From: Candidatus Falkowbacteria bacterium | GTDB lineage: Bacteria; Patescibacteriota; Patescibacteriia; XYB2-FULL-38-15 | Assembly (NCBI GenBank): GCA_037440105.1 | Contig: JBBIUS010000002.1 | Coordinates: forward strand, 2,685 to 66,684 | Reading direction: 5' to 3' | DNA length: 64,000 bases | Shown here: piece after piece, positions 1 to 64,000 of the stretch | Position numbering within the stretch: position 1 is the stretch's first letter | How the letters are laid out: each line of letters starts with the position of its first letter | The notes under the pieces: generated by a model | Seen by the model: only the letters and a program-made list of their open reading frames with translations | Told to the model about the DNA's origin: nothing | Database searches by the model: none | Position numbers and translations under genes: made by a program

Positions 1-18
1 TAAAAACATAAATTTTTA

Positions 19-146
19 AATTTCTAATTGCTCTAATGTCTAATAAAACTCCAACCCTCAAATCCCAATGATTAGAATTTTAGATATTTAGACATTGACC
101 ATTGGTCATTTATTAGGTTAATTAGAGATTAGGTCAATTAGAAATT
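19..146. repeat. Long imperfect intergenic hairpin built from 7-nt words
   Basis: AATTTCTAATTG (19-30) is the exact reverse complement of CAATTAGAAATT (135-146). Inner blocks CTCTAAT/ATTAGAG and TCTAATAAA/TTTATTAG also pair. The arms are runs of TTCTAAT-like heptamers. Confidence 0.7.
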
Positions 147-153
147 TTAATGT

Positions 154-1011
154 ATGTTTGACCCAGTTTGCGGAATGAAAATTGAAGAAAAGGAAAATAA
201 AAGTGAGTATGCTGGCCATACTTATTTTTTTTGTAGTTCAAGGTGCAGGGAAGAATTCAAAAAAGACCCACAGAAATTTATTTCAGAGCCGATCATTAAG
301 TTAGAAGAAGTTTGGAAAATTTATGAGTTAGGTAAAGTAAAAGTGCCGGTTTTGCGCGGTTTGAGTTTGCGAATTTATCGAGGGGACTTTGTAGCAATCA
401 TCGGTCCTTCTGGATCCGGCAAGACCACGGCTATGAACATGGTCGGTTGTCTTGATTGGCCAACGCGGGGCAAAATTTTTTTAGATGGACGCGACATCTC
501 AAAACTGCAAGAAAACCAATTAGCTGAAATTCGCGGTAAAAAAATAGGCTTTGTTTTTCAGCAGTTTAATTTGATTTCTTCCTTGTCAGCCCTGGATAAT
601 GTTTTATTGCCGCTTACATTTCAAAATGTGCCAAAAGATGAAGCTAACAAGAGGGCTTTGTCTTTATTAAAATTAGTGGGTCTTAGTGAGCGCGTCAAGC
701 ATAAACCGTCAGAGCTTTCTGGTGGTGAACAGCAAAGGGTGGCTATTGCAAGAGCTTTGGTTTCTAATCCAGAAGTTATTTTGGCTGACGAACCAACTGG
801 TAATCTTGATTCTGAGACTGGAAAAAAAGTTATGGATCTTTTGGTTAGTCTTTGGGAAAAAGAGAAAAAGACTTTAATTGTTGTAACTCATGACCCATAT
901 GTTGCTTCTTTTGCTAGGCGGCTTTTAAATTTGCGTGACGGAAGAATAATCGCGGATCATGGTTATGTGGAGCAGTTTTTATGGAAAAATAAGGTTCGGG
1001 GAGGTAAATGA
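154..1011 (+). CDS. ABC transporter ATP-binding protein (MacB/LolD/FtsE-like) with N-terminal YHS/TRASH-type Cys domain
   Basis: 285-aa ORF. N-terminus DPVCGM...YFFCSSRC (YHS-like), then Walker A GPSGSGKTT, signature LSGGEQQRVAIARAL and Walker B ILADEPTGNLD. Confidence 0.85.
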   Translation: MFDPVCGMKIEEKENKSEYAGHTYFFCSSRCREEFKKDPQKFISEPIIKLEEVWKIYELGKVKVPVLRGLSLRIYRGDFVAIIGPSGSGKTTAMNMVGCLDWPTRGKIFLDGRDISKLQENQLAEIRGKKIGFVFQQFNLISSLSALDNVLLPLTFQNVPKDEANKRALSLLKLVGLSERVKHKPSELSGGEQQRVAIARALVSNPEVILADEPTGNLDSETGKKVMDLLVSLWEKEKKTLIVVTHDPYVASFARRLLNLRDGRIIADHGYVEQFLWKNKVRGGK

Positions 1012-1130
1012 GGCTTAGAAGTATCTTGTGGCATTGTTATGGTGCGAATTGGGGCCTCTAAGGTGGTTGTCGCTCCAAAAATGCTACGAACCGAGCTGAT
1101 TTTCGCTAAATAAAATTGATAGATTTTTGT

Positions 1131-2327
1131 ATGTTATTAGATTTTTTTAAATTAAGTTTTCAAAGTTTAAGGCATCGTAAATTGCGGAGTTGGCTTACAA
1201 TCCTCGGCATTATTATTGGCGTAATGCTTGTGGTAACTATGATTTTTTTGGGCGAAGGAATGAAAATAGCTGTTTTACATCAAATGAAACTATTTGGGAC
1301 TGACCTTATTTTTATTTTGCCGGGTGAAGAGACAAATCCATTTTTAGGTTTTCTCGGCGGGGAAGAGTTTAAAAACAAAGACATCGAGATTGTCAAAAAA
1401 GTAAAAGGAGTTGAATTTGTTTTGCCTTTTGCGACAAGAGCGTTAAAGGCTGAGTTTAAGGGTGAAGAAAAGTTAATTACGCTTGCAGGCGGTCCTTGGA
1501 CAGAAACAAGAATAATTTTTGAACAATCTCAGGGTTTTGTGATGGAAAAAGGGGATTGGCCAAAAAGAGATGACACTGGTGAAGCGGTTTTGGGCTCGCT
1601 TGTGAGCAGCAAATTTAGAAATGAAATTGAAGTTGGTGACTCTTTAGTGATCCGCGGGAAAAAAATAAAAGTATCAGGCGTATTTGCTCCCACAGGCGAT
1701 CCAAGCAATGATTCATTAATTTATTTATCTTTGGAAAAATTTCGTGAAGTGACAGGAAAAAGAGAAGGAGTTCTCGAAATGATTGTCAAAACAGAGCCTG
1801 GCTATGATCCAGATTTAGTTGCAGAAGACATTAGATACGAATTAGGAAAAGAAAGAAAAGCAGAAAAATTTGCTGTTTTAACTATGGAGAAAACGCTTGA
1901 TGTTGTAGGCAATATTTTGGGGATAATGGAGCTAGTTTTAGGCGGCATCGCAGCAGTGGCGCTTGTGGTGGGCGGGGTTGGAATTATGAATACTATGTTT
2001 ACAGCTGTTTTGGAACGGACTCGTGAGATCGGGTTAATGAAAGCGATCGGTGCCAAAAATTTTCAAATCACAATTTTATTTTTAATTGAGTCTGGCATAG
2101 TCGGTTTAGTAGGTGGATTAATTGGTCTTGGTTTAGGTATGGCAGTGGCAAAAGCGACAGAACTAGTGGCTTTGGCATACAATTTTAAATTTTTAAAAAT
2201 AGAATTTTCTTTGCCAATAATTATTTTAATTTTATTTTTCGCTTTTCTTTTTGGTTCTTTAGCAGGATTATTGCCAGCCAGAAGAGCTGCACATTTTAAC
2301 CCAGCACAGGCGTTGAGGAAAAAATAA
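1131..2327 (+). CDS. ABC transporter permease, FtsX/MacB family
   Basis: ATG at 1131 is in frame with the track's TTG at 1116, and MLLDFFKLSFQSLRHRKLRSWLT parallels the N-terminus of the paralog at 2570. It has an N-terminal TM, a large extracytoplasmic loop and a C-terminal FtsX domain (GIMNTMFTAVLERTREIGLMKAIGA). Confidence 0.85.
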   Translation: MLLDFFKLSFQSLRHRKLRSWLTILGIIIGVMLVVTMIFLGEGMKIAVLHQMKLFGTDLIFILPGEETNPFLGFLGGEEFKNKDIEIVKKVKGVEFVLPFATRALKAEFKGEEKLITLAGGPWTETRIIFEQSQGFVMEKGDWPKRDDTGEAVLGSLVSSKFRNEIEVGDSLVIRGKKIKVSGVFAPTGDPSNDSLIYLSLEKFREVTGKREGVLEMIVKTEPGYDPDLVAEDIRYELGKERKAEKFAVLTMEKTLDVVGNILGIMELVLGGIAAVALVVGGVGIMNTMFTAVLERTREIGLMKAIGAKNFQITILFLIESGIVGLVGGLIGLGLGMAVAKATELVALAYNFKFLKIEFSLPIIILILFFAFLFGSLAGLLPARRAAHFNPAQALRKK

Positions 2328-2330
2328 ACA

Positions 2331-2499
2331 TCTACGAAATTACGAAATTTTTAGAAAGTACGAAAATATATTTTTAAAATATATTTAAAAATGAATAAAA
2401 CAATAAGTTTCTATAAGTCTCAGAAAACTCATAGAAAATGATAGAAGCCGGCAGAAATTTATTGCTTTCGTATTTTCGCACCATTTCGTATTTCGTAGA
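2331..2499. repeat. Long intergenic hairpin built from ACGAAAT words
   Basis: TCTACGAAATTACGAAAT (2331-2348) pairs with ATTTCGTATTTCGTAGA (2483-2499) with a 1-nt offset. Further TACGAAAAT / ATTTTCGCA blocks lie inside. It sits between the two permease genes. Confidence 0.6.
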
Positions 2500-2569
2500 A
2501 AATTGGTGTAGGAGTAAACAAAATTGATGATAGCAAGATTACAGATAAAATATCACGCACCACACAAAT

Positions 2570-3772
2570 ATGTTTAAGGATTTTTTGATTTTAAGTCTTA
2601 AAAATTTGAAATATCGCTGGCTGAGAAGTTTATTGACAATTGTTGGCGTTATCATTGGTATTGCTATTGTTATTGCTGTTCTTTTTTTGGGTAATGGATT
2701 GGAAAATTCAGTTAGAAAATTATTAAATAGATTTGGGGGAGATTTGGTTTTAATCATCCCAGGCGAAGTCACTGATCCAACTGCTAGATTATTTGGCGAA
2801 GCGAGATTTAAAGAAAAAGAGATTGAGTCAATAGAAGAAGTTTCTGGCGTTGATTTAGTTTTTCCTTCGGTTGAGTCAAAATTATCAATTGCTGAATTTT
2901 TAGGCGAAGAGAAATCCGTTTCTCTGCATATTGCGCCGTGGGAGGGAACCAGAAGAATTTTTGAAGAATCCCAAGGGTTTAAATTGGAAAAAGGGGGTTG
3001 GCCTACTAAAGAAAATGTAAGAGAAGTAATTTTAGGGAAAAAATTTGCTCAAAAAAAATTTAAAAATGAAATTCGCGTTGGCGATGAGATTACTATTAAG
3101 GGCAGGAAATTTGAGGTAGTTGGCATTTTTGCTGAAATGGGAGAACAAATGCATGACAATTCAATATTTATTTCTTCTGAAGCTTATAAAAATTTGACCG
3201 GCGAGAAGGTAGAATATTTGCTAATTACAGTAAAAATACTTTCCGGTTTTGATCCAGCACGCGTGGCTTCTGACATTGAATATACTTTAAAAAAACAAAA
3301 AGGCATCACTGAATTTTCTGTTTTAACAAGCGACAAAGCGATGCGGATTGTTGGCGATATTATTGGGATAATTGAGCTGGCTTTATTTTTGATTGCAAGT
3401 ATTGCTTTGGTTGTTGGAGGTATTGGAATTATGAATACTATGTATACCTCAGTTTTAGAGAGAACATCAGAGATTGGAATTATGAAGGCAGTTGGCGCTA
3501 AAGCAAAAAATATTTTGTTAATTTTTACGCTAGAAGCAGGAATGATTGGTATATTAGGCGGACTATTGGGGGTAATTTTTGGTGCTTTGCTTGCTAAATT
3601 AGTGGGACTCATTGCTCATGGCCAAGGTTTTCTTTTACTTCAAATTGATATCGCGCCAAAAATTGTTATTAGTATATTATTTTTTGCTTTTTTGGTCGGG
3701 GTTATTTCTGGGTTTTTGCCAGCTTTGGCTGCGGCTCGACTTAAACCAGTTGATGCCTTGAGGTACGAATAA
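2570..3772 (+). CDS. ABC transporter permease, FtsX/MacB family (second copy)
   Basis: 400-aa paralog of the 1131-2327 product with the same architecture. FtsX motif GIMNTMYTSVLERTSEIGIMKAVGA. Confidence 0.85.
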   Translation: MFKDFLILSLKNLKYRWLRSLLTIVGVIIGIAIVIAVLFLGNGLENSVRKLLNRFGGDLVLIIPGEVTDPTARLFGEARFKEKEIESIEEVSGVDLVFPSVESKLSIAEFLGEEKSVSLHIAPWEGTRRIFEESQGFKLEKGGWPTKENVREVILGKKFAQKKFKNEIRVGDEITIKGRKFEVVGIFAEMGEQMHDNSIFISSEAYKNLTGEKVEYLLITVKILSGFDPARVASDIEYTLKKQKGITEFSVLTSDKAMRIVGDIIGIIELALFLIASIALVVGGIGIMNTMYTSVLERTSEIGIMKAVGAKAKNILLIFTLEAGMIGILGGLLGVIFGALLAKLVGLIAHGQGFLLLQIDIAPKIVISILFFAFLVGVISGFLPALAAARLKPVDALRYE

Positions 3773-3823
3773 AAGTCAACTATTTACAATTAACTATTAA
3801 CGATTAACATTTAACTATTCACT

Positions 3824-4654
3824 ATGAAAGGAAAGTATTTAAACTTTATTTTTATTAATTTATTTTTTGTTGCCGCAGTGTTTTTTTGCATTTTTACTTT
3901 ACTTCAAGGGAAAGCAGCGCAGAATTTTTTAGTGATTTCAATTTTCACTCTTGTTATTTTTCTTTTTTCACTTTGGCACTCTTTAATTAAATTTGGTTTT
4001 AAAAATGCTTTTTTCTTTTTATTTATTGCTCTTTTTTTAAGTTTTGCGGCAGAAGTTATCGGCGTAAATTTGGGTTATGAATTGCAAGGGTATTACAAAT
4101 ATTCAGATTTTTTGGGGTTTAAAATTCTTGATGTTCCGGTTTTGGTAATTTTGATGTGGGTTTCCGTAATTTACATTTCTTACCAAGTTTCAGAGCATAT
4201 CACCGATTTTAGATTTGAAAAAAATACAACTTTTTTACAGAAATTTTGGGTTAGTATTTGGAGCGCTTTTTTAACTGCTTTAATCACTGTTGCTTGGGAT
4301 ATCGGTCTTGACCCATTGGCTGTAAATTTAGGCTGGTGGGTTTGGGAAAAGGGCGGAGAATATTTTGGCGTGCCAATAGGTAATTTTATTGGTTGGATGA
4401 TTATTTCTTTTATCATTGTTTTTATTTTTAAATTATTTTTTGAAAAAGAATATTTAGAGAAAGAAACAGTAGCGGATTACGCTCCTTTAATTTGTTATAC
4501 GCTTTTGTGTTTTTCAACAATTTTTTTAGCGCTTTCTCAAGGAAGTTCGCTTTTTGCTTTTATTGTTTTTGTTAGCATGTTTCCAATTATTTCTATAATG
4601 ATTGTAAGGCTTTTGGTTATTCAACTTAGATTGCCGAGGCAATATAAAAAATGA
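3824..4654 (+). CDS. Polytopic membrane protein, possibly carotenoid-biosynthesis-associated (DUF422-like) family
   Basis: 276-aa ORF with many hydrophobic segments. The W/G-rich block DPLAVNLGWWVWEKGGEYFGVPIGNFIGW resembles that family from memory. Function is uncertain. Confidence 0.5.
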   Translation: MKGKYLNFIFINLFFVAAVFFCIFTLLQGKAAQNFLVISIFTLVIFLFSLWHSLIKFGFKNAFFFLFIALFLSFAAEVIGVNLGYELQGYYKYSDFLGFKILDVPVLVILMWVSVIYISYQVSEHITDFRFEKNTTFLQKFWVSIWSAFLTALITVAWDIGLDPLAVNLGWWVWEKGGEYFGVPIGNFIGWMIISFIIVFIFKLFFEKEYLEKETVADYAPLICYTLLCFSTIFLALSQGSSLFAFIVFVSMFPIISIMIVRLLVIQLRLPRQYKK

Positions 4655-4927
4655 TTAAATTTTTTTATGTTATTTTGATGGTTCCGGGATAGAAAATATT
4701 GATTGAAAAACTTTAGAATAAAGATTTTTTCAAGTTATTTCAGCGCAAGACTACTTTATATTAGCATAAATCAACTTCTACGATTACAAATATAAATAGA
4801 TTTTCAAGACATCTTAGTGTGTTTATCAAATAAAGGGGTTGAATTTTATTTTAAAAATGGTTATATTATTTATTATATAAAATAATAAGAAGAAAGATCT
4901 TTTAAATTTTTTGAAAAAGGAGGAAGC

Positions 4928-5974
4928 TTGTTTAAAGGAAAAAAGCCGTATGTAGTACTTTATGCCAACCGTCGAGCTGGCTGGCGTCACGAAAGATGGT
5001 GGGCGCTTGATAAGTGGGCACTTGAGGAAGGCATCAAAACTTATGCTTTAACAGAAATTGAGGAAATTATACCGATCATTGAAAAATTCAGCGAACAGAT
5101 TCGGCTTTTGCTTGTTTACGGCGGGGACGGGACTTTGTTTCACATCACAAATAGTTTATTGAAACAAAGGAATTTTAAGAATTTGCCGATAATTGTTCCT
5201 GTTGGGGGAGGGACTATGAATCGGCTGAGGCAGTGGAGTCTTTGGATAGGAGAACCGATTCATAACGCAAAAATCGCTCTTGAACTTTTTGAAAGCAAGC
5301 GTTTGCCGCAGTTGCCGCTGCCTCTGCTTGAAGTGCGTTGGGGAGAAAATTGCTATCGAGCAATAACTTTTATGGCCGGCGTACCAGTTCGGGTAATGCA
5401 CAAGTATTCTAATTTCAAAACAACGCCTTTTATTGCCGGATTATTTGTTTTAGGTGCTCTTGCTTCGGGAATTTTAAGCTGGCCGAAATTTTTTACAGGC
5501 CTTTACGATCAAATTGACGTTGAAATAACGGTTGATGGCAAAAAGTTGCCGAACAATAAATATCTTGTTGTTATTAAAGATGTCCTAAGACAGTTGATCT
5601 TTTTCGCTGAGCCCTATCGAGGCGCTTGCTCTCCAGTTCAATCTTTCTCTTTAGCATACGCTATTGATTACAAAGAAACAGCACAGAAATTTTTAGGGAT
5701 TTTTTTTGGCCGAATTCCGCAAAATGATGAACGATATTTTAACCAACCGTCCGCAGAAATGAAAATTATGCCGCGCGAGGAAATTCCTTTCACACTTGAC
5801 GGCGAGTATTTTTCGGCAAAAAAAGACGAAATAATCACTATTTCGCCAGGTCCAATTGTGCCGGTGGCAGCAAATCCTATGGTTCACTTGCCATTTTTAA
5901 AGAGGCTTTTTGACCAAAAAGATCGTTTTAAGGAACTGCTAAGTTATGTATTGCCTACTAAAAAACAAGCATAG
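4928..5974 (+). CDS. DAG-kinase/YegS-like lipid kinase family protein
   Basis: 348 aa. TTG start preceded by AAGGAGG (4917-4923). GGDGT motif (LLLVYGGDGTLFH) of the diacylglycerol-kinase catalytic domain. Confidence 0.65.
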   Translation: MFKGKKPYVVLYANRRAGWRHERWWALDKWALEEGIKTYALTEIEEIIPIIEKFSEQIRLLLVYGGDGTLFHITNSLLKQRNFKNLPIIVPVGGGTMNRLRQWSLWIGEPIHNAKIALELFESKRLPQLPLPLLEVRWGENCYRAITFMAGVPVRVMHKYSNFKTTPFIAGLFVLGALASGILSWPKFFTGLYDQIDVEITVDGKKLPNNKYLVVIKDVLRQLIFFAEPYRGACSPVQSFSLAYAIDYKETAQKFLGIFFGRIPQNDERYFNQPSAEMKIMPREEIPFTLDGEYFSAKKDEIITISPGPIVPVAANPMVHLPFLKRLFDQKDRFKELLSYVLPTKKQA

Positions 5975-5997
5975 CCTTTAGGCTTAAAGATACAATG

Positions 5998-6022
5998 GCG
6001 GACCCCGAGAGGTTCGCTTTTT
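5998..6022 (+). terminator. Rho-independent terminator
   Basis: GCGGACC (5998-6004) pairs with GGTTCGC (6011-6017), including one G:U valid on the + strand. It is followed by TTTTT. Confidence 0.6.
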
Positions 6023-6057
6023 AATTTTTATTAATTATTCCATTGTTATCTTTTTTT

Positions 6058-6066
6058 TGCTATAAT
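6058..6066 (+). promoter_or_regulatory. Extended -10 promoter element (TGcTATAAT)
   Basis: TGC TATAAT lies 24 nt upstream of the ATG at 6090. Confidence 0.4.
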
Positions 6067-6089
6067 ATTAATATACCGCTATTAAATTT

Positions 6090-7478
6090 ATGATTACTAT
6101 TGATTTAAGCTATTTTGAAATATTAGGAACAATGTCGCCTCTTGTGATTATGTGGCGCCTTTTTATTGACGGCGGATGGATTCCGCTTTTAGCAGTTTTT
6201 CTCTGGGGTTTTTGGAATTTGTGGGTATTTTCTCGGCAAATTAAATATAGTGAAAAAAGGAGATTTGTCCTTTTAGCCGTTGATATTCCTAAAGGCTCTG
6301 AGCAGTCGCCAAAAGCCGTAGAAAATATTTTTGCTCATTTAGACGGAGCGCACGGCACAGAAACTCTTTGGGAAAAATATTGGGAGGGGAAGACTCAAGA
6401 TTGGTTTAGTTTTGAAATTGTGAGCATTGGGGGATATATTCAATTTTTAGTTTACACAAGGGATAAATTTCGTGATTTGGTTGAAGCAGCAATTTATGCG
6501 CAATATCCTGACGCAGAAATTACAGAGGTAACAGATTACACTGATGCGGCGCCAAAAAAATTCCCAGACCCTGAATATGAGATGTTTGGCGCAGAATTTA
6601 TAAATGCTAAACCGGAAGTTTATCCGATTAGAACTTATGTTCAGTTTGAACATTCTTTAACTCAAGAGTTAAAAGATCCAATGGCTGCTTTACTTGAGAA
6701 TATGGGCAAAATTGGCAAAGGAGAGCAGATTTGGTTTCAAATCGTTATAACTCCGATTAGCCAGAAAGAATGGAGGGCAGCCGGAGAAAAATTAGTTAAG
6801 AAATTAATCGGAGTAAAGGTTGAAGAGAAAAAAACTCTCTTAGGTAAAATAGTAGACTTGCCAGCAAAAATAGTGAGCCCAGCCTTAGAGCAAGTCCTTG
6901 GTCCAACAGCCACCCAAGGGAAAAAATCTGGAGCTGAAGTGCCGAGTTTAGTGCCCTATCTTTCTCCCGGTGAGCGCTCTACTATTGAAGCAATCCAAAA
7001 TAAAATCGCGAAAATTGGTTTTAAAACTAAAATTAGGTTTATTTACTTAGGCAGAAAAGAAGTTTTTCAAAAAACGCGGGGTGTTAATCCAATGGTTGGG
7101 GCAATCAAGCAGTTTAACACTCTTGATTGTCAAAGTTTAAAACCAGAATTAAAAAGAGTCGGCACAAGAGCGCACTATGTTTTTATTAAATGGAGGATTA
7201 AAAGAAGGCAAAATAAATTAATGCGGGCTTACCGGGCACGGAGTAATTGGCGGGGCGCCGGGAAAGGTTTTGTTTTAAATATTGAAGAATTAGCAACTCT
7301 TTGGCATTTTCCGGCTCCCTGGATTAAAGCGCCTCCTGTTAAAGTTGTTGAATCTAAGCGCGGAGTACCGCCAGTGAATTTACCAATTGAGAGGTCAAGT
7401 TTTATAAAACCAATTGCTGAGATAGAAAAGGAAAAACAAGAAATAGAAGGCCCGCCGACAGAGTTGCCGGTTGAATAG
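6090..7478 (+). CDS. Membrane protein of unknown function, upstream partner of the TraD-like ATPase
   Basis: 462 aa. Two N-terminal TM helices followed by a soluble domain with no recognisable catalytic motif. The stop lies 30 nt before the co-oriented ATPase gene. Confidence 0.75.
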   Translation: MITIDLSYFEILGTMSPLVIMWRLFIDGGWIPLLAVFLWGFWNLWVFSRQIKYSEKRRFVLLAVDIPKGSEQSPKAVENIFAHLDGAHGTETLWEKYWEGKTQDWFSFEIVSIGGYIQFLVYTRDKFRDLVEAAIYAQYPDAEITEVTDYTDAAPKKFPDPEYEMFGAEFINAKPEVYPIRTYVQFEHSLTQELKDPMAALLENMGKIGKGEQIWFQIVITPISQKEWRAAGEKLVKKLIGVKVEEKKTLLGKIVDLPAKIVSPALEQVLGPTATQGKKSGAEVPSLVPYLSPGERSTIEAIQNKIAKIGFKTKIRFIYLGRKEVFQKTRGVNPMVGAIKQFNTLDCQSLKPELKRVGTRAHYVFIKWRIKRRQNKLMRAYRARSNWRGAGKGFVLNIEELATLWHFPAPWIKAPPVKVVESKRGVPPVNLPIERSSFIKPIAEIEKEKQEIEGPPTELPVE

Positions 7479-7508
7479 GCTTATAGGTCATAAAGTTTAA
7501 TAAGTCTT

Positions 7509-9266
7509 ATGAACAACCAAGAAATAGCAATTTTTGGTGAAACAAATTTCCGTGGCCAGCGGAGGCGTTTTGGCATTAAAACCGACGATCGGCGTCGGCA
7601 TATGTATTTGATTGGTAAAACCGGCATGGGCAAAACGACGACTTTAGAAAACATGATCATCTCAGATATTAGAGCCGGCTACGGCGTTGGTGTTGTTGAC
7701 CCTCATGGCGATTTGGCTGAGAAAATTCTTGACTTTATTCCTTCAAATCGAATTAATGATGTTATTTATTTTAATCCAGCAGACTTAGATTATCCGATAG
7801 CTTTCAATATTTTAGAAGCGATTGACCACAAGTATAAACATTTAGTTGCTTCTGGTATGATGGGAGTTTTTAAAAAAATTTGGCCAGACGTTTGGTCAGC
7901 CCGAATGGAATACATTTTAAATAACACAGTTCTTGCTCTTCTAGATTATCCTGGCGCGACCATGCTTGGGATCAACAGAATGTTGGCTGACAGAAATTAC
8001 CGTAAAAAAGTCATCGCTAAGATTAAAGACCCGGTTGTTAAAGCTTTTTGGGTTGATGAGTTTGCCAGATATAATGAAAGATTTGCTACTGAGGCGATAG
8101 CCCCAATTCAAAATAAAGTTGGCCAATTTCTTTCTGCTTCAATTATTAGAAATATCGTTGGTCAAGTTAAATCAACCATTGACATGAGAAAAATAATGGA
8201 TGAAGGGAAGATATTCATTATGAATTTGGCCAAAGGAAGAATTGGAGAGGACGCGAGTGCTCTTTTAGGAGGGATGTTAATTACGCGTCTTCAACTCGCG
8301 GCTATGGGCAGAGTAGATATTCCTGAAGAAGAGCGCAGAGATTTTTATCTTTATGTTGATGAATTCCAAAATTTTGCAACTTTAAGCTTTGCTAATATTT
8401 TGTCAGAAGCAAGAAAATATCGTTTAAATTTAATTTTAGCCCATCAATATATTGAGCAGTTAGATGAAAAAGTAGCCGCCGCGATCTTTGGCAATGTTGG
8501 TACTATAATTTGTTTTAGGGTCGGAGCGGCTGATGCTGAAGAATTAGTCAAAGAATTTACGCCGTATTTTACAGAAGAAGATTTAGTTAATCTTACAAAA
8601 TATGACATGTATATAAAATTGATGATTGACGGCGTTGCCTCAAGTCCGTTTTCTGCTTCTGGCTTGCCGCCGGTCACCGGCGCAACGGGCAACAGAGAAA
8701 AAGTGATTAAAGTTTCAAGAGAACGATATGCCAAGCCAAGGGAATTAATCGAAGAGAAAATTATACGCTGGAGCGGCGTGGAAATTTTTGAAAAAGGCGA
8801 AGAAGCATTAGAAAAAGAAATTGAAGAAAAAATTTTGAAAAAGAAAGAAGAGTCAACTCTTGGGGAGGAGCCTTTAAAGGAAACTAGTCTGGAAGAAAAG
8901 GCTAGAGCCGTTAGAGAGGCAATATTAGAAAGGCCTAAAGCGAAATCAGTAGATTTCCTAAAGCAGATTGTTTTCGAAGAAGCGAAAGAGAAACAAGAAA
9001 AAGAAAAAGAAGTAAAGGTTGAATTACCAAAACCGGCATCACAAATTGTAACTCCTCCAGAAGGACCGCCAGAAAAGAAAAAAAAGACATACGAAGAGTT
9101 GTTTCCTTACGAAGTTAAATGTTCATTATGCGGCAAGGATACTCGGGTTTCATTTAAGCCCGATGGAAAGCGCCCGGTTTACTGCAAAGAGTGCTTGAGA
9201 AAAGTAAAAGAAAAAGAAAGGCAAGCGAAGAAGGCTCAAAAGAGCAGTCAGCCACAAACCAAATAA
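7509..9266 (+). CDS. VirD4/TraD/TraG-like P-loop NTPase (no TM) fused to a C-terminal CxxC-x17-CxxC zinc ribbon
   Basis: 585 aa. Walker A GKTGMGKTT, Walker B-like FYLYVDEFQNF and LILAHQYIEQL. A K/E-rich linker precedes C-terminal CSLC-x17-CKEC (nt 9120-9194). Confidence 0.8.
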   Translation: MNNQEIAIFGETNFRGQRRRFGIKTDDRRRHMYLIGKTGMGKTTTLENMIISDIRAGYGVGVVDPHGDLAEKILDFIPSNRINDVIYFNPADLDYPIAFNILEAIDHKYKHLVASGMMGVFKKIWPDVWSARMEYILNNTVLALLDYPGATMLGINRMLADRNYRKKVIAKIKDPVVKAFWVDEFARYNERFATEAIAPIQNKVGQFLSASIIRNIVGQVKSTIDMRKIMDEGKIFIMNLAKGRIGEDASALLGGMLITRLQLAAMGRVDIPEEERRDFYLYVDEFQNFATLSFANILSEARKYRLNLILAHQYIEQLDEKVAAAIFGNVGTIICFRVGAADAEELVKEFTPYFTEEDLVNLTKYDMYIKLMIDGVASSPFSASGLPPVTGATGNREKVIKVSRERYAKPRELIEEKIIRWSGVEIFEKGEEALEKEIEEKILKKKEESTLGEEPLKETSLEEKARAVREAILERPKAKSVDFLKQIVFEEAKEKQEKEKEVKVELPKPASQIVTPPEGPPEKKKKTYEELFPYEVKCSLCGKDTRVSFKPDGKRPVYCKECLRKVKEKERQAKKAQKSSQPQTK

Positions 9267-9465
9267 AGCACGCATTCAAAATTCTCTGGTTAGCTGATTT
9301 GCGGCGGAAAATTATGAGTCAGGAATTAAGAATTATGGTTTAATTTGATATCCCTTAATTCATGATTCATGCTGCATGCTTCAGAAAAATTTGAATGTGT
9401 TTTTTAAATCTCAGATTTGGGGTATAATGCAAGGTAAGAATTTAATCTAAATTGCGTCTATTTAT

Positions 9466-10035
9466 ATGAGTGCGCTTGAAGAACTTTTTAAAGAAGCCAA
9501 CTGGCTTAGAAAACTGAATAAGCGTGATATTGAGGCCTTTAGTCAATGTTATGATTTTTATGCGCCAAAAATTTATCGGCATGCTTTTTACAGGTTAGGC
9601 TCAAAAGAGGCAGCAGAAGACGTTACTTCAGAAGTATTTGTAAGAGTTTGGGAGTTTTTGACTGAACCGACAAATAAAATTCAAAATTTGAAAGCATTTT
9701 TATACAGAATTGCAAATAATTTAATCATTGATCAATATCGTAATAAAGGGAGACAGCCGATCTTGATTGACGAAGTGATGGAGCGGGGCCTGGGTGATGA
9801 GGGTAGGGAAATGGAAAAGTTGGATAGCAAATTTGAATTTGAAGCATTGCTTGACAGTTTAGAAAAATTAAATCAAGAAACGCGCGAAATTTTACTCTGG
9901 CGTTATGTTGATGGTCTAAGTATTAAAGAGATTGCCGAAATTACAGAAAAGACAAAAAACGCTGTTTATGTAACAATTCATCGGGGATTAAAAGAATTAA
10001 AAAAAATAATAAAAAATAATTATGAGGACCGGTAA
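9466..10035 (+). CDS. ECF-type RNA polymerase sigma-70 family factor
   Basis: 189 aa. Region 2 (RIANNLIIDQYR) and region 4 HTH (LSIKEIAEITEKTKNAVYVTIHRGLKELK). Confidence 0.85.
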   Translation: MSALEELFKEANWLRKLNKRDIEAFSQCYDFYAPKIYRHAFYRLGSKEAAEDVTSEVFVRVWEFLTEPTNKIQNLKAFLYRIANNLIIDQYRNKGRQPILIDEVMERGLGDEGREMEKLDSKFEFEALLDSLEKLNQETREILLWRYVDGLSIKEIAEITEKTKNAVYVTIHRGLKELKKIIKNNYEDR

Positions 10036-11173
10036 AATAATCAAAAGATTAAAAAATTTTGGAGAATTAAAAGTGGAGGATAAGAAATGGCTGTCCGAGA
10101 ATAAAACATTACTTTTTGAATTTGTTAAGAATAATCCAGCGAAAGAAGCGGCTGCGATTCGTCATTATATTTTGGAAAAACCATTTTTAAAATTAAAACC
10201 TATACCTATTGTTATCGGCGTCATTATCGCTGCTCTTTTGGCTGGCGGTGGCACAGTTTATGCTTCGCAGTTTTCCCTGCCAGGAGACGCGTTTTATCCG
10301 ATTAAGTTATTAAGCGAAAATGCTCAGACTGCTTTGACTTTTAATTCTGAAAAAAAAGTTGAATTGGAAACAAAATTTGCTAATCGGCGGTTAGAAGAAA
10401 TTCAGAAACTCCAGGAAAGGATTCAAAAGAAAAATGGAGGAATTCCGCCGGAGATTGTTGAAAAAGCAATGGAACGAGCGGAACAAAAATTAGAGAGAGC
10501 CCAAGAGAGAATTGCGCAAATGGAAGAAGGCCAGCGAAAAGATATGGCGCTAGGGGCAGCTTCTCGTCTTGAAGAGGCGCTTCAAACTCACCAGCAGATT
10601 TTGTCTGATTTGGCGGAAGAAGCACCAGAGCCAGCTTGGCAGGCTCTGCTTCACGCTCAAGAGATGGCAACAAAACACTCAACCCAAGCTTTTGAGAAAA
10701 TTTTGAGATTAGAAAAAGCAAAAAAAGCGGGTGAAAAAATCAAGGAAAAAATCGAAGAGCGCGAAGTGCCAAAAATTTTGGGAGCAGAAGAGCGGGCAGA
10801 AGGGAAATTAAAAGCGCTGGAAAACAGATTGAGAGCGTTGGAAAGTTATATAGAGAATTTAAAAGGGCGAGGTATTGAGGTTAGTAAAGAAGCGGAAATA
10901 AAATTTGAAGAAGCGAAAAAGAAAATGGAAGAAGTAAAAAATTTATTGAAAGAGGAAAAATATTTAGAAGCATTTGATGTGGCAGGAGAGGCGATGCGGC
11001 TTTTAATGGAAGCAAAATTGCTTCTGCGGTCAGTTTTGACTCATGAGGCGTTTCTTGAAAAACCAATGCAAGTGTTGCCTCAACCTGTGCCAATTGAACC
11101 AGGGTCGTTACCAGCTGAACCAATGATTTTGCCGGTTGGAGACTCGATAAACGAAGTGGAAGCAGAAGATTAG
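10022..11173 (+). CDS. Anti-sigma-like single-pass membrane protein with long coiled-coil domain (DUF5667-like)
   Basis: 383 aa. Overlaps the sigma gene by 14 nt. One TM (PIVIGVIIAALLAGGG) followed by an E/K/A-rich helical domain. Confidence 0.6.
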   Translation: MRTGKIIKRLKNFGELKVEDKKWLSENKTLLFEFVKNNPAKEAAAIRHYILEKPFLKLKPIPIVIGVIIAALLAGGGTVYASQFSLPGDAFYPIKLLSENAQTALTFNSEKKVELETKFANRRLEEIQKLQERIQKKNGGIPPEIVEKAMERAEQKLERAQERIAQMEEGQRKDMALGAASRLEEALQTHQQILSDLAEEAPEPAWQALLHAQEMATKHSTQAFEKILRLEKAKKAGEKIKEKIEEREVPKILGAEERAEGKLKALENRLRALESYIENLKGRGIEVSKEAEIKFEEAKKKMEEVKNLLKEEKYLEAFDVAGEAMRLLMEAKLLLRSVLTHEAFLEKPMQVLPQPVPIEPGSLPAEPMILPVGDSINEVEAED

Positions 11174-11227
11174 AGTTATCGCAGCAGAGACTAGGTAAGA
11201 GTAAGATGGAGCTGGGAGGAAGTAAAA

Positions 11228-11380
11228 ATGAAAAGAATACCGCGATATTTTATTTTTTGTAAGCTATGTCAGCGTCTTCAAGGGTGCGAGGTTAGCGGTT
11301 TTTTGAAGTCATGCTCTGAGTGTTCAATTTATGAACGCAATGAATGCCATAAAGAAGCAAATTATTTTAGAGAGCTTTAA
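11228..11380 (+). CDS. Small Cys-rich protein (50 aa), putative zinc ribbon
   Basis: Below the track cutoff. GGGAGG lies 8 nt upstream of the ATG. Sequence MKRIPRYFIFCKLCQRLQGCEVSGFLKSCSECSIYERNECHKEANYFREL, with Cys pattern CxxC-x5-C-x8-CxxC-x7-C. Confidence 0.4.
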   Translation: MKRIPRYFIFCKLCQRLQGCEVSGFLKSCSECSIYERNECHKEANYFREL

Positions 11381-11461
11381 AAGCAAAGTTTCTCGATAAT
11401 TTGCGATCCCAAAAGCAAAGAAACTGTTTGCGTGTTATGGTAGTCTGAATAGGAGGGAGAA

Positions 11462-11668
11462 ATGCCGCCAAAATCAAAAGTTTGGATTTGTAAGGTTTGT
11501 GGAAAACCCTTCAAATGTGAGGTCAACTGGAAAATTTTTGAATGTAAAAATTGCGACAAATCTTTTGATTTTTGTACGCAAAACATAGAACATGAAGCCA
11601 AAGAAGACGAGTGTCTGTCATGTTATGCCAAAAGAAGGTGGCAAGGGGGAAGAAAGGCGGGGATATAA
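11462..11668 (+). CDS. Small Cys-rich zinc-ribbon protein (68 aa)
   Basis: Strong SD AGGAGGG (11451-11457). Eight Cys including three CxxC pairs. Followed by a terminator. Confidence 0.55.
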   Translation: MPPKSKVWICKVCGKPFKCEVNWKIFECKNCDKSFDFCTQNIEHEAKEDECLSCYAKRRWQGGRKAGI

Positions 11669-11695
11669 AACTTTAAATCCGCCTTTTTATTTTTA
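11653..11695 (+). terminator. Rho-independent terminator
   Basis: AAAGGCGG pairs with CCGCCTTT, followed by TTTTTATTTTT. Confidence 0.6.
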
Positions 11696-11783
11696 AAACG
11701 GTTTACATTTAGATTTATAAGGAGTTTTAGGATACAATCGTCGTCTTGTTTTTGTTTGTAAATTGTTATAAAATTGATTAATT

Positions 11784-12944
11784 ATGGTTTTTAAAAAACA
11801 AAAAGTGATAGTTGCCATGTCCGGAGGGGTTGATTCATCTGTAGCCGCTGCGATGCTAAAAAAGCAGGGTTATAATATTATTGGGGTTTTTATGAGGTTT
11901 TGGGCAGAGGATGGTACTGCAAGGGGCCGGGATGCGAAGAACATGCAGATGAGTATGCGAATGGATGCGAATAGGTGTTGCTCGTTTGAAGCATACAACG
12001 ATGCGCGAAGGGTGGCGCAAAAATTGGGGATTCCGTTATACACGATGAATTTAAAAATTCCATTTAAAAAATGGGTAGTTGATTATTTTTTAAAAGAATA
12101 TAAAGCAGGCCGAACCCCAAATCCTTGCGTGGAGTGCAATCGCTTTATAAAATTTGGGGAATTGTTGCGAAAGGCAAAAGCAATGGGCTCGGATTATGTT
12201 GCAACAGGACATTATGCCCGCATTTCGCGGGAAATTCCAAATTCCAAATTCCAAATTCCAAAATTGAAATTATTGAAAGGGAGAGACAGCGGGAAGGATC
12301 AATCGTATTTTTTGTATACGCTGACGCAGGAAAAATTGAAGCATGTTTTGTTCCCAGTGGGTAATTACACGAAATCGCAAGTTCGGCAGACGGCAAAAAA
12401 GTGGAAGTTGCCTGTATACGCAAAAAGAGATAGTCAGGAGATATGTTTTGTCAGCAAACGCCTTCAGGATTTTTTAAAACGTTGGCTTAAAATAAAAAGT
12501 GGGGGAATAGTGGAAATAGAAACTGGTAAAATTTTAGGCAAGCACAATGGTTTGCCGTTTTATACGATTGGTCAAAGAAAAGGATTGGGTTTAGGCAGCG
12601 GGCCCTGGTATGTGGTTGCCATTGATGCAAAAAGTAACATACTTTTTGTCAGTCGAGACGAGAAAAAATTATTGTCAAAAGAATTGCTTGTCACGAAATT
12701 GAACTGGGTTTCTGGCAGCGAACCAAAGTTGCCAATTCATGTTATGGCGCGTATTAGATATAAGCACAAAGAAGCGTCATGTCGCGTAGAAAGCGTGAAA
12801 GATGTACTAAAGCGTGGTAGATATAAAAATGTTTATAAAGTTATTTTTGACAAACCGCAAAGAGCAATTACACCAGGGCAATCAGTGGTGTTTTATCGAG
12901 GTGAAGAAGTGTTGGGTGGGGGAATAATCAATAAAAATGTGTAA
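11784..12944 (+). CDS. mnmA: tRNA-specific 2-thiouridylase
   Basis: 386 aa. PP-loop VAMSGGVDSSV, NPCVECNRFIKF and KDQSYFL motifs. Contains an in-frame (AAATTCC)x4 run at 12232-12259. Confidence 0.9.
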   Translation: MVFKKQKVIVAMSGGVDSSVAAAMLKKQGYNIIGVFMRFWAEDGTARGRDAKNMQMSMRMDANRCCSFEAYNDARRVAQKLGIPLYTMNLKIPFKKWVVDYFLKEYKAGRTPNPCVECNRFIKFGELLRKAKAMGSDYVATGHYARISREIPNSKFQIPKLKLLKGRDSGKDQSYFLYTLTQEKLKHVLFPVGNYTKSQVRQTAKKWKLPVYAKRDSQEICFVSKRLQDFLKRWLKIKSGGIVEIETGKILGKHNGLPFYTIGQRKGLGLGSGPWYVVAIDAKSNILFVSRDEKKLLSKELLVTKLNWVSGSEPKLPIHVMARIRYKHKEASCRVESVKDVLKRGRYKNVYKVIFDKPQRAITPGQSVVFYRGEEVLGGGIINKNV

Positions 12945-12963
12945 CTCTACAGATTAAGACGTC

Positions 12964-13106
12964 AAAATTTCTAATTTCTAATGTCAAATTTCTAATAAAT
13001 GTCCAATGTCTAATGTTCAATGTTATTAAAAGTTTCAGATTATTATTTGGGATTTGAGAATTTGAAATTTTATTAGGAATTGGAAATTAGGAATTGGGCA
13101 TTTTAA
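12964..13106. repeat. Long intergenic hairpin of heptamer words (TTTCTAA.../...TTAGGAA)
   Basis: The left arm is a run of TTTCTAA/TGTCTAA/TGTTCAA heptamers. The right arm is a run of ATTAGGA/ATTGGAA heptamers. Many positions pair only as G:U on the + strand. Confidence 0.6.
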
Positions 13107-13115
13107 AACTAATTT

Positions 13116-14897
13116 ATGACAGCTGATCAATTAAGAATAAAGTTTCTAGAATATTTTAAATTGAAGGGGCATACTATCTTGCCTTCTGCTTCTTTAATTC
13201 CAGAACATGACCCGACCGTTCTTTTTACTACGGCTGGCATGCACCCGTTAGTTCCATTTTTATTAGGCGAAAAGCATCCAGGCGGAAAAAGATTAGCTAA
13301 TATCCAAAAATGCATAAGAACCGGAGATATTGATGAGGTCGGCGATAATTGGCATCTAACCTTTTTTGAAATGCTTGGCAATTGGTCGCTTGGCGATTAT
13401 TTTAAGAAGGAAGCAATAGAAATGTCTTGGGAGTTTTTAACGGACAGAAAATGGTTGGGTTTGAATCCTCAAAAAATAGCTGTTTCTGTTTTTGTTGGTG
13501 ATCAAGATGCGCCATTTGATGAGGAGGCGTACAATCACTGGCGTAAAATTGGAATACCTGAAGCGCGGATTGCCAAATTAGGCAAAGAAGACAATTGGTG
13601 GGGTCCGGCAGGGGAAACAGGTCCGTGCGGGCCAGATACAGAAATTTTTTATTGGTCAGGCAACGAGCCCGTTCCGGATAAATTTGACCCAAAAGATAAA
13701 AGATGGACAGAAATTTGGAACAATGTTTTTATGCAGTATAATAAGACAGCAGAAGGGAAGTACGTGCCGCTAAAACAGAAAAATATTGATACTGGTATGG
13801 GCCTTGAGCGGACTGTAGCAGCGCTTCAGGGTAAAGCCAGTGTTTATGGAACAGAACTTTTTCAACCAATTATTAAAAAAATAATTGAAATAGCGGGCGT
13901 GCCGACAAGTACGGCAGATGAATTTTATTCCGTCAATCAAAAGGCAATCAGAATAATTGCTGACCACCTTAAAGCCGCGACATTTATTTTAGGCGATCCG
14001 ATTGGTGTTACACCTTCTAATTTGCGCCAAGGTTATGTTTTGCGTCGGTTAATTAGAAGAGCTATCCGCTACGCTAAACTGATTGGCATTGATACAAAAA
14101 AAGATTTCGCTGCGCCCATTGCTAGCGCAGTGATAGAAATTTATAAAGAAGTTTATCCAGAACTCGCAAAAAACGAAAGGAGAATTTTTTCTGAATTAAA
14201 TCTTGAAGAGAAACGATTTGAAAAAACGCTGGAAGTAGGATTAAAAGAATTTAACAAAATGTTAAAAGACGGAATGATCAGCGGAAAAGAAGCATTTATT
14301 CTTTTTTCCACCTATGGCTTTCCTCTTGAAATGACGCGCGAGTTAGTCATTGAAAAAGGCCTTGAAATTAACGAGAAAGAATTTGTAGAAGAATTTAAAA
14401 AGCATCAAGAGCTTTCCCGGACTGCTTCGGCCGGCCAGTTTAAAGGTGGTCTGAGCGATGCGAGCGAAGAGACAAAAAAACTTCATACCGCGACCCATCT
14501 TTTGCACGCGGCTTTACGCGAGGTGCTTGGTCCGCATGTTAAACAGCGTGGGAGCAATATTACGCCTGAGCGGTTGCGTTTTGATTTTTCCCATCCGCAA
14601 AAGTTAAGCGAATCAGAGATTAAGCGGATTAGCGAATTAGTTAATCAAAAAATTAAAGAAGGTTTGTCAGTGAAATGCGAAGAAATGAGCGTTGAGGAAG
14701 CAAAAAAGGCCGGAGCGATTGGTCTTTTTGAGCAAAAATACGGTGAGAAGGTAAAAGTTTATTCAATTGGTGACTTTAGTAAGGAAATCTGTGGTGGGCC
14801 GCATGTAAAAAATACCAAAGAATTAGGCCAGTTTAAGATTCAAAAAGAAGAAGCTTCGAGCGCCGGCGTGCGAAGAATAAAAGCAGTGTTGACATAA
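13116..14897 (+). CDS. alaS: Alanyl-tRNA synthetase, short form lacking the C-Ala domain
   Basis: 593 aa. N-terminal core FLEYFKLKGHTILPSASLIP and DPTVLFTTAGM. Editing-domain motifs HTATHLLHAAL and CGGPH. The ORF ends just after the editing domain. Confidence 0.9.
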   Translation: MTADQLRIKFLEYFKLKGHTILPSASLIPEHDPTVLFTTAGMHPLVPFLLGEKHPGGKRLANIQKCIRTGDIDEVGDNWHLTFFEMLGNWSLGDYFKKEAIEMSWEFLTDRKWLGLNPQKIAVSVFVGDQDAPFDEEAYNHWRKIGIPEARIAKLGKEDNWWGPAGETGPCGPDTEIFYWSGNEPVPDKFDPKDKRWTEIWNNVFMQYNKTAEGKYVPLKQKNIDTGMGLERTVAALQGKASVYGTELFQPIIKKIIEIAGVPTSTADEFYSVNQKAIRIIADHLKAATFILGDPIGVTPSNLRQGYVLRRLIRRAIRYAKLIGIDTKKDFAAPIASAVIEIYKEVYPELAKNERRIFSELNLEEKRFEKTLEVGLKEFNKMLKDGMISGKEAFILFSTYGFPLEMTRELVIEKGLEINEKEFVEEFKKHQELSRTASAGQFKGGLSDASEETKKLHTATHLLHAALREVLGPHVKQRGSNITPERLRFDFSHPQKLSESEIKRISELVNQKIKEGLSVKCEEMSVEEAKKAGAIGLFEQKYGEKVKVYSIGDFSKEICGGPHVKNTKELGQFKIQKEEASSAGVRRIKAVLT

Positions 14898-15002
14898 AAA
14901 AATGATTTATATTATAATAAGAATTGACCGTGTTTTAAAATTGATTTGTCTTTAAATAAATTTGGTCATTTATTTGTCTAGGGATTGTTCTAATAAAAAG
15001 AA

Positions 15003-15031
15003 TTGACATAATTTTAAGTGAATAATATAAT
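15003..15031 (+). promoter_or_regulatory. Consensus sigma-70-type promoter (TTGACA-17-TATAAT)
   Basis: TTGACA at 15003-15008, a 17-nt spacer, TATAAT at 15026-15031. It lies ~115 nt upstream of infA. Confidence 0.55.
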
Positions 15032-15144
15032 AAAAATAGCCAAAATCACTAAAATAACCTAATAATTTAAGGACTGAGAACTCATGGAATCTCGGTTCTC
15101 GGTTCTTGTTTTAGTTATTTAAGTAAAATAATACAAAGCGATTT

Positions 15145-15369
15145 ATGGAGAAAAGCAAAAGTAAGGAGTTTATTGAAGCAGTTGGGGTTGTGGAAGAACT
15201 TTTGCCGTCTGCGACTTTTAAAGTTAAATTAGAAGATGGCCATTATATTTTGGCGCATCTTTCTGGCAAAATGAGATTGAATAAAATTAGAATTTTGTCT
15301 GGAGACAAAGTAAAAGTTGAAATGACTCCTTATGATTTAACCAAAGGTAGGATAGTTTATAGGTTTTGA
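15145..15369 (+). CDS. infA: Translation initiation factor IF-1
   Basis: 74 aa, S1-fold IF-1 sequence ([51 protein letters not shown]). Confidence 0.95.
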
Positions 15370-15382
15370 CTCGCGAAAAATT

Positions 15383-15496
15383 ATGAAAGTAAGAGCTTCG
15401 GTTAAAAAAATTTGTTCTGCATGTAAAACTGTAAAGCGTGGAAAACGCATTTTTATAATTTGCAAAAATCCAAAACATAAACAAAGACAAGGATAA
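15383..15496 (+). CDS. rpmJ: 50S ribosomal protein L36
   Basis: Not in the ORF track (37 aa). [37 protein letters not shown], found by manual translation. Canonical position between infA and rpsM. Confidence 0.9.
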
Positions 15497-15500
15497 AAAT

Positions 15501-15529
15501 AAATTAAAAATTAAAAATGAAAAATTAAA
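15501..15529 (+). repeat. Exact 29-nt repeat, copy 1 (AAATTAAAAATTAAAAATGAAAAATTAAA)
   Basis: Identical 29-mer to the one at 16476-16504. Located just after the rpmJ stop. Confidence 0.85.
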
Positions 15530-15576
15530 GACACAAACTTAAGAACTTAAAAACTTAAGAACTTAAAAACTTATCT

Positions 15577-15969
15577 ATGGTGGTGAGAATAGCAGGAGTA
15601 GTACTCCCGCAAAATAAAAGAATAGAAATTGCTTTAACTTATCTTTATGGTATTGGCCGGCCCTTGGCGAAGAAAATTTTAGAATTGACAAAAATTAACC
15701 CGGATATCAGAACGCAGAATCTAAAAGAAGAAGAAGTTCATAAATTAAGGGAGATTATTGAAAAAAATTATAAAGTTGAAGGCGACTTAAAAAGAGAAGT
15801 TTTGGGAAATATCAAAAGACTGAAAGAAATTAGCTGTTATCGCGGGATGCGCCACGCAAAAGGTTTGCCAGTTCGGGGGCAGAGGACTAAAACCAATTCA
15901 AGAACTGTCAGAGGGAATGTAAGGCGGACAATGGGCAGCGGCCGCAAACCGCCAGCGCAAAAAACATAA
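15577..15969 (+). CDS. rpsM: 30S ribosomal protein S13
   Basis: 130 aa. [24 protein letters not shown] and a basic C-terminus. Confidence 0.95.
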
Positions 15970-16025
15970 TTTAGAAGCGGATTTACGCGAATCACAACGC
16001 GGATTTACGCTAAATTCTACTATCT

Positions 16026-16472
16026 ATGGCAGAAGAACAAACAAAAATCGGAAAAGATGAAGAAAAAAGGCCAACAGAAAAAAAATTAGTTGCCCCTAAA
16101 TCAAAAAAGGGAAAAGTTTTAAAATTTATTCCACGCGGTCGAGCTTATATTCAGGCAACTTATAATAACACGATTGTAACATTAACAGATGAAAGAGGTA
16201 ATGTAATTGCCTGGTCAAGCGCGGGTAAAGTTGGATTTAAGGGGCCTAAAAAATCGACTCCTTTTGCGGCAAGCATTATCGCCAAAGACGCAACTGACAA
16301 GGCAAAAAATTTTGGATTGAAAGAAGTTAATGTATTTGTTAAAGGAGTTGGCTCCGGCCGAGAAGCGGCGGTTCGAGCTCTTCACGCTAATGGTTTAGAA
16401 GTTTTGTCTATAAAAGATATAACCCCGATTCCGCATAATGGCTGTCGACCTCCAAAACCAAGGAGAGTATAA
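16026..16472 (+). CDS. rpsK: 30S ribosomal protein S11
   Basis: 148 aa. [28 protein letters not shown]...[10 protein letters not shown]. It has a ~25-aa K/E-rich N-terminal extension. Confidence 0.95.
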
Positions 16473-16475
16473 ATT

Positions 16476-16504
16476 AAATTAAAAATTAAAAATGAAAAAT
16501 TAAA
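16476..16504 (+). repeat. Exact 29-nt repeat, copy 2
   Basis: Identical to 15501-15529. Located just after the rpsK stop. Confidence 0.85.
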
Positions 16505-16542
16505 ATTATTGAATTTAAAATACGGCTAGAAATTAATTTAAT

Positions 16543-17172
16543 ATGGCTAAAAATCTAAAATCAAAATGCAAGATTTGTCGGAGAGCAGGAGAAAAACTTT
16601 TCTTGCGAGCGGAACGCTGTTATACGTCCAAATGTGCCCTAGTTAAGAGGAAGTACCCGCCCGGCATGCATGGGGTAAAAATGGCGGCAAGACTAACGAG
16701 TTATGGAACGCAGCTTCGGGAAAAACAAAAAGCTAAGCAGATTTATGGAATTTCCGAAAGACAATTTAGAAATTATTTTAGAAATGCCTCAAAGAAAAAA
16801 GGGGATACGAGCGAATTTTTGCTTCAATTATTGGAGTCAAGGCTGGATAATGTCATTTACAAATTTGGTTTTGCAAAATCAAGAGGGCAGGCTCGTCAAG
16901 TCATCAGCCACGGTCACGTTTTAGTAAATAATAAAAAGGTAACTATCCCGTCTTTCCAAGTTAAACCTAAAGATATCGTGGCATTAGGAGAAAAGAGTTT
17001 GAAATTACCTTTGTTTGCTGATTTACCTAAAATTTTAGCGAAGCATGAATTGCCAAACTGGCTTTCGTTTGATATTAAAAAATTTGAGGGAAGAATTTTG
17101 AACAAACCAACAAAGGAAGAATTAAAGGTGCCTTTTGACATTAAGATGATTGTAGAATTTTATTCAAGATAG
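16543..17172 (+). CDS. rpsD: 30S ribosomal protein S4
   Basis: 209 aa. N-terminal Cys cluster CKICRR...CYTSKC and an S4 RNA-binding domain (LESRLDNVIYKFGFAKSRGQARQVISHGHVLVNNK). Confidence 0.95.
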   Translation: MAKNLKSKCKICRRAGEKLFLRAERCYTSKCALVKRKYPPGMHGVKMAARLTSYGTQLREKQKAKQIYGISERQFRNYFRNASKKKGDTSEFLLQLLESRLDNVIYKFGFAKSRGQARQVISHGHVLVNNKKVTIPSFQVKPKDIVALGEKSLKLPLFADLPKILAKHELPNWLSFDIKKFEGRILNKPTKEELKVPFDIKMIVEFYSR

Positions 17173-17235
17173 CAGGATAACAAAATAACAAAAATTGTTC
17201 TTAGTTATTTTGTTCTTGTGTTCTTGTAACTTAAT

Positions 17236-18051
17236 ATGGAACAAATTATTTTACCTTCAAAGATCGAAGTTCAAAAGACTGAAATTCCTAATAAGGAAGT
17301 CATTACTATTGAACCATGTTATTATGGCTATGGCACAACCTTGGGTAATGCTCTAAGGCGCGTTCTTCTTTCTTCGCTTCCTGGGGCAGCCGTCACAGCA
17401 GTAAAAATAAAAGGAGTTTCACATGAATTTTCCGTTGTTCCTCATGTTAGAGAGGATGTGATAGAAATTATTTTGAATTTAAAAAAATTAAGATTAAGGG
17501 TTTTTACTGATGAAGAAGTAAGACTTTTTTTGAAAGCAAAAGGCGAACGGGAGGTTAAGGCGGATGACATCGAAAAAAACGCAGATGTCCAAATAGTTAA
17601 TCCCGAATTACACATTGCTGACCTCACAAGTAAAGAAGCTGATTTAGAGATGGAAATATTTGTTAGCCGGGGGAGGGGATACGTGCCGACAGAAGCCAAA
17701 GAAGAAAAAAAATTGGAAATGGGAGTTATTGGAGTCGACTCAATTTTTACGCCGGTTAGAAATGTTGGTATAAAAGTAGAGCCGGTTCGCGTTGGGCGCA
17801 TTACTAATTATGATAAATTAATTTTAGATATTGAAACCGATGGCACTATCACTCCTTCTGAGGCATTAGTTCAATCTGTGCAAATTTTGATTGATCATTT
17901 TAGTTTGATAAAAGACCATTTATTAGGAAAGCCAGAAAAAAGAGAAGAAGAAGTACGAGAAATCGAGAAAGCAAAAGAAGAAATTTCAAAAGAAGAAGTC
18001 CCAGGAGAAAAACCAAAAAAGAAAAGGGGAAGACCGCCGAAGAAGAAATAA
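17236..18051 (+). CDS. rpoA: DNA-directed RNA polymerase alpha subunit, NTD only, with K/E-rich tail ending in an AT-hook
   Basis: 271 aa. The alpha-NTD is recognisable to ~residue 228 (TNYDKLILDIETDGTITPSEALVQSVQILIDHF). The remaining 43 aa are EKREEEVREIEKAKEE...KPKKKRGRPPKKK. No alpha-CTD is present. Confidence 0.9.
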   Translation: MEQIILPSKIEVQKTEIPNKEVITIEPCYYGYGTTLGNALRRVLLSSLPGAAVTAVKIKGVSHEFSVVPHVREDVIEIILNLKKLRLRVFTDEEVRLFLKAKGEREVKADDIEKNADVQIVNPELHIADLTSKEADLEMEIFVSRGRGYVPTEAKEEKKLEMGVIGVDSIFTPVRNVGIKVEPVRVGRITNYDKLILDIETDGTITPSEALVQSVQILIDHFSLIKDHLLGKPEKREEEVREIEKAKEEISKEEVPGEKPKKKRGRPPKKK

Positions 18052-18092
18052 GAAGCATGAATTAGAATTAAGAAAAACTATTAATTATAATT

Positions 18093-18443
18093 ATGCGGCA
18101 TAGAAAGAAAGGTAAAATTTTAGACAGAAAAGTTGGCCCGAGAAAAGCGCTAATTAAAAATTTAGCGACTAGTTTGATTATTTATGAAAAGATTAAAACT
18201 ACAGAGGCTAAGGCAAAAGTATTGCGCTCATTTGTTGAAAGATTAATTACAAAAGGGAAAGTAAATAATCTCCAAAGTCGAAGAGAAATTTTAAGGCGCC
18301 TTTTTTCAGAAAATGCGGTTCGAAAAATTTTAGATGAGTTAGGGCCGAGGTATAAAGATAGAGCCGGAGGGTATACAAGAATTATTAAAATTGGAAAGAG
18401 AAAGGGCGATGGAGGAGAGATAGCCCAGGTTGAGTTAGTATAA
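18093..18443 (+). CDS. rplQ: 50S ribosomal protein L17
   Basis: 116 aa. MRHRKKGKILDRKVGPRKALIKNLATSLI... is typical L17. Confidence 0.95.
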   Translation: MRHRKKGKILDRKVGPRKALIKNLATSLIIYEKIKTTEAKAKVLRSFVERLITKGKVNNLQSRREILRRLFSENAVRKILDELGPRYKDRAGGYTRIIKIGKRKGDGGEIAQVELV

Positions 18444-18499
18444 AGCACTATAAAATTACGGAAAACAAGAGGAAAGGTGTATAAATTAAAAAGAAAAAT

Positions 18500-18883
18500 A
18501 TGGCTTTAAAAATTGAAAGGAAAACACATACAGTTGACGCTCGAGGTAAAATTTTAGGCCGGTTAGCTTCAGAAATCGCCATACTTCTTCGTGGCAAACA
18601 TAAACCGAGTTTTCGGCCAAATCTCGATATGGGAGATTTTGTGGATGTAATAAATGTCTCGGGATTAAAATTCACTGGAAATAAATTATCTCAAAAAGAA
18701 TATTTTCATTATACCGGTTATCCTGGCGGAGAAAAATATGAAAAATTAGAAAGCCTTTTTAAGAAGAATCCGGCGATAGTTTTGTTTCGTACAGTTAAAA
18801 ACATGTTACCTAGAAATAAATTAAGAGCCAAAATGATAAAAAGATTAACAGTCAACGGGGAAAAACTTTCTTGGCGTCTGTAG
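18500..18883 (+). CDS. rplM: 50S ribosomal protein L13
   Basis: 127 aa. DARGKILGRLASEIAILLRGKHKPSFRPNLDMGDFV. Confidence 0.95.
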   Translation: MALKIERKTHTVDARGKILGRLASEIAILLRGKHKPSFRPNLDMGDFVDVINVSGLKFTGNKLSQKEYFHYTGYPGGEKYEKLESLFKKNPAIVLFRTVKNMLPRNKLRAKMIKRLTVNGEKLSWRL

Positions 18884-18963
18884 CATGTAAAAATGCGTTT
18901 CTAGATTATTGTTAAATTCCTCGCGTGTTTCGACAATGCGAACGCGCCTATACAAATTAATTT

Positions 18964-19524
18964 ATGGTAAAAAAGGGAACTAAAAAAACAAAAGTAAAAG
19001 CAAAAACAGCTGCAAAAAAAGCTGAGGTTATCGTTTTTAAAGAAAAACCAAAACCTAAAATTGGAGAAGAAAAAGTTAAGAAAGTAAAATCAATCAGCGG
19101 GGAGGAATTGGTAGAAAAAGTAGCGGCAAAAAAAAGAACATATCTTTTTGCGGTTGGGAGAAGAAAAAGCGGGATCGCTCAAGTGAAAATTTATAAAAAT
19201 GGCAAGGGTGTAATCACTGTGAACGGAAAAGATTATAGACAGTATTTCCCGTTTTTTGAATTTCAAGAAATAATTAATGCTCCTTTAAGATCAGTTGGCC
19301 AAAGCGATAAACTTGATGTTGAAGTAAAGATAAACGGCGGCGGGAAGCGAGGTCAAGCAGAAGCTATAAGATTGGGAATTAGTCGAGCTTTGATTAAATT
19401 AAACCAAAATTTTAAAAAGAATCTGCGTCGGGCTGGGTTTTTAACTAGAGATGCAAGAGTTAAAGAAAGAAAGAAATATGGTCTAAAACGCGCCAGGCGC
19501 GCCCCGCAGTGGCAAAAGCGTTAA
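18964..19524 (+). CDS. rpsI: 30S ribosomal protein S9 with Lys-rich N-terminal extension
   Basis: 186 aa. S9 core (AVGRRKSGIAQVKIYKNGKG...GGGKRGQAEAIRLGISRAL) and a C-terminal ...QWQKR. The first ~55 aa are a K-rich extension. Confidence 0.95.
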   Translation: MVKKGTKKTKVKAKTAAKKAEVIVFKEKPKPKIGEEKVKKVKSISGEELVEKVAAKKRTYLFAVGRRKSGIAQVKIYKNGKGVITVNGKDYRQYFPFFEFQEIINAPLRSVGQSDKLDVEVKINGGGKRGQAEAIRLGISRALIKLNQNFKKNLRRAGFLTRDARVKERKKYGLKRARRAPQWQKR

Positions 19525-19649
19525 GCTTTTGCCGCGAGGACAGGGAATGGTCGGAAACCATAAGGTTTCCGATTTGCGGAAACATTAAAACCGCAGGGTT
19601 TTAAGGAGTCCCAACCGAAGCGTTGGGACGACCCGTAAGTGGCAAAAGC
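19523..19649 (+). ncRNA. Candidate structured RNA / inserted element: three hairpins closed by a 9-bp stem
   Basis: Closing stem GCTTTTGCC (19523-19531) / GGCAAAAGC (19641-19649). Hairpins are TCGGAAACC-ataa-GGTTTCCGA (19551-19572), TGCGG...CCGCA (19575-19595) and GTCCCAAC-cgaagc-GTTGGGAC (19608-19629). It is GC-rich relative to its surroundings. The class is unknown. Confidence 0.35.
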
Positions 19650-19667
19650 GATAAGCCTTAGTTTATT

Positions 19668-19756
19668 AAATCAACCACGGATTTTATTGCACGGATAACA
19701 TGGGTATTTGATTTATTTGTGTAAATCCTAGTGTAGCAAAAATCCGTGGTTGATTT
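19668..19756. repeat. Intergenic hairpin with 18-bp perfect stem
   Basis: AAATCAACCACGGATTTT (19668-19685) is the exact reverse complement of AAAATCCGTGGTTGATTT (19739-19756). Confidence 0.8.
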
Positions 19757-19788
19757 GTATTCAAAATTAAGTTAAAATTAGGTAATGT

Positions 19789-21270
19789 ATGGAAACTTTG
19801 GCGCCACAAAAAATTGTTAGGAACACAATTTATTTAACTTTAGCCACAGTCGGACAAAAAGTTCTGGCTTTTTTATATTTTATTTTAATTGCAAGATTAG
19901 CTGGCGTTTCTGATACGGGCAGATATTTCTTTGTGGTTTCTTTCACAACTATTTTTTCTATCTTTATTGATCTTGGCTTGTCTTCAGTTTTGATTCGCGA
20001 ATCAGCAAAAAGCAGGGAAGTGGCCGGGAAATATTTAGCCAATATTTTAGGAGCGAAAACAGTTCTCGGATTTTTAACCTATTTGGCTGTAATTGTAACA
20101 ATCAATGTTCTTGGCTATCCACCGGCTGTAAAAATCATGGTTTACCTCTCTGGCCTTGTTATGATTTTTGATTCTTTCCACATGACTTTTTATGCTATTT
20201 TCAGGGGTTTCCAGAATTTAAAATACGAATCATTCGGAGTGGTTTTTGGACAATTAATGACTATTATTTTTGGCAGTTTTAGTTTATTCTTTGGAGCGCC
20301 TTTGTATTTTTTAATTTTAGCCCTTCTTTGCGGCAGCGTTTTTAATTTTCTTTTTTCATTTATTTTGATTTTTAAAAAAACCAATATTCGGCTGCACTTG
20401 TCTTTTGATAAAACTGTACTTTTTGCTTTATTTAAAATCGCTTATCCTTTCGCCTTGGCTGGAATTTTTGTCAAGGTTTATTCTTATCTTGATGCAGTTT
20501 TGCTTTCTAAAATGGTTGGAGATGCGGCAGTTGGTTTTTGGAGCGTGGCTTACAAAATAACCTATGCTTTTCAATTTATTCCTATGGCTTTTTCGGCAGC
20601 CATGTTTCCGGCCATGAGCGCTTATTTTGTTTCTGATAAAATTCTTCTGCGTAAAACTTTTGAGCGGGCGATTTTTTATTTGGCAATTTTAGCGGTTCCT
20701 ATTGCTTTTGGCATTTTTTCTCTAGCCGAACCAATTATTTTAAAACTCTATGGTTCATCTTATGCTGCTTCAGTTGCGCCGCTACAAGTTGCTATTTTTG
20801 CCTTGATTTTCATTTTTCTGAATTTTCCAGTCGGCTCGCTTTTGAACGCCTGCGACCGTCAAATGATAAATACTGCCGTTATGGGCGTGGCTATGGTAAT
20901 AAATGTTTTATTAAATGTTATCCTAATTCCATTTTATAGTTTTATAGGTGCGGCGGTGGCAGCTTTAGTTTCGCACGTCTTACTTTTTGTTTTGGGTTTA
21001 ATTTTTGCCAATCAAGTGGTGACTTTTAGTAAAAAATTTCTTTTTGGTTCGTTGGGTAAAATTATTTTATCGGCTGGGCTAATGAGTGCAGTAATAATTT
21101 ATTTGAGGCCGTACATCTCTTGGATTATTTTAATTCCGCTTGGCGCTTTGGTTTATTTTAGCGTTTTGTTTTTAATTCGCGGAGTTGAAAAAAGGGATGT
21201 AATAAATATTTTGAAAGTTTTGAAGAAAGAAGAAGCAGTCCAGATGATCGATGGCAAAGAAAGAGTGTAA
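19789..21270 (+). CDS. MOP-superfamily flippase (Wzx/MurJ-type polysaccharide or lipid-II flippase)
   Basis: 493 aa with ~14 predicted TM segments. N-terminus NTIYLTLATVGQKVLAFLYFILIARLAG is typical of polysaccharide-biosynthesis flippases. Confidence 0.75.
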   Translation: METLAPQKIVRNTIYLTLATVGQKVLAFLYFILIARLAGVSDTGRYFFVVSFTTIFSIFIDLGLSSVLIRESAKSREVAGKYLANILGAKTVLGFLTYLAVIVTINVLGYPPAVKIMVYLSGLVMIFDSFHMTFYAIFRGFQNLKYESFGVVFGQLMTIIFGSFSLFFGAPLYFLILALLCGSVFNFLFSFILIFKKTNIRLHLSFDKTVLFALFKIAYPFALAGIFVKVYSYLDAVLLSKMVGDAAVGFWSVAYKITYAFQFIPMAFSAAMFPAMSAYFVSDKILLRKTFERAIFYLAILAVPIAFGIFSLAEPIILKLYGSSYAASVAPLQVAIFALIFIFLNFPVGSLLNACDRQMINTAVMGVAMVINVLLNVILIPFYSFIGAAVAALVSHVLLFVLGLIFANQVVTFSKKFLFGSLGKIILSAGLMSAVIIYLRPYISWIILIPLGALVYFSVLFLIRGVEKRDVINILKVLKKEEAVQMIDGKERV

Positions 21271-21274
21271 AGTT

Positions 21275-22402
21275 ATGAAAAAAGTTTTAATTGCAACAAT
21301 TGAATTTTTACCGCAGAAAGGCGGAATTGCAAATTATTTAGCAGGGTGGGCTGGAGCGCTGCCAGCTGACAAGGTAGCGGTTTTGACTTTAAAACATAGC
21401 AATGCGTCAGATTTTGATAGTCATAGTGCATACAAAATTTATCGCAAAAATTTGATTATTAGATTGCCGTTGTTTTGGCCGAAGTGGCTTCCGTTGGTTT
21501 GGCGTCTTTGGCGCGTGGCTCGTCGCGAAAAAGTCGATGCTATTTTAGTTGGTCAGGTTTTGCCGGTGGGCACAGTCGCGTTTTTGGTGAAAAAAATTTC
21601 AGGCATTCCGTATTTTGTTTCCTGTCACGGCATGGATATTTTGATGCCGCAAAAATCATCGCGCAAGAAAAAATTATTGAATAAAATTTTGGAACAGGCT
21701 GGCGGAATAATTGCTAACAGTCAGTTTACAAAAAATGAACTGATAAAATTAGGCGTGCCAGAAAATAAAATTACTGTTGTTTATCCGAGTCTCGGTACTA
21801 ATTGTGAATCAACCATTCCAATCGATGAAATAAAAAGAAAATATCATTTGGGGGATAAGAAAATTTTGCTTACTGTTGGTAGATTAGTGAAACGTAAGGG
21901 GCATGATAAAGTGATTGAAGCATTGTCAAAAATTTTGGAGCATGTGCCAGAAGTGGTTTATGTTATTGTTGGTGATGGCCCTGAACGAGAAAAGCTACAA
22001 GCCACAAGCTACAAGTTACAAGTTCAGGATAATATTTTATTTACTGGAGAAATATCTGAAGAGGAAAAAATGGCATTTTACCAACTGTGTGATATTTTCG
22101 TCATGGTTCCGCGGCAGATTGGGCCAGATGTCGAAGGTTTTGGTACAGTTTTTCTTGAAGCAAACCAATACGGCAAACCGACTGTCGCTGGAAGAAGCGG
22201 GGGAGTGGCTGAAGCAGTGATTGACGGTGTGACTGGAATAGTTGTCAATCCGATTGACACACAGCAGATCGCTCGGGCAGTGATTAAATTATTAACTGAT
22301 CAAGACTTGGCTAAAAAATTAGGTGAGCAAGGCAGAAAACGCGTAAGAGAAGAATTTCAGTGGCAGACTCAAGTAGAGAAATTAAAAAGATTACTAAAAT
22401 AA
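21275..22402 (+). CDS. Glycosyltransferase family 4
   Basis: ATG at 21275 is in frame with the track start at 21251 and lies after the upstream stop. C-terminal GT-B motif GFGTVFLEANQYGKPTVAGRSGGVAEAV. Heptamer run GYYACAA x4 at 21994-22021. Confidence 0.85.
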   Translation: MKKVLIATIEFLPQKGGIANYLAGWAGALPADKVAVLTLKHSNASDFDSHSAYKIYRKNLIIRLPLFWPKWLPLVWRLWRVARREKVDAILVGQVLPVGTVAFLVKKISGIPYFVSCHGMDILMPQKSSRKKKLLNKILEQAGGIIANSQFTKNELIKLGVPENKITVVYPSLGTNCESTIPIDEIKRKYHLGDKKILLTVGRLVKRKGHDKVIEALSKILEHVPEVVYVIVGDGPEREKLQATSYKLQVQDNILFTGEISEEEKMAFYQLCDIFVMVPRQIGPDVEGFGTVFLEANQYGKPTVAGRSGGVAEAVIDGVTGIVVNPIDTQQIARAVIKLLTDQDLAKKLGEQGRKRVREEFQWQTQVEKLKRLLK

Positions 22403-22430
22403 AAATCACGCATAAAACGCGTGATTTTTT
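22401..22430 (+). terminator. Rho-independent terminator
   Basis: AAAATCACGC...GCGTGATTTTTT. A second hairpin, CCCCGCACAC...GTGTGGGG plus a T-run, follows at 22435-22477. Confidence 0.65.
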
Positions 22431-22482
22431 AATGCCCCGCACACCTTAACCGTAGAGCAAGTGTGGGGTAATTTTTTGATGT

Positions 22483-22956
22483 TTAACGAAGCGTTGCTAC
22501 CCAATCCCCAATATAATGAGTTATTACAATAACTACAACGGCTATAGTTAAATGCTCAGCAATCACTTTATATGGTTTTATATTTTGTTCTTTGGCCATA
22601 AAATAACTAAGCAGAATCAATAAGAATAGCCCCCACATAACGCAAACAACAATCGCAGCAAAAAGTTCTAGAAATAGGACAGGGACAATAAATGTCAAAG
22701 CAAAAATAAATTTGGATAAAAAAGTAGCAATTGTTGATTCCCAAATTTCTTTTGTTGAGTGTTTAGCTTCAAATTCTTCAGAAATGTGAATTCCTAAAGC
22801 ATCTGACATGGCATCGGCTATGGCTATAACAAAAATGCCGCTGGCGACAATAATAGAGGAATGAGTCCCAGAATGCAAACCAACGATTAGACCCAAAGTT
22901 GTGATTATTCCGGATGTTAAACCAAAACCAAACCCTTTTCTTATTGAAAGTTTCAT
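22483..22956 (-). CDS. VIT1/CCC1-like membrane protein (putative Fe/Mn transporter family)
   Basis: 157 aa. GFGLTSGIITTLGLIVGL...AIADAMSDALGIHISEE followed by three C-terminal TM segments. The family call is from memory of the VIT pattern. Confidence 0.5.
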   Translation of the reverse strand: MKLSIRKGFGFGLTSGIITTLGLIVGLHSGTHSSIIVASGIFVIAIADAMSDALGIHISEEFEAKHSTKEIWESTIATFLSKFIFALTFIVPVLFLELFAAIVVCVMWGLFLLILLSYFMAKEQNIKPYKVIAEHLTIAVVVIVITHYIGDWVATLR

Positions 22957-23105
22957 AGATTACTGTATTTAATTTTTGTTAAATCATTAGTAAGAATAAT
23001 CAGTTTCATTATTCCAATTTTATCAATATAGTTTATTCGCGGAATAGGGGATTAAATAAAATATTTTTTTATTTAATACATGAGCAAAGGATATACTCGC
23101 TTGTT

Positions 23106-23963
23106 TTATAGAGTTTTTATATGAATGCCAAACAATTCCCAGTTTCCTTGTTCGAAAATATAACTTAATTCAAAGGAAAGATTTATTTCTGTCGTTGTTG
23201 AAACGTCAAGGGCCTTGCCACGCAAAACCAAAAGGCCGTCTTCATCAAAAAACGGCGCTTCGGTCAATTCAATTGAGGCTGATGGCATTCTTTCTAAATT
23301 GACTTCATTAGTAATAAAAGATTCAAAAGCCGAATAAATTTCCTCTGAATTAGTCTGTTTTTGCCAGGCTGATGATATAGATTCGTAAAAAGTTGTAAAA
23401 TCTTTTTCTTTTACTGCTTCGGCGAAAATAATTAATGTTTCTCTTGCTATTTTTTTGGCCTCGGTTTCAACAGGAAGATATTGTTCAATTTCTTCCTCTT
23501 TTGCTTCTTCCTCTTTTAGTTCTTCAGTTTCTTCTTCTCTCGGTTCTTGGAAAGTCTCTTTTAAGCCGGCTTTAGGAATAGTAATTGAAAATATTTTCCA
23601 CGTGCCATTTTCTTTTATTAATTCGATTTTTAAAGGAATTGTTCTACCGTCTTTTAGGATAACAGTGCCTTCGAGCAAGCCGCGCCCGCCCTCAATACTG
23701 CGCGATGACCAAGAAGCGCTTGAAAAGTTAGAAAGATCGGTTTCTCCCAAAAATTCATTAAATGCGTCTTGATCCATCGCTGTCTGAAATCCTTTAGCAG
23801 TTGCTTTATAGGCTTCCAAAGTTTTACCTTGAGCAATTAATGAGAAAAAGGAATCAGCTGTTCGGGGGAGATTGCTTGTTAAATAAAAAGCCAAACCAAT
23901 GATAAGAGCAATAACAGCAATAATGACCCCAAGAATAATTAGAATTTTTTTTGCAGTGGACAT
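23106..23963 (-). CDS. Membrane-anchored hypothetical protein with two similar alpha+beta repeats separated by an acidic linker
   Basis: 285 aa. N-terminal TM (ILIILGVIIAVIALIIGLAFYL). Two modules each end in ...GTWKIFSITI / ...GNWELFGIHI, joined by an E-rich linker. Confidence 0.7.
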   Translation of the reverse strand: MSTAKKILIILGVIIAVIALIIGLAFYLTSNLPRTADSFFSLIAQGKTLEAYKATAKGFQTAMDQDAFNEFLGETDLSNFSSASWSSRSIEGGRGLLEGTVILKDGRTIPLKIELIKENGTWKIFSITIPKAGLKETFQEPREEETEELKEEEAKEEEIEQYLPVETEAKKIARETLIIFAEAVKEKDFTTFYESISSAWQKQTNSEEIYSAFESFITNEVNLERMPSASIELTEAPFFDEDGLLVLRGKALDVSTTTEINLSFELSYIFEQGNWELFGIHIKTL

Positions 23964-24012
23964 AAAGATTAATTAGTTTAGTTAATATTAATATATTATT
24001 ATATTATTATAA

Positions 24013-24307
24013 CGGCGCGCGGCTATCCGTAGTTTTGCGAAGGCAACCGCAGTTGCCGAAGCAAAATTACGGATAGCCGCTGTTCTGCGATGTCCGCGAG
24101 CGCTCCGAGCAAAGCGAGGACGCGCGAGCGGTGAGCAGAACAGCGGGAACCGCGGCGCATTAGGCAAAATCCAGTGAGCGAAGCGAGCGGATTTTGCCTA
24201 ACGTTTCTGCATAGCCGAAGTTGGCTGGCTGTATAATATCGCACGAAGTGCGGCACAGCCAGCCAATTTGGGCGAGTTCTTTGAAAAAGAGCGAGCCGGA
24301 TATGCAG
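24013..24307. other. GC-rich island of four to five consecutive strong hairpins (candidate structured RNA or recombination/mobile-element sequence)
   Basis: Stems are 24019-24038/24061-24080 (20 bp, with an inner 6-bp stem), 24079-24088/24135-24144 (10 bp), 24160-24172/24189-24201 (13 bp) and 24221-24232/24255-24266 (12 bp, inner CGCAC-gaa-GTGCG). An outer pair is 24207-24213/24301-24307. The motif GAGCGAGC recurs in the loops. Confidence 0.5.
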
Positions 24308-24308
24308 T

Positions 24309-24377
24309 GTTATGTGCTGTTCCATTTTTATTTGCGTCAGCAAATGTGAGCAACGCGAACAGAGAAATGCTTTTATT
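24309..24377. repeat. Left arm of a ~35-bp inverted repeat flanking ORF 24373-24786
   Basis: GTTATGTGC (24309-17), TCCATTTTT (24321-29) and AGAGAAATGCTTTTATT (24361-77) are reverse complements of 24831-39, 24819-27 and 24802-18. A 31-nt insert at 24330-60 contains the hairpin TTTGC-gtca-GCAAA. Confidence 0.8.
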
Positions 24378-24786
24378 TTGCTAATTGCTCTGCTCTGTCA
24401 ATGAATTTTTGTAAAGCCTTTTTATCTTGTTTCTGTATAATCCTTTTGATGTTAGCTTTAAACTCATCAATAAGTTGATCTAAGGCGGCGACCGCTTCAG
24501 GGTCACTGCGTTGTTTGATTATTTCATAAACTTCAGGAAGATTTTCGTATTCCTTTTGTGCGCGTTCCAGATAATGAGGAATTCGGCGAATCATGTCATC
24601 AAAATCTGGGTGACTACCTAAAGAGTAACTTGAGAGGAAAATCTGTTGGTAATTGAGAACTGCCGCATGATCAAGTTTATAACCTTTATTAAAATTTGCC
24701 TCCATCCACTTGTACTGTGATTCATGGCCGGTAATATTCTTAAAACTAAGACTTTCGTAGTCGCCGCCGCCTTTTTTTATACTCAT
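24373..24786 (-). CDS. Hypothetical protein (137 aa), helical, no recognisable family
   Basis: Intact ORF enclosed by the inverted repeat. Divergent from the recombinase gene. No motif recognised. Confidence 0.65.
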   Translation of the reverse strand: MSIKKGGGDYESLSFKNITGHESQYKWMEANFNKGYKLDHAAVLNYQQIFLSSYSLGSHPDFDDMIRRIPHYLERAQKEYENLPEVYEIIKQRSDPEAVAALDQLIDEFKANIKRIIQKQDKKALQKFIDRAEQLAK

Positions 24787-24801
24787 AATTTTGATGTTAA
24801 G

Positions 24802-24839
24802 AATAAAAGCATTTCTCTAAAAATGGATTGGCACATAAC
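24802..24839. repeat. Right arm of the inverted repeat flanking ORF 24373-24786
   Basis: AATAAAAGCATTTCTCT AAAAATGGA ttg GCACATAAC. See the left arm at 24309-24377. Confidence 0.8.
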
Positions 24840-24945
24840 TCGTTTCTAGGCGTGTTGATTACTTGTTAATAACTTTGAATTGATTGTTATGCGAACTCTT
24901 ATTATAATTAAATTAGCCTAATTTTAATATAACATATCAATAAAT

Positions 24946-25767
24946 ATGAGTCAATATTTGGAAAAAACCGAACAAGAATTGCGCCTGCGCAATTACAGCC
25001 AAAAGACGATTAAAAGTTATCTTGGATGTTTGGCTGATTACCTCGCCGTGGCACATCATAATTCAGAAAATATTGATCTAGAGTTGATAAAAAATTTTTT
25101 ATTAGGAAAGCAAAGCAAGGGTTATGCTCCGCAAACCGTGAATCTCTATTTGAACGCCATAAAATTTTTTTATCGCGACGTTTTAAAAATTTCCCAAAGA
25201 ATAGATTTGAAATTTGCCAAGCAGGGTCAACGCTTGCCGATCGTTCTCTCGCGGGAAGAAGTTGACAGGCTAATCGGAGTAATAAAAAATGCCAAACATC
25301 GGTTGATGCTAGCCCTAGCTTATGGCGCTGGTTTGCGCGTCAGCGAGGTAATAAACTTGCGCATCAGAGACATTGACTTGCAAGAACTTACCATCCATAT
25401 AAAACAAACTAAAGGCAAAAAAGACCGCCTGACCGTGTTTCCAAAAAAATTAAAATCCGAGGTAGCCGCGCTTATTGCGCTCCGTGACCCAAATGATTTT
25501 GTATTTAGAAGCGAACGCGGTGGAAAATTAACCGAACGCGCTGCGCAAGTTATTTTTGAACGAGCAAAAGAGGCGGCAAAAATCAAAAAAAAGGCGACCT
25601 TTCATTCTCTCCGCCACAGTTTTGCCACGCATCTTTTGGAAAACGGAGTTGATGTCCGCTATGTTCAGGAACTTTTGGGTCACCAAAACATTCGCACCAC
25701 GCAGATTTACACCCATGTTACAAATCCTGCCATCAAAAATATTAGAAGTCCGCTAGATAGAACATGA
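24946..25767 (+). CDS. Tyrosine site-specific recombinase (Xer / integron-integrase-like clade, without the IntI-specific insertion)
   Basis: 273 aa. LAYGAGLRVSEV, HSLRHSFATHLL and LLGHQNIRTTQIYTHV, with a C-terminal ...IRSPLD tail. Confidence 0.9.
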   Translation: MSQYLEKTEQELRLRNYSQKTIKSYLGCLADYLAVAHHNSENIDLELIKNFLLGKQSKGYAPQTVNLYLNAIKFFYRDVLKISQRIDLKFAKQGQRLPIVLSREEVDRLIGVIKNAKHRLMLALAYGAGLRVSEVINLRIRDIDLQELTIHIKQTKGKKDRLTVFPKKLKSEVAALIALRDPNDFVFRSERGGKLTERAAQVIFERAKEAAKIKKKATFHSLRHSFATHLLENGVDVRYVQELLGHQNIRTTQIYTHVTNPAIKNIRSPLDRT

Positions 25768-25841
25768 ATCAGGAATTATGAATTAGGAATCAGGCTATCA
25801 GAAGTAAAACCATGACTCATAATTCATGATTCATAATTCAT
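25765..25841. repeat. Intergenic hairpin of GAATCAG/GAATTAG versus ATTCATA/ATTCATG heptamers
   Basis: Left arm ATGAATCAGGAATTATGAATTAGGAATCAGG. Right arm CCATGACTCATAATTCATGATTCATAATTCAT. Pairing is imperfect. The same word family recurs at 9320-9375, 40487-40567, 53855-53925 and 61107-61140. Confidence 0.6.
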
Positions 25842-25843
25842 TT

Positions 25844-28800
25844 ATGGACGATTTACTTAAAGATTTAAATCAAGAGCAGCGACAGGCGGTCATGCATAGC
25901 GACGGACCTTTGCTTATAATTGCTGGCGCGGGGACCGGGAAAACCACTGTTATTACGAGGCGGATTGCTTGGCTCATTTTGGAAAAGAGGATAAAGCCGG
26001 ACGAAATTTTGGCTGTGACTTTTACAGAAAAGGCAGCAGGGGAGATGGAAGAAAGAGTGGACCAACTTCTGCCTTACGGCTATGTTGATTTATGGATTTC
26101 GACTTTTCATTCTTTTTGTGAGCGAGTTTTAAAAGATCACGCGATTGATATAGGTTTACCTGGCGATTTTAAATTGCTAAATCAGACCGAGCAGTGGCTC
26201 TTGGTTCGCCAAAATTTAGAGCGATTCAATTTGGATTATTATCGGCCGCTTGGCAATCCGACAAAATTTATTCACTCGCTTTTGAAACACTTTAGTCGGG
26301 CAAAGGACGAGGAAATTTGGCCGGAGGATTATCTCCAGTATGTGGAAGAATTGCGGCTGAATGAAGATAATACTTTAAAGCAGGGCAAATTTGTTAAAAA
26401 TTCTACTAAATCACAAATCGCAAATTACAAATTACAAACAAATCCTAAATCCGAAATAATAAATACTCAATACGAAATACAAGATACGAAACGCTTAGAA
26501 GAAGTAGCTAACGCCTATCATACCTACCAGCAGCTGCTTTTAGAAAACAATGCTTTGGATTTTGGCGATTTAATAAATTATACACTTAAACTTTTTCGTA
26601 CCCGGCCGGCAATTTTGGGAAAATACCGGCAGAAGTTTAAGTATATTTTAGTTGACGAATTTCAAGACACAAATTGGGCGCAGTATGAGTTGATAAAAAT
26701 GCTGGCCGCCCCCAAAAACAATCTGACAGTTGTTGGTGATGACGATCAGTCAATTTATAAGTTTCGCGGCGCATCTATCAGCAACATTTTGCAGTTTAAA
26801 AACGATTATCCAAAATGCCGGGAAATTGTTATTACTGACAATTACCGCACGAAACAAAATATTTTGGATTTGGCCTATAAGTTTATTAAACAAAACGATC
26901 CGAATCGGTTGGAGGCAAAATTGGGAATCGTGAAAAAACTAGCAGCCAAAAGAAATGGGGATGGGGTCATAGAGCACATCCATGCGCGCACAGCCGATGC
27001 CGAAGCCAGGGCTGTAGCAGAAAAAATTTTGGAGTTGAAAAACAAAGATAAAGCAATTAATTGGCAGGATTTTGCTATTTTAGTTAGAGCTAATAACCAA
27101 GCAGAAATGTTTATGCCCGTCCTAGATCAGTACGGCATTCCTTATCAATTTTTGGCGTCGAGTGGACTTTATTCAAAGCCAATTATTTTAGATATCATCG
27201 CTTATCTAAAACTACTTGATAATTATCATGAATCTGGGGCAGTTTATAGAATTTTAAACATGCCAATGGTTGATTTAGCTTACGATGATATTGTGAAATT
27301 GAATTATTTTTCTCGGAGGAAAAACTGGTCGCTTTATGAAACGATGAAAAACGCGGCAGCAGTTGGGGTTTCAGGTGAAGGTTTGCGAAAAATAAATAAA
27401 ATTCTAGGTTTTGTAGAAAAACACACCTCTTTGGCAAGGGGGAATGGGGTTGGCAAGGTAGTTTTTAAATTTTTGGAAGATTTTAAATATTTGGCAAATT
27501 TAACTCGTCGAGCAGAAAAAGGGGATTTGCGAGCCGTAGAAAATATTAGTTATATCAACCAGTTTTTAAAAAGAGTTGATGAATTTGAGCGAACTGATCC
27601 ATCGAGATCATTGAAGAATTTTATGGCTGAATTGGATATGGCTTTGGAGTCCGGCGAAGAAGGCTCTTTGGCTTCAAGTTTTGAAGAGGGCCCAGAGGCA
27701 GTGAAAATTTTGACGGTGCACGGAGCAAAAGGTTTAGAATTTAGATATGTTTTTATTGTTAATTTAGTTGATTTGCGTTTTCCTTCGACAGACCGCAAAG
27801 AGCCAATTGAACTGTCTGACGCTTTAGTAAAAGAGATCGTCCCAGAAGGCGATATTCATCTTGAGGAAGAGCGGCGGCTTTTTTATGTTGCCATGACCCG
27901 GGCGCGCGACGGGGTGTTTTTTACTTCCGCTTCTGACTACGGCGGCCAGAGAAAAAAGAAATTGTCGAGGTTTTTAGTGGAGTTAGGGTTTTCGGCGCCG
28001 GAAGTCAAAACCCCCACTGGTCAAGTTTATTTTAATGAGGAAAAACAGTCAGAGGAGCGCGGACCAAGTGTAAAGAAATACTGGCTGCCCAGCAGATTCA
28101 GTTTTACTCAACTTAAAGCTTTTGAAACCTGTCCTTTGCAGTACAAATTTGCCCATATTCTTGCTGTGCCGGTTCGCGGAAAATTTACTTTTAGTTTTGG
28201 CAAAACAATGCATGGCACGTTGTATAAATTTTTTCAAGGAATGATAGAACGCAGTAAAATAACGCAAAGCAATTTATTTGGAGCAATGGAGGCCGAAGAG
28301 CACCGCGGTCATTCTGGTTTTATGCTAAAAAACGCTAAATTAGAAGCAGCACCATCACTTGATGACCTTTTAAAAATTTATGAAGAGTCGTGGATTAATG
28401 ATTGGTATGAAAGCAAGGCGCATCATGACGAATATAAAAAGAAGGGGAAAGAAATTTTGCGTGAGTTCTATAAAATTCACGAAGGTAAATGGCCGAAAGT
28501 AAAATATTTAGAGAAGGGTTTTAATTTGAAAGTAGGGGATTATACTGTTCGCGGTGTGATTGATCGGGTAGACGAAGTGCCAGGCGGTCTTGAAATCATT
28601 GATTATAAAACCGGCAGCGTGCCGCGCGACGAGAGATATTTAGAAAAAGAACAATTATTAATTTATCAACTAGCAACTTGTGATGTTTTTGGCGAAAAGC
28701 CGGCTCTTTTGAGTTATTATTATTTAGACGAAAATAAAAAAATATCATTTTTAGGAAGTGATGAAGATTTAAAGGGGATTCGCGAAAAAATTATTACTAC

Positions 28801-28900
28801 TATAGAAGAGATTAAAAAAAGCAATTTTCCTCCAAAGCCGAGTTTGTACAATTGTAAAAATTGCGACTTTAAAGATATTTGCGAATACAGAGTTTTATAA
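25844..28900 (+). CDS. UvrD/PcrA-type helicase fused to a C-terminal PD-(D/E)XK (AddB/Cas4-like) nuclease with Cys cluster
   Basis: Walker A GAGTGKTT, ILVDEFQDT and VGDDDQSIYKFRGA. The C-terminus has TCPLQYKF ... IDYKTG ... CKNCDFKDIC. The track's start at 25826 lies inside the upstream hairpin, so the ATG at 25844 is preferred. Confidence 0.85.
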   Translation: MDDLLKDLNQEQRQAVMHSDGPLLIIAGAGTGKTTVITRRIAWLILEKRIKPDEILAVTFTEKAAGEMEERVDQLLPYGYVDLWISTFHSFCERVLKDHAIDIGLPGDFKLLNQTEQWLLVRQNLERFNLDYYRPLGNPTKFIHSLLKHFSRAKDEEIWPEDYLQYVEELRLNEDNTLKQGKFVKNSTKSQIANYKLQTNPKSEIINTQYEIQDTKRLEEVANAYHTYQQLLLENNALDFGDLINYTLKLFRTRPAILGKYRQKFKYILVDEFQDTNWAQYELIKMLAAPKNNLTVVGDDDQSIYKFRGASISNILQFKNDYPKCREIVITDNYRTKQNILDLAYKFIKQNDPNRLEAKLGIVKKLAAKRNGDGVIEHIHARTADAEARAVAEKILELKNKDKAINWQDFAILVRANNQAEMFMPVLDQYGIPYQFLASSGLYSKPIILDIIAYLKLLDNYHESGAVYRILNMPMVDLAYDDIVKLNYFSRRKNWSLYETMKNAAAVGVSGEGLRKINKILGFVEKHTSLARGNGVGKVVFKFLEDFKYLANLTRRAEKGDLRAVENISYINQFLKRVDEFERTDPSRSLKNFMAELDMALESGEEGSLASSFEEGPEAVKILTVHGAKGLEFRYVFIVNLVDLRFPSTDRKEPIELSDALVKEIVPEGDIHLEEERRLFYVAMTRARDGVFFTSASDYGGQRKKKLSRFLVELGFSAPEVKTPTGQVYFNEEKQSEERGPSVKKYWLPSRFSFTQLKAFETCPLQYKFAHILAVPVRGKFTFSFGKTMHGTLYKFFQGMIERSKITQSNLFGAMEAEEHRGHSGFMLKNAKLEAAPSLDDLLKIYEESWINDWYESKAHHDEYKKKGKEILREFYKIHEGKWPKVKYLEKGFNLKVGDYTVRGVIDRVDEVPGGLEIIDYKTGSVPRDERYLEKEQLLIYQLATCDVFGEKPALLSYYYLDENKKISFLGSDEDLKGIREKIITTIEEIKKSNFPPKPSLYNCKNCDFKDICEYRVL

Positions 28901-29026
28901 CTCAAATCTCAAAACGCAAAACTCAAAACCAAAACCTTATAACTTAAAATTTTTTGATGGTTTAGAAAAATAAAATTAGTTTTGGAGTTTTGAGATATAG
29001 TTTTGACATTTGACATTTGAGTTTTA
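28901..29026. repeat. Intergenic hairpin of CTCAAAA/CGCAAAA versus GTTTTGA heptamers
   Basis: CTCAAATCTCAAAACGCAAAACTCAAAACCAAAACC faces GTTTTGGAGTTTTGAGATATAGTTTTGACATTTGAC. Confidence 0.6.
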
Positions 29027-29036
29027 ACATATTATT

Positions 29037-29330
29037 GTGTTTATTCCCATTAAAAATCTTTTACCTAAGGTAGTCAAAAATTCCGGTTTTAGCCGGCAGA
29101 TTGAGGCTGCGCAGGTAGCGGAAAAATTTAATGAAATTATTGTTAAAATGTTTGGCAGAAGCGTTCTTAAAAAAGCAAGGGTTATGCATTTAAAAGACAA
29201 AGTTTTAGCAGTAAAATGTTTAAGTTCTGTTTTAGTTCAAGAAATTTATCTTAGGGAAAAAAAGATAATTAATGAATTAAATAAAAAGTTTGGGAAAGAA
29301 GTTGTTAGTAAAATAAAGTTTAGAATGTGA
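29037..29330 (+). CDS. DUF721 (DciA-like) family protein
   Basis: 97 aa with a GTG start. The pattern ...AAQVAEKFNEIIVKMFG...ARVMHLKDKVLAVKCLSSVLVQEIYLREKKIINELNKKFG resembles DUF721 from memory. Confidence 0.55.
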   Translation: MFIPIKNLLPKVVKNSGFSRQIEAAQVAEKFNEIIVKMFGRSVLKKARVMHLKDKVLAVKCLSSVLVQEIYLREKKIINELNKKFGKEVVSKIKFRM

Positions 29331-29384
29331 TGGTTGAAATTTTTTAAATGTGTGATATAATTGAAAAATTATTGTTGAGATAAT

Positions 29385-29762
29385 ATGACCCTCAAAAAGT
29401 ATCTAATTTTAATGAGTCTTTGCACGCTTTTTTGTTGGTTGGCTTTCGTTTTAGTAATAAACTATATTGACCCAACTGAGGCTAATTTCTTAGGATTTTT
29501 ATTTTTTTATTTTAGTTTATTTTTGGCTTGTTTGGGGACTATGTCAGTTTTAGGTTTTGCTATTAGAATGAAAATCTTTAGAGATGAAATTGTTTATAAG
29601 CAAGTTAGCGCTGCTTTTAGGCAGGCGATTATGTTTTCAATATTAGTTGTGGGGTCGCTTTTTTTGCAAAGTAAATCACTTTTAACTTGGTGGAATATAC
29701 TTTTATTTATTTTAGCTCTAACTGTTTTAGAATTCTTTTTTATTTCATATAAAAGAAAATAA
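29385..29762 (+). CDS. Small membrane protein (4 TM), unknown function
   Basis: 125-aa ORF with four hydrophobic segments. Confidence 0.6.
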   Translation: MTLKKYLILMSLCTLFCWLAFVLVINYIDPTEANFLGFLFFYFSLFLACLGTMSVLGFAIRMKIFRDEIVYKQVSAAFRQAIMFSILVVGSLFLQSKSLLTWWNILLFILALTVLEFFFISYKRK

Positions 29763-29764
29763 TA

Positions 29765-29849
29765 AAATTTACAATTTACTAATTTTCAATTTACAATGAA
29801 TTTTTAAATTTCAAATTGATTGAAAATTGTAAATTGAAAATCGGAAATT
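29765..29849. repeat. Intergenic hairpin of ATTTACA/AATTTTC versus TGTAAAT/GAAAATT heptamers
   Basis: AAATTTACAATTTACTAATTTTCAATTTACAATG faces ATTGATTGAAAATTGTAAATTGAAAATCGGAAATT. Confidence 0.65.
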
Positions 29850-29857
29850 ATAAGTAA

Positions 29858-31120
29858 ATGCTGCAATCAAAATTATTCTACAAAACATCGAAAGAGGTTT
29901 CTGTCGAAGAAAAGAGTGTTAATGCCCAACTTTTGACGCGGGCTGGTTTTATTGATAAATTAATGGCCGGCGTTTATACTTTTTTACCGCTTGGTTTTAA
30001 GGTTTATAAAAAAATAGAAAATATAATCAGAGAAGAAATAAATGCTGTCGGCGGGCAGGAAATTTTAATGCCAGCTCTTCATCCAAAAGAGCCTTGGGAA
30101 ACAACGGGGAGATGGGCAGCAGTCCGGGAAATGTTTAAAACAAAAAGCCAGACCGGAGGGGATTACGGCTTAGGGTGGACACATGAGGAAATTGTGACTC
30201 CTCTTGCGAAAAAATTTTTTAATTCTTACAAAGATTTTCCTTTTGCTTTATACCAGATACAAACCAAATTTAGAGATGAATTAAGAGTAAAATCTGGCCT
30301 TCTCCGCGGCCGAGAATTTGCGATGAAAGACCTTTACTCATTTCACACAAATGAAAAAGATCTAGATAACTATTATGAAAAAGTAAAAGAAGCTTATTTT
30401 AAGATATTTAATCGAGTTGGTTTAGGGCAAAGAACTTATTTGACTTTTGCAAGCGGCGGCGCTTTTAGTAAATATTCTCATGAATTTCAAACCGTGACGC
30501 CTGCCGGAGAAGACATAATTTATCTTTGCGATAAGTGTAAAATTGCGGTGAATAAAGAAATTATCGGCGAGAGCAAAGAAAGTTGTGTTCAGTGCGGGAA
30601 TAAAAATCTTAAAGAAGAAAAGGCGATCGAGGTTGGAAATATTTTTAAATTAAAAGATAAATTTACCAAGGCTTTTGGCTATAATTTTAAAGATAAGGAC
30701 GGCAAAGAAAAACAAGTTATTATGGGCTGCTACGGGATTGGTTTAGGGAGGGTTATGGGCGCAGTTGTTGAAGTTTACCACGACAAAGACGGCATTATTT
30801 GGCCGCCTGAGATAGCCCCTTATAATGTTCATTTGATTGCTCTTAAAAGCGGGGATGATTCTTTAGACAAAAAAATTGAAAAAAAGACTTTTGATTTGTA
30901 TGAGTCTTTACAAAAAAAAGGAATTGAGGTATTATACGATGACCGTCAGGAAGTAAGCGCTGGAGTTAAATTAAAAGAAAGCGATTTAATCGGCATTCCA
31001 GTTCGGCTTATAATCAGCGAAAAAACTGTTGTTAAAGATAGCGCAGAATTTAAGAAGAGGGATAGTAAAGATGCGGAGTTGGTTAAAATTAATAAAATTG
31101 CTAAATTGCTAAATGGCTAA
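29858..31120 (+). CDS. proS: Prolyl-tRNA synthetase, short form with a CxxC...CxxC mini-insert instead of the INS editing domain
   Basis: 420 aa. QLLTRAGFIDKLMAGVYTFLPLGFKV, FRDELRVKSGLLRGREF (motif 2) and GCYGIGLGRV (motif 3). The insert CDKCKIAVNKEIIGESKESCVQCGN is at nt 30527-30595. Confidence 0.9.
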   Translation: MLQSKLFYKTSKEVSVEEKSVNAQLLTRAGFIDKLMAGVYTFLPLGFKVYKKIENIIREEINAVGGQEILMPALHPKEPWETTGRWAAVREMFKTKSQTGGDYGLGWTHEEIVTPLAKKFFNSYKDFPFALYQIQTKFRDELRVKSGLLRGREFAMKDLYSFHTNEKDLDNYYEKVKEAYFKIFNRVGLGQRTYLTFASGGAFSKYSHEFQTVTPAGEDIIYLCDKCKIAVNKEIIGESKESCVQCGNKNLKEEKAIEVGNIFKLKDKFTKAFGYNFKDKDGKEKQVIMGCYGIGLGRVMGAVVEVYHDKDGIIWPPEIAPYNVHLIALKSGDDSLDKKIEKKTFDLYESLQKKGIEVLYDDRQEVSAGVKLKESDLIGIPVRLIISEKTVVKDSAEFKKRDSKDAELVKINKIAKLLNG

Positions 31121-31163
31121 ATTTTTTTCGTATTTTTGTACTATTTCGTAATTTCGTGAGTTT

Positions 31164-32219
31164 ATGTTTAATAAATTTTTAGGAAAATTTTCAAAAGATT
31201 TAGGAATTGATCTTGGGACGTCTAACACTCGAATTTATGTTAAAGATAAGGGCCTCGTCGTTAACGAGCCTTCAGTTATTGCTCTTAACATAAAGACAAA
31301 TCAGATTTTGGCTGTTGGAGAAGATGCTAAAAAAATGATAGGCAAAACACCTCCTTATCTTAATATTTCAAAACCAATAGTAAACGGCATTATTTCAGAT
31401 TTTGAAGTTACAGAAAAAATGTTAAAATATTTTTTTGAAAAAGTGCATCAGGATGGTTCTGTTATCGTGCCAAGGCCAAGGGTGGTGATGGGGATCCCTC
31501 TTAATACTACAGAGGTTGAAAGAAAGGCTGCTGAAGATGCAGCAATATCAGCTGGGGCAAGGGAAGTTTTTTTAATTGAAAATGTTATTGCTGCGGCAAT
31601 TGGAGCGCGGCTGCCTATTGAAGATGCAGTTGGCAATTTAGTTGTTGACATTGGTGGTGGCATAACTGAGATTGCGGTAATATCTTTAAATGGTGTGGTA
31701 ACATCAAAAGTACTTTCTGTGGCTGGCGATGAGATGAACAAAAATATTGTTCAATATGCAAGAGAAGTGTTTAATCTTCTTCTTGGCGAAAAAAACGCAG
31801 AGGATATTAAAATTAAAATAGGTTCTGCCTCAGAACTGCCGGAACCGCTTGAGGCGGAAATGCGGGGCAGAGATTTAATTTCTGGTTTGCCTAAGGAGAT
31901 TATTGTTAATGACAGCCAAATAAGAGAGGCGATTTCTAGATCAGTAAAACAAATTATTGAAGGCATTAAAACTGTTTTAGAAAATACGCCAGCTGAATTA
32001 GTCGCTGATATTTATGAAAGAGGTTTGATTTTAACTGGCGGTGGGGCGCTTCTTAAAGAAATAGATAAAGCGATCAATCAAGAAACCGAAATCCCGATTA
32101 GAGTGGCTGATGATCCATTTACTTGTGTTGTCAGGGGAACAAGCTTGCTTTTAGAAGATTTTAATTTGTTAAAACAAATAGCTATCCCTTCCACTCAAGA
32201 AGGTGAAAAAGTCCGATAA
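31164..32219 (+). CDS. mreB: Rod-shape-determining protein MreB
   Basis: 351 aa. DLGIDLGTSNTRIYV, VVDIGGGITEIAV and ILTGGGALLKEIDK. Confidence 0.95.
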   Translation: MFNKFLGKFSKDLGIDLGTSNTRIYVKDKGLVVNEPSVIALNIKTNQILAVGEDAKKMIGKTPPYLNISKPIVNGIISDFEVTEKMLKYFFEKVHQDGSVIVPRPRVVMGIPLNTTEVERKAAEDAAISAGAREVFLIENVIAAAIGARLPIEDAVGNLVVDIGGGITEIAVISLNGVVTSKVLSVAGDEMNKNIVQYAREVFNLLLGEKNAEDIKIKIGSASELPEPLEAEMRGRDLISGLPKEIIVNDSQIREAISRSVKQIIEGIKTVLENTPAELVADIYERGLILTGGGALLKEIDKAINQETEIPIRVADDPFTCVVRGTSLLLEDFNLLKQIAIPSTQEGEKVR

Positions 32220-32255
32220 AATAGAAAAGCTCTAAATTAAAATTATTAAGCAATT

Positions 32256-33074
32256 ATGGCCAAATCGCTTAAATTTTTTAATGGCGTTTTGTTAGCAGTG
32301 GTCGGGCTGCTTATTTTTTTTCATTATTTGCGTATTTTAACGCCGTTTGAGAGTTTTATTTTAAGTATTTTAAACCCAGTTCAAGAAAGAGTTTATAATT
32401 TCGGGGAAAAAATAAATAATTTTTGTTTAAAAGCCGATGATAAATCTTTGTACGATGAAATCAGCCGATTGACGATTGAAGTTGCAAAACTTAAAGTTTT
32501 GGAAGAAGAAAATCAAGTTTTAAAAAAAGAATTAAATTTCTTTGAAGAGAATCAGAATAAATATGTTGTTGCACGAGTGATTGGTCAAGATCCTTTAGAG
32601 CCAAACACATTGATTTTAAACAAAGGCGAGGAAAGCGGCATTAGGGTTGGTTTTCCAGTTGTTGCAAATGAAGGAATAATGATAGGAAAAATTATTAAGG
32701 TTGAAAAAAATATCTCAACTGTTCTTTTTTTAACTGACAGCAGGAGTAAAGTAGCAGCCCATATTTTAAGGCAGTCTGAAGAATCAGAAAGGCAAAATGT
32801 CAGAGAAGGGGAACAGTTTGTTCCAGGGGTTGTATCCGGCAAACACGGCTTGAGTATTAAAATGGAGTTAATCCCTCAAAATGAAAAAATAAACCGAGGC
32901 GATTTAGTCATCACCTCAGGGTTAGAAAAAGATATTCCTAAAGGTTTAGTTATTGGGAAAATAGACAGCGTAACAAATGAAGTTGAAGCAGTATTCCAGA
33001 GCGCCACGATAAAATCTCTTGTCTCATTTGATAGTCTTAGTATTGTTGCTGTAATTACTCCTGAATTGTTATGA
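32256..33074 (+). CDS. mreC: Rod-shape-determining protein MreC
   Basis: 272 aa. N-terminal TM, coiled coil (LKVLEEENQVLKKEL) and a C-terminal beta domain (GDLVITSGLEKDIPKGLVIGKI). Confidence 0.85.
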   Translation: MAKSLKFFNGVLLAVVGLLIFFHYLRILTPFESFILSILNPVQERVYNFGEKINNFCLKADDKSLYDEISRLTIEVAKLKVLEEENQVLKKELNFFEENQNKYVVARVIGQDPLEPNTLILNKGEESGIRVGFPVVANEGIMIGKIIKVEKNISTVLFLTDSRSKVAAHILRQSEESERQNVREGEQFVPGVVSGKHGLSIKMELIPQNEKINRGDLVITSGLEKDIPKGLVIGKIDSVTNEVEAVFQSATIKSLVSFDSLSIVAVITPELL

Positions 33075-33592
33075 AAATATTTTTAAATTTAATTTTAATA
33101 CTAATCATAACAATTTTGCAGATAAGTTTTTTTTCTTTTTTAGATTACCCTGCCAATAATTTAAATGTTGTTTTGGTCGCCATTATTTTTATAACTGTAA
33201 TTTTAAATTTTCGACTTGGATTATATTCTGCTATTTTGGCTGGAATTATTTTTGACCTTTTTTCATTAAGTGGCTTTGGGTTGATTATTTTGGCTTTTTT
33301 AGTTGTAGTTTTTAGCCTTAATTATCTTTCAAACAATTTTTTTACAAATCGATCTTTTTATTCTCTTTTGGTTCTTGGTTTTATTGGAGTAATTATTTAT
33401 AATCTTACATCTTTAGTTTTAAAATATGCTTTTTATTTTTTAAAATTTAATGAACTTAAGCCGAACTTAGATCATTTTTGGTTTTATAGTTTTTTCTGGC
33501 AGATTATTTTTAGTCTTGTTTTAATTTCGTTAATATTTTTAGTTTTTAATTCTTTGAGTAAAAAATTAAAATCTGTTTTTATAGTTAAATAA
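33071..33592 (+). CDS. mreD: Rod-shape-determining protein MreD (membrane)
   Basis: 173-aa polytopic ORF. It overlaps the mreC stop by 4 nt (ATGA) and sits at the canonical position. Confidence 0.65.
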   Translation: MKIFLNLILILIITILQISFFSFLDYPANNLNVVLVAIIFITVILNFRLGLYSAILAGIIFDLFSLSGFGLIILAFLVVVFSLNYLSNNFFTNRSFYSLLVLGFIGVIIYNLTSLVLKYAFYFLKFNELKPNLDHFWFYSFFWQIIFSLVLISLIFLVFNSLSKKLKSVFIVK

Positions 33593-33612
33593 TTGAGGCG
33601 CCTGATTTGGTT

Positions 33613-35610
33613 ATGCCAAAATTTAATGTTTTTAAAAAAAATAGAAAAGAAGAAGACAGCGAGCTATTTTTTGTTTGTGAGAAAAAAAATAAAAACTTTG
33701 TCATAAATTCAAGTGACAAATTTGACTTGCCTGAAGAATCGATGGCTTTAAATAGTGGTTTTTTAAAAAATAAGGGCGTTGATTCTTTAGGATGCGCGAT
33801 AAGCGACAAGAAATTAAATTTGTTTTTATTTTTAATTTTTATTGGTCTTTTTATTTTGGCGGGCAAGGTAAGCTATATGCAGGTTATTAAAGGAAAATAT
33901 TATCAGGAGATAGCGGATGGAAATAGGATTCGAATTGAAAGGATAAAAACTGAACGCGGCATTATTTATGATAGAACATTTAAACCACTAGTTAAAAATG
34001 TTCCCTATTTTGCTCTTTTTATAACTCCGGCTGATTTGCCAAAAAATGAAAGCGAAAGGAGAGAAGTTGTTAATAAATTATCTGAGATTATTAAAGTTAG
34101 CCCTGATGAAATTTTACAAACTATAGAAAAAAATTCTAAATCATACGAGCCATTATTGTTAAAAGAGAATTTGACCAATGACGAAGCTATCCAATCAGAA
34201 GTTGCGAGTGCTAGTATGCCTGGCGTAAGATTAGAAATCGATATGAGGCGTGAGTATTTAAATACAGGTGAGGAAAATCAAAAAATTTTAAGTTTATCGC
34301 ACATCTTAGGATATGAAGGGAAAATCACAAAAGAGGAAATTGAAATAAATAAAAATGAGAGCTACTTTTTGACTGATTATATCGGCAAGACCGGCCTTGA
34401 ATACTATTGGGAAGACTTCTTAAGGGGAAAGGATGGGAAAAAACAAATAGAAGTTGACGCCATGGGTAAAGAAAAGAAAATTCTTGCCACTTTAGACCCT
34501 CGAAAAGGGGATAATTTAGTGTTAACGATTGATCTTAAATTTCAAGAAAAGTTAGAAAAAATTTTAAACAAACATCTAAAAGTTAATAATAGATCTAGAG
34601 GGGCAGCTGTTGCCTTGGATCCTCAAACTGGAGAAATTTTGGCTTTAGTTAGCTTGCCAAGTTTTGATAATAATATTTTTATCAAAGGCATGTCAGAAAA
34701 CGAATACCAGTCATTAATTAATAACTCAGATAAACCTCTTTTTACTCGAGCAATTTCTGGCGCTTACCCATCTGGTTCAACAATAAAGCCAGTGATAGCC
34801 GCGGCAGCTCTTGAAGAAGGAATAATCAATCGAAATACAACATTTTTGAGTACTGGTGGTATTTATTTTGATAAATGGTTTTTTCCGGATTGGAAAAGCG
34901 GTGGCCACGGCCCAACAAATGTGATTCGCGCCATTGCAGAGTCTGTTAACACTTTTTTCTATATTATTGGCGGAGGTTACGAAAATTTTGATGGCCTAGG
35001 AGTAGAAAAGATGAAAAAGTATGCAGAACTTTTTGGCTTGGGCAATAAATTAAACATTGATCTTCCTTTTGAAGTTTCAGGGTTACTGCCAAATCGAGAA
35101 TGGAAAGAAAAAACAAAAGGTGAAGAATGGTATATTGGCGATACTTACCATTTCGCTATTGGCCAAGGTGATGTTTTAGTAACCCCACTTCAAATAACTT
35201 CTGCGATGTCAGTTTTTGCAAATGGGGGGACCCTTTATCGGCCTCACGTTGTTCGAGAGATTGTTTCAAAATTTGGGCAGCCTTCATTTGTAAAACCTCA
35301 AATAATACGTAAAGATTTTATAAGTGAACAAAATATAGATATTGTCCGCCAAGGTTTGCGCCAGGCTGTTATTTCAGGCAGCGCAATAAAATTGCAGAAT
35401 TTAAAAGTTTCAAGTGCTGGGAAAACAGGGACTGCCCAAGGTCAAACGGGTAAACTGCCCCATGCTTGGTTTACTGGTTTTGCACCTTTTTCAAATCCTG
35501 AAATAGTAATTACGGTTTTAGTGGAAGAGGGTGGGGAGGGAAGCGGGATTGCTCTTGATGTGGCCTATGAATTTTTAGATTGGTATTTTAATGGCAGGGG
35601 CCAGATTTAA
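33613..35610 (+). CDS. mrdA: Penicillin-binding protein 2 (class B transpeptidase)
   Basis: SxxK (GSTIKPV), SxN (ESVNT) and KTG (GKTGTA) motifs. It follows mreBCD. The exact start is uncertain (ATG 33613 or the track's TTG 33607). Confidence 0.85.
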   Translation: MPKFNVFKKNRKEEDSELFFVCEKKNKNFVINSSDKFDLPEESMALNSGFLKNKGVDSLGCAISDKKLNLFLFLIFIGLFILAGKVSYMQVIKGKYYQEIADGNRIRIERIKTERGIIYDRTFKPLVKNVPYFALFITPADLPKNESERREVVNKLSEIIKVSPDEILQTIEKNSKSYEPLLLKENLTNDEAIQSEVASASMPGVRLEIDMRREYLNTGEENQKILSLSHILGYEGKITKEEIEINKNESYFLTDYIGKTGLEYYWEDFLRGKDGKKQIEVDAMGKEKKILATLDPRKGDNLVLTIDLKFQEKLEKILNKHLKVNNRSRGAAVALDPQTGEILALVSLPSFDNNIFIKGMSENEYQSLINNSDKPLFTRAISGAYPSGSTIKPVIAAAALEEGIINRNTTFLSTGGIYFDKWFFPDWKSGGHGPTNVIRAIAESVNTFFYIIGGGYENFDGLGVEKMKKYAELFGLGNKLNIDLPFEVSGLLPNREWKEKTKGEEWYIGDTYHFAIGQGDVLVTPLQITSAMSVFANGGTLYRPHVVREIVSKFGQPSFVKPQIIRKDFISEQNIDIVRQGLRQAVISGSAIKLQNLKVSSAGKTGTAQGQTGKLPHAWFTGFAPFSNPEIVITVLVEEGGEGSGIALDVAYEFLDWYFNGRGQI

Positions 35611-35624
35611 TAAAATCATAATAT

Positions 35625-35653
35625 TTGACATTTATAATTATAGTAATTATAAT
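35625..35653 (+). promoter_or_regulatory. Consensus promoter TTGACA-17-TATAAT
   Basis: TTGACA at 35625-30 and TATAAT at 35648-53, ~100 nt upstream of greA. The leader contains the hairpin TAAGC...GCTTA followed by TTTT (35703-35726). Confidence 0.55.
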
Positions 35654-35751
35654 TCAGGTATCGTTTTTTAATATTAAAAAAATATTTTTAAAAAACAGCG
35701 TAAGCTAGTTAGCTAGCTTATTTTAATTAAATCGTAAAAAAATAAATATTT

Positions 35752-36219
35752 ATGTCTCCAGAAAAAAAAATCTACATTTCTCAAGATAAGTTAGAACAAT
35801 TTAAAAAGGAACTTGGGGAATTAAAGACGGTTAAACGTTGGGAAGTTATAGAAAAAATTGAAAAAGCAAAAGAAATGGGCGATTTATCTGAAAACGCAGA
35901 GTATGCGATTGCTAAAGATGAACAGGCATTTATTGAAGGAAGGATTTTGGAATTAGAAGATTTAATCAACAATGCAATTATTACTGATGGTCTTGAAAAA
36001 ACCGATTCAATTAACGTTGGTTCTAAAATAAAAGTTAAGTTTGATAACGAAGAAAGAACATTTGAAATAGTCGGCATAACTGAGTCTGATCCGGTCCATG
36101 GAAAAATTTCCAATGAATCACCTTTAGGCAAGGCTTTGTTAGGAAAAAGAAAAAACGATCAAGTTGAAGTTGAAACGCCGGCAGGGAAAAAAATCTATAC
36201 AGTTATAGAAGTTTTTTAA
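35752..36219 (+). CDS. greA: Transcription elongation factor GreA
   Basis: 155 aa. DLSENAEYAIAKDEQAFIEGRILELE coiled coil and a C-terminal FKBP-like domain. Confidence 0.9.
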   Translation: MSPEKKIYISQDKLEQFKKELGELKTVKRWEVIEKIEKAKEMGDLSENAEYAIAKDEQAFIEGRILELEDLINNAIITDGLEKTDSINVGSKIKVKFDNEERTFEIVGITESDPVHGKISNESPLGKALLGKRKNDQVEVETPAGKKIYTVIEVF

Positions 36220-36250
36220 TCTTTGAATAATTTAAATTTTAATATTAAGT

Positions 36251-36278
36251 AAGCCCTTTCAAACGGGCTTTTTGTTTT
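36251..36278 (+). terminator. Rho-independent terminator
   Basis: AAGCCC-tttcaaac-GGGCTT followed by TTTGTTTT. Confidence 0.7.
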
Positions 36279-36305
36279 GACATTACTTTTAAATTAAGGT
36301 AAAAT
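36277..36305 (+). promoter_or_regulatory. Promoter TTGACA-17-TAAAAT
   Basis: TTGACA at 36277-82 and TAAAAT at 36300-05, upstream of lysS. Confidence 0.5.
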
Positions 36306-36382
36306 TAAGAAAAAACTACTCTTGCAGAACGCTTATATAAACGCAGTAAAAAATAATAAAGTTATATAACTTTTGAATAAAT

Positions 36383-37855
36383 ATGGAAAAAACAATCGAT
36401 GAAATTCAATCTCGTTTGGCAAAACTCAAAGAGATTAAGGAGAGGAAAATAGATCCTTATCCAAGCAAGAATAAAAGAACGCATACCTGCGCGCGCGCAT
36501 TTTTGAATTTTGATATTTTAAGTCAAAAAAGAAAATTAATTTCTTTGGCCGGTAGGTTAAAAACAATAAGAATTCACGGCGGTTTAAGTTTTGCCCATTT
36601 GGAGGATGAAAGCGGCCTGCTTCAACTTTCTTTAAAAAGAAATATTTTGGGCGATAAACAATATAATTTTTTTAAAAACTTAGTTGATATAGGAGATTTC
36701 ATTCGGGCGAAAGGTGTGTTGTTTGTTACAAAAACCGGTGAAAAAACGCTTGAAGTCCAGTCAATAAAACTTTTGGCAAAAAGTCTTTTGCCCTTGCCGG
36801 AGAAGTGGCACGGTTTGTCTGACATTGAAATTCGCTATAGAAAAAGATATCTTGATTTAATTGCTAACCCTCAGGTTAGGTCAATTTTTAAAAAACGAAG
36901 TTTAGTTATAAAAGCGATTAGAGAATTTTTGGATAAAGAAGGTTTTGTTGAAGTAGAGACGCCTGTTCTGCAGCCGATTCCTGGCGGAGCCGCGGCTAGA
37001 CCATTTGTGACGCACCATAATGCCCTTGATATTGATTTGTATCTTCGCATCGCTCCAGAACTTTATTTAAAAAGATTAATTGTTGGAGGTTTTGAAAAAG
37101 TTTATGAAATTGCCCGTTGTTTTAGGAATGAAGGAATTGACTGGGCTCATAATCCAGAATTTACTCAAGTAGAATTTTATCAAGCATACGCTGATTACAA
37201 TGATTTAATGAAATTGACGGAAAAATTTTTTGTTTATTTGATGAAAAAAATAAACGGCGGCGGGACAAAGATTGTTTATGAAAAAAATGAAATTGATTTT
37301 GCGCCGCCTTACGAGCGGATAACATTCCGAGATATTTTGATGAAATTTGCGAACTGCGATATCGAGCAATATCCTGATCGTGAAAGCATAGCTAAAAAAG
37401 CGCAAGAGCTCGGTTTAGAAATTTTGCCGTCCGATAATCGAGGAAAGATCATGGATGAAATTTTTAAAAAAATTGTTAGGCCAAAAATTATTAAACCAAC
37501 TTTTGTTATCAATCATCCGATAGAGCTTTCTCCTTTGGCTAAAAAAAATCCGGAAGATCCGCGGTATACAGAAAGATTTCAATTAATTGTAGGCGGCGTT
37601 GAACTTGTAAACGCGTTTTCTGAATTAAATGATCCAGTTGACCAGAAAGAAAGGTTTATTGCCCAGCAAAAAATGCGCGAGGCAGGGGATATGGAAGCAA
37701 TGCGCGTTGATGAAGATTTTGTTGAGGCGCTAGAACACGGTATGCCTCCAACTGCCGGACTTGGTATGGGCATTGATCGGCTAACCGCGCTTTTGACTAA
37801 TTCTCACAATATTAAAGAAGTTATCTTATTTCCAACTTTAAAACCTGAAAAATAA
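36383..37855 (+). CDS. lysS: Lysyl-tRNA synthetase, class II
   Basis: 490 aa. OB-fold N-domain, FRNEGIDWAHNPEFTQVEFY (motif 2) and GMGIDRLTALL (motif 3). Confidence 0.95.
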   Translation: MEKTIDEIQSRLAKLKEIKERKIDPYPSKNKRTHTCARAFLNFDILSQKRKLISLAGRLKTIRIHGGLSFAHLEDESGLLQLSLKRNILGDKQYNFFKNLVDIGDFIRAKGVLFVTKTGEKTLEVQSIKLLAKSLLPLPEKWHGLSDIEIRYRKRYLDLIANPQVRSIFKKRSLVIKAIREFLDKEGFVEVETPVLQPIPGGAAARPFVTHHNALDIDLYLRIAPELYLKRLIVGGFEKVYEIARCFRNEGIDWAHNPEFTQVEFYQAYADYNDLMKLTEKFFVYLMKKINGGGTKIVYEKNEIDFAPPYERITFRDILMKFANCDIEQYPDRESIAKKAQELGLEILPSDNRGKIMDEIFKKIVRPKIIKPTFVINHPIELSPLAKKNPEDPRYTERFQLIVGGVELVNAFSELNDPVDQKERFIAQQKMREAGDMEAMRVDEDFVEALEHGMPPTAGLGMGIDRLTALLTNSHNIKEVILFPTLKPEK

Positions 37856-37973
37856 AAACACATTAATGAAATAATTTTCAGGGCGTTTTTAATTTTGAGT
37901 TCCGGTTTTTCTTTTTGTTAAGTAAAAATTTTTAATTTATAATTTTTCTTCACAAATATTTTTTCATTTCAAT

Positions 37974-39242
37974 ATGCTCGATATAAAATTTATCAGACAA
38001 AATCCAAAACTTGTTCAGGAGGCAATTCAAAAAAAACAAGTGCGCATTGAAATTGGTCGGCTTTTAGATTTAGATAAAAGAAGAAGGGATCTTTTAGGTG
38101 AAGTTGAAACTCTGCGCGCTGAACAAAATCAAGTCACAGAAAAAATCGCGAAATTAAAAGGCAAAGAAAAAGATCAGCTAATCGAAAAAATGAAATCTTT
38201 GAAAGAACGATTGAAAAGTTTAGAAGCAGAATTAGAAAATGTGGAACAAGCATTTAATAAAATGATGCTTTTAGTACCTAATTTACCAGCTCCGGATGTA
38301 AAAGAAGGAAAAGATGAGAGCGAAAATGAAGTGATTAGAAAATGGGGTGAACCTCCAAAATTTGATTTCCGGCCGCTTGATTATATGGAGTTGGGCAAAA
38401 AGTTGGATTTAATTGACACTGAACGAGCGGGCAAAGTTTCAGGCACACGTTTTGGTTATTTAAAGAATGAAGCAGTTCTTTTGGAGTTTGCGATTGTCCA
38501 GTGGGTTTTCGATTTTTTAATTAAAGAAGGTTTTGCACCAATTGTTCCGCCGGTAATGATCGGAGAGCGAGCAATGCGGGCGATGGGTTATTTAGATCGG
38601 GGAGCGGATGAAATTTATCAAACTAAACTTGATGATTTATATTTAATCGGCACTTCAGAGCAAGCGATTGGCCCAATGCATATGGATGAAATTTTTGAGG
38701 AAAGGGATTTGCCAAAACGATATGCAGCGTTTTCTACTTGCTTTAGGCGTGAAGCCGGTTCATATGGCAAAGACACAAAAGGAATTTTGCGGGTTCATCA
38801 ATTTGATAAAGTGGAAATGTTTTCATTTACCCGGCCAGAGGATTCTGACAATGAACATGAATATTTGTTATCGCTTGAAGAAAAAATGGTTCAAGCGCTT
38901 GAGCTGCCTTACCAAGTCATTAAAATGTGCACTGGCGATCTTGGCGATCCAGCGGCTAGAAAGTATGACATTGAATGCTGGATTCCATCGCAAAATAAAT
39001 ACCGTGAGACGCATTCAACTTCAACTTGTACGGATTTTCAAGCAAGAAGGTTAAACTGTCGTTTTAGAAGAGCAAAGGATAAAAAATTAGAATTTGTCCA
39101 CACTTTAAATGGTACAGCTTTTGCTATCGGCAGAATTTTAATTGCTATCTTGGAAAATTATCAGCAGAAAGATGGCAGTGTCAAAGTTCCAAAAGTTTTA
39201 CAAAGATATTGCGGGACAAAAGTGATAAAAGCAAAGAAATAG
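37974..39242 (+). CDS. serS: Seryl-tRNA synthetase
   Basis: 422 aa. N-terminal coiled-coil arm, FRREAGSYGKDTKGILRVHQFDKVE and TLNGTAFAIGRILIAILENYQ. Confidence 0.95.
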   Translation: MLDIKFIRQNPKLVQEAIQKKQVRIEIGRLLDLDKRRRDLLGEVETLRAEQNQVTEKIAKLKGKEKDQLIEKMKSLKERLKSLEAELENVEQAFNKMMLLVPNLPAPDVKEGKDESENEVIRKWGEPPKFDFRPLDYMELGKKLDLIDTERAGKVSGTRFGYLKNEAVLLEFAIVQWVFDFLIKEGFAPIVPPVMIGERAMRAMGYLDRGADEIYQTKLDDLYLIGTSEQAIGPMHMDEIFEERDLPKRYAAFSTCFRREAGSYGKDTKGILRVHQFDKVEMFSFTRPEDSDNEHEYLLSLEEKMVQALELPYQVIKMCTGDLGDPAARKYDIECWIPSQNKYRETHSTSTCTDFQARRLNCRFRRAKDKKLEFVHTLNGTAFAIGRILIAILENYQQKDGSVKVPKVLQRYCGTKVIKAKK

Positions 39243-39246
39243 ATTT

Positions 39247-39341
39247 CCCCTCTTAAGTTAAGAGGGGATTAGGGGGATTTATGAGCCGTTGTTTTAAAAT
39301 CCACGACTCATAACCTCTTCTAACTTCCCCTTATTTTAAGG
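39247..39341 (+). repeat. Intercistronic ~95-nt palindromic element, copy A (serS-alr)
   Basis: Starts with the hairpin CCCCTCTTAA-gt-TTAAGAGGGG and has a central hairpin TTATGAG...CTCATAA. It shares identical blocks of 17, 15 and 13 nt with the reverse complement of 47553-47651. Its 3' end carries the AAGGAG upstream of alr. Confidence 0.8.
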
Positions 39342-39357
39342 AGAAGAAAAATGAAGT

Positions 39358-40488
39358 ATGAAAACATGGGTTGAAATAAATAAAAATAATTTGCTCCATA
39401 ATTTGGAGCAATTTAAAAAATTAGTTGGCGATAATGTAAAAATCATGGGCGTGGTTAAGGCTAATGCTTACGGCCACGGCTTGCTTGAAGTAGCCGGCGT
39501 TATTTCCGATAAAGTTGATTGGTTTGGGGTAGATTCACTATCAGAAGCCTTGAAATTGCGGCAAGCCGCCATTAAAGAGCCGATTTTGGTTTTGGGCTAT
39601 GTGGAATTGAGAGATTTGCGCGAGGCCGTAAAAAATAATATTTCTCTTACAGTTTATAATAAAGAAACGATTGAAAAACTCGGGAAAATTCCGATTCAAA
39701 ATCCAAATTTAAGTCCTAAAGTGCATATTAAACTTGAGACCGGCACCTCACGACAAGGAGTTTTAGAAAGTGACTTAATTGATTTTGTAAAATTTATTAA
39801 ACAGTACCCTTCAATTCAGATAGAAGGACTTTCTACGCATTACGCCAATATTGAAGACACGACTGATTCAAGTTATGCTATGGAGCAGTTAGCAACTTTT
39901 TCCCGCGTGGCGTCTATGTTGGAAGAGAATGGCACTACGATTCCACTGAAGCACACAGCTTGTTCAGCAGCGACAATCTTATTTCCAGAAACGTATTTTG
40001 ATATGGTGCGGCTGGGAATAAGCATGTATGGCCTTTGGTCATCAAAAGAAACAAAAGCTGTTGCAAAAAATAAAGGTGTAGATTTAAGTTTTAAACCAGT
40101 GTTATCATGGAAAACAATTGTGGCACAAATTAAAAATGTGAAAGCCGGCACGTCCATTGGGTATGGTTTAACCGAGCGCGTTACTCGTAATTCAAAAATT
40201 GCCGTTTTGCCAGTTGGTTATTGGGACGGTTATGATCGAAAACTTTCAAGCGTTGGTAATGTCTTAATCCACGGCAAGCGCTGCAAAGTTTTAGGTCGCG
40301 TTTGCATGAATATGATTGTTGTTGACGTGACTGATCTGAAAAAAATTGAATTGGAAGATGAGACGGTACTCTTAGGTCGGCAGGGGAGAGAAGAAATTAG
40401 CGCTGACGAGTTAGCACAAAAAATTGGAACAATAAGTTATGAAATCATAACAAGAGTCAATCCATTAATTCCGCGATTAATTGTGTGA
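39358..40488 (+). CDS. alr: Alanine racemase
   Basis: 376 aa. PLP-lysine motif VVKANAYGHG and C-terminal ...YEIITRV. Confidence 0.9.
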   Translation: MKTWVEINKNNLLHNLEQFKKLVGDNVKIMGVVKANAYGHGLLEVAGVISDKVDWFGVDSLSEALKLRQAAIKEPILVLGYVELRDLREAVKNNISLTVYNKETIEKLGKIPIQNPNLSPKVHIKLETGTSRQGVLESDLIDFVKFIKQYPSIQIEGLSTHYANIEDTTDSSYAMEQLATFSRVASMLEENGTTIPLKHTACSAATILFPETYFDMVRLGISMYGLWSSKETKAVAKNKGVDLSFKPVLSWKTIVAQIKNVKAGTSIGYGLTERVTRNSKIAVLPVGYWDGYDRKLSSVGNVLIHGKRCKVLGRVCMNMIVVDVTDLKKIELEDETVLLGRQGREEISADELAQKIGTISYEIITRVNPLIPRLIV

Positions 40489-40567
40489 ATTATGAATCAG
40501 GAATTAGGAATCAGGGTTTTTAAAAGATCTAATCCATGATTCATAATTCATGATTCCTGATTCATAA
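40487..40567. repeat. Intergenic hairpin of the GAATCAG/GAATTAG word family
   Basis: GAATTATGAATCAGGAATTAGGAATCAGGG faces TCCATGATTCATAATTCATGATTCCTGATTCATAA. Confidence 0.65.
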
Positions 40568-40575
40568 ATAAAATT

Positions 40576-41742
40576 ATGCCAATAAAAAAAACTAAAGGTG
40601 GGAGAAAGATTCGCGTAGGGATCATATTCGGTGGCCGGTCCGGCGAACACGAGGTTTCTTTGGTTTCGGCAGAATCAGTGATGAGGGCTTTAGATAAGAA
40701 AAAATATCAAGTGATTCCAATAGGGATTACTAAAGCGGGGGAGTGGGCGGTAGATAAATCAAAAATCAAAAATCAAAAATCAAAATTGTTGGAATTGTTC
40801 AAGAAAGAAAAAATTAAAAAAGGATCGTGGCTGCCGCCGGAGATTTTGACAAAAGTTGATGTTGTGTTTCCGGTCTTGCACGGAACCTACGGCGAGGATG
40901 GGACAATTCAAGGGCTGTTTGAAATGATTAACGTTCCATATGTTGGAGCCGGTGTTTTGGGTTCAGCCGTTGGAATGGACAAGGTGGTGCAAAAACAGTT
41001 GTGCGAGCAAGCCAGATTGCCGGTTGTAAAATATGTTTGGTTCTATAGCAATGTTTTGCGACAACTGAAAGGTGTTCGTAAAACATTGCGCGATAAAGCG
41101 ACGCTCGCAAAATGTAGCCTTATCGATATTGTGCGACACATAGAAAAGGCGCTGGGTTATCCGTGTTTTATAAAACCGGCGAATTTAGGATCCAGTGTAG
41201 GTATCTCTAGAGCTAAAAACAGGCGAGAATTGATTGCAGGCATTAATTTAGCCGCAAAATACGATCGAAAAATTTTAGTTGAAAAAATTTGTCCAAATGT
41301 GCGGGAAATTGAATGCAGTGTTTTAGGTAATGATAAACCTATCGCGTCTCTGCCGGGCGAAGTAGTTCCATCTGGGGAATTCTATGATTATGACGCAAAA
41401 TATGTCGACGGGAAATCAAAAACTATAATTCCGGCGAAACTGCCGTCGAAATTAGTACGGCGAGTCCAAAATCTGGCCTGTTGCGTCTTTCAAATCACGG
41501 ATTGCGCCGGTATGGCCCGCGTGGATTTTTTACTGGATAATAAGCGGGGAAAAGTATACATCAACGAAATAAATACAATTCCAGGCTTCACTTCAATTTC
41601 AATGTATCCAAAACTCTGGCAGGCCTCGGGACTATCGTACAGCGATCTGCTCGACATCCTTATTAATCTTGCCATTCAAAGATTTAAAGAAAAACAAAAA
41701 CTTTTGATTTCTTACAAGCCCAAGAAAAAGTGGTATAGATAA
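40576..41742 (+). CDS. ddl: D-alanine--D-alanine ligase
   Basis: 388 aa. [36 protein letters not shown] and an ATP-grasp C-domain (ARVDFLLD...[12 protein letters not shown]). In-frame (AAATCAA)x4 at 40756-40783. Confidence 0.9.
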
Positions 41743-41787
41743 AAACAAACTTAAGAACTTATAAACTTATAAACTTAAGAACTGAAA

Positions 41788-42660
41788 ATGGCTGGACGTC
41801 GATTCTTAGATTTTCATAAAAAAAATTATCGCAACCCATTTTTTAGAAGGTCAAAACGTGGGTTTCATTTTTTTAAAAAAAGCCGAAAAGAGAAATTATA
41901 TTTATGGCGAAGAAGAGTTGTCTTGTTTTTTATTTTGATAACTGCCGTTGGATGGGTTTGGCTCTTTTTTTATTCTCCTTATTTTAAAATTGAAAAAATA
42001 GAAATTTTAGGATTGGAGCAAATAGATAAAAATGAAATAAAAGCAATCGTTGATTCTCAACTTTTTAATCGGCGTTTTTTAATTTTCCGGCAAAGCAATA
42101 TTTTTATATTTGATGAGAAATCTCTTTCAAAAAATATAAATGCTAAGTATTTTCTTAACAATTTAGCTATTAACAAAGATTTACCATCTACTTTAATAAT
42201 TCAAATAAAAGAAAAAACTTCAAAATTGATTTGGGTAACCAATAATAAAAATTATTATCTTGATTTGAGCGGAACCGTTATTGGCGAGGTAGCTGCGTTA
42301 CCAACCGCAGAAACAGAAGGGGTGTCTTCGGCAAAAAATCTGCCAATAATCTATGATGAGAGTAATAAAGAAGTAAATATTGGAGAAAAAGTTTTGGAAG
42401 AAAGCCGTGTTTTGGCAGTCATTGAATTAACTGAAAGAATTTTACAATTTACGGGAGTAGAAATTGATTTTTATAAATTGATAAATGGAATCGAATTGAG
42501 AGCGATTACAAAAGAAGGCTGGTATATTTTATTTGCTGATGATAACATCGAAAATCAATTAAAGAAGTTGGATTTGATTTTAAAAGAAAAAATTAAAGAG
42601 AAACGAAAAAATTTAGAATATATTGATTTGAGATTTGAAGACAGGGTTTATTATAAATAA
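41788..42660 (+). CDS. ftsQ: FtsQ-type cell-division protein (TM + POTRA)
   Basis: 290 aa. Basic N-terminus, one TM (VVLFFILITAVGWVWLFF) and a POTRA-like FKIEKIEILGLEQIDKNEIKAIV. It follows ddl. Confidence 0.7.
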   Translation: MAGRRFLDFHKKNYRNPFFRRSKRGFHFFKKSRKEKLYLWRRRVVLFFILITAVGWVWLFFYSPYFKIEKIEILGLEQIDKNEIKAIVDSQLFNRRFLIFRQSNIFIFDEKSLSKNINAKYFLNNLAINKDLPSTLIIQIKEKTSKLIWVTNNKNYYLDLSGTVIGEVAALPTAETEGVSSAKNLPIIYDESNKEVNIGEKVLEESRVLAVIELTERILQFTGVEIDFYKLINGIELRAITKEGWYILFADDNIENQLKKLDLILKEKIKEKRKNLEYIDLRFEDRVYYK

Positions 42661-42754
42661 TTTTTTCAATTGTTAACATTTTTTAAGAATTTGTCCTAGA
42701 TTTAAAACTGATAGGCTTAATTGTGTATTGGCGCATATTCTCATAAACTTCAAA

Positions 42755-42805
42755 GCAGATTTTGCGAACCTGATTGTGAAGCCTAAACAGGGTCGTAAAA
42801 TCTGC
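42755..42805 (+). other. 13-bp hairpin with a plus-strand-only G:U pair (ftsQ 3' region)
   Basis: GCAGATTTTGCGA (42755-67) pairs with TCGTAAAATCTGC (42793-805). The single non-Watson-Crick position is G:U on the + strand and A:C on the - strand. Confidence 0.5.
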
Positions 42806-42910
42806 GTAATCTTATGTAGCTCAGTTGTATTGAGTCGCATAAGATATATTGTCCGACGCAATGCATAACACTTTTTATATTCTCCCCTAATGACCAGTGC
42901 TTTTATTTTA

Positions 42911-42939
42911 GGTAAAAACAAAATGCTCCCATGGGAGCA
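42911..42939 (-). terminator. Palindromic terminator (TGCTCCC-at-GGGAGCA) with U-run on the minus strand
   Basis: Palindrome at 42924-42939. On the minus strand it is followed by UUUUGUUUUUACC. On the plus strand only CTTTGTT follows. Confidence 0.55.
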
Positions 42940-42996
42940 CTTTGTTAGCAAATATTAAATATTTTGATTATTTTTGGCATAAGAATTTAAAAGGCA

Positions 42997-43042
42997 AATA
43001 AAAACCGACCCAAAGATGTTTAAAATTTAATCCTTGGATCGG
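42997..43042 (-). terminator. Rho-independent terminator of the structured-RNA locus
   Basis: Minus-strand CCGAUCCAAGG (43042-43032) pairs with CUUUGGGUCGG (43015-43005). The stem is 11 bp including two G:U pairs that would be A:C on the plus strand. UUUUUAUUU follows. Confidence 0.7.
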
Positions 43043-43176
43043 GAGGCTCTGCTTCCTCAGGCTCACCACAACCCAGGTGACTGGTTTGGGATTACCAGAA
43101 TGCGCTCGTATGTGCCTAGCAGTTGTAGGTTACTTACAAGAAAATTTCCTCCTTTCCGGTCATCCCCCTGCCATCC

Positions 43177-43389
43177 TCAAACGATATCCAGTTCTTCGAA
43201 GCGTTGCTTATCAATCATAGCGATCAAGGCATCTTCGACGTAGTTCCCTCGCCGACTCCATTCTCGCGGTGCAGCTTCGACCTCGTCGTAGTTGTGGGTT
43301 CTTCCGGCGACCCTTCTTTCCTCTTCCATCTCTTCGGGAAAATTTTCACGGGGATACAGCCCATAAGCCATCATTTTGAATGTTATCAT
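43177..43389 (-). CDS. Small protein (70 aa) of unknown function inside the structured transcript
   Basis: AAGGAGGG lies 3 nt upstream of the ATG. The sequence MITFKMMAYGLYPRENFPEEMEEERRVAGRTHNYDEVEAAPREWSRRGNYVEDALIAMIDKQRFEELDIV is R/E/G/A-rich, unlike the K/I/N-rich neighbours. Coding status is unproven. Confidence 0.45.
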   Translation of the reverse strand: MITFKMMAYGLYPRENFPEEMEEERRVAGRTHNYDEVEAAPREWSRRGNYVEDALIAMIDKQRFEELDIV

Positions 43390-43716
43390 TTTCCCTCCTT
43401 CTATATTTTAAGGTTAAGGGTAAGGGCAAAGGAATCTGGAGGTGAATTCTGTTCCGATAAAATCGGAACAGTTTGATGTTTCGGAAAGTTTAAACTCAGT
43501 CGAAACCGTGTTTAAACTTTGCCTCACACCGATCCGGCGGGTTTTCCAAGAAGGATATGCCGCAGGACTTCCTCCCCCAAGTTCCTCTGCCCTATCAATA
43601 TTTAGTATTGATTTAAACAGCGCAATTTTTCTTTAAGCTGGTTTGAATAATTTTTAAAAGATCTTTTTTATTTTTTTCAGACACCCAAGCACGGGGTTTT
43701 TAATTTTTAACACTTT

Positions 43717-43745
43717 ACTATAACATACATTTAAAATTTTGTCAA
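43717..43745 (-). promoter_or_regulatory. Consensus promoter TTGACA-17-TATAGT on the minus strand
   Basis: The reverse complement of 43740-43745 is TTGACA and of 43717-43722 is TATAGT, with a 17-nt spacer. Confidence 0.6.
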
Positions 43746-43854
43746 GACCCTTTGACAAAATATAGTTAAAATTCTTATTTTTTGGCTAATTTAAGCCAAA
43801 ATAAAGTGTTATAATAAATACAATTTTAAGTGAACATTACAAATAAGATGCAAA

Positions 43855-43886
43855 TAATAAAACCGCCCTTTTGGGCGGTTTTATTT
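43855..43886. terminator. Bidirectional terminator
   Basis: AACCGCCC-tttt-GGGCGGTT (43861-43880) with A/T runs on both sides. It ends the gltX-M23 operon on the minus strand. Confidence 0.75.
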
Positions 43887-43904
43887 AATGTTGTTTTTAA
43901 TTTT

Positions 43905-45152
43905 TTATGGCAAGTAGTCCAATGGATTTACTGGAATTCCATTTAAGCGTACTTCAAAATGCAAATGGGGCCCGGTAGATAATCTTCCAGCCCCAGGAGT
44001 ACCAGGCATGCCGCCTGAAAGGCCTATTGTTTGTCCTCTTATGACATAGGTGTCTTCTTGAACTAATATTTTTGACACATGACCATAAACAGTTGAAATT
44101 CCACTATTATGAATAATCATAATATAACTATAACCCATACCTGCATCTTTAGCTCGGGCAACATAACCAGGGGCTGAAGCAAGAATAGGTGTGCCTTGTG
44201 GTGCCCGAATATCAATAGCCGGATGTTCAAAAATATACCTAAAAGGATAATCAGGGTCGTGGAAATATGCGGTTATTCCTCGCGAAGGGTCAACTGGCCA
44301 AGATAAAATTACGTTTCCGCTTATCCCTTCAAAGAAAGCCCTATCGCTTTCTGCTAATTTTTCTCTAATTTTTCTTTCCAAATAAGCAATTTCAGAATCA
44401 ATTTTTTCTTGCTCGTAGCGTAACTCAATAAGTAGATTTTGAAATTCTTTTTCAGAAGAAAGAGTTTGTTCTAAAAGAGCTGCTTTCGCGACCATCTTTT
44501 CTTCCAAAGAACTTTTTTCTTGTTCTAATTCTTTTTTAGCATTTTCTTCTTCTTGTTTTTTAGCCTCTTTTTTAATTTTCTTTTCATTTAACTCTGCTTT
44601 TAATTCTTTGACTTGATTTAAAAGTGATTGAAGTTCTATTTGCAGTTCTTCGAGATATTGGATTTGATCAAAAAATTCTGAAAAGGAATTATTTAAAATT
44701 AAAATTTCAAGGTAATTTTTTTGACTGCTTCGATAAAGAATGCTTAAAAGGTCTGCCAATTTTGTTTTGTAATCTGCGATTTTATCTTCTTTTTCTTTAA
44801 TTTGAAATTCTAAGGATTTAATTTCCAAACCTATCTGTTCTATTCTTTTTTCCGTTGCTTCAATATCAAGACCAATTTTTACTATTTGATTGTCTAAAAT
44901 AGCTATTTGATTACCTAGGCTTAAAGCTTCTAATTTTTTTTGTTCAATATTTTTTTTGTAGACTTCAGCTTTTTTTTGCAAATTTTCGATCTCTTTCTTT
45001 TTCAAATCTATCTGCTTATCTAGGTCTGAAATCTCATTAACGACATCTCCTGATTCAACAGCTTTAATTTTTTTGGAATTTTGAAAAGTAAAAGAAGCAA
45101 TTAAAAAGATTGCTAAAAATATAATCAATATCTTCTTTCTTCCTTTTATCAT
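43905..45152 (-). CDS. M23-family metallopeptidase with N-terminal coiled coil (EnvC-like)
   Basis: 415 aa. Signal/TM, a long coiled coil and a C-terminal LytM domain with HPAIDI and GPHLHFEVR. Confidence 0.85.
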   Translation of the reverse strand: MIKGRKKILIIFLAIFLIASFTFQNSKKIKAVESGDVVNEISDLDKQIDLKKKEIENLQKKAEVYKKNIEQKKLEALSLGNQIAILDNQIVKIGLDIEATEKRIEQIGLEIKSLEFQIKEKEDKIADYKTKLADLLSILYRSSQKNYLEILILNNSFSEFFDQIQYLEELQIELQSLLNQVKELKAELNEKKIKKEAKKQEEENAKKELEQEKSSLEEKMVAKAALLEQTLSSEKEFQNLLIELRYEQEKIDSEIAYLERKIREKLAESDRAFFEGISGNVILSWPVDPSRGITAYFHDPDYPFRYIFEHPAIDIRAPQGTPILASAPGYVARAKDAGMGYSYIMIIHNSGISTVYGHVSKILVQEDTYVIRGQTIGLSGGMPGTPGAGRLSTGPHLHFEVRLNGIPVNPLDYLP

Positions 45153-46651
45153 ATTAATAAATTTATTGCTTTTTTAATTCTTTGGAGTACTTTCTTTTTG
45201 CCCAAGACTTCTGCTACATCGAAAGGCGGTGGAGACGCAGAAAGCCCTGTCAGAGCGACGCGAAATGGCCAAAGAGTCTCCCCTACTCCGAGTTTTTTAT
45301 TTTCAATTAATTTTTTGATTTTCTTTTCTAGGAAAGATTTGTTGAAATTTTTTGTTTCAATATTTTTAAGTAAATTTTCTAGAAGTTTAAGATTTTCTAT
45401 TACTTTTTCCGGTTTCATTTTTTTCCAGACTAGTAATTCTTTATCATAAGATAATTCTTTTTCAAAAAAGAAATGGGAAAACTCGGGCAAATCAGTTAAT
45501 TTTGTTATGCGGTCTTGTTCTAACGCAACGATTTTTTTTAATTGGTCAAAGATTATTGACTCTCCTGTTTTAATTATTTTCCACTTTCTTTCTTCTATTT
45601 TATTTATTAAGTCAGATTTTTCAAGATGCGGAATACATTTCTCAGTAAGGTCAGTTAGATCCATTTTTCGGATGTAATGTCCATTTAGCCAGTTTAATTT
45701 TTCGATATTAAATATAGCGCCAGATGGATTGATATTTTTAAGTGAAAAGATTTTAATCAGTTCCTCTTTGCTAAAAATTTCCTGGTCGGTTTTAGGATTC
45801 CAGCCTAAAAAAACCATAAAATTTAACATTGCTTCAGGAAGATAACCCTGTTCGCGGTATTCTCTTATTGAAGTTGCGCCGTGGCGTTTTGAGAGTTTGC
45901 TTCTGTCAGGCCCCAAAATTAGTGGCAGATGCGCGTATTTTGGTTTTGGAAAACCAAGGGCTTCGATTAAAGCAATTTGTTTTGGGGTATTCGAAATATG
46001 ATCTTCGCCTCGAATAACGTGGCTGATTTCCATTGTATAATCATCGACAATTACAGCAAAATTGTAAAGAGGTGTTTCTAAATTTTTAGCAATAGCAATA
46101 TCGCCGATTAATTTTGTGTCAAATTCTAAAATTCCGCGAATCAGGTCTTCAAAAACTATTTTTTTAGCCGGCATTCTAAAGCGAATGATAGGTTTTCTGC
46201 CCTCTTCAAAAAATTTTTTGATCTGTCTTTCATTCAAATCTGCGCAACGACCTGAGTAAATTGGTGGTTCGCCCTTTTTTAACATTGCCTCGCGTTTTTT
46301 TTCTAGTTCTTCTTCAGTACAAAAACAATAATAAGCTCTATCTTCATCTAGTAACTGCTTTAAATATTTTTTATAAATTTCTAACCTTTCGCTTTGTCTG
46401 TATGGTCCATATCCTCCACCGATATCTGGCCCCTCATCGTAATCAATGCCAAGCCAATCCAAACTTTCAATAATTTCTTTTGTAAATTTTTCGTCTGAGC
46501 GTTCCAAATCAGTGTCTTCAATTCGTAAAATAAATTTTCCACTTTGATTTTTAGCAAATAAATAATTGAACAAAGCGGTTCTCGCAGTTCCAATGTGCAA
46601 ATAGCCAGTTGGTGATGGCGCGATACGAACACGGATTTTATCATTATTCAT
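45149..46651 (-). CDS. gltX: Glutamyl-tRNA synthetase
   Basis: 500 aa. RIAPSPTGYLHIGTARTALFNY (HIGH) and KLSKRHG (KMSKS). Confidence 0.95.
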   Translation of the reverse strand: MNNDKIRVRIAPSPTGYLHIGTARTALFNYLFAKNQSGKFILRIEDTDLERSDEKFTKEIIESLDWLGIDYDEGPDIGGGYGPYRQSERLEIYKKYLKQLLDEDRAYYCFCTEEELEKKREAMLKKGEPPIYSGRCADLNERQIKKFFEEGRKPIIRFRMPAKKIVFEDLIRGILEFDTKLIGDIAIAKNLETPLYNFAVIVDDYTMEISHVIRGEDHISNTPKQIALIEALGFPKPKYAHLPLILGPDRSKLSKRHGATSIREYREQGYLPEAMLNFMVFLGWNPKTDQEIFSKEELIKIFSLKNINPSGAIFNIEKLNWLNGHYIRKMDLTDLTEKCIPHLEKSDLINKIEERKWKIIKTGESIIFDQLKKIVALEQDRITKLTDLPEFSHFFFEKELSYDKELLVWKKMKPEKVIENLKLLENLLKNIETKNFNKSFLEKKIKKLIENKKLGVGETLWPFRVALTGLSASPPPFDVAEVLGKKKVLQRIKKAINLLI

Positions 46652-46746
46652 AGTGTTAATATTTTATCTAAAAAGTTACGAAAATCGGGAATGCATGTAT
46701 AGATTACGCATTCAGAAAAATACAATTTCTTATCTCGATTTCATAA

Positions 46747-47544
46747 TCATTTTTTTCCTTTTGTTATTACTTCCCAACTAAATTTCACAGTAGCTGTTAA
46801 AATTCTTTTCCATCGCCATGGTTGCATAAAAAGTCGCCAGAGCCACTCTAAGCCGATTTTTTGCATCCACCGTGGCGCTCGTTTTACTTTTCCTGCAATG
46901 AAGTCAAACGCTCCGCCAACACCCATAGCAATCTTAACTGATGGGATATTTTTTAAATTGTTAGCAATGAACTTTTCTTGAAAGCTAACGCCTAAAGCAA
47001 CAAATAAAATGTCTGGTTTTGCAGTGTTTATTTCTTTTAATATTTTTGATAAATTGTCTTTTTCTTCACTAAGTTGCTTTTGATCTAATTGGCTCAAAAG
47101 TGGTTTATGCGTTTTGTTTATAAGATAAAATTTTTCAATTGCTCTTCCCTTTATTTTAAGATTGGGGTAACGCTTATTTAAGGCAACAATTACTTCATTT
47201 GGTTTAGATAATCCCCAAGCAGCGCCGAGTAAATATACTGAATAATTTTTTTGTTCAGCAAATTTACAGATATCAAGCATTAAATCTACGCCAGTTATTC
47301 GTTCTGACAGCCGCTTTTTTAAATATCGCGAGGCAAAAATTAATCCTATACCGTCAGGAACGGCAATGTCTGCTCGGTTTAAAATTTCCAATAGTTCTTT
47401 ATCTTTTTGCCCAGCTATTACTATTTCCGGATTTGGCGTGACAATGTAGTGCTGGCGATTGTCTGATAAAAACTGTTCTACTCTTTTTAGAACTTCGGGT
47501 TTTGTTAAATTATCAATTTGGACTCCCAGGATGTTGATTTTCAT
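46747..47544 (-). CDS. WecB/TagA/CpsF-family glycosyltransferase
   Basis: 265 aa. ILGVQIDNLTKPEVLKRVEQFL...YIVTPNPEIV and C-terminal ...APRWMQKIGLEWLWRL. Confidence 0.85.
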   Translation of the reverse strand: MKINILGVQIDNLTKPEVLKRVEQFLSDNRQHYIVTPNPEIVIAGQKDKELLEILNRADIAVPDGIGLIFASRYLKKRLSERITGVDLMLDICKFAEQKNYSVYLLGAAWGLSKPNEVIVALNKRYPNLKIKGRAIEKFYLINKTHKPLLSQLDQKQLSEEKDNLSKILKEINTAKPDILFVALGVSFQEKFIANNLKNIPSVKIAMGVGGAFDFIAGKVKRAPRWMQKIGLEWLWRLFMQPWRWKRILTATVKFSWEVITKGKK

Positions 47545-47552
47545 TTCTATTT

Positions 47553-47651
47553 CCTCCCATTAAGTTAAGGGGAGATTATGAGGGGTTATGAGTCGTTGAT
47601 TTTAAAACAACGATTCATAACTCTCCCAGCCCTTCTTAACTTAAGAGGGGG
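47553..47651 (-). repeat. Intercistronic ~95-nt palindromic element, copy B (thpR-wecB/tagA)
   Basis: The reverse complement aligns with 39247-39341. Its 3' end (minus strand) supplies GGGAGG 7 nt before the ATG at 47544. Confidence 0.8.
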
Positions 47652-47652
47652 A

Positions 47653-48204
47653 TTATTTCAGTGGGAATGATTTAATTATCGAGTACACCGACCCCTCCCG
47701 TGTCAGTTGGCTTTCCATCAGCTCTACGCTTTTAACGTTAAAGGCAATTGGCTCAATTTTTATGTCATCGGTTTTACATTTAGTATGATTTTTAACTCTG
47801 CCCAAAGTAATGTGCGCCTGCCAAGGTCGAGTATCTACTTTGAATTTTAAATTTTGCAGCATTACTTCGAGTTCTCCTATTAAAGTATGGACAGTTTTTG
47901 TGTTTTTTACTTCAATAAAAATTACTCTCGGCCTTTTTTCATTTGGAAAGCAGCCGAACTTACCAGTGTTCATTTTAAATGATTTACTGCGTTTTGTAAT
48001 CTCCTCAATTCCTTCTTCCACTTGAGCAATTTGCTTTTCATTTAAATCACCAAAAAAGTGTAAAGTTAAATGTAAATTCTCTGGCTTTACCCACTTGATA
48101 GCATAGTCAGGATTTATTTTTTTGAGTTTTGCAATTACTTCGCCTAATTTCTGCTTAACTTTTGATGGTAAATTAATGGCAATAAAAGCGCGTTTGGTCA
48201 TCAT
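47653..48204 (-). CDS. thpR: RNA 2',3'-cyclic phosphodiesterase (2H family, LigT/ThpR)
   Basis: 183 aa with two HxT/SxL motifs (LHLTLHF, AHITLGR). Confidence 0.8.
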   Translation of the reverse strand: MMTKRAFIAINLPSKVKQKLGEVIAKLKKINPDYAIKWVKPENLHLTLHFFGDLNEKQIAQVEEGIEEITKRSKSFKMNTGKFGCFPNEKRPRVIFIEVKNTKTVHTLIGELEVMLQNLKFKVDTRPWQAHITLGRVKNHTKCKTDDIKIEPIAFNVKSVELMESQLTREGSVYSIIKSFPLK

Positions 48205-48341
48205 ATAAAATGCTGAACTTTAAATTTTAATTTTTAATCACCATGAAATTTTTTGCTTGCTAATGTTGATTTACTATGTTAATTTAGCCGAGCAAATTTA
48301 TTTTATTTTCCCTCTAAATCACAATAAAATTATACCATTTT

Positions 48342-48370
48342 TTGAAATTTTTGGCAAAATTCGATATAAT
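48342..48370 (+). promoter_or_regulatory. Promoter TTGAAA-17-TATAAT, very close to the start codon
   Basis: TTGAAA at 48342-47 and TATAAT at 48365-70. The ATG at 48382 is only 11 nt after the -10, and there is no SD. Confidence 0.45.
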
Positions 48371-48381
48371 TTATAAAAGAT

Positions 48382-49410
48382 ATGAAGGAAGCACTGCTTT
48401 ACAAAAAATTAAAAAATAAAAAGGTTCAATGTTTAGCTTGTAATCATTATTGTAATATCGTAGAAAATGGACGGGGCATCTGTGGTGTGCGTGAAAATCA
48501 TAGCGGTAAACTTTACTCGTTAGTTTATGGTAAAGTTATTGCTAAACATATTGATCCAATTGAGAAAAAACCGCTTTTTCATTTCCTGCCAGGTACTCAG
48601 AGTTTATCTATTGCTACAGTAGGTTGCAATTTTCGCTGTCTTTATTGTCAGAACGCTGACATTGCTCAGGCATCCAAGGAAGGTTATTTTTTTGAGAAAA
48701 AAGAAATCCCGGGCGAAGATTTAACGCCGCAGGAGATTGTTGACGAAACGTTAGCACTTGGTTTGCCAAGCATTTCTTATACTTACACTGAGCCAACCAT
48801 TTTTGTTGAGTTTGCTTTAGATGTGATGAAATTGGCGCGGAAGAAAAAAATAAAAAATGTTTGGGTAACAAACGGCTACACAAGCAAAGAAGGATTAAAA
48901 TTAGTACTCCCCCACCTTGATGCTGCAAATGTCGACTTAAAGGGTTTCACTGAAAAATTTTATAACAAAGTTTGCGGGGCGCGCTTAAAACCTGTTTTGG
49001 AAACCTTAAAAGCAATAAAGGGAGCCGGGGTTTGGGTTGAGGTGACAACGCTTATTGTTCCCAATCAAAATGATACAAAAGAACACTTTGAAGGAATTGC
49101 AAATTTTATTGCCGAAGAATTAGGAAGGGAAACGCCTTGGCATATTTCAAGATTTTTTCCGGCTTATAAAATGTACGATGTCCCTCCCACCCCCCTTGCT
49201 TCATTAGAGCAGGCTTATAAAATTGGCAAAAAAGCAGGGTTAAAGTATGTTTATCTAGGGAATGTCCCGGCTGAAGAGATGGAAGACACTTTTTGTCCTA
49301 ATTGTGGCGAAAAAATGATTAATCGTGCTGGCTATCGGATTTTGCGTTACGACAAGCATGGTAAATGCGCAAAATGTAACGAGGATTTAAATTTGATATT
49401 AATAGAGTAA
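48382..49410 (+). CDS. AmmeMemoRadiSam-system-type radical SAM enzyme
   Basis: 342 aa. CNFRCLYCQN cluster motif, N-terminal CLACNHYC...C and C-terminal CPNCG...CAKC. The architecture matches the PflA-like family that accompanies AMMECR1/Memo genes. Confidence 0.75.
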   Translation: MKEALLYKKLKNKKVQCLACNHYCNIVENGRGICGVRENHSGKLYSLVYGKVIAKHIDPIEKKPLFHFLPGTQSLSIATVGCNFRCLYCQNADIAQASKEGYFFEKKEIPGEDLTPQEIVDETLALGLPSISYTYTEPTIFVEFALDVMKLARKKKIKNVWVTNGYTSKEGLKLVLPHLDAANVDLKGFTEKFYNKVCGARLKPVLETLKAIKGAGVWVEVTTLIVPNQNDTKEHFEGIANFIAEELGRETPWHISRFFPAYKMYDVPPTPLASLEQAYKIGKKAGLKYVYLGNVPAEEMEDTFCPNCGEKMINRAGYRILRYDKHGKCAKCNEDLNLILIE

Positions 49411-49437
49411 CTGAGGTTAATTTGATGTTTTCTTTAC

Positions 49438-49470
49438 AGTCCCCCGCTCTATGCGGGGGACTGACTTTTT
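49438..49470 (+). terminator. Rho-independent terminator
   Basis: AGTCCCCCGC-tctat-GCGGGGGACT, followed by gacTTTTT. Confidence 0.75.
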
Positions 49471-49482
49471 AGATAAGTAGGA

Positions 49483-49510
49483 TTGACAAGATTTCTAGTT
49501 GTTGTAAAAT
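49483..49510 (+). promoter_or_regulatory. Promoter TTGACA-16-TAAAAT
   Basis: TTGACA at 49483-88 and TGTAAAAT at 49503-10. It lies immediately upstream of the CIRCE element. Confidence 0.5.
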
Positions 49511-49517
49511 ATTATAA

Positions 49518-49544
49518 TTAGCACTCTAATTATTTGACTGCTAA
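49518..49544 (+). promoter_or_regulatory. CIRCE (HrcA operator) inverted repeat
   Basis: TTAGCACTC-N9-GACTGCTAA against the consensus TTAGCACTC-N9-GAGTGCTAA, one mismatch. It lies 130 nt upstream of clpB. Confidence 0.75.
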
Positions 49545-49674
49545 TTAACTAAAATATTTAGAGTCTTTAGGCGTTACTTATAGCGTAAAGCGACTTCTAT
49601 TGTCGCTATGTCATAAGACGCGCTACGAGCTATGCTAATTTACGCCGAAAACGTAAAAATCTTAATTTTTAAAT

Positions 49675-52296
49675 ATGCTTCCACAAAATTTTACAACTAA
49701 ATCACAGGAAGCCCTGCAGACTGCTCAGGGATTGGTTTTTGAATATAATCATCAATATTTGGATCCACTTCACCTTCTTTTGGCGCTCCTTGAGCAGGAA
49801 GGCGGGATTGTCACTTCCCTACTCCAAAAATTAGGGGTTAATTTTTCTGCAATTAAAAAACAAACTGAATCGGCTTTGCAGAAATTACCGCGCAGCGGTG
49901 GAAGACGGGCTGGCGGAATTGCCCAAATGCATGTTGGGCAAGAAATGATTCAAGTTTTTTACAAGGCAGAAAAAGAGGCAAAAAAATTAAAAGATGAATA
50001 TATCAGTACTGAGCACTTGTTTTTAGGTTTAGTGGATGTGAAGAGCAGAACTAGTGAAATTCTAAATAGCGCTGGCGTGACTTATGAACAGGCCTTAAAA
50101 GTTTTGGCTGAAGTTCGAGGTACGCAAAAGGTTGACTCCCCTGACCCAGAAGCCAAGTACCAAGTTTTGGAAAAATATACAGTAAATTTAACTGAACTTG
50201 CCCGACAGAAAAAACTTGATCCGGTTATTGGCCGTGATGAAGAAATCAGACGAGTAATGCAAGTACTGTCACGCCGGACAAAAAATAATCCAGTTTTAAT
50301 CGGCGAAGCAGGCACAGGCAAAACAGCTATTGTTGAGGGTTTAGCCCAGAGAATTGTCACTGGAGATGTGCCAGAAAGTTTAAAGGATAAAGAATTAATT
50401 TCCCTTGATCTGGGAGCACTTTTGGCTGGGACCAAATTTCGCGGTGAATTCGAAGATCGATTAAAGGCCGTGATAAAAGAAATAAAACAGGCCAGCGGAA
50501 AAATAATTTTGTTTATTGACGAGTTGCATACAATTGTTGGAGCAGGAGCGATTGAAGGAGCTATGGATGCTTCAAATATGTTAAAACCTGCTTTAGCTCG
50601 TGGCGAATTACATACAATTGGCGCGACGACCATTAAAGAGTATCATAAATATGTTGAAAAAGATGCGGCCCTAGAGCGTCGTTTTCAGCCGGTCTACGTT
50701 GGCGAACCTTCGGTTGAAGACACCATCGCCATTTTGCGAGGCATTAAAGAAAAATATGAAGTCCATCACGGCGTAAAAATCACTGATGCGGCAATTATAG
50801 CTGCAGCCACTTTATCGCATCGTTATATTTCAGATAGATTCCTGCCTGACAAAGCGGTGGATTTAATTGACGAAGCAACATCAGCTCTCAGAATGGAAAT
50901 TGATTCTATGCCCACTGAGCTGGATCAGTTGAAACGGCAAATGATGAAATTAGAAATTGAGAGACAAGCGCTTCTAAAAGAGCCAACGGCAAAAGATGAA
51001 TTAAAGAAAATAGTTAAGGAATTAGCTGAACTTCAGGAAAAGTCTAAAGAATTAGAAATTGGTTGGCGTTATGAAAAAGATTTAATCAGCCAAATTCGGA
51101 AAGCGCAGAAACAAATCGACATGGCAAAACAGCAGGCGGATATCGCCGAAAGAAAAAGTGAACTGGAAAAAGTTGCCGAAATCCGTTATGGCAAAATTCC
51201 TGAGTTGGAAAAAAATATCAAAGATTTAGAAAAGAAATTAAAGAAAATTCCTGATGATAAACGCGTTCTCCGCGAAGAAGTGACAGATGAAGATATTGCT
51301 CGAGTTGTTTCTCGCTGGACTGGCATTCCAGTTGCTAAAATGTTGCAAGGAGAAATAGAAAAATTAGCCCAGGCTGAAAATGAACTTGAAAAAAGAGTTA
51401 TTGGTCAAAAAGATGCTATTAAAACTATTGCTAATGCCCTGCGTCGTTCACGGGCTGGGATATCCGAAGAGAAAAAACCAATCGGTTCGTTCATTTTTGT
51501 CGGACCAACAGGTGTTGGTAAAACAGAATTATCTAAAGCCTTAGCTGAATTTATATTTAATGATGAAAATGCTCTTGTGCGAGTTGATATGTCTGAGTAC
51601 ATGGAAAAACACTCAGTAGCGCGGCTCGTTGGCTCTCCTCCTGGTTATGTCGGCCATGAGGAAGGCGGCCAATTAACTGAGGCAATTCGTCGACGGCCGT
51701 ATTCAGTTGTCCTTTTTGATGAGATTGAAAAAGCTCATCCTGAAGTGTTTAATATTTTACTTCAGATTTTGGATGACGGTCGTTTAACTGACGGCCGCGG
51801 TCGGACTGTGAATTTTAAGAACACGATTATTATTATGACTTCTAATCTCGGCAATCAAGTTATTCGCGATTATTCGATTGGTTTCCAAGACGGGGAAAAC
51901 AAAGAAGCTAGCCGCGACAGCGAAATGCGTAACAAGATAATGGAAATTTTACGCGAAACATTTAAATTGGAATTTCTAAATAGAATCGATGAAATTGTTA
52001 TTTTTAAAAGTTTAGGCAAAGCAGAGATTAGTCGGATTATTGATTTACAATTGGCTGAAGTGCAAAAAAGATTGGATGCTAAAAAAATTAAATTGGATGT
52101 AACCGAGGCAGTGCGTAAAATATTGGCAGAAAAAGGCTTTGATCCAATTTTTGGCGCTCGGCCATTAAAGCGCGTAATTCAAAATTTGATTTTAGATGAA
52201 TTGGCTTTAAAAATTATTGAAGGGAAAATTAACGAAGGGGCCAAAGTAATAGTTGGGCTGAATAAAGACAAAAAGATCGCGTTTACCGTAAAATAA
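49675..52296 (+). CDS. clpB: ATP-dependent chaperone ClpB
   Basis: 873 aa. Clp N-domain, two AAA+ modules ([16 protein letters not shown]) and a long coiled-coil middle domain. Confidence 0.95.
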
Positions 52297-52436
52297 AGAT
52301 GAGATAATTTTTCTATATTTTTAAGTTCAAATTATATTTCTGAGCCCATGTTTTATTTAATCTTCGTTTGCTCTTAAAGGCAAAATGTGTTAAACTAAAA
52401 ATAAGAAACAGACATAATTTATGATTTAAAATTGCA

Positions 52437-53837
52437 ATGGAAAGGTTAAAATTTAAAAAAATTATAAACTTGGTACTGTTGAGCGTTTTATTGTTGCCGA
52501 ATTTTGCTTTTGCTGAATTTAATCCTAATTATATTATTTCTGATCAAGAATTAGTCGATTACAATTCGATGTCTCTTTATCAAATACAGCGTTTTTTAGA
52601 AAATAAAGGCGGAGGCATAGCTTGGTATGTAGCAAGCGATACTGATGGGATAACTCGACAAGCGGCAGAAATTATTTGGCGAGCAGCCCAAATTTATAAA
52701 ATTAATCCCAAAGTACTGCTTGTAACTTTGCAAAAAGAACAAAGTTTAATAACTACTCGTTACCCAACAGAATTTCAGTACGATTGGGCCACTGGGTACG
52801 GGGTTTGTGACGGCTGCAGTATTTCTGATCCATCTATTCAAAAATACAAAGGCTTTGCCAAACAAGTTGAAAGCACGGCAGCCTGGAAAAGGTGGTATCT
52901 AGATAATATCGGAGAACTATCTTGGCTCAAGCAGCCAGGTTATACTTATTTAATAGATAATTACGAAATTACGCCGGCAAATTTAGCGACTGCTAGTTTT
53001 TACACTTACACGCCGCACTATCATGGAAATTATAACTTTTGGAATATTTGGCAAAATTGGTTTGGAAAATTTTATCCCGATGGTTCTGTCTTAAAAGAAA
53101 AAGATGGGGACGGTATCTGGTTAATTCAACGGGGGCAAAAAAGAAAATTTTTAACTTACTCAGCTTTTATTTCTAGATATTCTCCAGAAAAATTAATTTT
53201 GGTTTCGCGAAGCGATTTAGACAATTATGAAATAGGGCCGCCAATAAAATTTCCTGATTATTCTTTGCTCCGTTCGCCGCGCGGCACAGTATATCTTTTA
53301 GTCGGTGATTTAAGGAGAGGCTTTGCTTCGTCTGAGGTTTTTAAAACCATTGGTATTAATCCGGAAGAAATCGTTGATGTAACATGGGAAGAATTGGATA
53401 ATTATGTCGAGGGCGAACCAATCACTTTGGAAAGTGTTTATCCTCTAGGTGCATTGTTACAAAATAAAATAACAGGCGGAGTTTATTTTGTTGAGAATGG
53501 AATTAAAAAACCGCTTTGGGGCAAAGAACTTTTGACATTGTATTTTAAAGGTAAATCTATTATTTCTGTTTCTCCTTCAGAACTTGAAAAATATCCCAAC
53601 GGTGAACCAGTCAGATTTGAAGACGGCGAGTTAGTAATGTCGCAGAGTTCGTCAACTGTTTATGTAATTTCAAATGGCGAGCGCCGGCCAATTCCAACAG
53701 AAGAAATCTTTAATGAATTGGGTTATAAATGGGAAAATATAATCAAAACCACAGATAAAATTTTATCATTACATCCGCTCGGTTCGCCGATTTATCTAAA
53801 TGGAGAAACTGAAATTACTAATGAAAACTCTGAATAA
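52437..53837 (+). CDS. Secreted protein with N-terminal enzyme-like domain and four ~45-aa C-terminal repeats
   Basis: 466 aa with a signal peptide (LVLLSVLLLPNFAFA). The repeats start at DGIWLIQRGQKRKF, GTVYLLVGDLRRGF, GGVYFVENGIKKPL and STVYVISNGERRPI, and each ends ...Y..G.PI. Confidence 0.7.
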   Translation: MERLKFKKIINLVLLSVLLLPNFAFAEFNPNYIISDQELVDYNSMSLYQIQRFLENKGGGIAWYVASDTDGITRQAAEIIWRAAQIYKINPKVLLVTLQKEQSLITTRYPTEFQYDWATGYGVCDGCSISDPSIQKYKGFAKQVESTAAWKRWYLDNIGELSWLKQPGYTYLIDNYEITPANLATASFYTYTPHYHGNYNFWNIWQNWFGKFYPDGSVLKEKDGDGIWLIQRGQKRKFLTYSAFISRYSPEKLILVSRSDLDNYEIGPPIKFPDYSLLRSPRGTVYLLVGDLRRGFASSEVFKTIGINPEEIVDVTWEELDNYVEGEPITLESVYPLGALLQNKITGGVYFVENGIKKPLWGKELLTLYFKGKSIISVSPSELEKYPNGEPVRFEDGELVMSQSSSTVYVISNGERRPIPTEEIFNELGYKWENIIKTTDKILSLHPLGSPIYLNGETEITNENSE

Positions 53838-53930
53838 TTACTTATATTGGATTACGGCTTATGAATCACAAATAACATATTTCTAGCACCATTTCCTGAT
53901 TCATAATTCCTAATTCTTGATTCTAAAACT

Positions 53931-54722
53931 ATGCTTACTTTTGCCGCTATTACTCCGCATCCCCCGGTTCTCATCCCAACAATTGGTAAAGAAAATATAA
54001 AGCAAATCAAAGAAACTGTAGAGACAATGGAAGAGTTGGAGAAAAAAATTTACGAAGCGCGCCCTGAAACGGTTATTATTATTTCACCGCACGGCTCAAT
54101 TTTACCTGATGCATTCTCAATTAATTTGAATCCAACATATTATGGTAGTTTGGAAGAATTTGGCGATTTCACAACAAAATTTGAATTTAAAACGGATACC
54201 GCCTTGGCTTATCGCATCAAAGAATTGATGGAAGATAAAAATATTCCTCTTATTTTAACAAGTGAACCGCATCTTGATCATGGAGTAACGGTGCCTCTTT
54301 ATTTCTTGACAAAACGGTTGAATAATATCAAACTTTTGCCTGTTGGTTACTCTCTTTTGGATTTTAAAACACATTTTAATTTTGGAGACTACTTAAAAGA
54401 AATTATCCTAAATGAAGAGAAAAAGATCGCAGTTGTTGCTTCCGGCGATTTGTCTCACAGATTGACAGAAGAAGCTCCGGCTGGTTTTTCGGTACGAGGC
54501 AAAGAATTCGATCAAAAATTGGTCGAATTAATAAACAATAAAAATACCGCTGGTATTTTAAATTTAGACCCTGCTTTAATTGAGGAAGCCGGTGAATGTG
54601 GTTTTAGGTCAATTATTATCCTTTTAGGACTTTTAGAAAGAATAAATTATACTCCTGAAATTTTATCTTACGAAGGTCCGTTCGGAATCGGCTATTTAGT
54701 AACGAATTTTAAATTGGGATAA
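53931..54722 (+). CDS. LigB/Memo-superfamily (class III extradiol dioxygenase subunit B-like) protein
   Basis: 263 aa. AAITPHPPVLIP, IIISPHGS, LDHGVTVPLYFL and VASGDLSHRL. It lies directly upstream of the AMMECR1 gene. Confidence 0.65.
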   Translation: MLTFAAITPHPPVLIPTIGKENIKQIKETVETMEELEKKIYEARPETVIIISPHGSILPDAFSINLNPTYYGSLEEFGDFTTKFEFKTDTALAYRIKELMEDKNIPLILTSEPHLDHGVTVPLYFLTKRLNNIKLLPVGYSLLDFKTHFNFGDYLKEIILNEEKKIAVVASGDLSHRLTEEAPAGFSVRGKEFDQKLVELINNKNTAGILNLDPALIEEAGECGFRSIIILLGLLERINYTPEILSYEGPFGIGYLVTNFKLG

Positions 54723-54774
54723 AGCCCAAGTGTTTATTAATGCGCCCCTTAATTAATAAAAATTTATCTTTAAA

Positions 54775-55290
54775 ATGAATTCTTATACCAAGCTTGCGAA
54801 AGATACGGTTGAATCATATATAAAAACTGGCAAAATTCCTCCCCTACCCCTTAACCTGCCTCTTAAAATGTTAAGAAAAAAGGCAGGCGTTTTTGTGAGT
54901 ATTTATAGAGGTAAAGAACTGCGCGGTTGCGTTGGTACTTATTTGCCGACTGAACCGAATATTGCTGAAGAAATTATTTCTAATGCTATCGCAGCTGCAA
55001 CTCGCGACTATCGATTTTCTCGAATTACTCCAGATGAATTAGTTGAACTTTCTTATTCTGTTTATATTTTAGAGGAGCCGCGACAAATTAAAAATTTGAA
55101 AGAACTAGATCCCCAGAAGTATGGCATTTTAATTAAATCTGAGACAGGGAAAACTGGTTTGCTTTTGCCTGATTTAGAAGGGATTGATACAGTAGAAAAA
55201 CAACTTTCAGCTGTTTGCCATAAATGCGGAATAAATTTAAGTGAAGAAAAAGTAATTATTTGTAAATTCGGTGTTCAGAAATACGATTAA
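54775..55290 (+). CDS. AMMECR1-domain protein (AmmeMemoRadiSam system protein A type)
   Basis: 171 aa. GVFVSIYRGKELRGCVGTYLP with the conserved LRGC(I/V)G motif. Confidence 0.85.
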   Translation: MNSYTKLAKDTVESYIKTGKIPPLPLNLPLKMLRKKAGVFVSIYRGKELRGCVGTYLPTEPNIAEEIISNAIAAATRDYRFSRITPDELVELSYSVYILEEPRQIKNLKELDPQKYGILIKSETGKTGLLLPDLEGIDTVEKQLSAVCHKCGINLSEEKVIICKFGVQKYD

Positions 55291-55303
55291 AAATTTAAAT
55301 GAT

Positions 55304-57247
55304 ATGATTGTTGAGGTTATTCCATTTGTACATTTGCCAAAATCTTTATCGTATTTTGATTACGAGGTTCCTCGAGATCTTGAAGAACAAATTAAAATTG
55401 GACAGTTAGTCAAAATTCCTTTTAAAGGAAGGCAAATAAGCGGATTAGTCATTAAAATAAAATCTAAACCCGAAATTAAAAAAAATTTAAAGCAGATTAT
55501 AAAAATTTTAGATTTAGAACCCCAAATTAACCTTGGCCGCCTTAAACTATTGCATTGGTTAAGCAATTATTATCTTGTCTCTCCTTCTCTAATCGCTAAA
55601 ATTTTTTTTCCTGAGCCACCAAAGCGTATTGGGAAATTTAAGACTAAACAAATATTTATCCCTGCGCCGCTTGGTATCCCAAGATCAAATGTTTCTGCAA
55701 TTCAGAAGGACTTGAAAAATTTTTCAAAAAGTCAAAAAAAACGTTTTTTATTTTATTATCAAAGTCAAAAATATAAAGTTGCGTTCTATTTAAAAGTCGC
55801 TGAATATCTTTTAAAACAAAATAAACAAGTTTTAATTTTAGAGTCGCAAATTTCTAATATTGACTTAATTTTGCCTTATTTCTTTTATCTATTTTCTAAA
55901 AAAATCGCAGTTTTACACAGCGGACTTAGCAAAACAGATTACTGGGAAGAATGGAAAAAAATTCAGACAGGAAAAGCGAAAATTGTGATAGGCACGCGAG
56001 GTGCGATTTTCGCGCCTCTTGATAATTTAGGTTTGATTATTATTGACGATGAGGAGATGCCTGATTTTAAACAGTCAGATCAATATCCGTATTATGATGC
56101 GCGAATTGCGGCATTAAAATTAGCTAAAATTGTTAATGCAAAAATAATTTTAGGAAGTCAGGCGCCGCGTACTGAGACTTACTATGGTGCTAAAAACAAA
56201 AGATTTGAACTGTTGTCAAGTTCGTTTGGAATCATTGACCGACCCAAGACTTTGCTTATTGACATGAGGCAAGAAACAAAAAGGGGTAACTTTCTGTCTT
56301 TAAGTGACGAACTCCAAAGGCACATTAAACGAGCATTGGATAAAAAACAAAAAGTTGTGCTTTTACTTAATCGTCGCGGCGCTTCAACGTTAGCACTTTG
56401 TCGAGATTGCGGCTATGTTTTTAGATGTAATAGTTGCGAATCATCTCTTATCTGCCATGAGGACGAAAAAGGTAAATGTGATAGATTGGTTTGCCACCAC
56501 TGCGGATATGAAGAAGAAGTCCCGGCTATTTGTCCAAAATGTCATGGCCCTTCAATAAAATTTTTTGGTATAGGCACACAAAAAGTGGAACGAGAGGTGA
56601 AAAATTTTTTTCCCAACGCAAGGGTGGCAAGAATTGATAAAGACGTTCAAGTTAAGGATTTAAAATTTAAAATCGCAGATTTGGATATTTTTGTAGGTAC
56701 GCAGTTCTTTATAAAGAGTTATTTACCTCAAGTGGAAAACATTGGTTTAATCGGCGTTATTTCTGCTGATACATTGCTTTTTAGACCAGATTTTCGTTCT
56801 GGAGAAAGAGCATTTGGATGGCTGACTAAAATTATAAATTTTGGCGGTCAATTTAAATGTCCAGTTTTAATTCAGACTTTTTTAATAGATAATTTTTTTA
56901 TACGATCAGCCGTAAATCAAAATTATGAGGCCTTTTATAATCATGAAATTGAAGAGAGGAGAGGATTTCATTACCCACCTTTTGGCGAAATAATAAAATT
57001 AATTTATCAACATAAAAATGAAAAAAAATGTATTTTTGAAACTAATAATCTTTTTAAGAATTTAATCGATTTATTCAGTAAAGAAGCGGAAATTTTTAAA
57101 AACGAAAAACCAAAAATAGGTAAACAAAAATTCATTTCAACAATTACTATAAAATCTTCAGCTTCAATTATTCAAAAAATTATAAATTATCTCAAAAAAA
57201 TGCCAGAAAGTTGGGCTATTGACGTTAATCCTGAAGATGTGTTATAG
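55304..57247 (+). CDS. priA: Primosomal protein N' (PriA) homolog with degenerate helicase motifs I and II
   Basis: N-terminal 3'-DNA-binding domain, HSGLSKTDYWEEWKKIQTGKAKIVIGTRGAIF and Cys-rich region CRDCGYVFRCNSCESSLICH...CHHCGY...CPKC. YYQSQKYKV replaces GxTGSGKT (55754-55780) and DDEEM replaces DEEH (56045-56059). The ATG at 55304 is preferred over the track's GTG at 55271. Confidence 0.8.
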   Translation: MIVEVIPFVHLPKSLSYFDYEVPRDLEEQIKIGQLVKIPFKGRQISGLVIKIKSKPEIKKNLKQIIKILDLEPQINLGRLKLLHWLSNYYLVSPSLIAKIFFPEPPKRIGKFKTKQIFIPAPLGIPRSNVSAIQKDLKNFSKSQKKRFLFYYQSQKYKVAFYLKVAEYLLKQNKQVLILESQISNIDLILPYFFYLFSKKIAVLHSGLSKTDYWEEWKKIQTGKAKIVIGTRGAIFAPLDNLGLIIIDDEEMPDFKQSDQYPYYDARIAALKLAKIVNAKIILGSQAPRTETYYGAKNKRFELLSSSFGIIDRPKTLLIDMRQETKRGNFLSLSDELQRHIKRALDKKQKVVLLLNRRGASTLALCRDCGYVFRCNSCESSLICHEDEKGKCDRLVCHHCGYEEEVPAICPKCHGPSIKFFGIGTQKVEREVKNFFPNARVARIDKDVQVKDLKFKIADLDIFVGTQFFIKSYLPQVENIGLIGVISADTLLFRPDFRSGERAFGWLTKIINFGGQFKCPVLIQTFLIDNFFIRSAVNQNYEAFYNHEIEERRGFHYPPFGEIIKLIYQHKNEKKCIFETNNLFKNLIDLFSKEAEIFKNEKPKIGKQKFISTITIKSSASIIQKIINYLKKMPESWAIDVNPEDVL

Positions 57248-57288
57248 TTAAATTTCAAATTTAAATTTTTAAAAAATGTCTATTTATT

Positions 57289-57765
57289 ATGATTTTGCCA
57301 ATAGTAATTCATCCAAATTCAATTCTTCGCCAAAAAGCAAAAGAAGTAGAATTTAAAGAAATAAAAAGTTATGAGGTTAAAAAGTTGATTTTGAATATGA
57401 AGGAAACGGTTGAATTCTCAAATGGCATTGGTTTAGCCGCTCCTCAGGTTGGTCATTCATTGCGGATTGTCGTAATTTTTTTAGAAGATAAAAAAATTGC
57501 TTTAATTAACCCTCGAATTATCTCTTTTTCGTGGAGAAAAAAGAAAGACGAAGAAGGGTGTCTTTCTATTCCTGGAAAATTTGGCTTAGTTAAAAGATCA
57601 AAAATAATAAAAGTAAAAGCTTTAGATGAAAATGGTAAAGAAATAAAATTTAAAGCGAAAGACATTTTCGCTCGCGTCATCCAACATGAAGTTGATCATT
57701 TGGACGGAGTGCTTTTTATTGATAAAGCAGAAAAAATTCTTGAAGACAATGCACAAAAAATTTAG
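57289..57765 (+). CDS. def: Peptide deformylase
   Basis: 158 aa with GIGLAAPQ, EGCLS and QHEVDH motifs. Confidence 0.95.
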   Translation: MILPIVIHPNSILRQKAKEVEFKEIKSYEVKKLILNMKETVEFSNGIGLAAPQVGHSLRIVVIFLEDKKIALINPRIISFSWRKKKDEEGCLSIPGKFGLVKRSKIIKVKALDENGKEIKFKAKDIFARVIQHEVDHLDGVLFIDKAEKILEDNAQKI

Positions 57766-57767
57766 TT

Positions 57768-58796
57768 ATGGATTCTAAAATAAAAGCAGATAAACTGTGT
57801 TCTATTTTTAAAGAACATCGCACCAGGCAACAAAGCGAGGTGCGTGTTCTTTTTATTGGCAGTGGTGAATTCGCCGCGACAATATTAAAGAAAATAATGT
57901 ACTCAAATCTCAGACCAATAGCGATTATCACTCAGCCATCTAAATTAGCAGGCAGGCATCAAGTCATTTCTCCAACCTCAGTTAAGAAAATTGCAGAAAA
58001 ATACAATATCAATGTTTATGAACCTAAAGATCTAAAAGATGAAAAAACTGAAAAATTAATCAATTTACTTAAACCGGATTTAATTATTGTGACTGACTAT
58101 GGAAAAATTATTCCTAAAAATATTTTAGATGTCCCAAGGTTTAATTCTGTAAATATTCATCCATCGCTTTTGCCAAAATACCGCGGGCCTTCCCCTATTC
58201 AATATACAATTTTAAACGGCGAAAAAGAAACCGGGGTAACAATTATTTTAATGGACGAAAAAGTGGATCACGGCCCGATTTTGGCAAATTACAAATTACA
58301 AATTACAAATTACAAAATTACTTATACTGAGCTGTTAAAAAATTTAGCGGAATTAGGTGGCGATTTATTAATAAAAATAATACCGCAATGGTTAGCTGGT
58401 GAAATCAAGCCGACACCGCAAGATGATTCGCGGGCAATTTACACTAAAATTTTGACACGTAAAGATGGAAAAATAAATTGGCACAAATCAGCGGAAGAGA
58501 TCGAGCGGCAAATTCGCGCTTTTGAAAAGTGGCCTGGCAGTTGGAGCGAATGGTCAGTAGACAACAAAAAGTTTCGATTGAAAATTTTAAAAGCGAGAAT
58601 TTTACATCAGACAGTAGGTTGCGCGGAAAATCAAACGCCCGGATTTGTTTTTTTAACTGAACAAAAAGAAATGGCAATAAATTGTAATCCTGGAAGTTTA
58701 ATTATGGAAGAATTACAATTGGAGGGCAGGAAAAAAATGACTAGTGGAGAATTTTTAAGAGGTTACCCAAAAATCATTGGTTCGGTTTTAATGTAA
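57768..58796 (+). CDS. fmt: Methionyl-tRNA formyltransferase
   Basis: 342 aa. VLFIGSGEFA, NIHPSLLPKYRGPSPIQ and a C-terminal beta-barrel. There is a ~25-aa N-terminal extension. In-frame (CAAATTA)x4 at 58285-58312. Confidence 0.9.
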   Translation: MDSKIKADKLCSIFKEHRTRQQSEVRVLFIGSGEFAATILKKIMYSNLRPIAIITQPSKLAGRHQVISPTSVKKIAEKYNINVYEPKDLKDEKTEKLINLLKPDLIIVTDYGKIIPKNILDVPRFNSVNIHPSLLPKYRGPSPIQYTILNGEKETGVTIILMDEKVDHGPILANYKLQITNYKITYTELLKNLAELGGDLLIKIIPQWLAGEIKPTPQDDSRAIYTKILTRKDGKINWHKSAEEIERQIRAFEKWPGSWSEWSVDNKKFRLKILKARILHQTVGCAENQTPGFVFLTEQKEMAINCNPGSLIMEELQLEGRKKMTSGEFLRGYPKIIGSVLM

Positions 58797-58830
58797 TTAG
58801 AAAAGAATATTAGTCTGTATTAAAAAATTA

Positions 58831-58868
58831 TTATAACATTTTTGGACGGCCGCATCAAAATGTTATAA
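58831..58868. repeat. AT-rich 12-bp inverted repeat around a CGGCCGC-containing centre
   Basis: TTATAACATTTT (58831-42) and AAAATGTTATAA (58857-68) flank tggaCGGCCGCatc. Confidence 0.7.
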
Positions 58869-58886
58869 ACATTTTTTCTAAATAAT

Positions 58887-58916
58887 AAAAAATCCGCCAA
58901 ATTTAGCGGATTTTTT
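58887..58916. terminator. Bidirectional terminator (fmt / small zinc-ribbon gene)
   Basis: AAAAAATCCGC-caaattta-GCGGATTTTTT. Confidence 0.75.
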
Positions 58917-58934
58917 ATTATTTATCAGTTGATT

Positions 58935-59120
58935 TTATCTTTGAAAGCTAGCTCTTCGCTTTTTATTGCATTCAAAGCAATAAACTGGTCGATCAGGAGA
59001 TGGTTTGAAAGGCAACTCCGTGATCGGCGTGCCACAGTCAGCGCATTTCAAATTCATGTCAGAGACATTGAACATTTGGCGCTGCGGTCTTGGGCCAAAA
59101 CCTTGATTGTTGAAGGCCAT
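58935..59120 (-). CDS. Small CxxC-x18-CxxC zinc-ribbon protein (61 aa)
   Basis: KCADCGTPITELPFKPSPDRPVYCFECNKK parallels the C-terminus of the TraD-like protein (KCSLCGKDTRVSFKPDGKRPVYCKECLRK). It has its own promoter (59244-59271) and terminator. No obvious SD. Confidence 0.6.
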   Translation of the reverse strand: MAFNNQGFGPRPQRQMFNVSDMNLKCADCGTPITELPFKPSPDRPVYCFECNKKRRASFQR

Positions 59121-59243
59121 AAGTTTTTGAAGTTTCGGTCATTTTAACTTATGACCTTTTTTGATGCTATCTCTAAGATCTATCGTTAAAATTGTCCTAC
59201 TCTTCTTTTCCCCTGCTGTAGGGAGATTACTAATTATGTTTAT

Positions 59244-59271
59244 ATTATACATTATTCGTAAAATTTGTCAA
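59244..59271 (-). promoter_or_regulatory. Promoter TTGACA-16-TATAAT on the minus strand
   Basis: The reverse complement of 59266-71 is TTGACA and of 59244-49 is TATAAT. Confidence 0.5.
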
Positions 59272-59399
59272 ATAAATTACTCGCCTTACAGCGAAACATT
59301 AAACCTTGCATTTATCCCATCGCAAGCAAAAAATATTCTGGCAAGGTGATAGATAAATAAAAGCGGCGAATGATTTGATTCAAACACCGCGGTTAGCTT

Positions 59400-59633
59400 T
59401 CAATTGTTAGTTTTTCGTGTTCTCAAAAGACTACAGGTTCCGCGCCAGATGATTTTGAAGACCTGTTTTATAAATTCCCAAAGCACCTGAAAAATTTTCT
59501 TCGTAACCCATGAAATCAACTCGTTGAACTTTCTTGCTAGCCATCGAATCAGCGGTCGAGATAGCGGAACGAATTCGTAAACAACGAAAAGTGCCAAAAG
59601 AAGGCTAATAATGCCAATCAAGAATCTTTCCAT
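59400..59633 (-). CDS. Small single-TM membrane protein (77 aa)
   Basis: AGGAGG lies 6 nt upstream of the ATG. N-terminal TM LIGIISLLLALFVVY. Confidence 0.55.
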   Translation of the reverse strand: MERFLIGIISLLLALFVVYEFVPLSRPLIRWLARKFNELISWVTKKIFQVLWEFIKQVFKIIWRGTCSLLRTRKTNN

Positions 59634-59658
59634 TTTAATCCTCCTATTTTGATTTTAA

Positions 59659-59686
59659 ATCATACTAAATTTTTAATTTTTGTCAA
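59659..59686 (-). promoter_or_regulatory. Promoter TTGACA-16-TATGAT on the minus strand
   Basis: The reverse complement of 59681-86 is TTGACA and of 59659-64 is TATGAT. It lies directly upstream of the 77-aa ORF. Confidence 0.5.
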
Positions 59687-59709
59687 GGACCACATTTAGA
59701 AAATAAAAA

Positions 59710-59935
59710 GGAGCGGCAAGGACTTGTGTCAATACCGCTCAGAGAGCAACCGCGCGAGGTGCCGAATCGGCACCCGTTGCGGATTATTTTCTGCCCTCGC
59801 TGTTTTTTCTTCCAGCGAGGTCAGCCGAGTGTGCCGGTTTACTGTCGAGCCTAGACTCGGGGCAGGCCCGCGAAAGGAGTCTCGCTCAGAGTGACAGGCA
59901 ACTTGAGCGAGAGCCGAGCCGGCTACGGCTTTCTA
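59710..59935. ncRNA. Candidate structured RNA (~225 nt, unknown class, strand unresolved)
   Basis: GC-rich island. Stems are 59711-16/59735-40, 59746-50/59776-80 enclosing 59758-59774 (7 bp), the three-way junction 59791-94/59862-65 with 59795-802/59813-20 and 59825-30/59855-60, and 59880-88/59904-12 (9 bp). All stems are perfect Watson-Crick. Confidence 0.4.
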
Positions 59936-59992
59936 TGATTAATTTTATGATCGCTAAAAAAAATATATCGAATTAAACTATTTTCGTCAAGA

Positions 59993-61492
59993 TTAACATT
60001 TCTTGGTAAAAAATATGCTGCATAAAATTATATAGCCAATTCCTAAGGGGTGATTTAAATATGGGCTAAAGAAATTTGTTGCTAAAAGAGCTAGAATTCC
60101 GAGGAGCAAACCAAGGGGGAGAAAGTCTCCTGCTTGCCATAAACGCCACCCAGAACGCCAAATTTTAGTGATTAAAAGGAGATAAACGACCAGCCCGGCC
60201 AAGCCGATTTTAAGCATAATGTCCAAATATCCCCATTCAAAGGCATAGGTAGTGAATTGCCCAGTTGGATTAAACTGCAAGGCGCGAGGATCGCTACTTT
60301 TGTAAGTGACAGTTGTGCCAAAGCCAGAGCCAATAACCGGGTGTTTTATAACTGCTTTGCCAAGCGGTGGAAGTAAATCCCAGCGGCTTCTGACCGCGGC
60401 TTCATTCAAATCAGTTAATCTTTCTTCTAACATTGAACCCCAAGAGATTTTGCTTGGCGTTGGGTACGGAAATTTGACGGTGATAAAAATCGCGGCGGCT
60501 GAGGTAACAAGTATGACTAGACCACAGAGTCCTATCTTTAAAATTTTTCTAAAGGGAAATTTTAGAAAGATTAAGAATATTAAAAGTGTCAAAAGCCCTA
60601 AAGCCAAGCCGACCCAGAAACTGCGGGAAAAGCTAATGAGAATAGATGAAAGACATCCAGTAACCAATAACGAGTAACGAGCAATAAGTACTTTGCTTTT
60701 GTCTTTTTGCCAGACCAAGAAGGCAATAAAAATAAATAGGGCGATTAACACATAAATTTGCGACTGAAAAAATATTCGGTAAAAACCGCTGCCCATCAAG
60801 GTTATCTCCCCTATTAAAAATTGCCGTAGCCACCGGTAAAGCGGATACATTGCCACTTCCAGATTGTGAGAAAAAATGTAAAGAAGAAAAAATGTTTTAA
60901 TGACAATAATAGTAACCGCGGCTGTTAAAATTTGCAGGATGTTTTCAATTTGCTCGCGCGATTTTACGACATCCACGATCGGAAAAATTAAACCAAAATA
61001 TAGCCAACCGTTGAAATCAAAAAATATATTTTGGAAAGAATTCCCGCGAATTAGCCCCCAAACAAAACCCCAGGCAATAAAGATAAACAGAATCCAATAG
61101 ATACGAGGAATCAGGAATTTAGAATCATGAATTATGGTTTTTGAATTTTGAATTTGTGATTTGGAATTTATTTGGAATTTAGAATTTGACATTTGAATTT
61201 TTCTGAACAACCATACACCAAACACAACTATGAAAAATGCTATGCGTAAAGAAATCGATACACTACCCGTGTCAAAGTAGAAAAGGTACCCTTTCGAACC
61301 AATAAACAATTCCGCTAGCAGAATATAAAGTCCGTATTCCAATTTTTCCAAAGTCAAAATCAGTGTCAGGGTCAAAATTACAAAAAAGGCCACTTTGTTA
61401 AAAAGCGGAAAAAGATATGCGACAAAAGACAAAATCAAAGCAAAAGAGATGAAAAGCAGTGATGTTTTAAAATATTTACCAAATAAATCCAT
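59993..61492 (-). CDS. O-antigen ligase/polymerase-like (Wzy-type) polytopic membrane protein
   Basis: 499 aa with >10 TM segments and a central loop region typical of O-antigen-ligase-like proteins. It contains ~13 in-frame heptamer words at 61107-61201. Confidence 0.65.
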   Translation of the reverse strand: MDLFGKYFKTSLLFISFALILSFVAYLFPLFNKVAFFVILTLTLILTLEKLEYGLYILLAELFIGSKGYLFYFDTGSVSISLRIAFFIVVFGVWLFRKIQMSNSKFQINSKSQIQNSKTIIHDSKFLIPRIYWILFIFIAWGFVWGLIRGNSFQNIFFDFNGWLYFGLIFPIVDVVKSREQIENILQILTAAVTIIVIKTFFLLYIFSHNLEVAMYPLYRWLRQFLIGEITLMGSGFYRIFFQSQIYVLIALFIFIAFLVWQKDKSKVLIARYSLLVTGCLSSILISFSRSFWVGLALGLLTLLIFLIFLKFPFRKILKIGLCGLVILVTSAAAIFITVKFPYPTPSKISWGSMLEERLTDLNEAAVRSRWDLLPPLGKAVIKHPVIGSGFGTTVTYKSSDPRALQFNPTGQFTTYAFEWGYLDIMLKIGLAGLVVYLLLITKIWRSGWRLWQAGDFLPLGLLLGILALLATNFFSPYLNHPLGIGYIILCSIFFTKKC

Positions 61493-61516
61493 AACTCATG
61501 ATTCGTAATTCATAAT

Positions 61517-62365
61517 TCACTTTTTCAAAATTTGCACTAACCATGCTAATGCAAGACTAATGGGTCTTAATAATTGAATGACTATCCACTCCCCTATCGT
61601 CCCGTGCTTTTTAAAATAATATGACAAACTGCGATTGAAATCCTTTTGTTTTTTAATATTTAATATTTGCTTAAAACTTTGTCCAAAATGATGAATAATT
61701 TTTGCTTCTGGCGTATACAAAATTTTCCAGCCAGAAGCTTTAGCCCGCTTGCAAAAATCAACTTCTTCAAACCAGATCCAGAAATTTTCATCCAAAAGCC
61801 CGATTTTTTCTATGACTTCACGGCGAATTATCATAAAGGCGCCCATAATCTGATCAACTTCTTGCGTTTTTTCATAGTCAAAGTCTTGAACTAAATATTT
61901 ATACATCGCTTTGGAATACGGAAAAAGATGATGCAGTTTTAATAAAATCATGACTTGCGAGGCAAGAGTCGGGAAAGAGCGGACCGAAGGTTGGAGCGAC
62001 AAATCAGCATTTAATAGTTTACATCCGGCAATTCCACATTCGGGGTGGGCATCCATAAACCGAACCATTTTTTCCAAAGCATTTTCTAAAATCTCCGTGT
62101 CGGGATTCAGGAGTAAAATATATCTGCCTCGCGTTTTTTTTATTGCCAAATTATTCCCCTTGGCAAAACCTAAATTTTCCGCACTGGCGGTGAGGTCCAC
62201 TCGCGGGAATCGTGATCGCACCATCTCCACGCTGCCGTCGCCTGAATTATTATCAACCACAAAAACTTCAAAAAAAATATTTTTTGTCTCGTCAAAAATA
62301 GACCTCAAACATTTTTTCAGAAGATCTTTCACTCTCCAATTAACAATAACTATTGATAGATCCAT
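61517..62365 (-). CDS. Glycosyltransferase family 2
   Basis: 282 aa. LSIVIVNWRVKDLLKKCLRSI...VVDNNSGDGS and LLNPDTE (DxD-like). Confidence 0.85.
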   Translation of the reverse strand: MDLSIVIVNWRVKDLLKKCLRSIFDETKNIFFEVFVVDNNSGDGSVEMVRSRFPRVDLTASAENLGFAKGNNLAIKKTRGRYILLLNPDTEILENALEKMVRFMDAHPECGIAGCKLLNADLSLQPSVRSFPTLASQVMILLKLHHLFPYSKAMYKYLVQDFDYEKTQEVDQIMGAFMIIRREVIEKIGLLDENFWIWFEEVDFCKRAKASGWKILYTPEAKIIHHFGQSFKQILNIKKQKDFNRSLSYYFKKHGTIGEWIVIQLLRPISLALAWLVQILKK

Positions 62366-62430
62366 ACTTTTCCAATCCTATAAATATTGCGATCGCAATA
62401 TTTATGGGACAAGTTGAATTAATTATTATT

Positions 62431-62468
62431 ACTTTACAATTTTTCGCGGCCGCAAAAAATTGTAAAGT
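62431..62468. repeat. 38-nt near-perfect palindrome centred on GCGGCCGC
   Basis: ACTTTACAATTTTTCGCGG | CCGCAAAAAATTGTAAAGT, with one mismatch. Confidence 0.8.
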
Positions 62469-62525
62469 AGGTTTATATAAACATAACCCAATATTATGGT
62501 TCTAAATAAATTTTTCTAAAATACA

Positions 62526-64000
62526 CTAAAGTTCAACTAATAAGTGTTCTTTAATAATATAACATCGATCGCAAATCTTTTTTAGTTCTTCGCGGTGAGA
62601 AACAATAATGGCCGTTTTGTTTGAAAGATACTTGGCCAAAAAATCAATCACCCTGCTTTCGGTGGCAAAATCTAAGTGAGAAGTTGGTTCGTCTAACAAA
62701 AGTATTTCACGATTGAGTAAAATTCCCCGAATTAAGTTGATTCTTTGTTTCTGGCCAGCGGAGAGTTTTACTCCTTTTTCACCCACGATTGTTTCTAACC
62801 CATCATCTATATTTTGAACCCAAGTCAAAAGGTCAAGTTTATCAAAAATATCGAAAATATTTTTTTCTTCGATTTTTTGACCAAGAGTAATATTCTCTCG
62901 TAAAGAAACATTGAAAAGTTCTGTCTCTTGCGAAATTATAGTTATATGATTTTGGAAAAATTTTTCATTCACTACTTCGTACAATTGTCCGTCAATTAGC
63001 CGTTTTCCTTGATCTGGTTTAAGAAAATTAGCAAACAAATTCAAAAAGGTCGTTTTACCCTCGCCGGACTTACCAATAACACAAATCTTTTCGCCCTTTT
63101 TGATGGTAAAATCCGGTATACTAATTTTCTTTTCACTTCCTAGATGTTGAAAGAATACTCCACTAAACTTTATTTCTCGCCATGTTTGAATTTCTTGACC
63201 CTCACGTATTAACTCTTTTGGGGAAATTATTTTCTCTAAGCTATTGATATATGCTTTCATTTCCATTAGCGCTTTGAAATTTTCCGACAAACGCTCGATG
63301 TTTCCTCTGACTATGGTATAGGCGACAATAAAAAGGATTAAAATTGAGGCGGAAATATTGTTTTTTGAAACCTGAAATAGCAAAAATCCAATGGTTGACA
63401 AAAAAGCGATGCCAAAAAGTGCGTGCAGAAAAAACCAGCGGTTGGCATGAAAGTTTTGAAGTCTTTTGATTTGATTATAATTCTCGTCAGTTTTACGGAA
63501 AAGTTTATCTTCAACAAAAGAATAAATACCTAACTTTTTAACAGTGAGAATGTTGGACATAAAGTCAGCATACGATTCTAAAAGCGAAGCTCGTTTTTTA
63601 TTCAATTCGTCTGCAATGGGCACCATTTTTTTTGAAAGCAAAGTGCTGATTGACGTAAAGACACTTAAAACGATCAAATTAATGACAGCAATAAGAACTG
63701 ATTCTCTAGCTGTAAAATAGAAAAATAAAGTAATGTTAGATATACCTTTAGCAAAAGTCCAAAAGATATCAAACATTATCGGTGCAAGACCGTCAGAAAC
63801 TTTGTTTATTAGCGAAAGAATGTAGCCTGAATGGTAATTGATTAAATTTTTTATAGGAAGTTTTTCTAGAGATTTGAAATATTTGATCCGGATATAATTA
63901 CTGAATTGAGGTCCTAACGCTTCGCCGTATTTTCTGATGATCCATTGTAACAAAAGTGAGCTTACATAAAAAATAATTATCCATTGAATGAGGTTTTTAA
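62526..64000 (-). CDS. ABC exporter, fused permease/ATPase (MsbA-like); 5' end beyond the window
   Basis: Walker A GKSGEGKTT, signature LSAGQKQRINLIRG and Walker B LLLDEPTSHLD. The reading frame stays open upstream of the track's TTG (63953) to the window edge. Confidence 0.85.
   Translation of the reverse strand, partial: KNLIQWIIIFYVSSLLLQWIIRKYGEALGPQFSNYIRIKYFKSLEKLPIKNLINYHSGYILSLINKVSDGLAPIMFDIFWTFAKGISNITLFFYFTARESVLIAVINLIVLSVFTSISTLLSKKMVPIADELNKKRASLLESYADFMSNILTVKKLGIYSFVEDKLFRKTDENYNQIKRLQNFHANRWFFLHALFGIAFLSTIGFLLFQVSKNNISASILILFIVAYTIVRGNIERLSENFKALMEMKAYINSLEKIISPKELIREGQEIQTWREIKFSGVFFQHLGSEKKISIPDFTIKKGEKICVIGKSGEGKTTFLNLFANFLKPDQGKRLIDGQLYEVVNEKFFQNHITIISQETELFNVSLRENITLGQKIEEKNIFDIFDKLDLLTWVQNIDDGLETIVGEKGVKLSAGQKQRINLIRGILLNREILLLDEPTSHLDFATESRVIDFLAKYLSNKTAIIVSHREELKKICDRCYIIKEHLLVEL

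Follow-up and report, generated by a model that had tools for sequence, protein, structure and literature searches.

The survey of long SSRs in prokaryotes is reportedly the work of Mrázek and co-workers in 2007. Rickettsia palindromic elements are mobile elements of ~100-150 bp with a conserved sequence that reside in frame in protein-coding genes. As summarised in two papers, heptamers are the class of long SSRs that is over-represented in many prokaryotes, and slippage tied to a 7-nt polymerase footprint has been proposed as their cause (PMC4679880, PMC4692102); the survey as reported in the former states that coding repeats mostly consist of units divisible by three. Heptamer families have been described in cyanobacteria (Calothrix, Nostoc), in Xanthomonas (GGGAATC) and in Beggiatoaceae (TAACTGA) (PMC4692102, PMC4679880). 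For Microcystis, 22 of the 24 mapped sets are intergenic, and the two found in genes are in the stop-free orientation (PMC4679880). A coding case is neuO of the E. coli K1 prophage CUS-3, with 3-53 units of 5'-AAGACTC-3'; copy numbers that are multiples of 3 switch translation ON, and 66% of genomes are OFF (PMC13001214). Our literature searches for heptamer repeats in Patescibacteria (CPR), and for the repeat and peptide strings reported here, returned no description of them.

The window, i.e. the whole 64-kb stretch of DNA that was analysed, belongs to a Patescibacteria (CPR) genome and has a GC content of 36%. Its mnmA gene, whose product matches solved MnmA structures (E=1.6e-83), harbours a heptanucleotide array:

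11784-12944, plus strand: mnmA coding sequence, which hosts the array and encodes tRNA 2-thiouridine(34) synthase; matches to NCBIfam NF001138 (at E=5e-131) and to TIGR00420 (at E=3e-122)
12232-12262, plus strand: exact (AAATTCC)x4.4 heptanucleotide array in mnmA; 100% matches, TRF score 62
12260-12280, plus strand: degenerate terminal units AAAATTG, AAATTAT and TGAAAGG, read in the sequence as the native codons of K-L-K-L-L-K-G

The four tandem, in-frame AAATTCC copies that a sequence-only reading of the window had placed before the conserved KDQSYFL motif were found both by direct reading and with TRF, and they extend to 4.4 exact head-to-tail copies, three copies of a 7-nt unit being the minimum for such an array. 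The encoded peptide REIPNSKFQIPKLKLLKG immediately precedes KDQSYFL on its N-terminal side, and most of the loop IPNSKFQIP (MnmA residues 151-159) is array-encoded. In an AlphaFold model, these residues are predicted to make up a β-hairpin turn that joins strands 145-150 and 160-165 (pLDDT ~75), in agreement with the earlier assignment to a loop, and at this turn the window MnmA exceeds solved MnmA by 6 residues. The array is rich in codons that are rare in the window, with TTC representing 14% of Phe codons and TCC 7% of Ser codons. Its 3' end, AAATTAT-TGAAAGG, is common to orthologs with and without arrays; as the terminal units are native codons, the array merges into a conserved coding sequence that is itself quasi-periodic. 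An assembly artefact was ruled out, as assemblies from JGI, ENA, Logan and NCBI independently carry the same array at this site of mnmA.

The mnmA run is one of many arrays, mostly of 7-nt but also of 8-nt units, that are packed very densely in this genome. Of exact tandem repeats with periods of 4-12 and at least three copies, the window has one at period 4 and three at period 7, namely those of mnmA, ddl and fmt. At lag 7, 9 runs reach 18 or more matches out of 21, compared with 0.0 across 30 second-order Markov simulations, and at 16 matches out of 21 there are 25, against 0.47 expected. Periods 4, 5 and 10-13 are at background in the window, while above it are period 6 (8 versus 0.47), periods 8, 9 and 15, and period 14, a multiple of 7. 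Period-7 arrays are ~12 times denser outside genes, and 10 of the 25 are fully coding. All coding arrays of the window have the A-rich strand as their sense strand; antisense reading gives stop codons for the units of ddl, fmt, GT4, the helicase (AAATCAC) and the minus-strand gene. The excess over simulations, together with the comparison of orthologs below, bears out the view that the mnmA run is part of a genome-wide, lineage-variable period-7 phenomenon. The other coding arrays are as follows:

40756-40785, plus strand: array of (AAATCAA)x4.3 within ddl, the D-alanine--D-alanine ligase gene (40576-41742), from the exact repeat and translation
58285-58321, plus strand: array of (CAAATTA)x4-5 within fmt, the methionyl-tRNA formyltransferase gene (57768-58796), exact over 58285-58316, from the exact repeat and translation
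21992-22022, plus strand: imperfect array of (AAGCTAC)x4.4 within a gene for a GT4 glycosyltransferase (21251-22402), from the repeat search and translation
26408-26491, plus strand: compound array of AAATCAC, AAATTAC, AAATCCT and AAATACG units in a UvrD/PcrA-type helicase-nuclease gene (25826-28900), from the repeat search and translation
61107-61201, minus strand: compound heptamer array in a membrane protein gene (59993-61492), with sense units AAATTCA, AATGTCA, AATTCTA, AATTCCA and others

The runs named by the sequence-only reading in these five genes are thus present and in frame, and its recurrent peptides NSKFQI, ANYKLQ and SYKLQV were confirmed. All three frames of a heptamer array give one and the same cyclic heptapeptide, and so the same peptides recur in unrelated proteins. 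The array region of the helicase yielded no alignment to solved PcrA or UvrD structures, and the minus-strand membrane protein has no NCBIfam match. A Wzy_C (PF04932) gene is found near fmt in other loci at the place corresponding to that of gene 59993-61492, a correspondence of position only.

Comparison of the mnmA site across orthologs revealed differences in whole units. The L115 ortholog (73% identical) reads GAGGGG-AATTTCC-AAAATTG-AAATTAT where the window has four AAATTCC units, and the spacing between the AR and LLKG motifs is 9 residues in L115 against 16 in the window, which amounts to exactly three units, or 21 nt. The same holds for ddl: the array-less relative L118 reads GGC-AAATCAA-AATTATT, with a single unit at the site where the window has (AAATCAA)x4, which makes the window gene exactly 21 nt longer, and in protein alignments the close relatives have either no array or 7 additional residues. 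Among array-type mnmA orthologs, the modal length of the site is 29 residues, i.e. 22+7 (17 of 48).

The units themselves differ between lineages. At the mnmA site, they include AAATTCC, AAATCAA (L083, 74% identical), AAATCCC (L085), AATTTCC (L002), AAGTTCC (L081) and two copies of AAGATGG (L084); L119 harbours (AATTTCC)x4 at the site of the window ddl array. At the fmt site, L117 carries an array of equal length made of (CAGATTT)x4-5 instead of the (CAAATTA)x4 of the window, and in L116 the array is degenerate. The length of this Fmt segment is constant in 105 of 120 orthologs, in 48 of which the two 7-residue halves agree at 3 or more of their 7 positions; the identity between halves averages 2.28/7 within a protein versus 1.24/7 across orthologs. 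The sequence-only reading had named, as evidence against itself, distant orthologs encoding the same residues with non-repetitive DNA; in all the distant orthologs with that peptide in which the DNA was read, it is the same repetitive DNA, P0086 and P0120 being available as protein only.

We conclude that the mnmA run is probably a heptanucleotide long SSR that arose, and is turning over, in place. The overall pattern fits slippage-type gain and loss of units with homogenisation, on which the reading frame and stop codons act as a filter. The conserved codons of the β-hairpin tip (GAA ... AAA-TTA-TTG-AAA-GG) are by themselves quasi-periodic with a period of 7. Out-of-register pairing by 7 nt in replication or repair would then add or remove units, and would also overwrite a unit with its neighbour; through such copying, each array would stay uniform while its unit drifts between lineages. 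Slipped-strand mispairing is the putative generator, as suggested by the unit-wise differences and by the homogeneity within arrays. As the arrays show, selection retains only frame-preserving products, in which the net change is either zero or three units, equal to 21 nt and 7 residues, and only the orientation whose cyclic reading is stop-free. The cyclic heptapeptide follows from the arithmetic of 7 and 3, giving KFQIPNS for the mnmA unit, and in the AlphaFold model the seven extra residues would lengthen the β-hairpin loop. The window and L117 fmt arrays appear to have changed their units in concert at constant length. The 21-nt differences could be contractions, the direction of change not being polarised. 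The earlier statement that any slippage would shift the frame of essential genes stands for single-unit changes, which would be deleterious, but three-unit changes keep the frame and are those seen between relatives.

Several observations sit less easily with slippage. Array copy number is the same in three strain-level pairs (98.1-99.96% identical), and slippage events are deduced here from ortholog comparison. Exact (AAATTCC)x3-5 arrays occupy the mnmA site of orthologs merely 42-57% identical to that of the window and are scattered over at least 7 clades, which would argue against neutral slippage with drift, in a metagenome ortholog sample that is biased, EIPNSKFQ having been one of the search patterns. 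As single-unit slippage would be deleterious in these genes, neutral theory would favour interrupted arrays, yet many are perfect. Finally, the mnmA array adjoins a putative structural element:

12217-12231, plus strand: GC-rich stem-loop CCCGC-ATTTC-GCGGG, with its 5' arm in the conserved Ala-Arg codons of the GHYAR motif and its 3' arm abutting the start of the array

Among array-bearing orthologs, 16 of 19 have an equivalent stem, as against none of 9 array-less Patescibacteria and 2 of 82 other bacteria; these orthologs are phylogenetically non-independent and their sample is biased, and the control set outside Patescibacteria consists of distant MnmAs, with a best identity of 52% among the matches listed. 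The array begins at most 1 nt from the stem in 12 orthologs. Pairing is found in 90.9% of cells, versus 81.4% in shuffles and at most 47% in slid controls. Three stem pairs change on both sides in a compensatory manner, and the covariation score of 0.267 (0.093 in shuffles) was reached in 0 of 500 shuffles. The stem is retained despite residue changes (RLRRE, RLMAE, RLGRE, RQGRE, RLQRE, RIVRE) and is 11 bp long in L098, and its codons GCC, CGC and CGG are minor ones at the GC content of the window. The GC stem and its compensatory changes go beyond what slippage alone explains, and period 7 itself is unaccounted for by the tests that were run. We infer that the stem either anchors or promotes slippage, or that it is a boundary protecting the GHYAR motif.

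These features raise the possibility that the stem and the array form a selected cis element of DNA or mRNA across Patescibacteria, either a platform for a protein that binds 7-nt repeats or a regulatory or boundary structure. The association of the stem with array-bearing genes, its covariation, its minor codons and the perfect arrays in divergent orthologs speak for such an element, and cold-shock proteins are noted to bind heptamer repeats, each unit taking one protein (PMC4679880). We nevertheless regard it as unlikely: mnmA is the only array of the window with an adjoining GC-rich perfect stem, the units at the fmt and ddl sites vary among orthologs, many close relatives have neither array nor stem and yet intact genes, and the non-independence of the orthologs weighs on the stem counts. 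Moreover, the RNA fold of the array region is locally no more stable than shuffles (z = 0.20), and across the entire window no Rfam family scored above its gathering threshold; when three intergenic regions with strong structure were scanned by E-value, the outcome was either no match or a single sub-threshold one resembling Leu_leader. Of the nucleic-acid-level function suggested by the sequence-only reading, the covarying stem at mnmA is thus in favour, while the unremarkable local fold and the stem-free arrays elsewhere are not. The idea that the stem mimics the anticodon loop for MnmA was rejected, as the loops vary freely (UUC, AUUUC, UAC, AGG, UUAU, GAA), and so was that of the stem as a general companion of arrays, given its restriction to mnmA in the window.

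A further hypothesis posits a dedicated process in Patescibacteria that acts on nucleic acids with a 7-nt register, such as templated repair or conversion or an array-reading protein, and that would make, homogenise and hold arrays at orthologous sites, including those in essential genes, with the mnmA stem as a functional anchor or boundary instead of a by-product. We hold it, too, to be rather doubtful.

The sequence-only reading had also suggested that one arm, of ~28 nt, of an intergenic hairpin was inserted into the coding sequence, and such an arm could derive from a mobile hairpin comparable to the Rickettsia palindromic elements. Hairpins of inverted heptamers are indeed common between genes of the window, e.g.:

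12962-13100: hairpin in the intergenic gap that separates mnmA from the following ORF (13116-14897), with inverted heptamer arrays of AATTTCT and AATGTCY in one arm and GRAATTK in the other
25764-25841: intergenic hairpin of inverted heptamer arrays, with GAATCAG and GAATTAT against TCATAAT and TCATGAT
40486-40567: hairpin formed by inverted heptamer arrays in the intergenic DNA just 5' of ddl

The first of these hairpins is absent from a syntenic complete genome, where the gap between mnmA and alaS is 4 nt. In support of arm insertion, array-bearing genes exceed some close relatives in length, and other orthologs show apparent small GC-rich in-frame inserts, such as PRPRQAKRGG within the L091 array. 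Most of the evidence nonetheless goes against it, making this scenario very improbable. The AAATTCC/GGAATTT word does not build the hairpins of the window, as had been proposed: of its 19 exact occurrences in the window (12.5 expected), 4 are within the mnmA array and 1 is intergenic, with no enrichment beyond that array, and the hairpins use related but distinct units (GAATCAG, GAATTAG, AATTTCT). The length difference from relatives is exactly 21 nt, not 28, in both mnmA (L115) and ddl (L118). Array-less relatives do not have empty sites but keep AAATCAA in ddl (L118), and AATTTCC (L115) or two AAGATGG (L084) in mnmA; the repeated ddl unit is therefore native, as are the conserved K-L-L codons, AAA-TTA-T, in which the mnmA array ends. 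The unit at one and the same mnmA site varies by lineage (AAATTCC, AAATCAA, AAATCCC, AATTTCC), and that of the arrays varies by locus, unlike the single shared sequence with defined ends or terminal inverted repeats of a mobile element of the Rickettsia or MITE type. The junctions that were read show no target duplication, and the arrays have no termini in common; the only inverted repeat flanking a coding array is the GC stem of mnmA. Relative to distant solved homologues, the array segments of ddl, fmt and GT4 differ by -1, +1 and +2 residues, respectively, the last by comparison with PimB (PDB 3oka), and insertion was thus rejected as a general description for these three genes.

The remaining two explanations appear extremely unlikely. 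A phase-variation locus, in which reversible frameshifts would switch mnmA, fmt or ddl on and off, has in its favour a coding heptanucleotide repeat with a rule of three, which is the design of neuO (PMC13001214). However, the arrays have only 3-5 units and their hosts are housekeeping enzymes rather than surface, restriction-modification or host-interaction genes with tracts of tens of units. Array-bearing mnmA genes are all in frame, over at least 225 codons at contig-truncated loci and at least 358 codons at the others, and in this small sample of consensus assemblies no mnmA gene of array-bearing orthologs is split at the array or out of frame; neither OFF alleles nor variation in copy number between strains were found. 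That IPNSKFQIP is a functional MnmA loop selected at the protein level, with the DNA repeat as a by-product, would agree with the recurrence of the peptide at the same place, the predicted β-hairpin tip, in many orthologs, but L109 has the same array DNA read in another codon phase, giving the shifted peptide RKFQIPNSKFQIF, the same peptides are found in unrelated proteins of the window, the array codons are rare, and many orthologs carry other units or no array. The phase shift in L109 and the rare TTC and TCC codons instead suggest that array identity is held at the DNA level rather than at that of the peptide.

In-place turnover by slippage thus remains our preferred reading, and it has broader implications. 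Heptanucleotide repeats are an unexplained favourite class of long microsatellites in bacteria, and they appear to be dense in Patescibacteria, extending into conserved enzymes where the reading frame exposes every change. The orthologous arrays of mnmA, fmt and ddl represent a natural experiment that could serve to measure rates of slippage or conversion and to probe the origin of period seven. Such arrays explain recurrent low-complexity peptides and many length differences between CPR proteins, and their effects matter for the annotation, alignment and phylogenetics of CPR genomes.

As regards the known systems, Rickettsia palindromic elements share with the window arrays that repetitive DNA is tolerated in frame in conserved proteins, but the latter are short tandem repeats seeded from native codons, without a common sequence or common ends. 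Like the neuO repeat, the window arrays are coding heptanucleotide repeats whose frame is kept in threes, three units corresponding to seven residues; neuO, however, is a hypervariable switch in a surface-modification gene, whereas the window arrays have few units, stay in frame, are stable between strains and belong to housekeeping enzymes. The cyanobacterial, Xanthomonas and Beggiatoaceae families form dispersed arrays of 2 to ~26 heptamers, some of them inverted into stem-loops, that vary between close relatives, and the intergenic hairpins of the window resemble these inverted families. Each of those genomes has one dominant unit, nearly always intergenic, in contrast with the many A/T-rich units that differ by locus in the window and its sizeable fraction of fully coding arrays. 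Along with neuO, the closest relatives are the long SSRs of prokaryotes, which in the survey accounts are likewise 7-nt tandem repeats, over-represented, mostly intergenic and variable in length and sequence among relatives. Unlike these, many arrays of the window lie in frame in housekeeping genes, at orthologous sites across the phylum, and they change in quanta of 21 nt or at constant length, one of them being anchored to a covarying GC stem.

The AAATTCC run that the sequence-only reading had placed in mnmA is indeed exact and in frame: 4.4 copies with zero mismatches (12232-12262) lie within an ORF (11784-12944, forward strand) that encodes MnmA (NCBIfam NF001138, E=5e-131; solved MnmA structures, E=1.6e-83). 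The array codes for REIPNSKFQIPKLKLLKG, immediately ahead of KDQSYFL, and its TTC and TCC codons represent 14% and 7% of their own codon families in the window. The other runs listed in that reading were all found in the window, all in frame. A count of exact tandem repeats (periods 4-12, three or more copies) gave three with period 7 (in mnmA, the D-alanine--D-alanine ligase gene ddl and the methionyl-tRNA formyltransferase gene fmt) and one with period 4. Lag-7 runs with at least 18/21 matches number 9, compared with 0.0 in 30 second-order Markov simulations; at 16/21 matches, we counted 25 against 0.47 simulated for period 7, 16 against 0.37 for period 14 and 6 against 0.53 for period 8. 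Chance does not explain the mnmA array.

The 25 period-7 arrays comprise 10 that lie wholly within coding sequence, 7 that span the end of a gene and 8 in intergenic DNA. As intergenic DNA makes up just 11% of the window, array density is ~12 times greater outside genes. Many intergenic regions are made up of a pair of inverted arrays forming a long hairpin right after a stop codon. The notion that coding runs and hairpins share a vocabulary holds only loosely: exact AAATTCC/GGAATTT does not build hairpins here, with 1 intergenic occurrence in the window (19 in total, 12.5 expected). Three intergenic regions fold very stably (19500-19798, MFE -114.8; 59609-60002, -120.0; 43452-43914, -115.3 kcal/mol) and may represent unannotated structured RNAs of the lineage; no Rfam family matched them, the only hit being a sub-threshold Leu_leader-like one at 43818-43886 (29 bits for a gathering score of 50). 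A companion class of period 8 is found directly upstream of start codons:

Octamer arrays in the window (AAACTTAA and AAGAACTT units)
15504-15573, upstream of the start codon at 15577
41747-41788, upstream of the start codon at 41788

All coding arrays of the window have the A-rich strand as their sense strand, regardless of the chromosome strand of the gene. Since 7 and 3 have no common factor, a heptamer array gives the same cyclic heptapeptide whichever frame is read, so a unit is stop-free or blocked in all three frames alike. When reverse-complemented, the ddl, fmt, GT4 (glycosyltransferase), helicase (AAATCAC; UvrD/PcrA-type helicase-nuclease gene) and minus-strand-gene units contain stops, which accounts for the orientation of the coding arrays. 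The single cyclic heptapeptide likewise accounts for the recurrence of NSKFQI, NYKLQ and KSKIKNQ across unrelated proteins.

The nearest proteins come from Patescibacteria (CPR), with Candidatus Falkowbacteria among the named relatives. Across 32 aligned MnmA homologues, the segment separating GHYAR from LLKG is hypervariable, with 5 residues in some proteins (ARVNNGKLLKG) and at least 16 in others, several of which carry an identical EIPNSKFQIP. For ~30 Patescibacteria-type loci we read the site at the DNA level, including the following.

mnmA site in the window and in loci of related genomes (MnmA identity to the window in brackets)
Window: GCGGG (AAATTCC)x4 AAAATTG AAATTAT TGAAAGG
L115 (73%): GAGGGG AATTTCC AAAATTG AAATTAT TGAAGGG
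L083 (74%): (AAATCAA)x3
L081 (68%): AAATTCC x2, then AAGTTCC x2
L084 (64%; 'no insert'): AAGATGG AAGATGG AAGTTAT
L085 (57%): (AAATCCC)x4
L002 (49%): (AATTTCC)x4

The site of L115 is that of the window less three units, encoding 9 residues instead of 16. The mnmA array thus terminates in conserved native codons that themselves form one heptamer unit, it is three units off its relatives, and the unit is lineage-specific and uniform inside each array. In array-type orthologs, the modal site length is 29 residues, i.e. 22+7 (17/48). Copy numbers are equal within each of three strain-level pairs (98.1-99.96% identity). In a neighbour-joining tree for which the site was masked, arrays of the AAATTCC type are spread over at least seven clades, intermixed with degenerate versions (IPNSKSQIP, IPSTKSQIP, APSTKHQIP) and array-less clades. 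In a metagenome scan, only 28 of 600 stretches matching back-translated patterns (all patterns pooled, EIPNSKFQ included) encoded an MnmA relative, so that (AAATTCC)n-type DNA may be widespread in metagenomes beyond mnmA.

An AlphaFold2 model of MnmA built from our MnmA alignment A1 (mean pLDDT 84.6) predicts that array-encoded residues 151-159 form the loop (pLDDT ~75) of a β-hairpin with strands ARISRE (145-150) and KLKLLK (160-165); in solved MnmA, the turn is 6 residues shorter at this position. A second lineage-specific insert, GTARGRDAKNMQMSMRMDAN (window 11913-11978, residues 44-65), is encoded by ATGCGAAT-type repeats and has pLDDT <50 in the model; orthologs harbour NIRMNIRMHSN-like related peptides there. 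Another class of small in-frame inserts, GC-rich and hairpin-like, appears to exist (L091 787-820, L092, L112), exemplified by CCCCCGGCCTCGCCAAGCGAAGCGGGGCGGGC (PRPRQAKRGG) within an mnmA heptamer array. Such inserts resemble small dispersed elements entering heptamer arrays. Peptides such as SPHKSLRDSAGQA and FPPKADPPWAEK recur elsewhere in orthologs (N-termini and other sites of the related proteins P0041, P0042, P0074, P0110 and P0111).

The 21-nt quantum recurs in ddl. Close relatives (70-76% identical) lack the array or have 7 additional residues with varied units: the site reads GGC AAATCAA AATTATT GGAATTA in L118 and GAT (AAATCAA)x4 AATTGTT GGAATTG in the window, exactly 21 nt longer, while L119 has (AATTTCC)x4 at the same position. 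In fmt, the array segment is of constant length in 105 of 120 orthologs, many with a duplicated heptapeptide (ANYKLQI/TNYKITY, KNAKFKI/KNAKLTY, ASEKLKI/KSEKLTY, AISDFRF/QISDLNY). The window has (CAAATTA)x4 and L117 (CAGATTT)x4-5 in equal register and length; the two units differ at 2/7 positions, and the difference recurs unit after unit in the sequences read. Half-repeats share 2.28/7 residues within a protein compared with 1.24/7 across orthologs. This pattern is the signature of concerted evolution. Relative to distant solved homologues, the ddl, fmt and GT4 segments differ by only -1, +1 and +2 residues, respectively, so that 'insertion' does not describe the arrays in general; the region holding the helicase array did not align to PcrA or UvrD. 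We infer that 7-nt out-of-register pairing in replication or repair would add, remove or overwrite units, and that selection would then retain only in-frame, stop-free products.

Further in-frame heptamer arrays were found in orthologous loci, some at other mnmA sites, others within gltX-like (three arrays) and WecG-type glycosyltransferase gene calls:

L094: 2016-2053 and 2257-2282
L099: 4881-4920
L119: 13865-14769
L118: 15341-15391

In the syntenic complete genome OZ246416.1 (loci L086 and L116, ~42 kb in all), arrays are fewer and more degenerate than in the window: the 21-kb L086 has no strict run (at least 18/21), and relaxed runs (at least 16/21) number four in L086 and three in L116. 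The 170-nt array hairpin 3' of mnmA (window 12945-13115) has no counterpart there, the mnmA-alaS gap being 4 nt (L086 11059-11064).

A selected nucleic-acid element is a possible alternative, chiefly because of a GC stem, CCCGC-ATTTC-GCGGG (12217-12231), right after which the mnmA array of the window begins. Its 5' arm corresponds to the conserved Ala-Arg codons of MnmA, and its codons are minor in the window (GCC 18%, CGC 16%, CGG 14%). Perfect, GC-rich stems of at least 5 bp spanning these codons are present in 16/19 array-bearing orthologs, 0/9 array-less Patescibacteria-type orthologs and 2/82 other bacteria, and the periodic run begins at most 1 nt from the 3' end of the stem in 12 cases. 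The stem is retained while the coded residues vary (RLRRE, RLMAE, RLGRE, RQGRE, RLQRE, RIVRE, RTRE), and its own sequence varies as well: CTCGCC/GGCGAG (L082), CGCGGA/TCCGCG (L002) and an 11-bp CCCGAATTGCC/GGCAATTCGGG (L098). In a 14-sequence alignment, 90.9% of stem cells are paired, compared with 81.4% in 500 shuffles (none attained the observed value) and at most 47% with slid partners; the covariation score is 0.267 against 0.093 in shuffles (0/500), and three pairs are altered on both sides, as attained by 10/500 shuffles. The mnmA array is the only one in the window flanked by such a stem, and the stability of the local mRNA fold there is not unusual (z = 0.20). An anticodon-loop mimic was ruled out, as the loop sequence is free. 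Because the sequences compared are mutually related and their sampling was biased, we regard the stem as reflecting a real constraint at the nucleotide level and as a candidate element rather than a demonstrated one.

A phase switch like that of neuO, a known heptanucleotide repeat within a coding sequence, shares the rule of three with our arrays (PMC13001214) but does not fit: they have merely 3-5 units, in housekeeping genes, no array-bearing mnmA gene is out of frame, and copy numbers are stable. Exact (AAATTCC)x3-5 arrays also occupy the mnmA site in orthologs just 42-57% identical (L089, L091, L094, L096, L097, L098, L099, L101 and L109), a sample biased by the use of EIPNSKFQ among the search patterns. 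Selection for a functional peptide is contradicted by L109, in which the same array DNA is read in another codon phase, giving RKFQIPNSKFQIF; the DNA, not the peptide, is therefore the conserved entity. The sequence-only reading had raised, as one option, that a ~28-nt arm of an intergenic hairpin element was inserted into coding DNA; a mobile hairpin arm of this kind conflicts with the 21-nt quantum, the native seed sequence, the diversity of units and the lack of shared ends.

In our literature searches, we came across no account of dense, A/T-rich, locus-specific heptamer arrays in Patescibacteria or of their persistence at orthologous sites in conserved enzymes, of array change by 21-nt quanta or at constant length, or of a covarying GC stem in mnmA. 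Heptanucleotide repeats, including stem-loop-forming inverted arrays, are known in cyanobacteria, Xanthomonas and Beggiatoaceae. PMC4679880 and PMC4692102 summarise a proposal that the overall excess of heptamer long SSRs stems from slippage tied to the 7-nt footprint of the polymerase, and the out-of-register pairing that would shape the arrays of the window corresponds to the idea outlined in those summaries.

Follow-up and report, generated by a model that had tools for sequence, protein, structure and literature searches.

The junction between mnmA and alaS raises the question of what kind of element a long hairpin assembled from seven-nucleotide words represents, when it lies between two protein-coding genes and not in the 23S rRNA gene. 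Within the window, i.e. the 64-kb stretch analysed here as part of a genome of 956 kb, this junction is filled by an imperfect hairpin of 143 nt with a folding energy of −35.4 kcal/mol (z −4.53; equalled by 0 of 200 dinucleotide shuffles). TRF detects period-7 arrays on both sides, and the early view of this exemplar as a long hairpin of heptamer words is borne out. It matches the profile of a dispersed palindromic repeat, designated family A, at nhmmer E 5e-10 over model positions 2-130 of 135. Its loop of ~20 nt contains no ORF, hence no PF05635 (S23p) ORF. The element is built as follows:

12964..13106, plus strand: ORF-less family-A copy filling the mnmA-alaS junction (fold, TRF, nhmmer)
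About 12964-12999: outer left arm, AATTTCT words
About 13000-13068: inner arms and loop, AATGTCY words
About 13069-13104: outer right arm, AGGAATT/GGAAATT words

Nine further examples had been listed for the window, six of which fold significantly (z −3.1 to −5.1); the one at 53855 is marginal, and those at 9320-9375 and 17173-17235 are weak. A search of Rfam across the window returned zero family matches. The other elements of the window are compiled below, with the strand where one was assigned:

14..147, minus strand: second family-A copy, opposite in orientation to the exemplar and alignable to it across the full length (nhmmer E 1.8e-24, model positions 2-133; fold z −4.55)
2331..2499: hairpin with a long interior between terminal TACGAAAT/ATTTCGT words (−45.4 kcal/mol; junction z −7.7; TRF)
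3778..3825, plus strand: single-armed AACTATT x6.9 array without hairpin (TRF; junction MFE 0 kcal/mol, lag-7 identity 0.68)
9310..9375: short, weak GAATYAK-family hairpin (arm match; z only −1.54)
12232..12262, plus strand: (AAATTCC)x4.4 array in frame within mnmA (TRF, translations)
15504..15573, plus strand: single-armed array of the 8-mer AAACTTAA, ending at the rpsM start, with its sister array at 41747-41788 (TRF)
17173..17235: weak ATAACAAA/TGTTCTTG hairpin within a ribosomal-protein operon (z −2.09; TRF period 8)
25764..25841: GAATYAK-family hairpin overlapping the stop codon of a recombinase gene and the called start (25826) of a pcrA-like gene (z −4.26; arms match the C5 cassette)
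28901..29026: AACTCAA/AACGCAA-family hairpin, beginning right after the pcrA-like stop codon (z −3.09; arms match S23p cassette C19:9428-9787)
29765..29849: AATTTAC-family hairpin (z −4.15 sense, −4.79 antisense; 85% identity over 100 nt with C21:7034-7165)
40486..40567: GAATYAK-family hairpin that takes up the alr-ddl junction and whose first word provides the TGA stop of alr (−28.8 kcal/mol, z −5.07; arms match S23p cassette C5:8000-8330)
41747..41788, plus strand: single-armed AAACTTAA array 5' of the next gene (TRF x5.2)
53855..53925: degenerate GAATYAK-type hairpin, left arm decayed and right arm intact (TRF TTCCTAA x3.4; z −2.22, marginal)
61485..61519: AATTCAT array (GAATYAK family) at a junction of minus-strand genes (TRF x4.9; arm match to the C5 cassette)

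Across the genome, the autocorrelation of intergenic DNA reaches 0.331 at lag 7 as compared with ~0.297 at lags 9-13; the signal recurs at lags 14 and 21, and coding DNA is flat. Strict tandem arrays number 101 at period 7, 8 at period 8 and 2 at period 6, with none at periods 4, 5 and 9-12 and none in shuffled sequence, which places the 7-nt periodicity clearly above its shuffled background. The 101 arrays comprise 40 canonical units, and many have private words. An inverted partner lies at most 200 nt away for 20 of 47 intergenic arrays versus 5 of 47 in a mirror-repeat control, in support of the proposed architecture and its genome-wide character; that word families recur at far-apart sites is confirmed by TRF and by arm matches. 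Heptamer arrays in coding sequence are single-armed throughout the genome (inverted partner in 7 of 54, mirror control 8 of 54) and have 21-nt-compatible lengths. The preliminary description had placed hairpins at most co-directional junctions, which is an overstatement: among 630 such junctions, 173 carry a significant hairpin, 152 show a lag-7 identity of at least 0.4, and 74 show both a hairpin and a strong period 7, so that about 12-24% (74-152 of 630) carry heptamer hairpins, and ~8-10 of the 49 junctions of the window do so. Lenient arrays account for 4.7% of the bases in co-directional spacers. Period-7 arrays number 127 in 86 kb of co-directional spacers versus 3 in 16.6 kb of convergent spacers, a density difference of ~8-fold; random insertion of a foldback element would not be expected to produce such an enrichment. 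The hairpins found at convergent gene ends are of another, non-heptameric type.

Tandem heptamers are on record as the STRR of Calothrix/Nostoc, the GGGAATC repeats of Xanthomonas, including 70-75 inverted pairs, and the TAACTGA repeats of Beggiatoaceae (PMC4692102, PMC4679880). Within the portions of these two papers drawn upon here, the common features are the strong over-representation of intergenic tandem heptamers, the ability of some convergent pairs to form stem-loops (Xanthomonas), and arrays that stop a few nt short of start codons or extend into ORFs (Beggiatoaceae). In contrast, those genomes employ a single unit or a small number of units, G-rich or fixed, whereas the present one has at least 40 AT-rich units in several families; its arrays are parts of whole dispersed palindromic elements, and the same portions of the two papers draw no link to S23p genes. 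Modelled on the STRR and long-SSR repeats of cyanobacteria and Xanthomonas, one reading takes the hairpins for a pure by-product of replication, in which heptamer microsatellites are born in place by slippage, their inverted partners arise by strand switching, the S23p genes simply happen to reside in such spacers, and nothing is either mobile or functional. The almost exclusive use of period 7, the single-armed arrays within genes, the 40 different units and the turnover of words at orthologous junctions agree with it, as does the recurrence of arm mismatches at lag 7 (0.367 versus about 0.28). MutS and SbcD, searched for in the genome together with Rho, were not found, and a published idea, cited in PMC4692102, holds that heptamers correspond to the DNA segment held by the polymerase and hence slip more. 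In-place slippage indeed accounts for part of the signal without mobility, because so many arrays have private words and coding arrays have one arm; as a complete account it is unlikely in view of the following findings, and a neutral process should have filled the convergent spacers as well.

Family A is a dispersed palindromic repeat of ~135 nt with about 15 loci, 13 of them full-length at 78-86% identity, with sharp ends (AAAATTTCTAATT...AATTAGAAATTT) and a conserved interior. For whole elements to recur at 13-15 unlinked junctions with ~80% identity that extends to the inner arms, the loop region and the defined ends is difficult to reconcile with a by-product arising in place, and so is the finding that 48 of 74 heptamer hairpins (65%) have a partner of at least 60 nt elsewhere in the genome, as compared with 77 of 441 other junctions. 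Relative to the genes, three copies are oriented in the same and eight in the opposite direction. The hexamer cores CTAATT/AATTAG are near-invariant and the spacer bases variable; for the 17 consensus pairs, compensatory changes amount to 0. Flanking direct repeats, i.e. a target-site duplication, were looked for around the family-A copies and not found.

The initial statement that the architecture is neither a REP/BIME nor a MITE pattern is correct in its first half. REP/BIME are short (20-40 nt), GC-rich and mobilised by RAYT, whereas the heptamer hairpins are 60-170 nt long and AT-rich. The second half needs revision, as the hairpins are multi-copy dispersed palindromes with defined ends that have sequence in common both with S23p cassettes and with a 23S rRNA insert. 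MITEs and the palindromic elements of Rickettsia are non-coding palindromes of ~100-150 nt, present in many dispersed copies and related to an ORF-bearing form. The many dispersed copies, defined ends and inverted termini are shared with MITEs; the differences are that neither a transposase partner nor a target-site duplication was found here, that the ORF-bearing parent encodes S23p, and that the arms consist of tandem words instead of unique terminal inverted repeats.

The ORF-bearing form is seen on contig C8, where a PF05635 (S23p) ORF (C8:15656-16027) sits exactly within the loop of a family-A copy, between model positions 23-75 and 72-134. Its first codons (MTNDPMPKK) come from inner-arm words, the arms when joined pair at −35.1 kcal/mol, and the protein matches PDB 2RLD (E 6e-14). 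A second family is built in the same manner: in cassette C5:8000-8330 the arms supply both the ATG and the TGA of the ORF, and the hairpins at 40486 and 25764 of the window are the ORF-less forms. Inverted 7-9-nt arrays, mostly abutting the ORF, flank about 9 of the 12 PF05635 loci of the genome that were examined, whose neighbours share their strand; among loci sampled from other genera such arrays flank 9-10 of 11. In a strict test with both arms matching contiguously, ORF-less counterparts exist for 4 of 11 cassettes; the corresponding figure of 0 of 212 control genes whose flanks match a contiguous ORF-less locus would be surprising for a mere by-product. Over 31 genomes, heptamer density follows PF05635 copy number modestly (rho 0.48, from 20-kb samples, kinship ignored, and computed without the samples chosen around PF05635 genes).

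A mobilising enzyme for the hairpins was not identified in the genome. The only Y1/RAYT transposase is flanked by different, GC-rich REP-like hairpins (C14:6990-7983) and was rejected as a mobiliser; the same holds for the only reverse transcriptase found, that of a DGR on a 1.8-kb contig next to an Avd-like four-helix-bundle ORF, for which no link to the hairpins was seen. S23p itself is presumably an Avd-like pentameric four-helix bundle; we know of no catalytic activity of this protein, nor is it a transposase known to us. To be recorded against a foldback-element reading are the missing mobiliser, the lack of a visible target-site duplication, the small share of cassettes passing the strict test, the compensatory changes of 0 in family A and the modest rho.

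The 23S rRNA gene of the genome contains a 155-nt heptamer hairpin at model positions 225-232, a single-stranded joining region of the consensus, and this insert shows 84% identity over 129 nt with the intergenic element C26:8802-8924. That one and the same element is found both as an insert of the 23S rRNA gene and with an ORF-bearing loop again argues against a by-product, and leads to the IVS of rRNA genes. RNase III cuts classical IVS out of the transcript, and the fragments left behind are not rejoined; those bearing S23p are known from Coxiella burnetii, Leptospira, Salmonella and others, and a PF05635 ORF is present in many IVS, not in all. As in S23p-bearing IVS, complementary terminal arms form a long stem (exemplar and C8 copy), a PF05635 ORF occupies the loop of sister copies (C8, C5, C19, C52 and others), the 23S rRNA gene itself harbours one related copy, and a single RNase III gene is present. 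In contrast, the exemplar, like most copies, is located between protein-coding genes, most copies are ORF-less, the arms are multi-word arrays with periodic mismatches instead of a near-perfect 28-bp stem, and a 1-Mb genome contains dozens of copies. The site of the rRNA copy differs from the classical IVS helices 9, 25 and 45, which likewise counts against the foldback-element reading. The Coxiella IVS has its S23p ORF within a stem-loop, is excised by RNase III, and carries, immediately 5' of the ORF, tandem heptamers that vary between strains (PMC4990558); along the lines of its GACAGAT words, tandem heptamers or 8-mers adjoin PF05635 ORFs in the present genome and at the loci of relatives. 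The rRNA genes of CPR bacteria, the group to which this genome belongs, contain short, uncharacterised ORF-less inserts (<200 bp), a class the 155-nt insert fits, as well as 23S_rRNA_IVP ORFs (PMC11270868). That survey is confined to rRNA genes, and its portion drawn upon here makes no mention of arms of 7-nt words or of copies between protein genes.

Because members of these families are also found in the 23S rRNA gene and with a loop that encodes S23p, the hairpins are probably ORF-less foldback elements of the IVS type, whose arms drift by 7-nt slippage and which would serve as RNase III substrates in transcripts. They would thus be dispersed copies of repeat families and not punctuation designed by the host, IVS-type elements having presumably colonised the transcribed spacers between protein genes. 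We infer that the ORF-less forms derive from S23p forms, to which they would relate as MITEs do to full elements. Each arm, once inserted, may act as a heptamer microsatellite in which slippage in 7-nt steps homogenises the words, giving rise to mismatches every 7 nt and to fast turnover of words; if MutS and SbcD are indeed missing, this would promote slippage and also help palindromes to persist. By analogy with classical IVS stems, the arms in a polycistronic RNA may fold into long imperfect duplexes that RNase III probably cuts.

Comparison with related genomes reveals lineage-specific presence: orthologous junctions differ in length and in words. In family relatives, the mnmA-alaS junction measures 0-80 nt; two lineages have a different word family (GTATCTA), and across the relatives there are either other words or no words at all. 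The alr-ddl junction measures 87 nt here versus 8 nt in relative G003, a single comparison because ddl is present in just 5 of the 13 genomes searched (own genome counted). A metagenome scan with AlaRS for a near-identical strain with filled or empty sites yielded no same-species contig, the best match being at 80% protein identity (L039). It can be rationalized that the exemplar landed in a short mnmA-alaS spacer after the lineage had split from the sampled relatives.

As to a function at the RNA level, which the preliminary description had considered, a terminator role is unlikely. The identity of an intrinsic terminator, which needs a GC-rich stem and an immediate U-tract, was rejected, as the heptamer hairpins have neither: over the genome, stems are followed by 2.8 T in the next 8 nt, equal to background, six or more T occur in 3%, and the last six stem bases include 1.2 G/C; furthermore, such hairpins are near-absent from convergent junctions. 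The proposed G:U compatibility of mismatches on the transcribed strand is seen in the exemplar, whose antisense strand folds with just −15.1 kcal/mol, but in an unbiased arm alignment at the DNA level there is no clear excess genome-wide (402 G:T versus 340 A:C mismatches, a ratio of 1.09 being predicted by composition alone), and the asymmetry was discarded as proof of RNA-level function. The sense fold is better than the antisense fold in 47 of 74 hairpins, an advantage (47:27) that is biased and inflated, since the sense-strand z-score served to select the set.

Such data bear on the proposal that the hairpins are RNA elements selected by the host, namely operon-internal processing sites, 3'-end stabilisers or attenuating terminators that tune neighbouring cistrons. 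The hairpins are located inside operons, and their strong enrichment in co-directional, transcribed-through junctions, the near-invariant hexamer cores amid variable spacer bases, the better sense fold of the exemplar and of the (preselected) hairpin set, and the presence of RNase III with Rho not found all fit this proposal; with a Shine-Dalgarno-like motif in few genes (~11%, from crude start calls), leader structure could matter. Yet hairpins are not kept at orthologous junctions, relatives having junctions of 0-8 nt or overlapping genes; the stems lack a U-tract and are AT-rich at the base, the mismatch counts differ little from what composition predicts, copies of family A point either way, and convergent gene ends rely on their own, non-heptameric hairpins. 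Host selection is therefore quite improbable as the origin of the hairpins. A processing or stabilising role in transcripts is possible judging from the sequence, while the non-conserved orthologous junctions and the two orientations are evidence against a conserved host function.

The recombinase gene at 24946-25767 suggested a further explanation, in which the hairpins are attC-like folded single-strand sites for this XerA/integron-integrase-like tyrosine recombinase. Integron-integrase models give hits to this gene, a GAATYAK hairpin begins at the gene's stop codon, and imperfect hairpins of 60-140 nt at the 3' ends of co-directional genes are reminiscent of attC sites. On the other hand, the genes on either side of the hairpins are housekeeping genes (mnmA/alaS, alr/ddl, ribosomal proteins) and not cassettes, the orientation of family A is mixed (3:8) in contrast to the fixed orientation of attC, and its ends are without the RYYYAAC...GTTRRRY cores; GC-rich palindromes centred on GCGATCGC or GCGGCCGC form a separate class. 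We regard an attC-like nature as very improbable indeed.

Returning to the IVS-type foldback elements, one small genome displays three states of the element, namely one within rRNA and two between protein genes, either with or without the S23p ORF; the question of the origin of S23p and heptamer elements therefore becomes testable, and an old class of rRNA inserts is tied to ordinary gene junctions. To our knowledge, the origin, the mechanism of mobility and the function of 23S IVS and S23p genes have been without explanation since about 1990, and the excess of heptamer repeats in bacterial genomes since 2007. As a speculation that we ourselves hold doubtful, S23p-bearing heptamer foldbacks might constitute a previously unrecognised class of mobile elements targeting transcribed spacers (rRNA helices, operon junctions), with S23p as a nucleic-acid-binding propagation factor acting on 7-nt repeats; ORF-less progeny might then explain the heptamer excess in cyanobacteria, Xanthomonas, Beggiatoaceae and the Coxiella IVS.

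For the annotation of Patescibacteria it is relevant that the elements inflate "intergenic" DNA in otherwise extremely compact genomes and contribute stop codons, start codons and peptide stretches, either terminal or internal, to conserved enzymes. The window has six heptamer arrays in frame; besides the one within mnmA (12232..12262), they are found at 21992-22022, 26408-26491, 40756-40785, 58285-58321 and 61115-61201.

The window covers positions 2685-66684 of contig C2 in the genome of Candidatus Falkowbacteria bacterium (85 contigs, 956 kb). The genome carries, among its Patescibacteria hallmarks, an AlaRS of 593 aa without the C-Ala domain, and the junction directly upstream of alaS provides the exemplar of the intergenic hairpins considered here. 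This 143-nt segment (12964-13106) folds into a single long imperfect hairpin of -35.4 kcal/mol (z -4.53; none of 200 dinucleotide shuffles equalled it), with both arms made up of period-7 arrays, and it is enclosed by two genes:

11784-12944, mnmA, upstream neighbour of the exemplar
13116-14897, alaS, downstream neighbour of the exemplar

When the nine other hairpins proposed in the preliminary description were folded, six were significant (z -3.1 to -5.1) and the one at 53855 was marginal (z -2.2), while those at 9320 and 17173 were weak.

The 7-nt spacing on which the description rested is real: in intergenic DNA genome-wide, identity at lag 7 is 0.331, the level for lags 9-13 being ~0.297, and the signal returns at lags 14 and 21; the profile of coding DNA is flat. 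Near-perfect tandem arrays number 101 for period 7, 8 for period 8 and 2 for period 6 across the genome; periods 4, 5 and 9-12 gave none, and neither did shuffled sequence. An inverted partner lies at most 200 nt away for 20 of the 47 intergenic arrays, against 5 of 47 in the mirror-repeat control, and the 54 arrays within ORFs are single-armed.

That most co-directional junctions carry such hairpins was an overstatement. The heptamer hairpins exist, but a hairpin together with strong period 7 occurs in only 74 of the 630 co-directional junctions, and in ~8-10 of the 49 in the window. Among the 407 co-directional junctions of 40-300 nt, 173 have a significant hairpin, and in 83 of the 407 the hairpin is non-heptameric. 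By a lenient period-7 detector, co-directional spacers hold 127 arrays in a total of 86 kb (19% of junctions), versus 8 in 22.8 kb of divergent and 3 in 16.6 kb of convergent spacers; the strong hairpins that convergent gene ends do possess (median z -4.0) lack 7-nt periodicity. The eight-fold co-directional preference may reflect a dependence on read-through transcription, as for intervening sequences (IVS) in an rRNA operon. At the median, a heptamer hairpin starts 2 nt past the upstream stop codon and ends 12 nt short of the next start.

Intrinsic termination does not fit this anatomy: the 8 nt 3' of the stem contain on average 2.8 T (at least 6 T in just 3%), and the stem base is AT-rich. 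It had further been noted that many arm mismatches are G:U-compatible on the transcribed strand. This applies to the exemplar, with -35.4 kcal/mol for the sense versus -15.1 kcal/mol for the antisense strand, but not genome-wide, where the values lie near the composition ratio. With each spacer aligned to its own reverse complement and all mismatch types scored equally, 208 co-directional hairpins gave 402 G:T versus 340 A:C mismatches (236:195 and 87:82 at higher score cut-offs), the ratio from base composition alone being 1.09. The sense strand folds better in 47 of the 74 heptamer hairpins, an upper bound because the set was picked by sense-strand z-score. Arm mismatches recur at lag 7 (0.367 vs ~0.28), which is what slippage homogenising each arm independently would produce.

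All-against-all BLAST of the spacers revealed families of whole elements. A partner at another junction (at least 60 nt, at least 75% identity) was found for 48 of the 74 heptamer hairpins, versus 77 of 441 other junctions. Family A, a ~135-nt palindrome, has defined ends (AAAATTTCTAATT ... AATTAGAAATTT) and, within these, a conserved inner arm (AAATGTCCAATG...) as well as a loop region; its profile matches 13 full-length loci plus fragments in the genome, including the exemplar itself:

14-147, family-A copy, profile match E 2e-24
12964-13106, exemplar, family-A copy, profile match E 5e-10 over positions 2-130 of 135

Among the copies the CTAATT/AATTAG hexamer cores are near-invariant and the intervening 1-3 bases vary; no compensatory pair changes were seen. 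The flanks often measure just 3-5 nt per side, no target duplication is visible around the copies, and three have the same orientation as the genes and eight the opposite one.

PF05635 (S23p, '23S rRNA intervening sequence protein') has 14 matches in this genome, far above most relatives. Inverted arrays of 7-9-nt words lie on either side of ~9 of the 12 loci examined and mostly abut the ORF, and the neighbouring genes share its strand. The same flanking is found at 9-10 of 11 loci sampled from other genera, one of which uses words (GAATTATGAATCAGGAA) also present in the window. At the S23p ORF on contig C8 (15656-16027), whose protein matches PDB 2RLD at E 6e-14, the family-A profile matches both flanks (positions 23-75 and 72-134), such that the ORF fills exactly the family-A loop and its first residues are encoded by inner-arm words. 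In a second family, the cassette (ORF plus flanking arms) at C5:8000-8330 takes its ATG from left-arm and its TGA from right-arm words, with a frameshifted S23p gene; the same arms, closed over a 15-17-nt loop, form the hairpins at 40486-40567 and 25764-25841 of the window. When both arms had to match contiguously at a single ORF-less locus, 4 of 11 S23p cassettes had such a counterpart, versus 0 of 212 similar-sized control genes. The cross-genome link between heptamer arrays and S23p is only suggestive: array density correlates with PF05635 copies (rho 0.48; 31 genomes, 20-kb samples, phylogeny ignored) and no array occurred in 145 kb from the five genomes without PF05635, yet a genome with 13 copies had none in its unbiased sample either.

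The single 23S rRNA gene (C4:37216-40751) extends over 3536 nt, versus a model of 2925 positions, and contains at model positions 225-232 a 155-nt insert (C4:37442-37596) which is itself a heptamer-armed hairpin, built of AAATTAA words. Over 129 nt it shares 84% identity with C26:8802-8924, an element situated between two protein genes, and it is 81-89% identical to two further elements. More inserts follow downstream in the gene: those of ~70 nt and ~35 nt lie in the first 800 nt, others further on.

The Coxiella IVS, a 23S rRNA stem-loop whose loop carries an S23p ORF, is excised by RNase III; two to three tandem GACAGAT heptamers, strain-variable in number, lie directly 5' of the ORF, and origin and role are stated as unknown (PMC4990558). 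The likeness includes the S23p ORF in an arm-bounded loop (C8 and C5 cassettes) and the heptamers abutting it. Short ORF-less inserts and 23S_rRNA_IVP ORFs are known from CPR rRNA genes (PMC11270868). Several bacteria have an excess of heptamer repeats: Xanthomonas has 70-75 inverted GGGAATC pairs (PMC4692102), and Beggiatoaceae TAACTGA arrays end just 5' of start codons (PMC4679880); a term search of the latter two papers returned no mention of S23p. A literature search found no account of heptamer-armed hairpins between Patescibacteria genes. The present analysis adds an ORF-in-loop copy inside the exemplar's own family and a homologous element inserted into the gene for 23S rRNA.

With anatomy, family relationships, three element states and lineage-specific presence as observed, the tests on this genome favour an IVS-like reading, and the best-supported view is that the hairpins are IVS-type foldback elements inhabiting transcribed spacers, a variant of IVS and small palindromic repeats. 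ORF-less hairpins would be derivatives (or hosts) of S23p cassettes, the direction of derivation being our inference, and the arms may evolve as heptamer microsatellites by slippage. MutS, SbcD and Rho were not found in the genome, in which an RNase III gene is present; such a combination would generate and tolerate these elements, which RNase III would probably cleave in RNA.

Between relatives, orthologous junctions vary in both length and words. Many relatives share the mnmA-alaS gene order, but AlaRS identity is only 70% even for the nearest genome compared. In genomes of the same family, mnmA and alaS overlap or lie at most 4 nt apart in G005, G006 and G002, and are separated by ~20-33 nt in two further genomes. 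In the same comparison, G001 has an 80-nt junction with an ordinary GC hairpin and G007 a 79-nt junction with a heptamer hairpin of GTATCTN/ATACTAA words. In the closest metagenome contig (AlaRS 80% identity) the junction holds a ~70-nt hairpin of GTATCTA/ATACAAA words, the first of which encode the final MnmA residues and the stop codon. Likewise, the alr-ddl junction measures 87 nt here, filled by an 81-nt hairpin, versus 8 nt in G003. The hairpins are therefore lineage-specific additions whose words are replaced with time.

Immediately 5' of the alaS ATG (13096-13118), the motif ACTAATTT is conserved between this genome, G007 and G003, with partial conservation in G002, in a spacer that otherwise differs. 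By crude start calls, only ~11% of genes genome-wide have an upstream GGAG-like motif, with T at -1 in 63% of them. The AlaRS match of two relatives is interrupted, by ~148 nt after residue 406 (G006:C1:190942-192882) and by ~76 nt after residue 385 (G002:C1:334171-336108); each locus keeps one continuous frame of ~651 aa, indicating an in-frame insertion within alaS.

Several other repeats were encountered. Within the minus-strand ORF 59993-61492, an 87-nt heptamer tract (61115-61201) of GAATYAK/GAATTT words runs in frame in a membrane protein (KIQMSNSKFQINSKSQIQNSKTIIHDSKF), and its peptide TIIH(N/D)S equals the arm-encoded C-terminus of the C5 cassette. C14:6990-7983 resembles a REP/RAYT system, here in a Patescibacteria genome: the gene of a Y1 (IS200/RAYT-like) transposase (HUH motif 'SNHHHC') has short GC-rich hairpin arrays on both flanks (TTAGCCACTTTAGTGGCGTC, GACCCGACTAAAGTCGGTTAG). 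C68:1-1830 holds a diversity-generating retroelement whose reverse transcriptase is interrupted at a G7 run. An Avd-like four-helix-bundle ORF occupies the opposite strand, the contig begins with a GC-rich repeat, and 300 nt downstream there is a GTAACCC heptamer array. A second, non-heptameric palindromic family (ends CCCCTCTTAAGTTAAGAGGGG, inner stem TTATGAGYCGTTG) is represented at 39243-39357 and 47545-47652, 80% identical over 129 nt, and at C16:5192-5457. At 58797-58928 and 62366-62525 lie perfect AT-rich stems with GCGATCGC or GCGGCCGC at their centre, which may be cassette sites; similar palindromes flank ORFs of ~176-194 aa on C49, C17, C5, C19 and C4. Finally, the spacer 19525-19788, which precedes the gene at 19789, forms a very stable structure (-104.5 kcal/mol, z -9.7); it has no match in Rfam and a partial copy at C9:2615-3347 (85% identity over 94 nt).

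Follow-up and report, generated by a model that had tools for sequence, protein, structure and literature searches.

The rpoA gene of this bacterium encodes an RNA polymerase alpha subunit that lacks the C-terminal domain (alpha-CTD) and ends in an AT-hook. It lies in the window, by which we mean the whole stretch of 64,000 nucleotides that was analyzed. We found that the alpha-CTD is truly absent, from rpoA as well as from the genome, and that its loss is a trait of the lineage and not an error. Judging from its peptide and codon patterns, the hook is under purifying selection in the organism's family and in scattered other families. We hold it about an even bet that the hook acts as an accessory, low-specificity minor-groove tether, most like the acidic segment and AT-hooks of Myxococcus CarD.

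The alpha-CTD reads UP elements and is the main docking site of class I activators. It counts as textbook core machinery, yet a whole bacterial class transcribes without it, and in one family a eukaryote-style AT-hook has been joined straight onto a subunit of the polymerase. Promoter recognition in bacteria thus has more plasticity than the model organisms would lead one to expect, and an 11-residue peptide on a natural alpha reduced to its N-terminal domain (NTD) offers a small testable system for the share of upstream-DNA tethering in initiation. A full-text literature search returned no published description of a natural CTD-less alpha, or of an AT-hook on alpha, in CPR bacteria. New here are the tally of CTDs in the class versus the phylum, evidence that only a minority of CTD-less alphas have the hook and that it is unique in the proteome, a negative genome-wide result for a positioned UP element, the occurrence of the hook on ribosomal protein S9 in relatives, a conserved tandem repeat at the rRNA P1 promoter, and proteins in which sigma region 4 is fused to an alpha-CTD-like domain.

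An alpha subunit without a C-terminal domain

The features of the locus are as follows.

17236..18051, + strand: rpoA, RNA polymerase alpha subunit, 271 aa plus stop codon (ORF list, sequence, NF003519)
17236..17925, + strand: alpha-NTD, residues 1-230, for dimerisation and beta/beta' assembly (PF01193, PF01000, AlphaFold2, phmmer)
17926..18015, + strand: acidic linker, predicted to be disordered, residues 231-260, GKPEKREEEVREIEKAKEEISKEEVPGEKP (pLDDT, 57 homologues)
18016..18048, + strand: AT-hook tail KKKRGRPPKKK, residues 261-271 (invariance in homologues, codon variation, sub-threshold PF02178)
18025-18036, + strand: R-G-R-P core of the hook, residues 264-267
18052..18092, + strand: rpoA-rplQ spacer of 41 nt, with too little room for a CTD (sequence)
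18093..18443, + strand: rplQ, ribosomal protein L17, the usual neighbor 3' of rpoA (ORF list)

The genes around rpoA are in the standard order (rpsM-rpsK-rpsD-rpoA-rplQ-rplM-rpsI in the ORF list), and the genome, at 37.3% G+C, gave a single rpoA match. The predicted protein passed the NCBIfam rpoA equivalog model NF003519 (289.2 bits versus a cut-off of 277), with a match that covers model positions 1-248 of 320 alone, and TIGR02027 (266.6 bits versus a cut-off of 227.8); a weak NCBIfam match to archaeal subunit D was also obtained. Pfam placed RNA_pol_A_bac at residues 56-172 and RNA_pol_L at residues 27-222 and nothing else, the alpha-CTD family PF03118 not being found in RpoA. In a phmmer search of the PDB, residues 22-249 paired with residues 22-247 of the Bacillus subtilis alpha (6wvj, E 5.6e-60), and the NTDs of other solved polymerases were matched as well. 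AlphaFold2, supplied with a 50-sequence alignment, gave a pLDDT of >90 for residues 11-229, the final NTD helix spanning residues 207-229. We conclude that rpoA encodes the sole, functional RNA polymerase alpha of the organism, with its core-assembling NTD intact.

The segment at 17920-18051 corresponds to residues 229-271 and the stop codon. The 271-aa product has the C-terminal sequence ...EEVPGEKPKKKRGRPPKKK, the tail peptide itself being EKPKKKRGRPPKKK, and the block-mean pLDDT of residues 231-271 was only 40-58, with a low-confidence helix at the Glu/Lys-rich residues 236-251 alone. The initial annotation had described an intact NTD in a frame that stops after 271 aa, followed by a charged linker and a Lys/Arg-flanked, GRP-core, AT-hook-like motif. 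The Pfam NTD domains, the NF003519 score, the confirmed ORF and the agreement of sequence with predicted disorder bear out this description in all its details; the sole qualifier is that a genome of 37.3% G+C is only moderately AT-rich.

We then searched for a CTD elsewhere, in a genome of 956 kb in 85 contigs with a marker completeness of 100% and an estimated contamination of 6%. A six-frame search of the whole genome with PF03118 gave nothing above the cut-off. It returned one sub-threshold match (E 0.16, 12 bits), which we rejected as a hidden CTD because the 103-aa protein that contains it is a clear member of the YtxH family (57.6 bits). In case the local version was divergent, an additional profile was built from the alpha-CTDs of other Patescibacteria, and it gave zero matches over the six frames of the genome. 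With both profiles negative, a hidden or split CTD was rejected, and so was the separate alpha-CTD gene that the initial annotation had considered. It had also raised a frameshift or a downstream ORF encoding the domain, and none exists: rplQ begins 41 nt past the rpoA stop, so that no DNA is left between the two genes from which a frameshift could restore a CTD.

Compared with the canonical RpoA of Escherichia coli, B. subtilis and Thermus thermophilus, the protein has a homologous NTD, the same operon position and a flexible linker that exits the NTD at the same point. It differs in that the canonical linker leads to a helix-hairpin-helix CTD of ∼80 aa, which offers a surface to class I activators, whereas here a longer acidic linker leads to one 11-residue AT-hook and that surface is missing. 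Neither E. coli nor B. subtilis can live without the alpha-CTD, and truncated enzymes with an NTD-only alpha remain able to transcribe, but no longer from promoters that depend on UP elements or activators (PMC4495994). As in the laboratory truncations E. coli alpha(1-235) and B. subtilis RpoA-del, the enzyme here assembles from an NTD-only alpha, but those truncations are inviable as the sole copy, while an NTD-only alpha is the natural state of the whole class to which this organism belongs.

Loss of the alpha-CTD among relatives

RpoA was short in 40/40 sampled relatives, which represent 32 families of the class: its open frame measured 233-308 aa, the one exception being a 361-aa read-through frame that contains a stop. 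The 120 closest homologues, drawn from a collection of 5.8 billion proteins, all had NTD domains only. Class-wide, 272 of 301 genomes gave no PF03118 match at an E value of ≤0.001, to be compared with an alpha-CTD above the Pfam cut-off in 334 of 401 genomes across the phylum. The class was placed as ABY1 from the named relatives it contains (Candidatus Uhrbacteria, Buchananbacteria, Falkowbacteria and Magasanikbacteria). CTD-less alphas were also found in other groups, namely, Nealsonbacteria, Gribaldobacteria, Colwellbacteria and families f69, f80 and f146. The domain is kept in Moranbacteria, in Azambacteria and in the sampled CTD-bearing genomes that are probably Saccharimonadia-like, and family f48 has a divergent CTD.

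Presence and absence of the CTD required 1 to 2 changes on trees built from the RpoA NTD only; the deep branches of these trees are not resolved and are compatible with a single loss, and we abandoned the counting of losses from them for that reason. Archaeal RpoD and eukaryotic Rpb3/AC40 are alpha-NTD homologues that never had an alpha-CTD. RpoA here is instead a clear bacterial equivalog, and CTD-bearing RpoAs exist elsewhere in the phylum, which together indicate that the absence of the CTD is a secondary loss.

An alpha-CTD-like domain above the cut-off was present in 26 of the 301 class genomes in a protein other than RpoA; its position outside rpoA was shown for one genome (G037) and inferred for the rest from frame sizes and sampled loci. 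Inspection of nine such loci revealed six open frames in which sigma-70 region 4 is followed by the alpha-CTD-like domain, an arrangement that Pfam confirmed for two of them. These fusions are sporadically distributed, often with an odd G+C content, and none was found in the genome of this organism. We therefore rejected a CTD supplied in trans, since the PF03118 matches of relatives are sporadic sigma fusions that this genome lacks.

The initial annotation had proposed that the usual docking surface for class I activators would be removed with the CTD. In agreement with this, the families of activators that dock on the alpha-CTD are nearly absent: the genome has no Crp/FNR protein above the cut-off, no LysR regulator and one OmpR-type regulator. 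CRP/FNR proteins are reported to be absent from CPR bacteria (PMC12531629), and the loss of the CTD fits the very small regulator repertoire of this group. Among CPR bacteria, we found published promoter data only for Nanosynbacter lyticus TM7x (PMC12641261), a probable member of the Saccharimonadia, which bear a CTD.

The AT-hook tail: conservation and possible roles

RGRP was present near the C terminus in 58 of the 120 closest homologues. A logo anchored on RGRP was derived from 57 hook-bearing homologues, whose overall identity is 57-88%. In all 57 of them, K(-1), R, G, R, P and K(+5) are invariant and positions -2 and +4 nearly so, giving the consensus E-E-K-x-K-K-K-R-G-R-P-K-K-x-K-end; the hook always lies 3-11 residues from the C terminus, and Pro at +4 (RGRPP) occurs only in the copy of this organism. 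The linker that precedes it is 42 aa long in the median and carries a median net charge of -7; about one-third of it is Asp plus Glu, and its sequence varies freely, the columns holding 3-7 different residues within one family. In nine genomes of the family, the codons of the hook varied synonymously at each position except the Lys directly before Arg (Pro as CCA, CCC, CCG or CCT, Arg as AGA or AGG, Gly as GGA or GGC). Since the codons vary while the peptide is fixed, what is conserved is the peptide and not the DNA.

The hook is the sole basic-flanked RGRP among the 984 predicted ORFs of the genome. The Pfam AT_hook family (PF02178) scored the tail at 11.2 bits (E 0.39), below its threshold of 17.4, as single short hooks may do, and no other Pfam family matched the tail. 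On the NTD tree, hooks with PKKKRGRPKK flanks sit on several deep branches, mixed with RGRK, poly-Lys and tail-less forms, and the tail state changed 13 times, with at least 4 changes forced by well-supported branches. Flanks that are identical across deep branches suggest that the hook probably dates far back in the clade without a CTD and has since degenerated several times, into RGRK, into poly-Lys or entirely. Among 73 RpoAs from named genomes, sampled at the species level, 13 had a CTD and 60 did not; among the latter, 30 had no basic tail, 29 had a poly-Lys tail and 1 had a hook. KPKKRGRPKK was also found on the N-terminal extension of ribosomal protein S9 at two loci from two other families (L019 and L030), where its partner is presumably RNA. 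The organism's own S9 has a Lys-rich extension without GRP.

The earlier suggestion that the hook replaces the CTD functionally stands in part: the CTD is absent and the hook is under selection, but 59/60 CTD-less RpoAs of the species-level sample do without a hook, having a poly-Lys tail or no basic tail, so that a polymerase without a CTD does not need one. Because so many CTD-less relatives manage without it, we regard the hook as an accessory and not as an obligatory substitute. As such a tether, it could function as follows. The two hooks of the alpha dimer, each on an acidic, predicted-disordered tether of about 30-40 residues, would emerge from the upstream face of the polymerase. Where A/T runs lie upstream of the -35 element, their Arg-Gly-Arg cores would slot into the narrow minor groove, a contact that might serve as a low-specificity, UP-like electrostatic tether and increase the occupancy of promoters. 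The role of the acidic linker would be to limit non-specific binding by the hook, or to cover the hook until competing DNA displaces it.

The closest functional parallel is CarD of Myxococcus xanthus, in which, as in RpoA here, a polymerase-bound module leads into an acidic, intrinsically unfolded segment and, beyond it, basic RGRP hook(s). In CarD, the hooks contact an AT-rich site upstream of a promoter through its minor groove and maximize promoter activity without being strictly required (PMC4374960). CarD, however, is a factor in its own right, with four hooks, whose partners are the beta subunit and CarG, whereas here a single hook is fused to alpha, making two per enzyme. The resemblance is one of function and not of membership, as CarD has a CarD_TRCF RNAP-binding domain and this genome contains no CarD/CdnL/TRCF-RID domain (PF02559). 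The AT-hooks of eukaryotic HMGA and the AT-hook-like Q/RGR motifs of bacterial H-NS and Lsr2 share with the tail an R-G-R(-P) core, Lys/Arg flanks and a disordered context, and HMGA likewise pairs its hooks with an acidic tail; these are chromatin or nucleoid proteins, while the hook here sits on a polymerase subunit.

We then looked into the DNA upstream of promoters. The genome contains classical TTGACA-N17-TATAAT promoters, of which 106 were predicted with a position weight matrix and aligned at the -35 element. An A/T run of at least 6 bp was present at positions -59..-36 in 72% of these 106 promoters versus 52% of other intergenic windows (p = 1e-5). The farther-upstream window at -95..-72 contained such a run in 63% of the predicted promoters, which does not differ from the 72% at -59..-36 (p = 0.2). 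What we see is therefore an A/T-richness of upstream DNA in general rather than a positioned UP element, and we set a genome-wide UP element aside, as no position-specific A/T peak beyond that richness was seen upstream of -35 across the 106 predicted promoters. The idea that the hook is suited to an AT-rich genome fares poorly on this account and also because the G+C content of the rpoA region in hook carriers, 36-52%, is not lower than in others.

The lack of a positioned UP-like signal at predicted promoters, together with hook carriage that shows no trend with G+C, also speaks for another reading, which we think possible but doubtful: the tail could be a generic polyanion anchor that clamps any nucleic acid non-specifically, be it the DNA backbone during promoter search or sliding or nascent or ribosomal RNA, with the G-R-P core as one workable Lys/Arg patch and without a preference for A/T or the minor groove that would count in vivo. 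Sister lineages indeed bear KRGRKKGSTNKKK, KKAKKAKK and similar sequences at the same site, the same hook recurs on the S9 extensions of L019 and L030, beside the Lys-rich S9 extension of the organism itself, and extended AT-hooks are reported to bind RNA. An anchor of this kind is nevertheless hard to square with the invariance of R-G-R-P, Gly and Pro included, in 57 homologues, and within the family the motif has not drifted to poly-Lys, although one genus has RGK.

The constant order of the tail, with the +8 tip always preceded by an acidic linker of median net charge -7, would fit an arrangement for protein docking or self-masking, in which the basic tip binds its own linker, sigma, a transcription factor, NusA or the ribosome and regulates the polymerase rather than touching DNA. 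The acidic tails of HMGA and HMGB modulate their basic DNA-binding parts, and the alpha-CTD is a protein-contact hub in model bacteria. We judge this improbable, as the partner is only putative and the linker sequence is unconstrained. R-G-R-P is, besides, well known as a DNA minor-groove module (PMC4374960).

The many CTD-less relatives that end directly past the NTD or in acidic sequence alone indicate that the tail is dispensable in some lineages, as would be expected if it were a neutral, functionless, low-complexity leftover of CTD loss. That reading has very little probability in view of the strict conservation of the peptide, with turnover of synonymous codons, beside a freely evolving linker, and of the conserved C-terminal placement of the hook. 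As far as sequence can show, an artefact of sequencing or assembly, or a CTD encoded by a separate gene, is refuted, despite an assembly in 85 contigs with 6% estimated contamination and the 26/301 class genomes with an alpha-CTD-like domain in another protein, by the position of rplQ 41 nt after rpoA, by the same architecture in >100 independent assemblies, by the lack of a PF03118 or CPR-CTD profile match in any frame of the genome and by the nature of the domains in relatives, which are sporadic sigma-70 region 4 fusions absent here.

DNA upstream of the rRNA P1 promoter

The 16S rRNA gene, which a plain search for the 515F primer site had missed, was located with an Rfam model on another contig (C5; L058). 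It is preceded at ∼340 nt by a near-consensus promoter, TTGACA-17-TAAAAT. The DNA upstream of this P1 promoter reads TGTGGAAAAATTGTGGAAAAAAAATCTAAAATTTGCTC and contains A/T tracts centered near -65, -53 and -43, about one helical turn apart. In 7 of the 9 genomes of the family, a tandem TGTGGAAAA(A)-N-TG(T/G)GGAAAAG pair abuts the -35 element of the rRNA promoter. The A-tracts of this tandem GTGGAAAA pair cover about -55..-51 and -44..-41, the places classically taken by the distal and the proximal UP sequences.

A tentative extension, which we consider unlikely, is that the two hooks are a minimal, convergent counterpart of two alpha-CTDs and read paired, phased A-tracts upstream of -35, the proposed target, A/T-rich minor groove upstream of -35, being shared with canonical RpoA. 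The candidate target for paired hooks is the tandem GTGGAAAA that is conserved in the rRNA P1 promoter of the family, with its copies near -55 and -44. If this were true, DNA tethering, and not activator docking, would be the function of the alpha-CTD that these reduced bacteria have kept, and they would provide a natural system that separates its two roles. The two hooks of an alpha dimer could use the tandem pair, which we treat as a lead and not as evidence: A/T tracts upstream of rRNA promoters also occur in relatives without a basic alpha tail, e.g., G016, and the G's conserved in the repeats suggest that something else reads them.

Across relatives, few in number and mutually related, the type of tail showed no trend with the A-tracts of the rRNA promoter or with G+C, and a link to either was rejected. 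We also rejected GTGGAAAA as a genome-wide promoter word, since its 92 copies in the genome are mostly inside genes; the tandem pair occurs at the rRNA P1 promoter only.

The rRNA promoter region and 16S gene

We examined the rRNA promoter region of the genome that contains the window (G000) and compared it within the family.

L058 (G000 contig C5), about 3550-3484, - strand: rRNA P1 promoter region, about 340 nt 5' of the 16S gene
G000 C5:21220-22901: 16S rRNA gene, 1,682 nt

Upstream of the P1 promoter, TTGACA-17-TAAAAT, lies a tandem TGTGGAAAA(A) repeat with a period of 11 bp, which sits next to the -35 element and is kept in 7 of the 9 family genomes (further loci listed for it are L064, L065, L067, L068, L072, L078, and L086). 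Most genomes with the conserved repeat have a second promoter, P2, ∼100 nt downstream of P1, with long T- and A-runs on its upstream side. The tandem repeat before P1 could be a UP-like element or a site for an unknown activator. The 16S gene itself, at 1,682 nt versus the 1,533 positions of the model, thus carries ∼150 nt of inserted sequence, and an exact-pattern search found no match to the usual 515F primer site.

Alpha-CTD-like domains in the class and regulators in G000

The alpha-CTD domain (PF03118) scored above the cut-off in 26 of 301 class genomes. Six of the nine loci inspected contained an open frame in which sigma-70 region 4 was followed by an alpha-CTD-like domain, an architecture confirmed by Pfam for two of the six frames.

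L044, L045, L047, L048, L050, L051 (class relatives G644, G660, G621, G468, G570, G569): sigma-70 region 4/alpha-CTD-like loci
L035 (G037 contig C10): small, GC-rich contig of a related genome, 2,050 bp, 57% G+C

An N-terminal helix-turn-helix (HTH) was frequent in the six frames, the surrounding DNA had 35 to 54% G+C, and these fusions may represent promoter-binding proteins that are mobile or carried by phages; none was found in G000. L035 encodes a 467-aa protein that combines an alpha-CTD-like C-terminal domain with a region-4-like HTH, and this contig probably represents either contamination or a mobile element, rather than part of the core genome of G037.

The transcription-factor set of G000 is very small. 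Searches of the whole genome found one OmpR-type response regulator (C11:16016-16234), no LysR HTH, no Crp-type HTH above the cut-off, and no CarD/CdnL/Mfd RNAP-interacting domain (PF02559); Mfd is apparently missing.

AT-hooks on RpoA and S9

Window 18037-18039: Pro codon directly after RGRP in the RpoA hook
Window 18964-19524: rpsI (S9)
L019 3143-3679, + strand: S9 with KPKKRGRPKK extension
L030 3075-3593, + strand: S9 with KPKKRGRPKK extension

The hook of the window's RpoA reads RGRPPKKK, and among 57 hook-bearing homologues this copy alone has Pro right after RGRP, the others having Lys or Arg there. Ribosomal protein S9 from two further families of this class has the same AT-hook (KPKKRGRPKK) within an N-terminal extension; the S9 of the window has a Lys-rich N-terminal extension of ∼55 aa without GRP.

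CTD-less RpoA of the ABY1/Parcubacteria type was also seen in many public MAG records (L091-L132 and others) titled "uncultured Gammaproteobacteria," "Bdellovibrionales," "Candidatus Saccharibacteria," or "Kapaibacterium"; these taxonomic labels are probably wrong.
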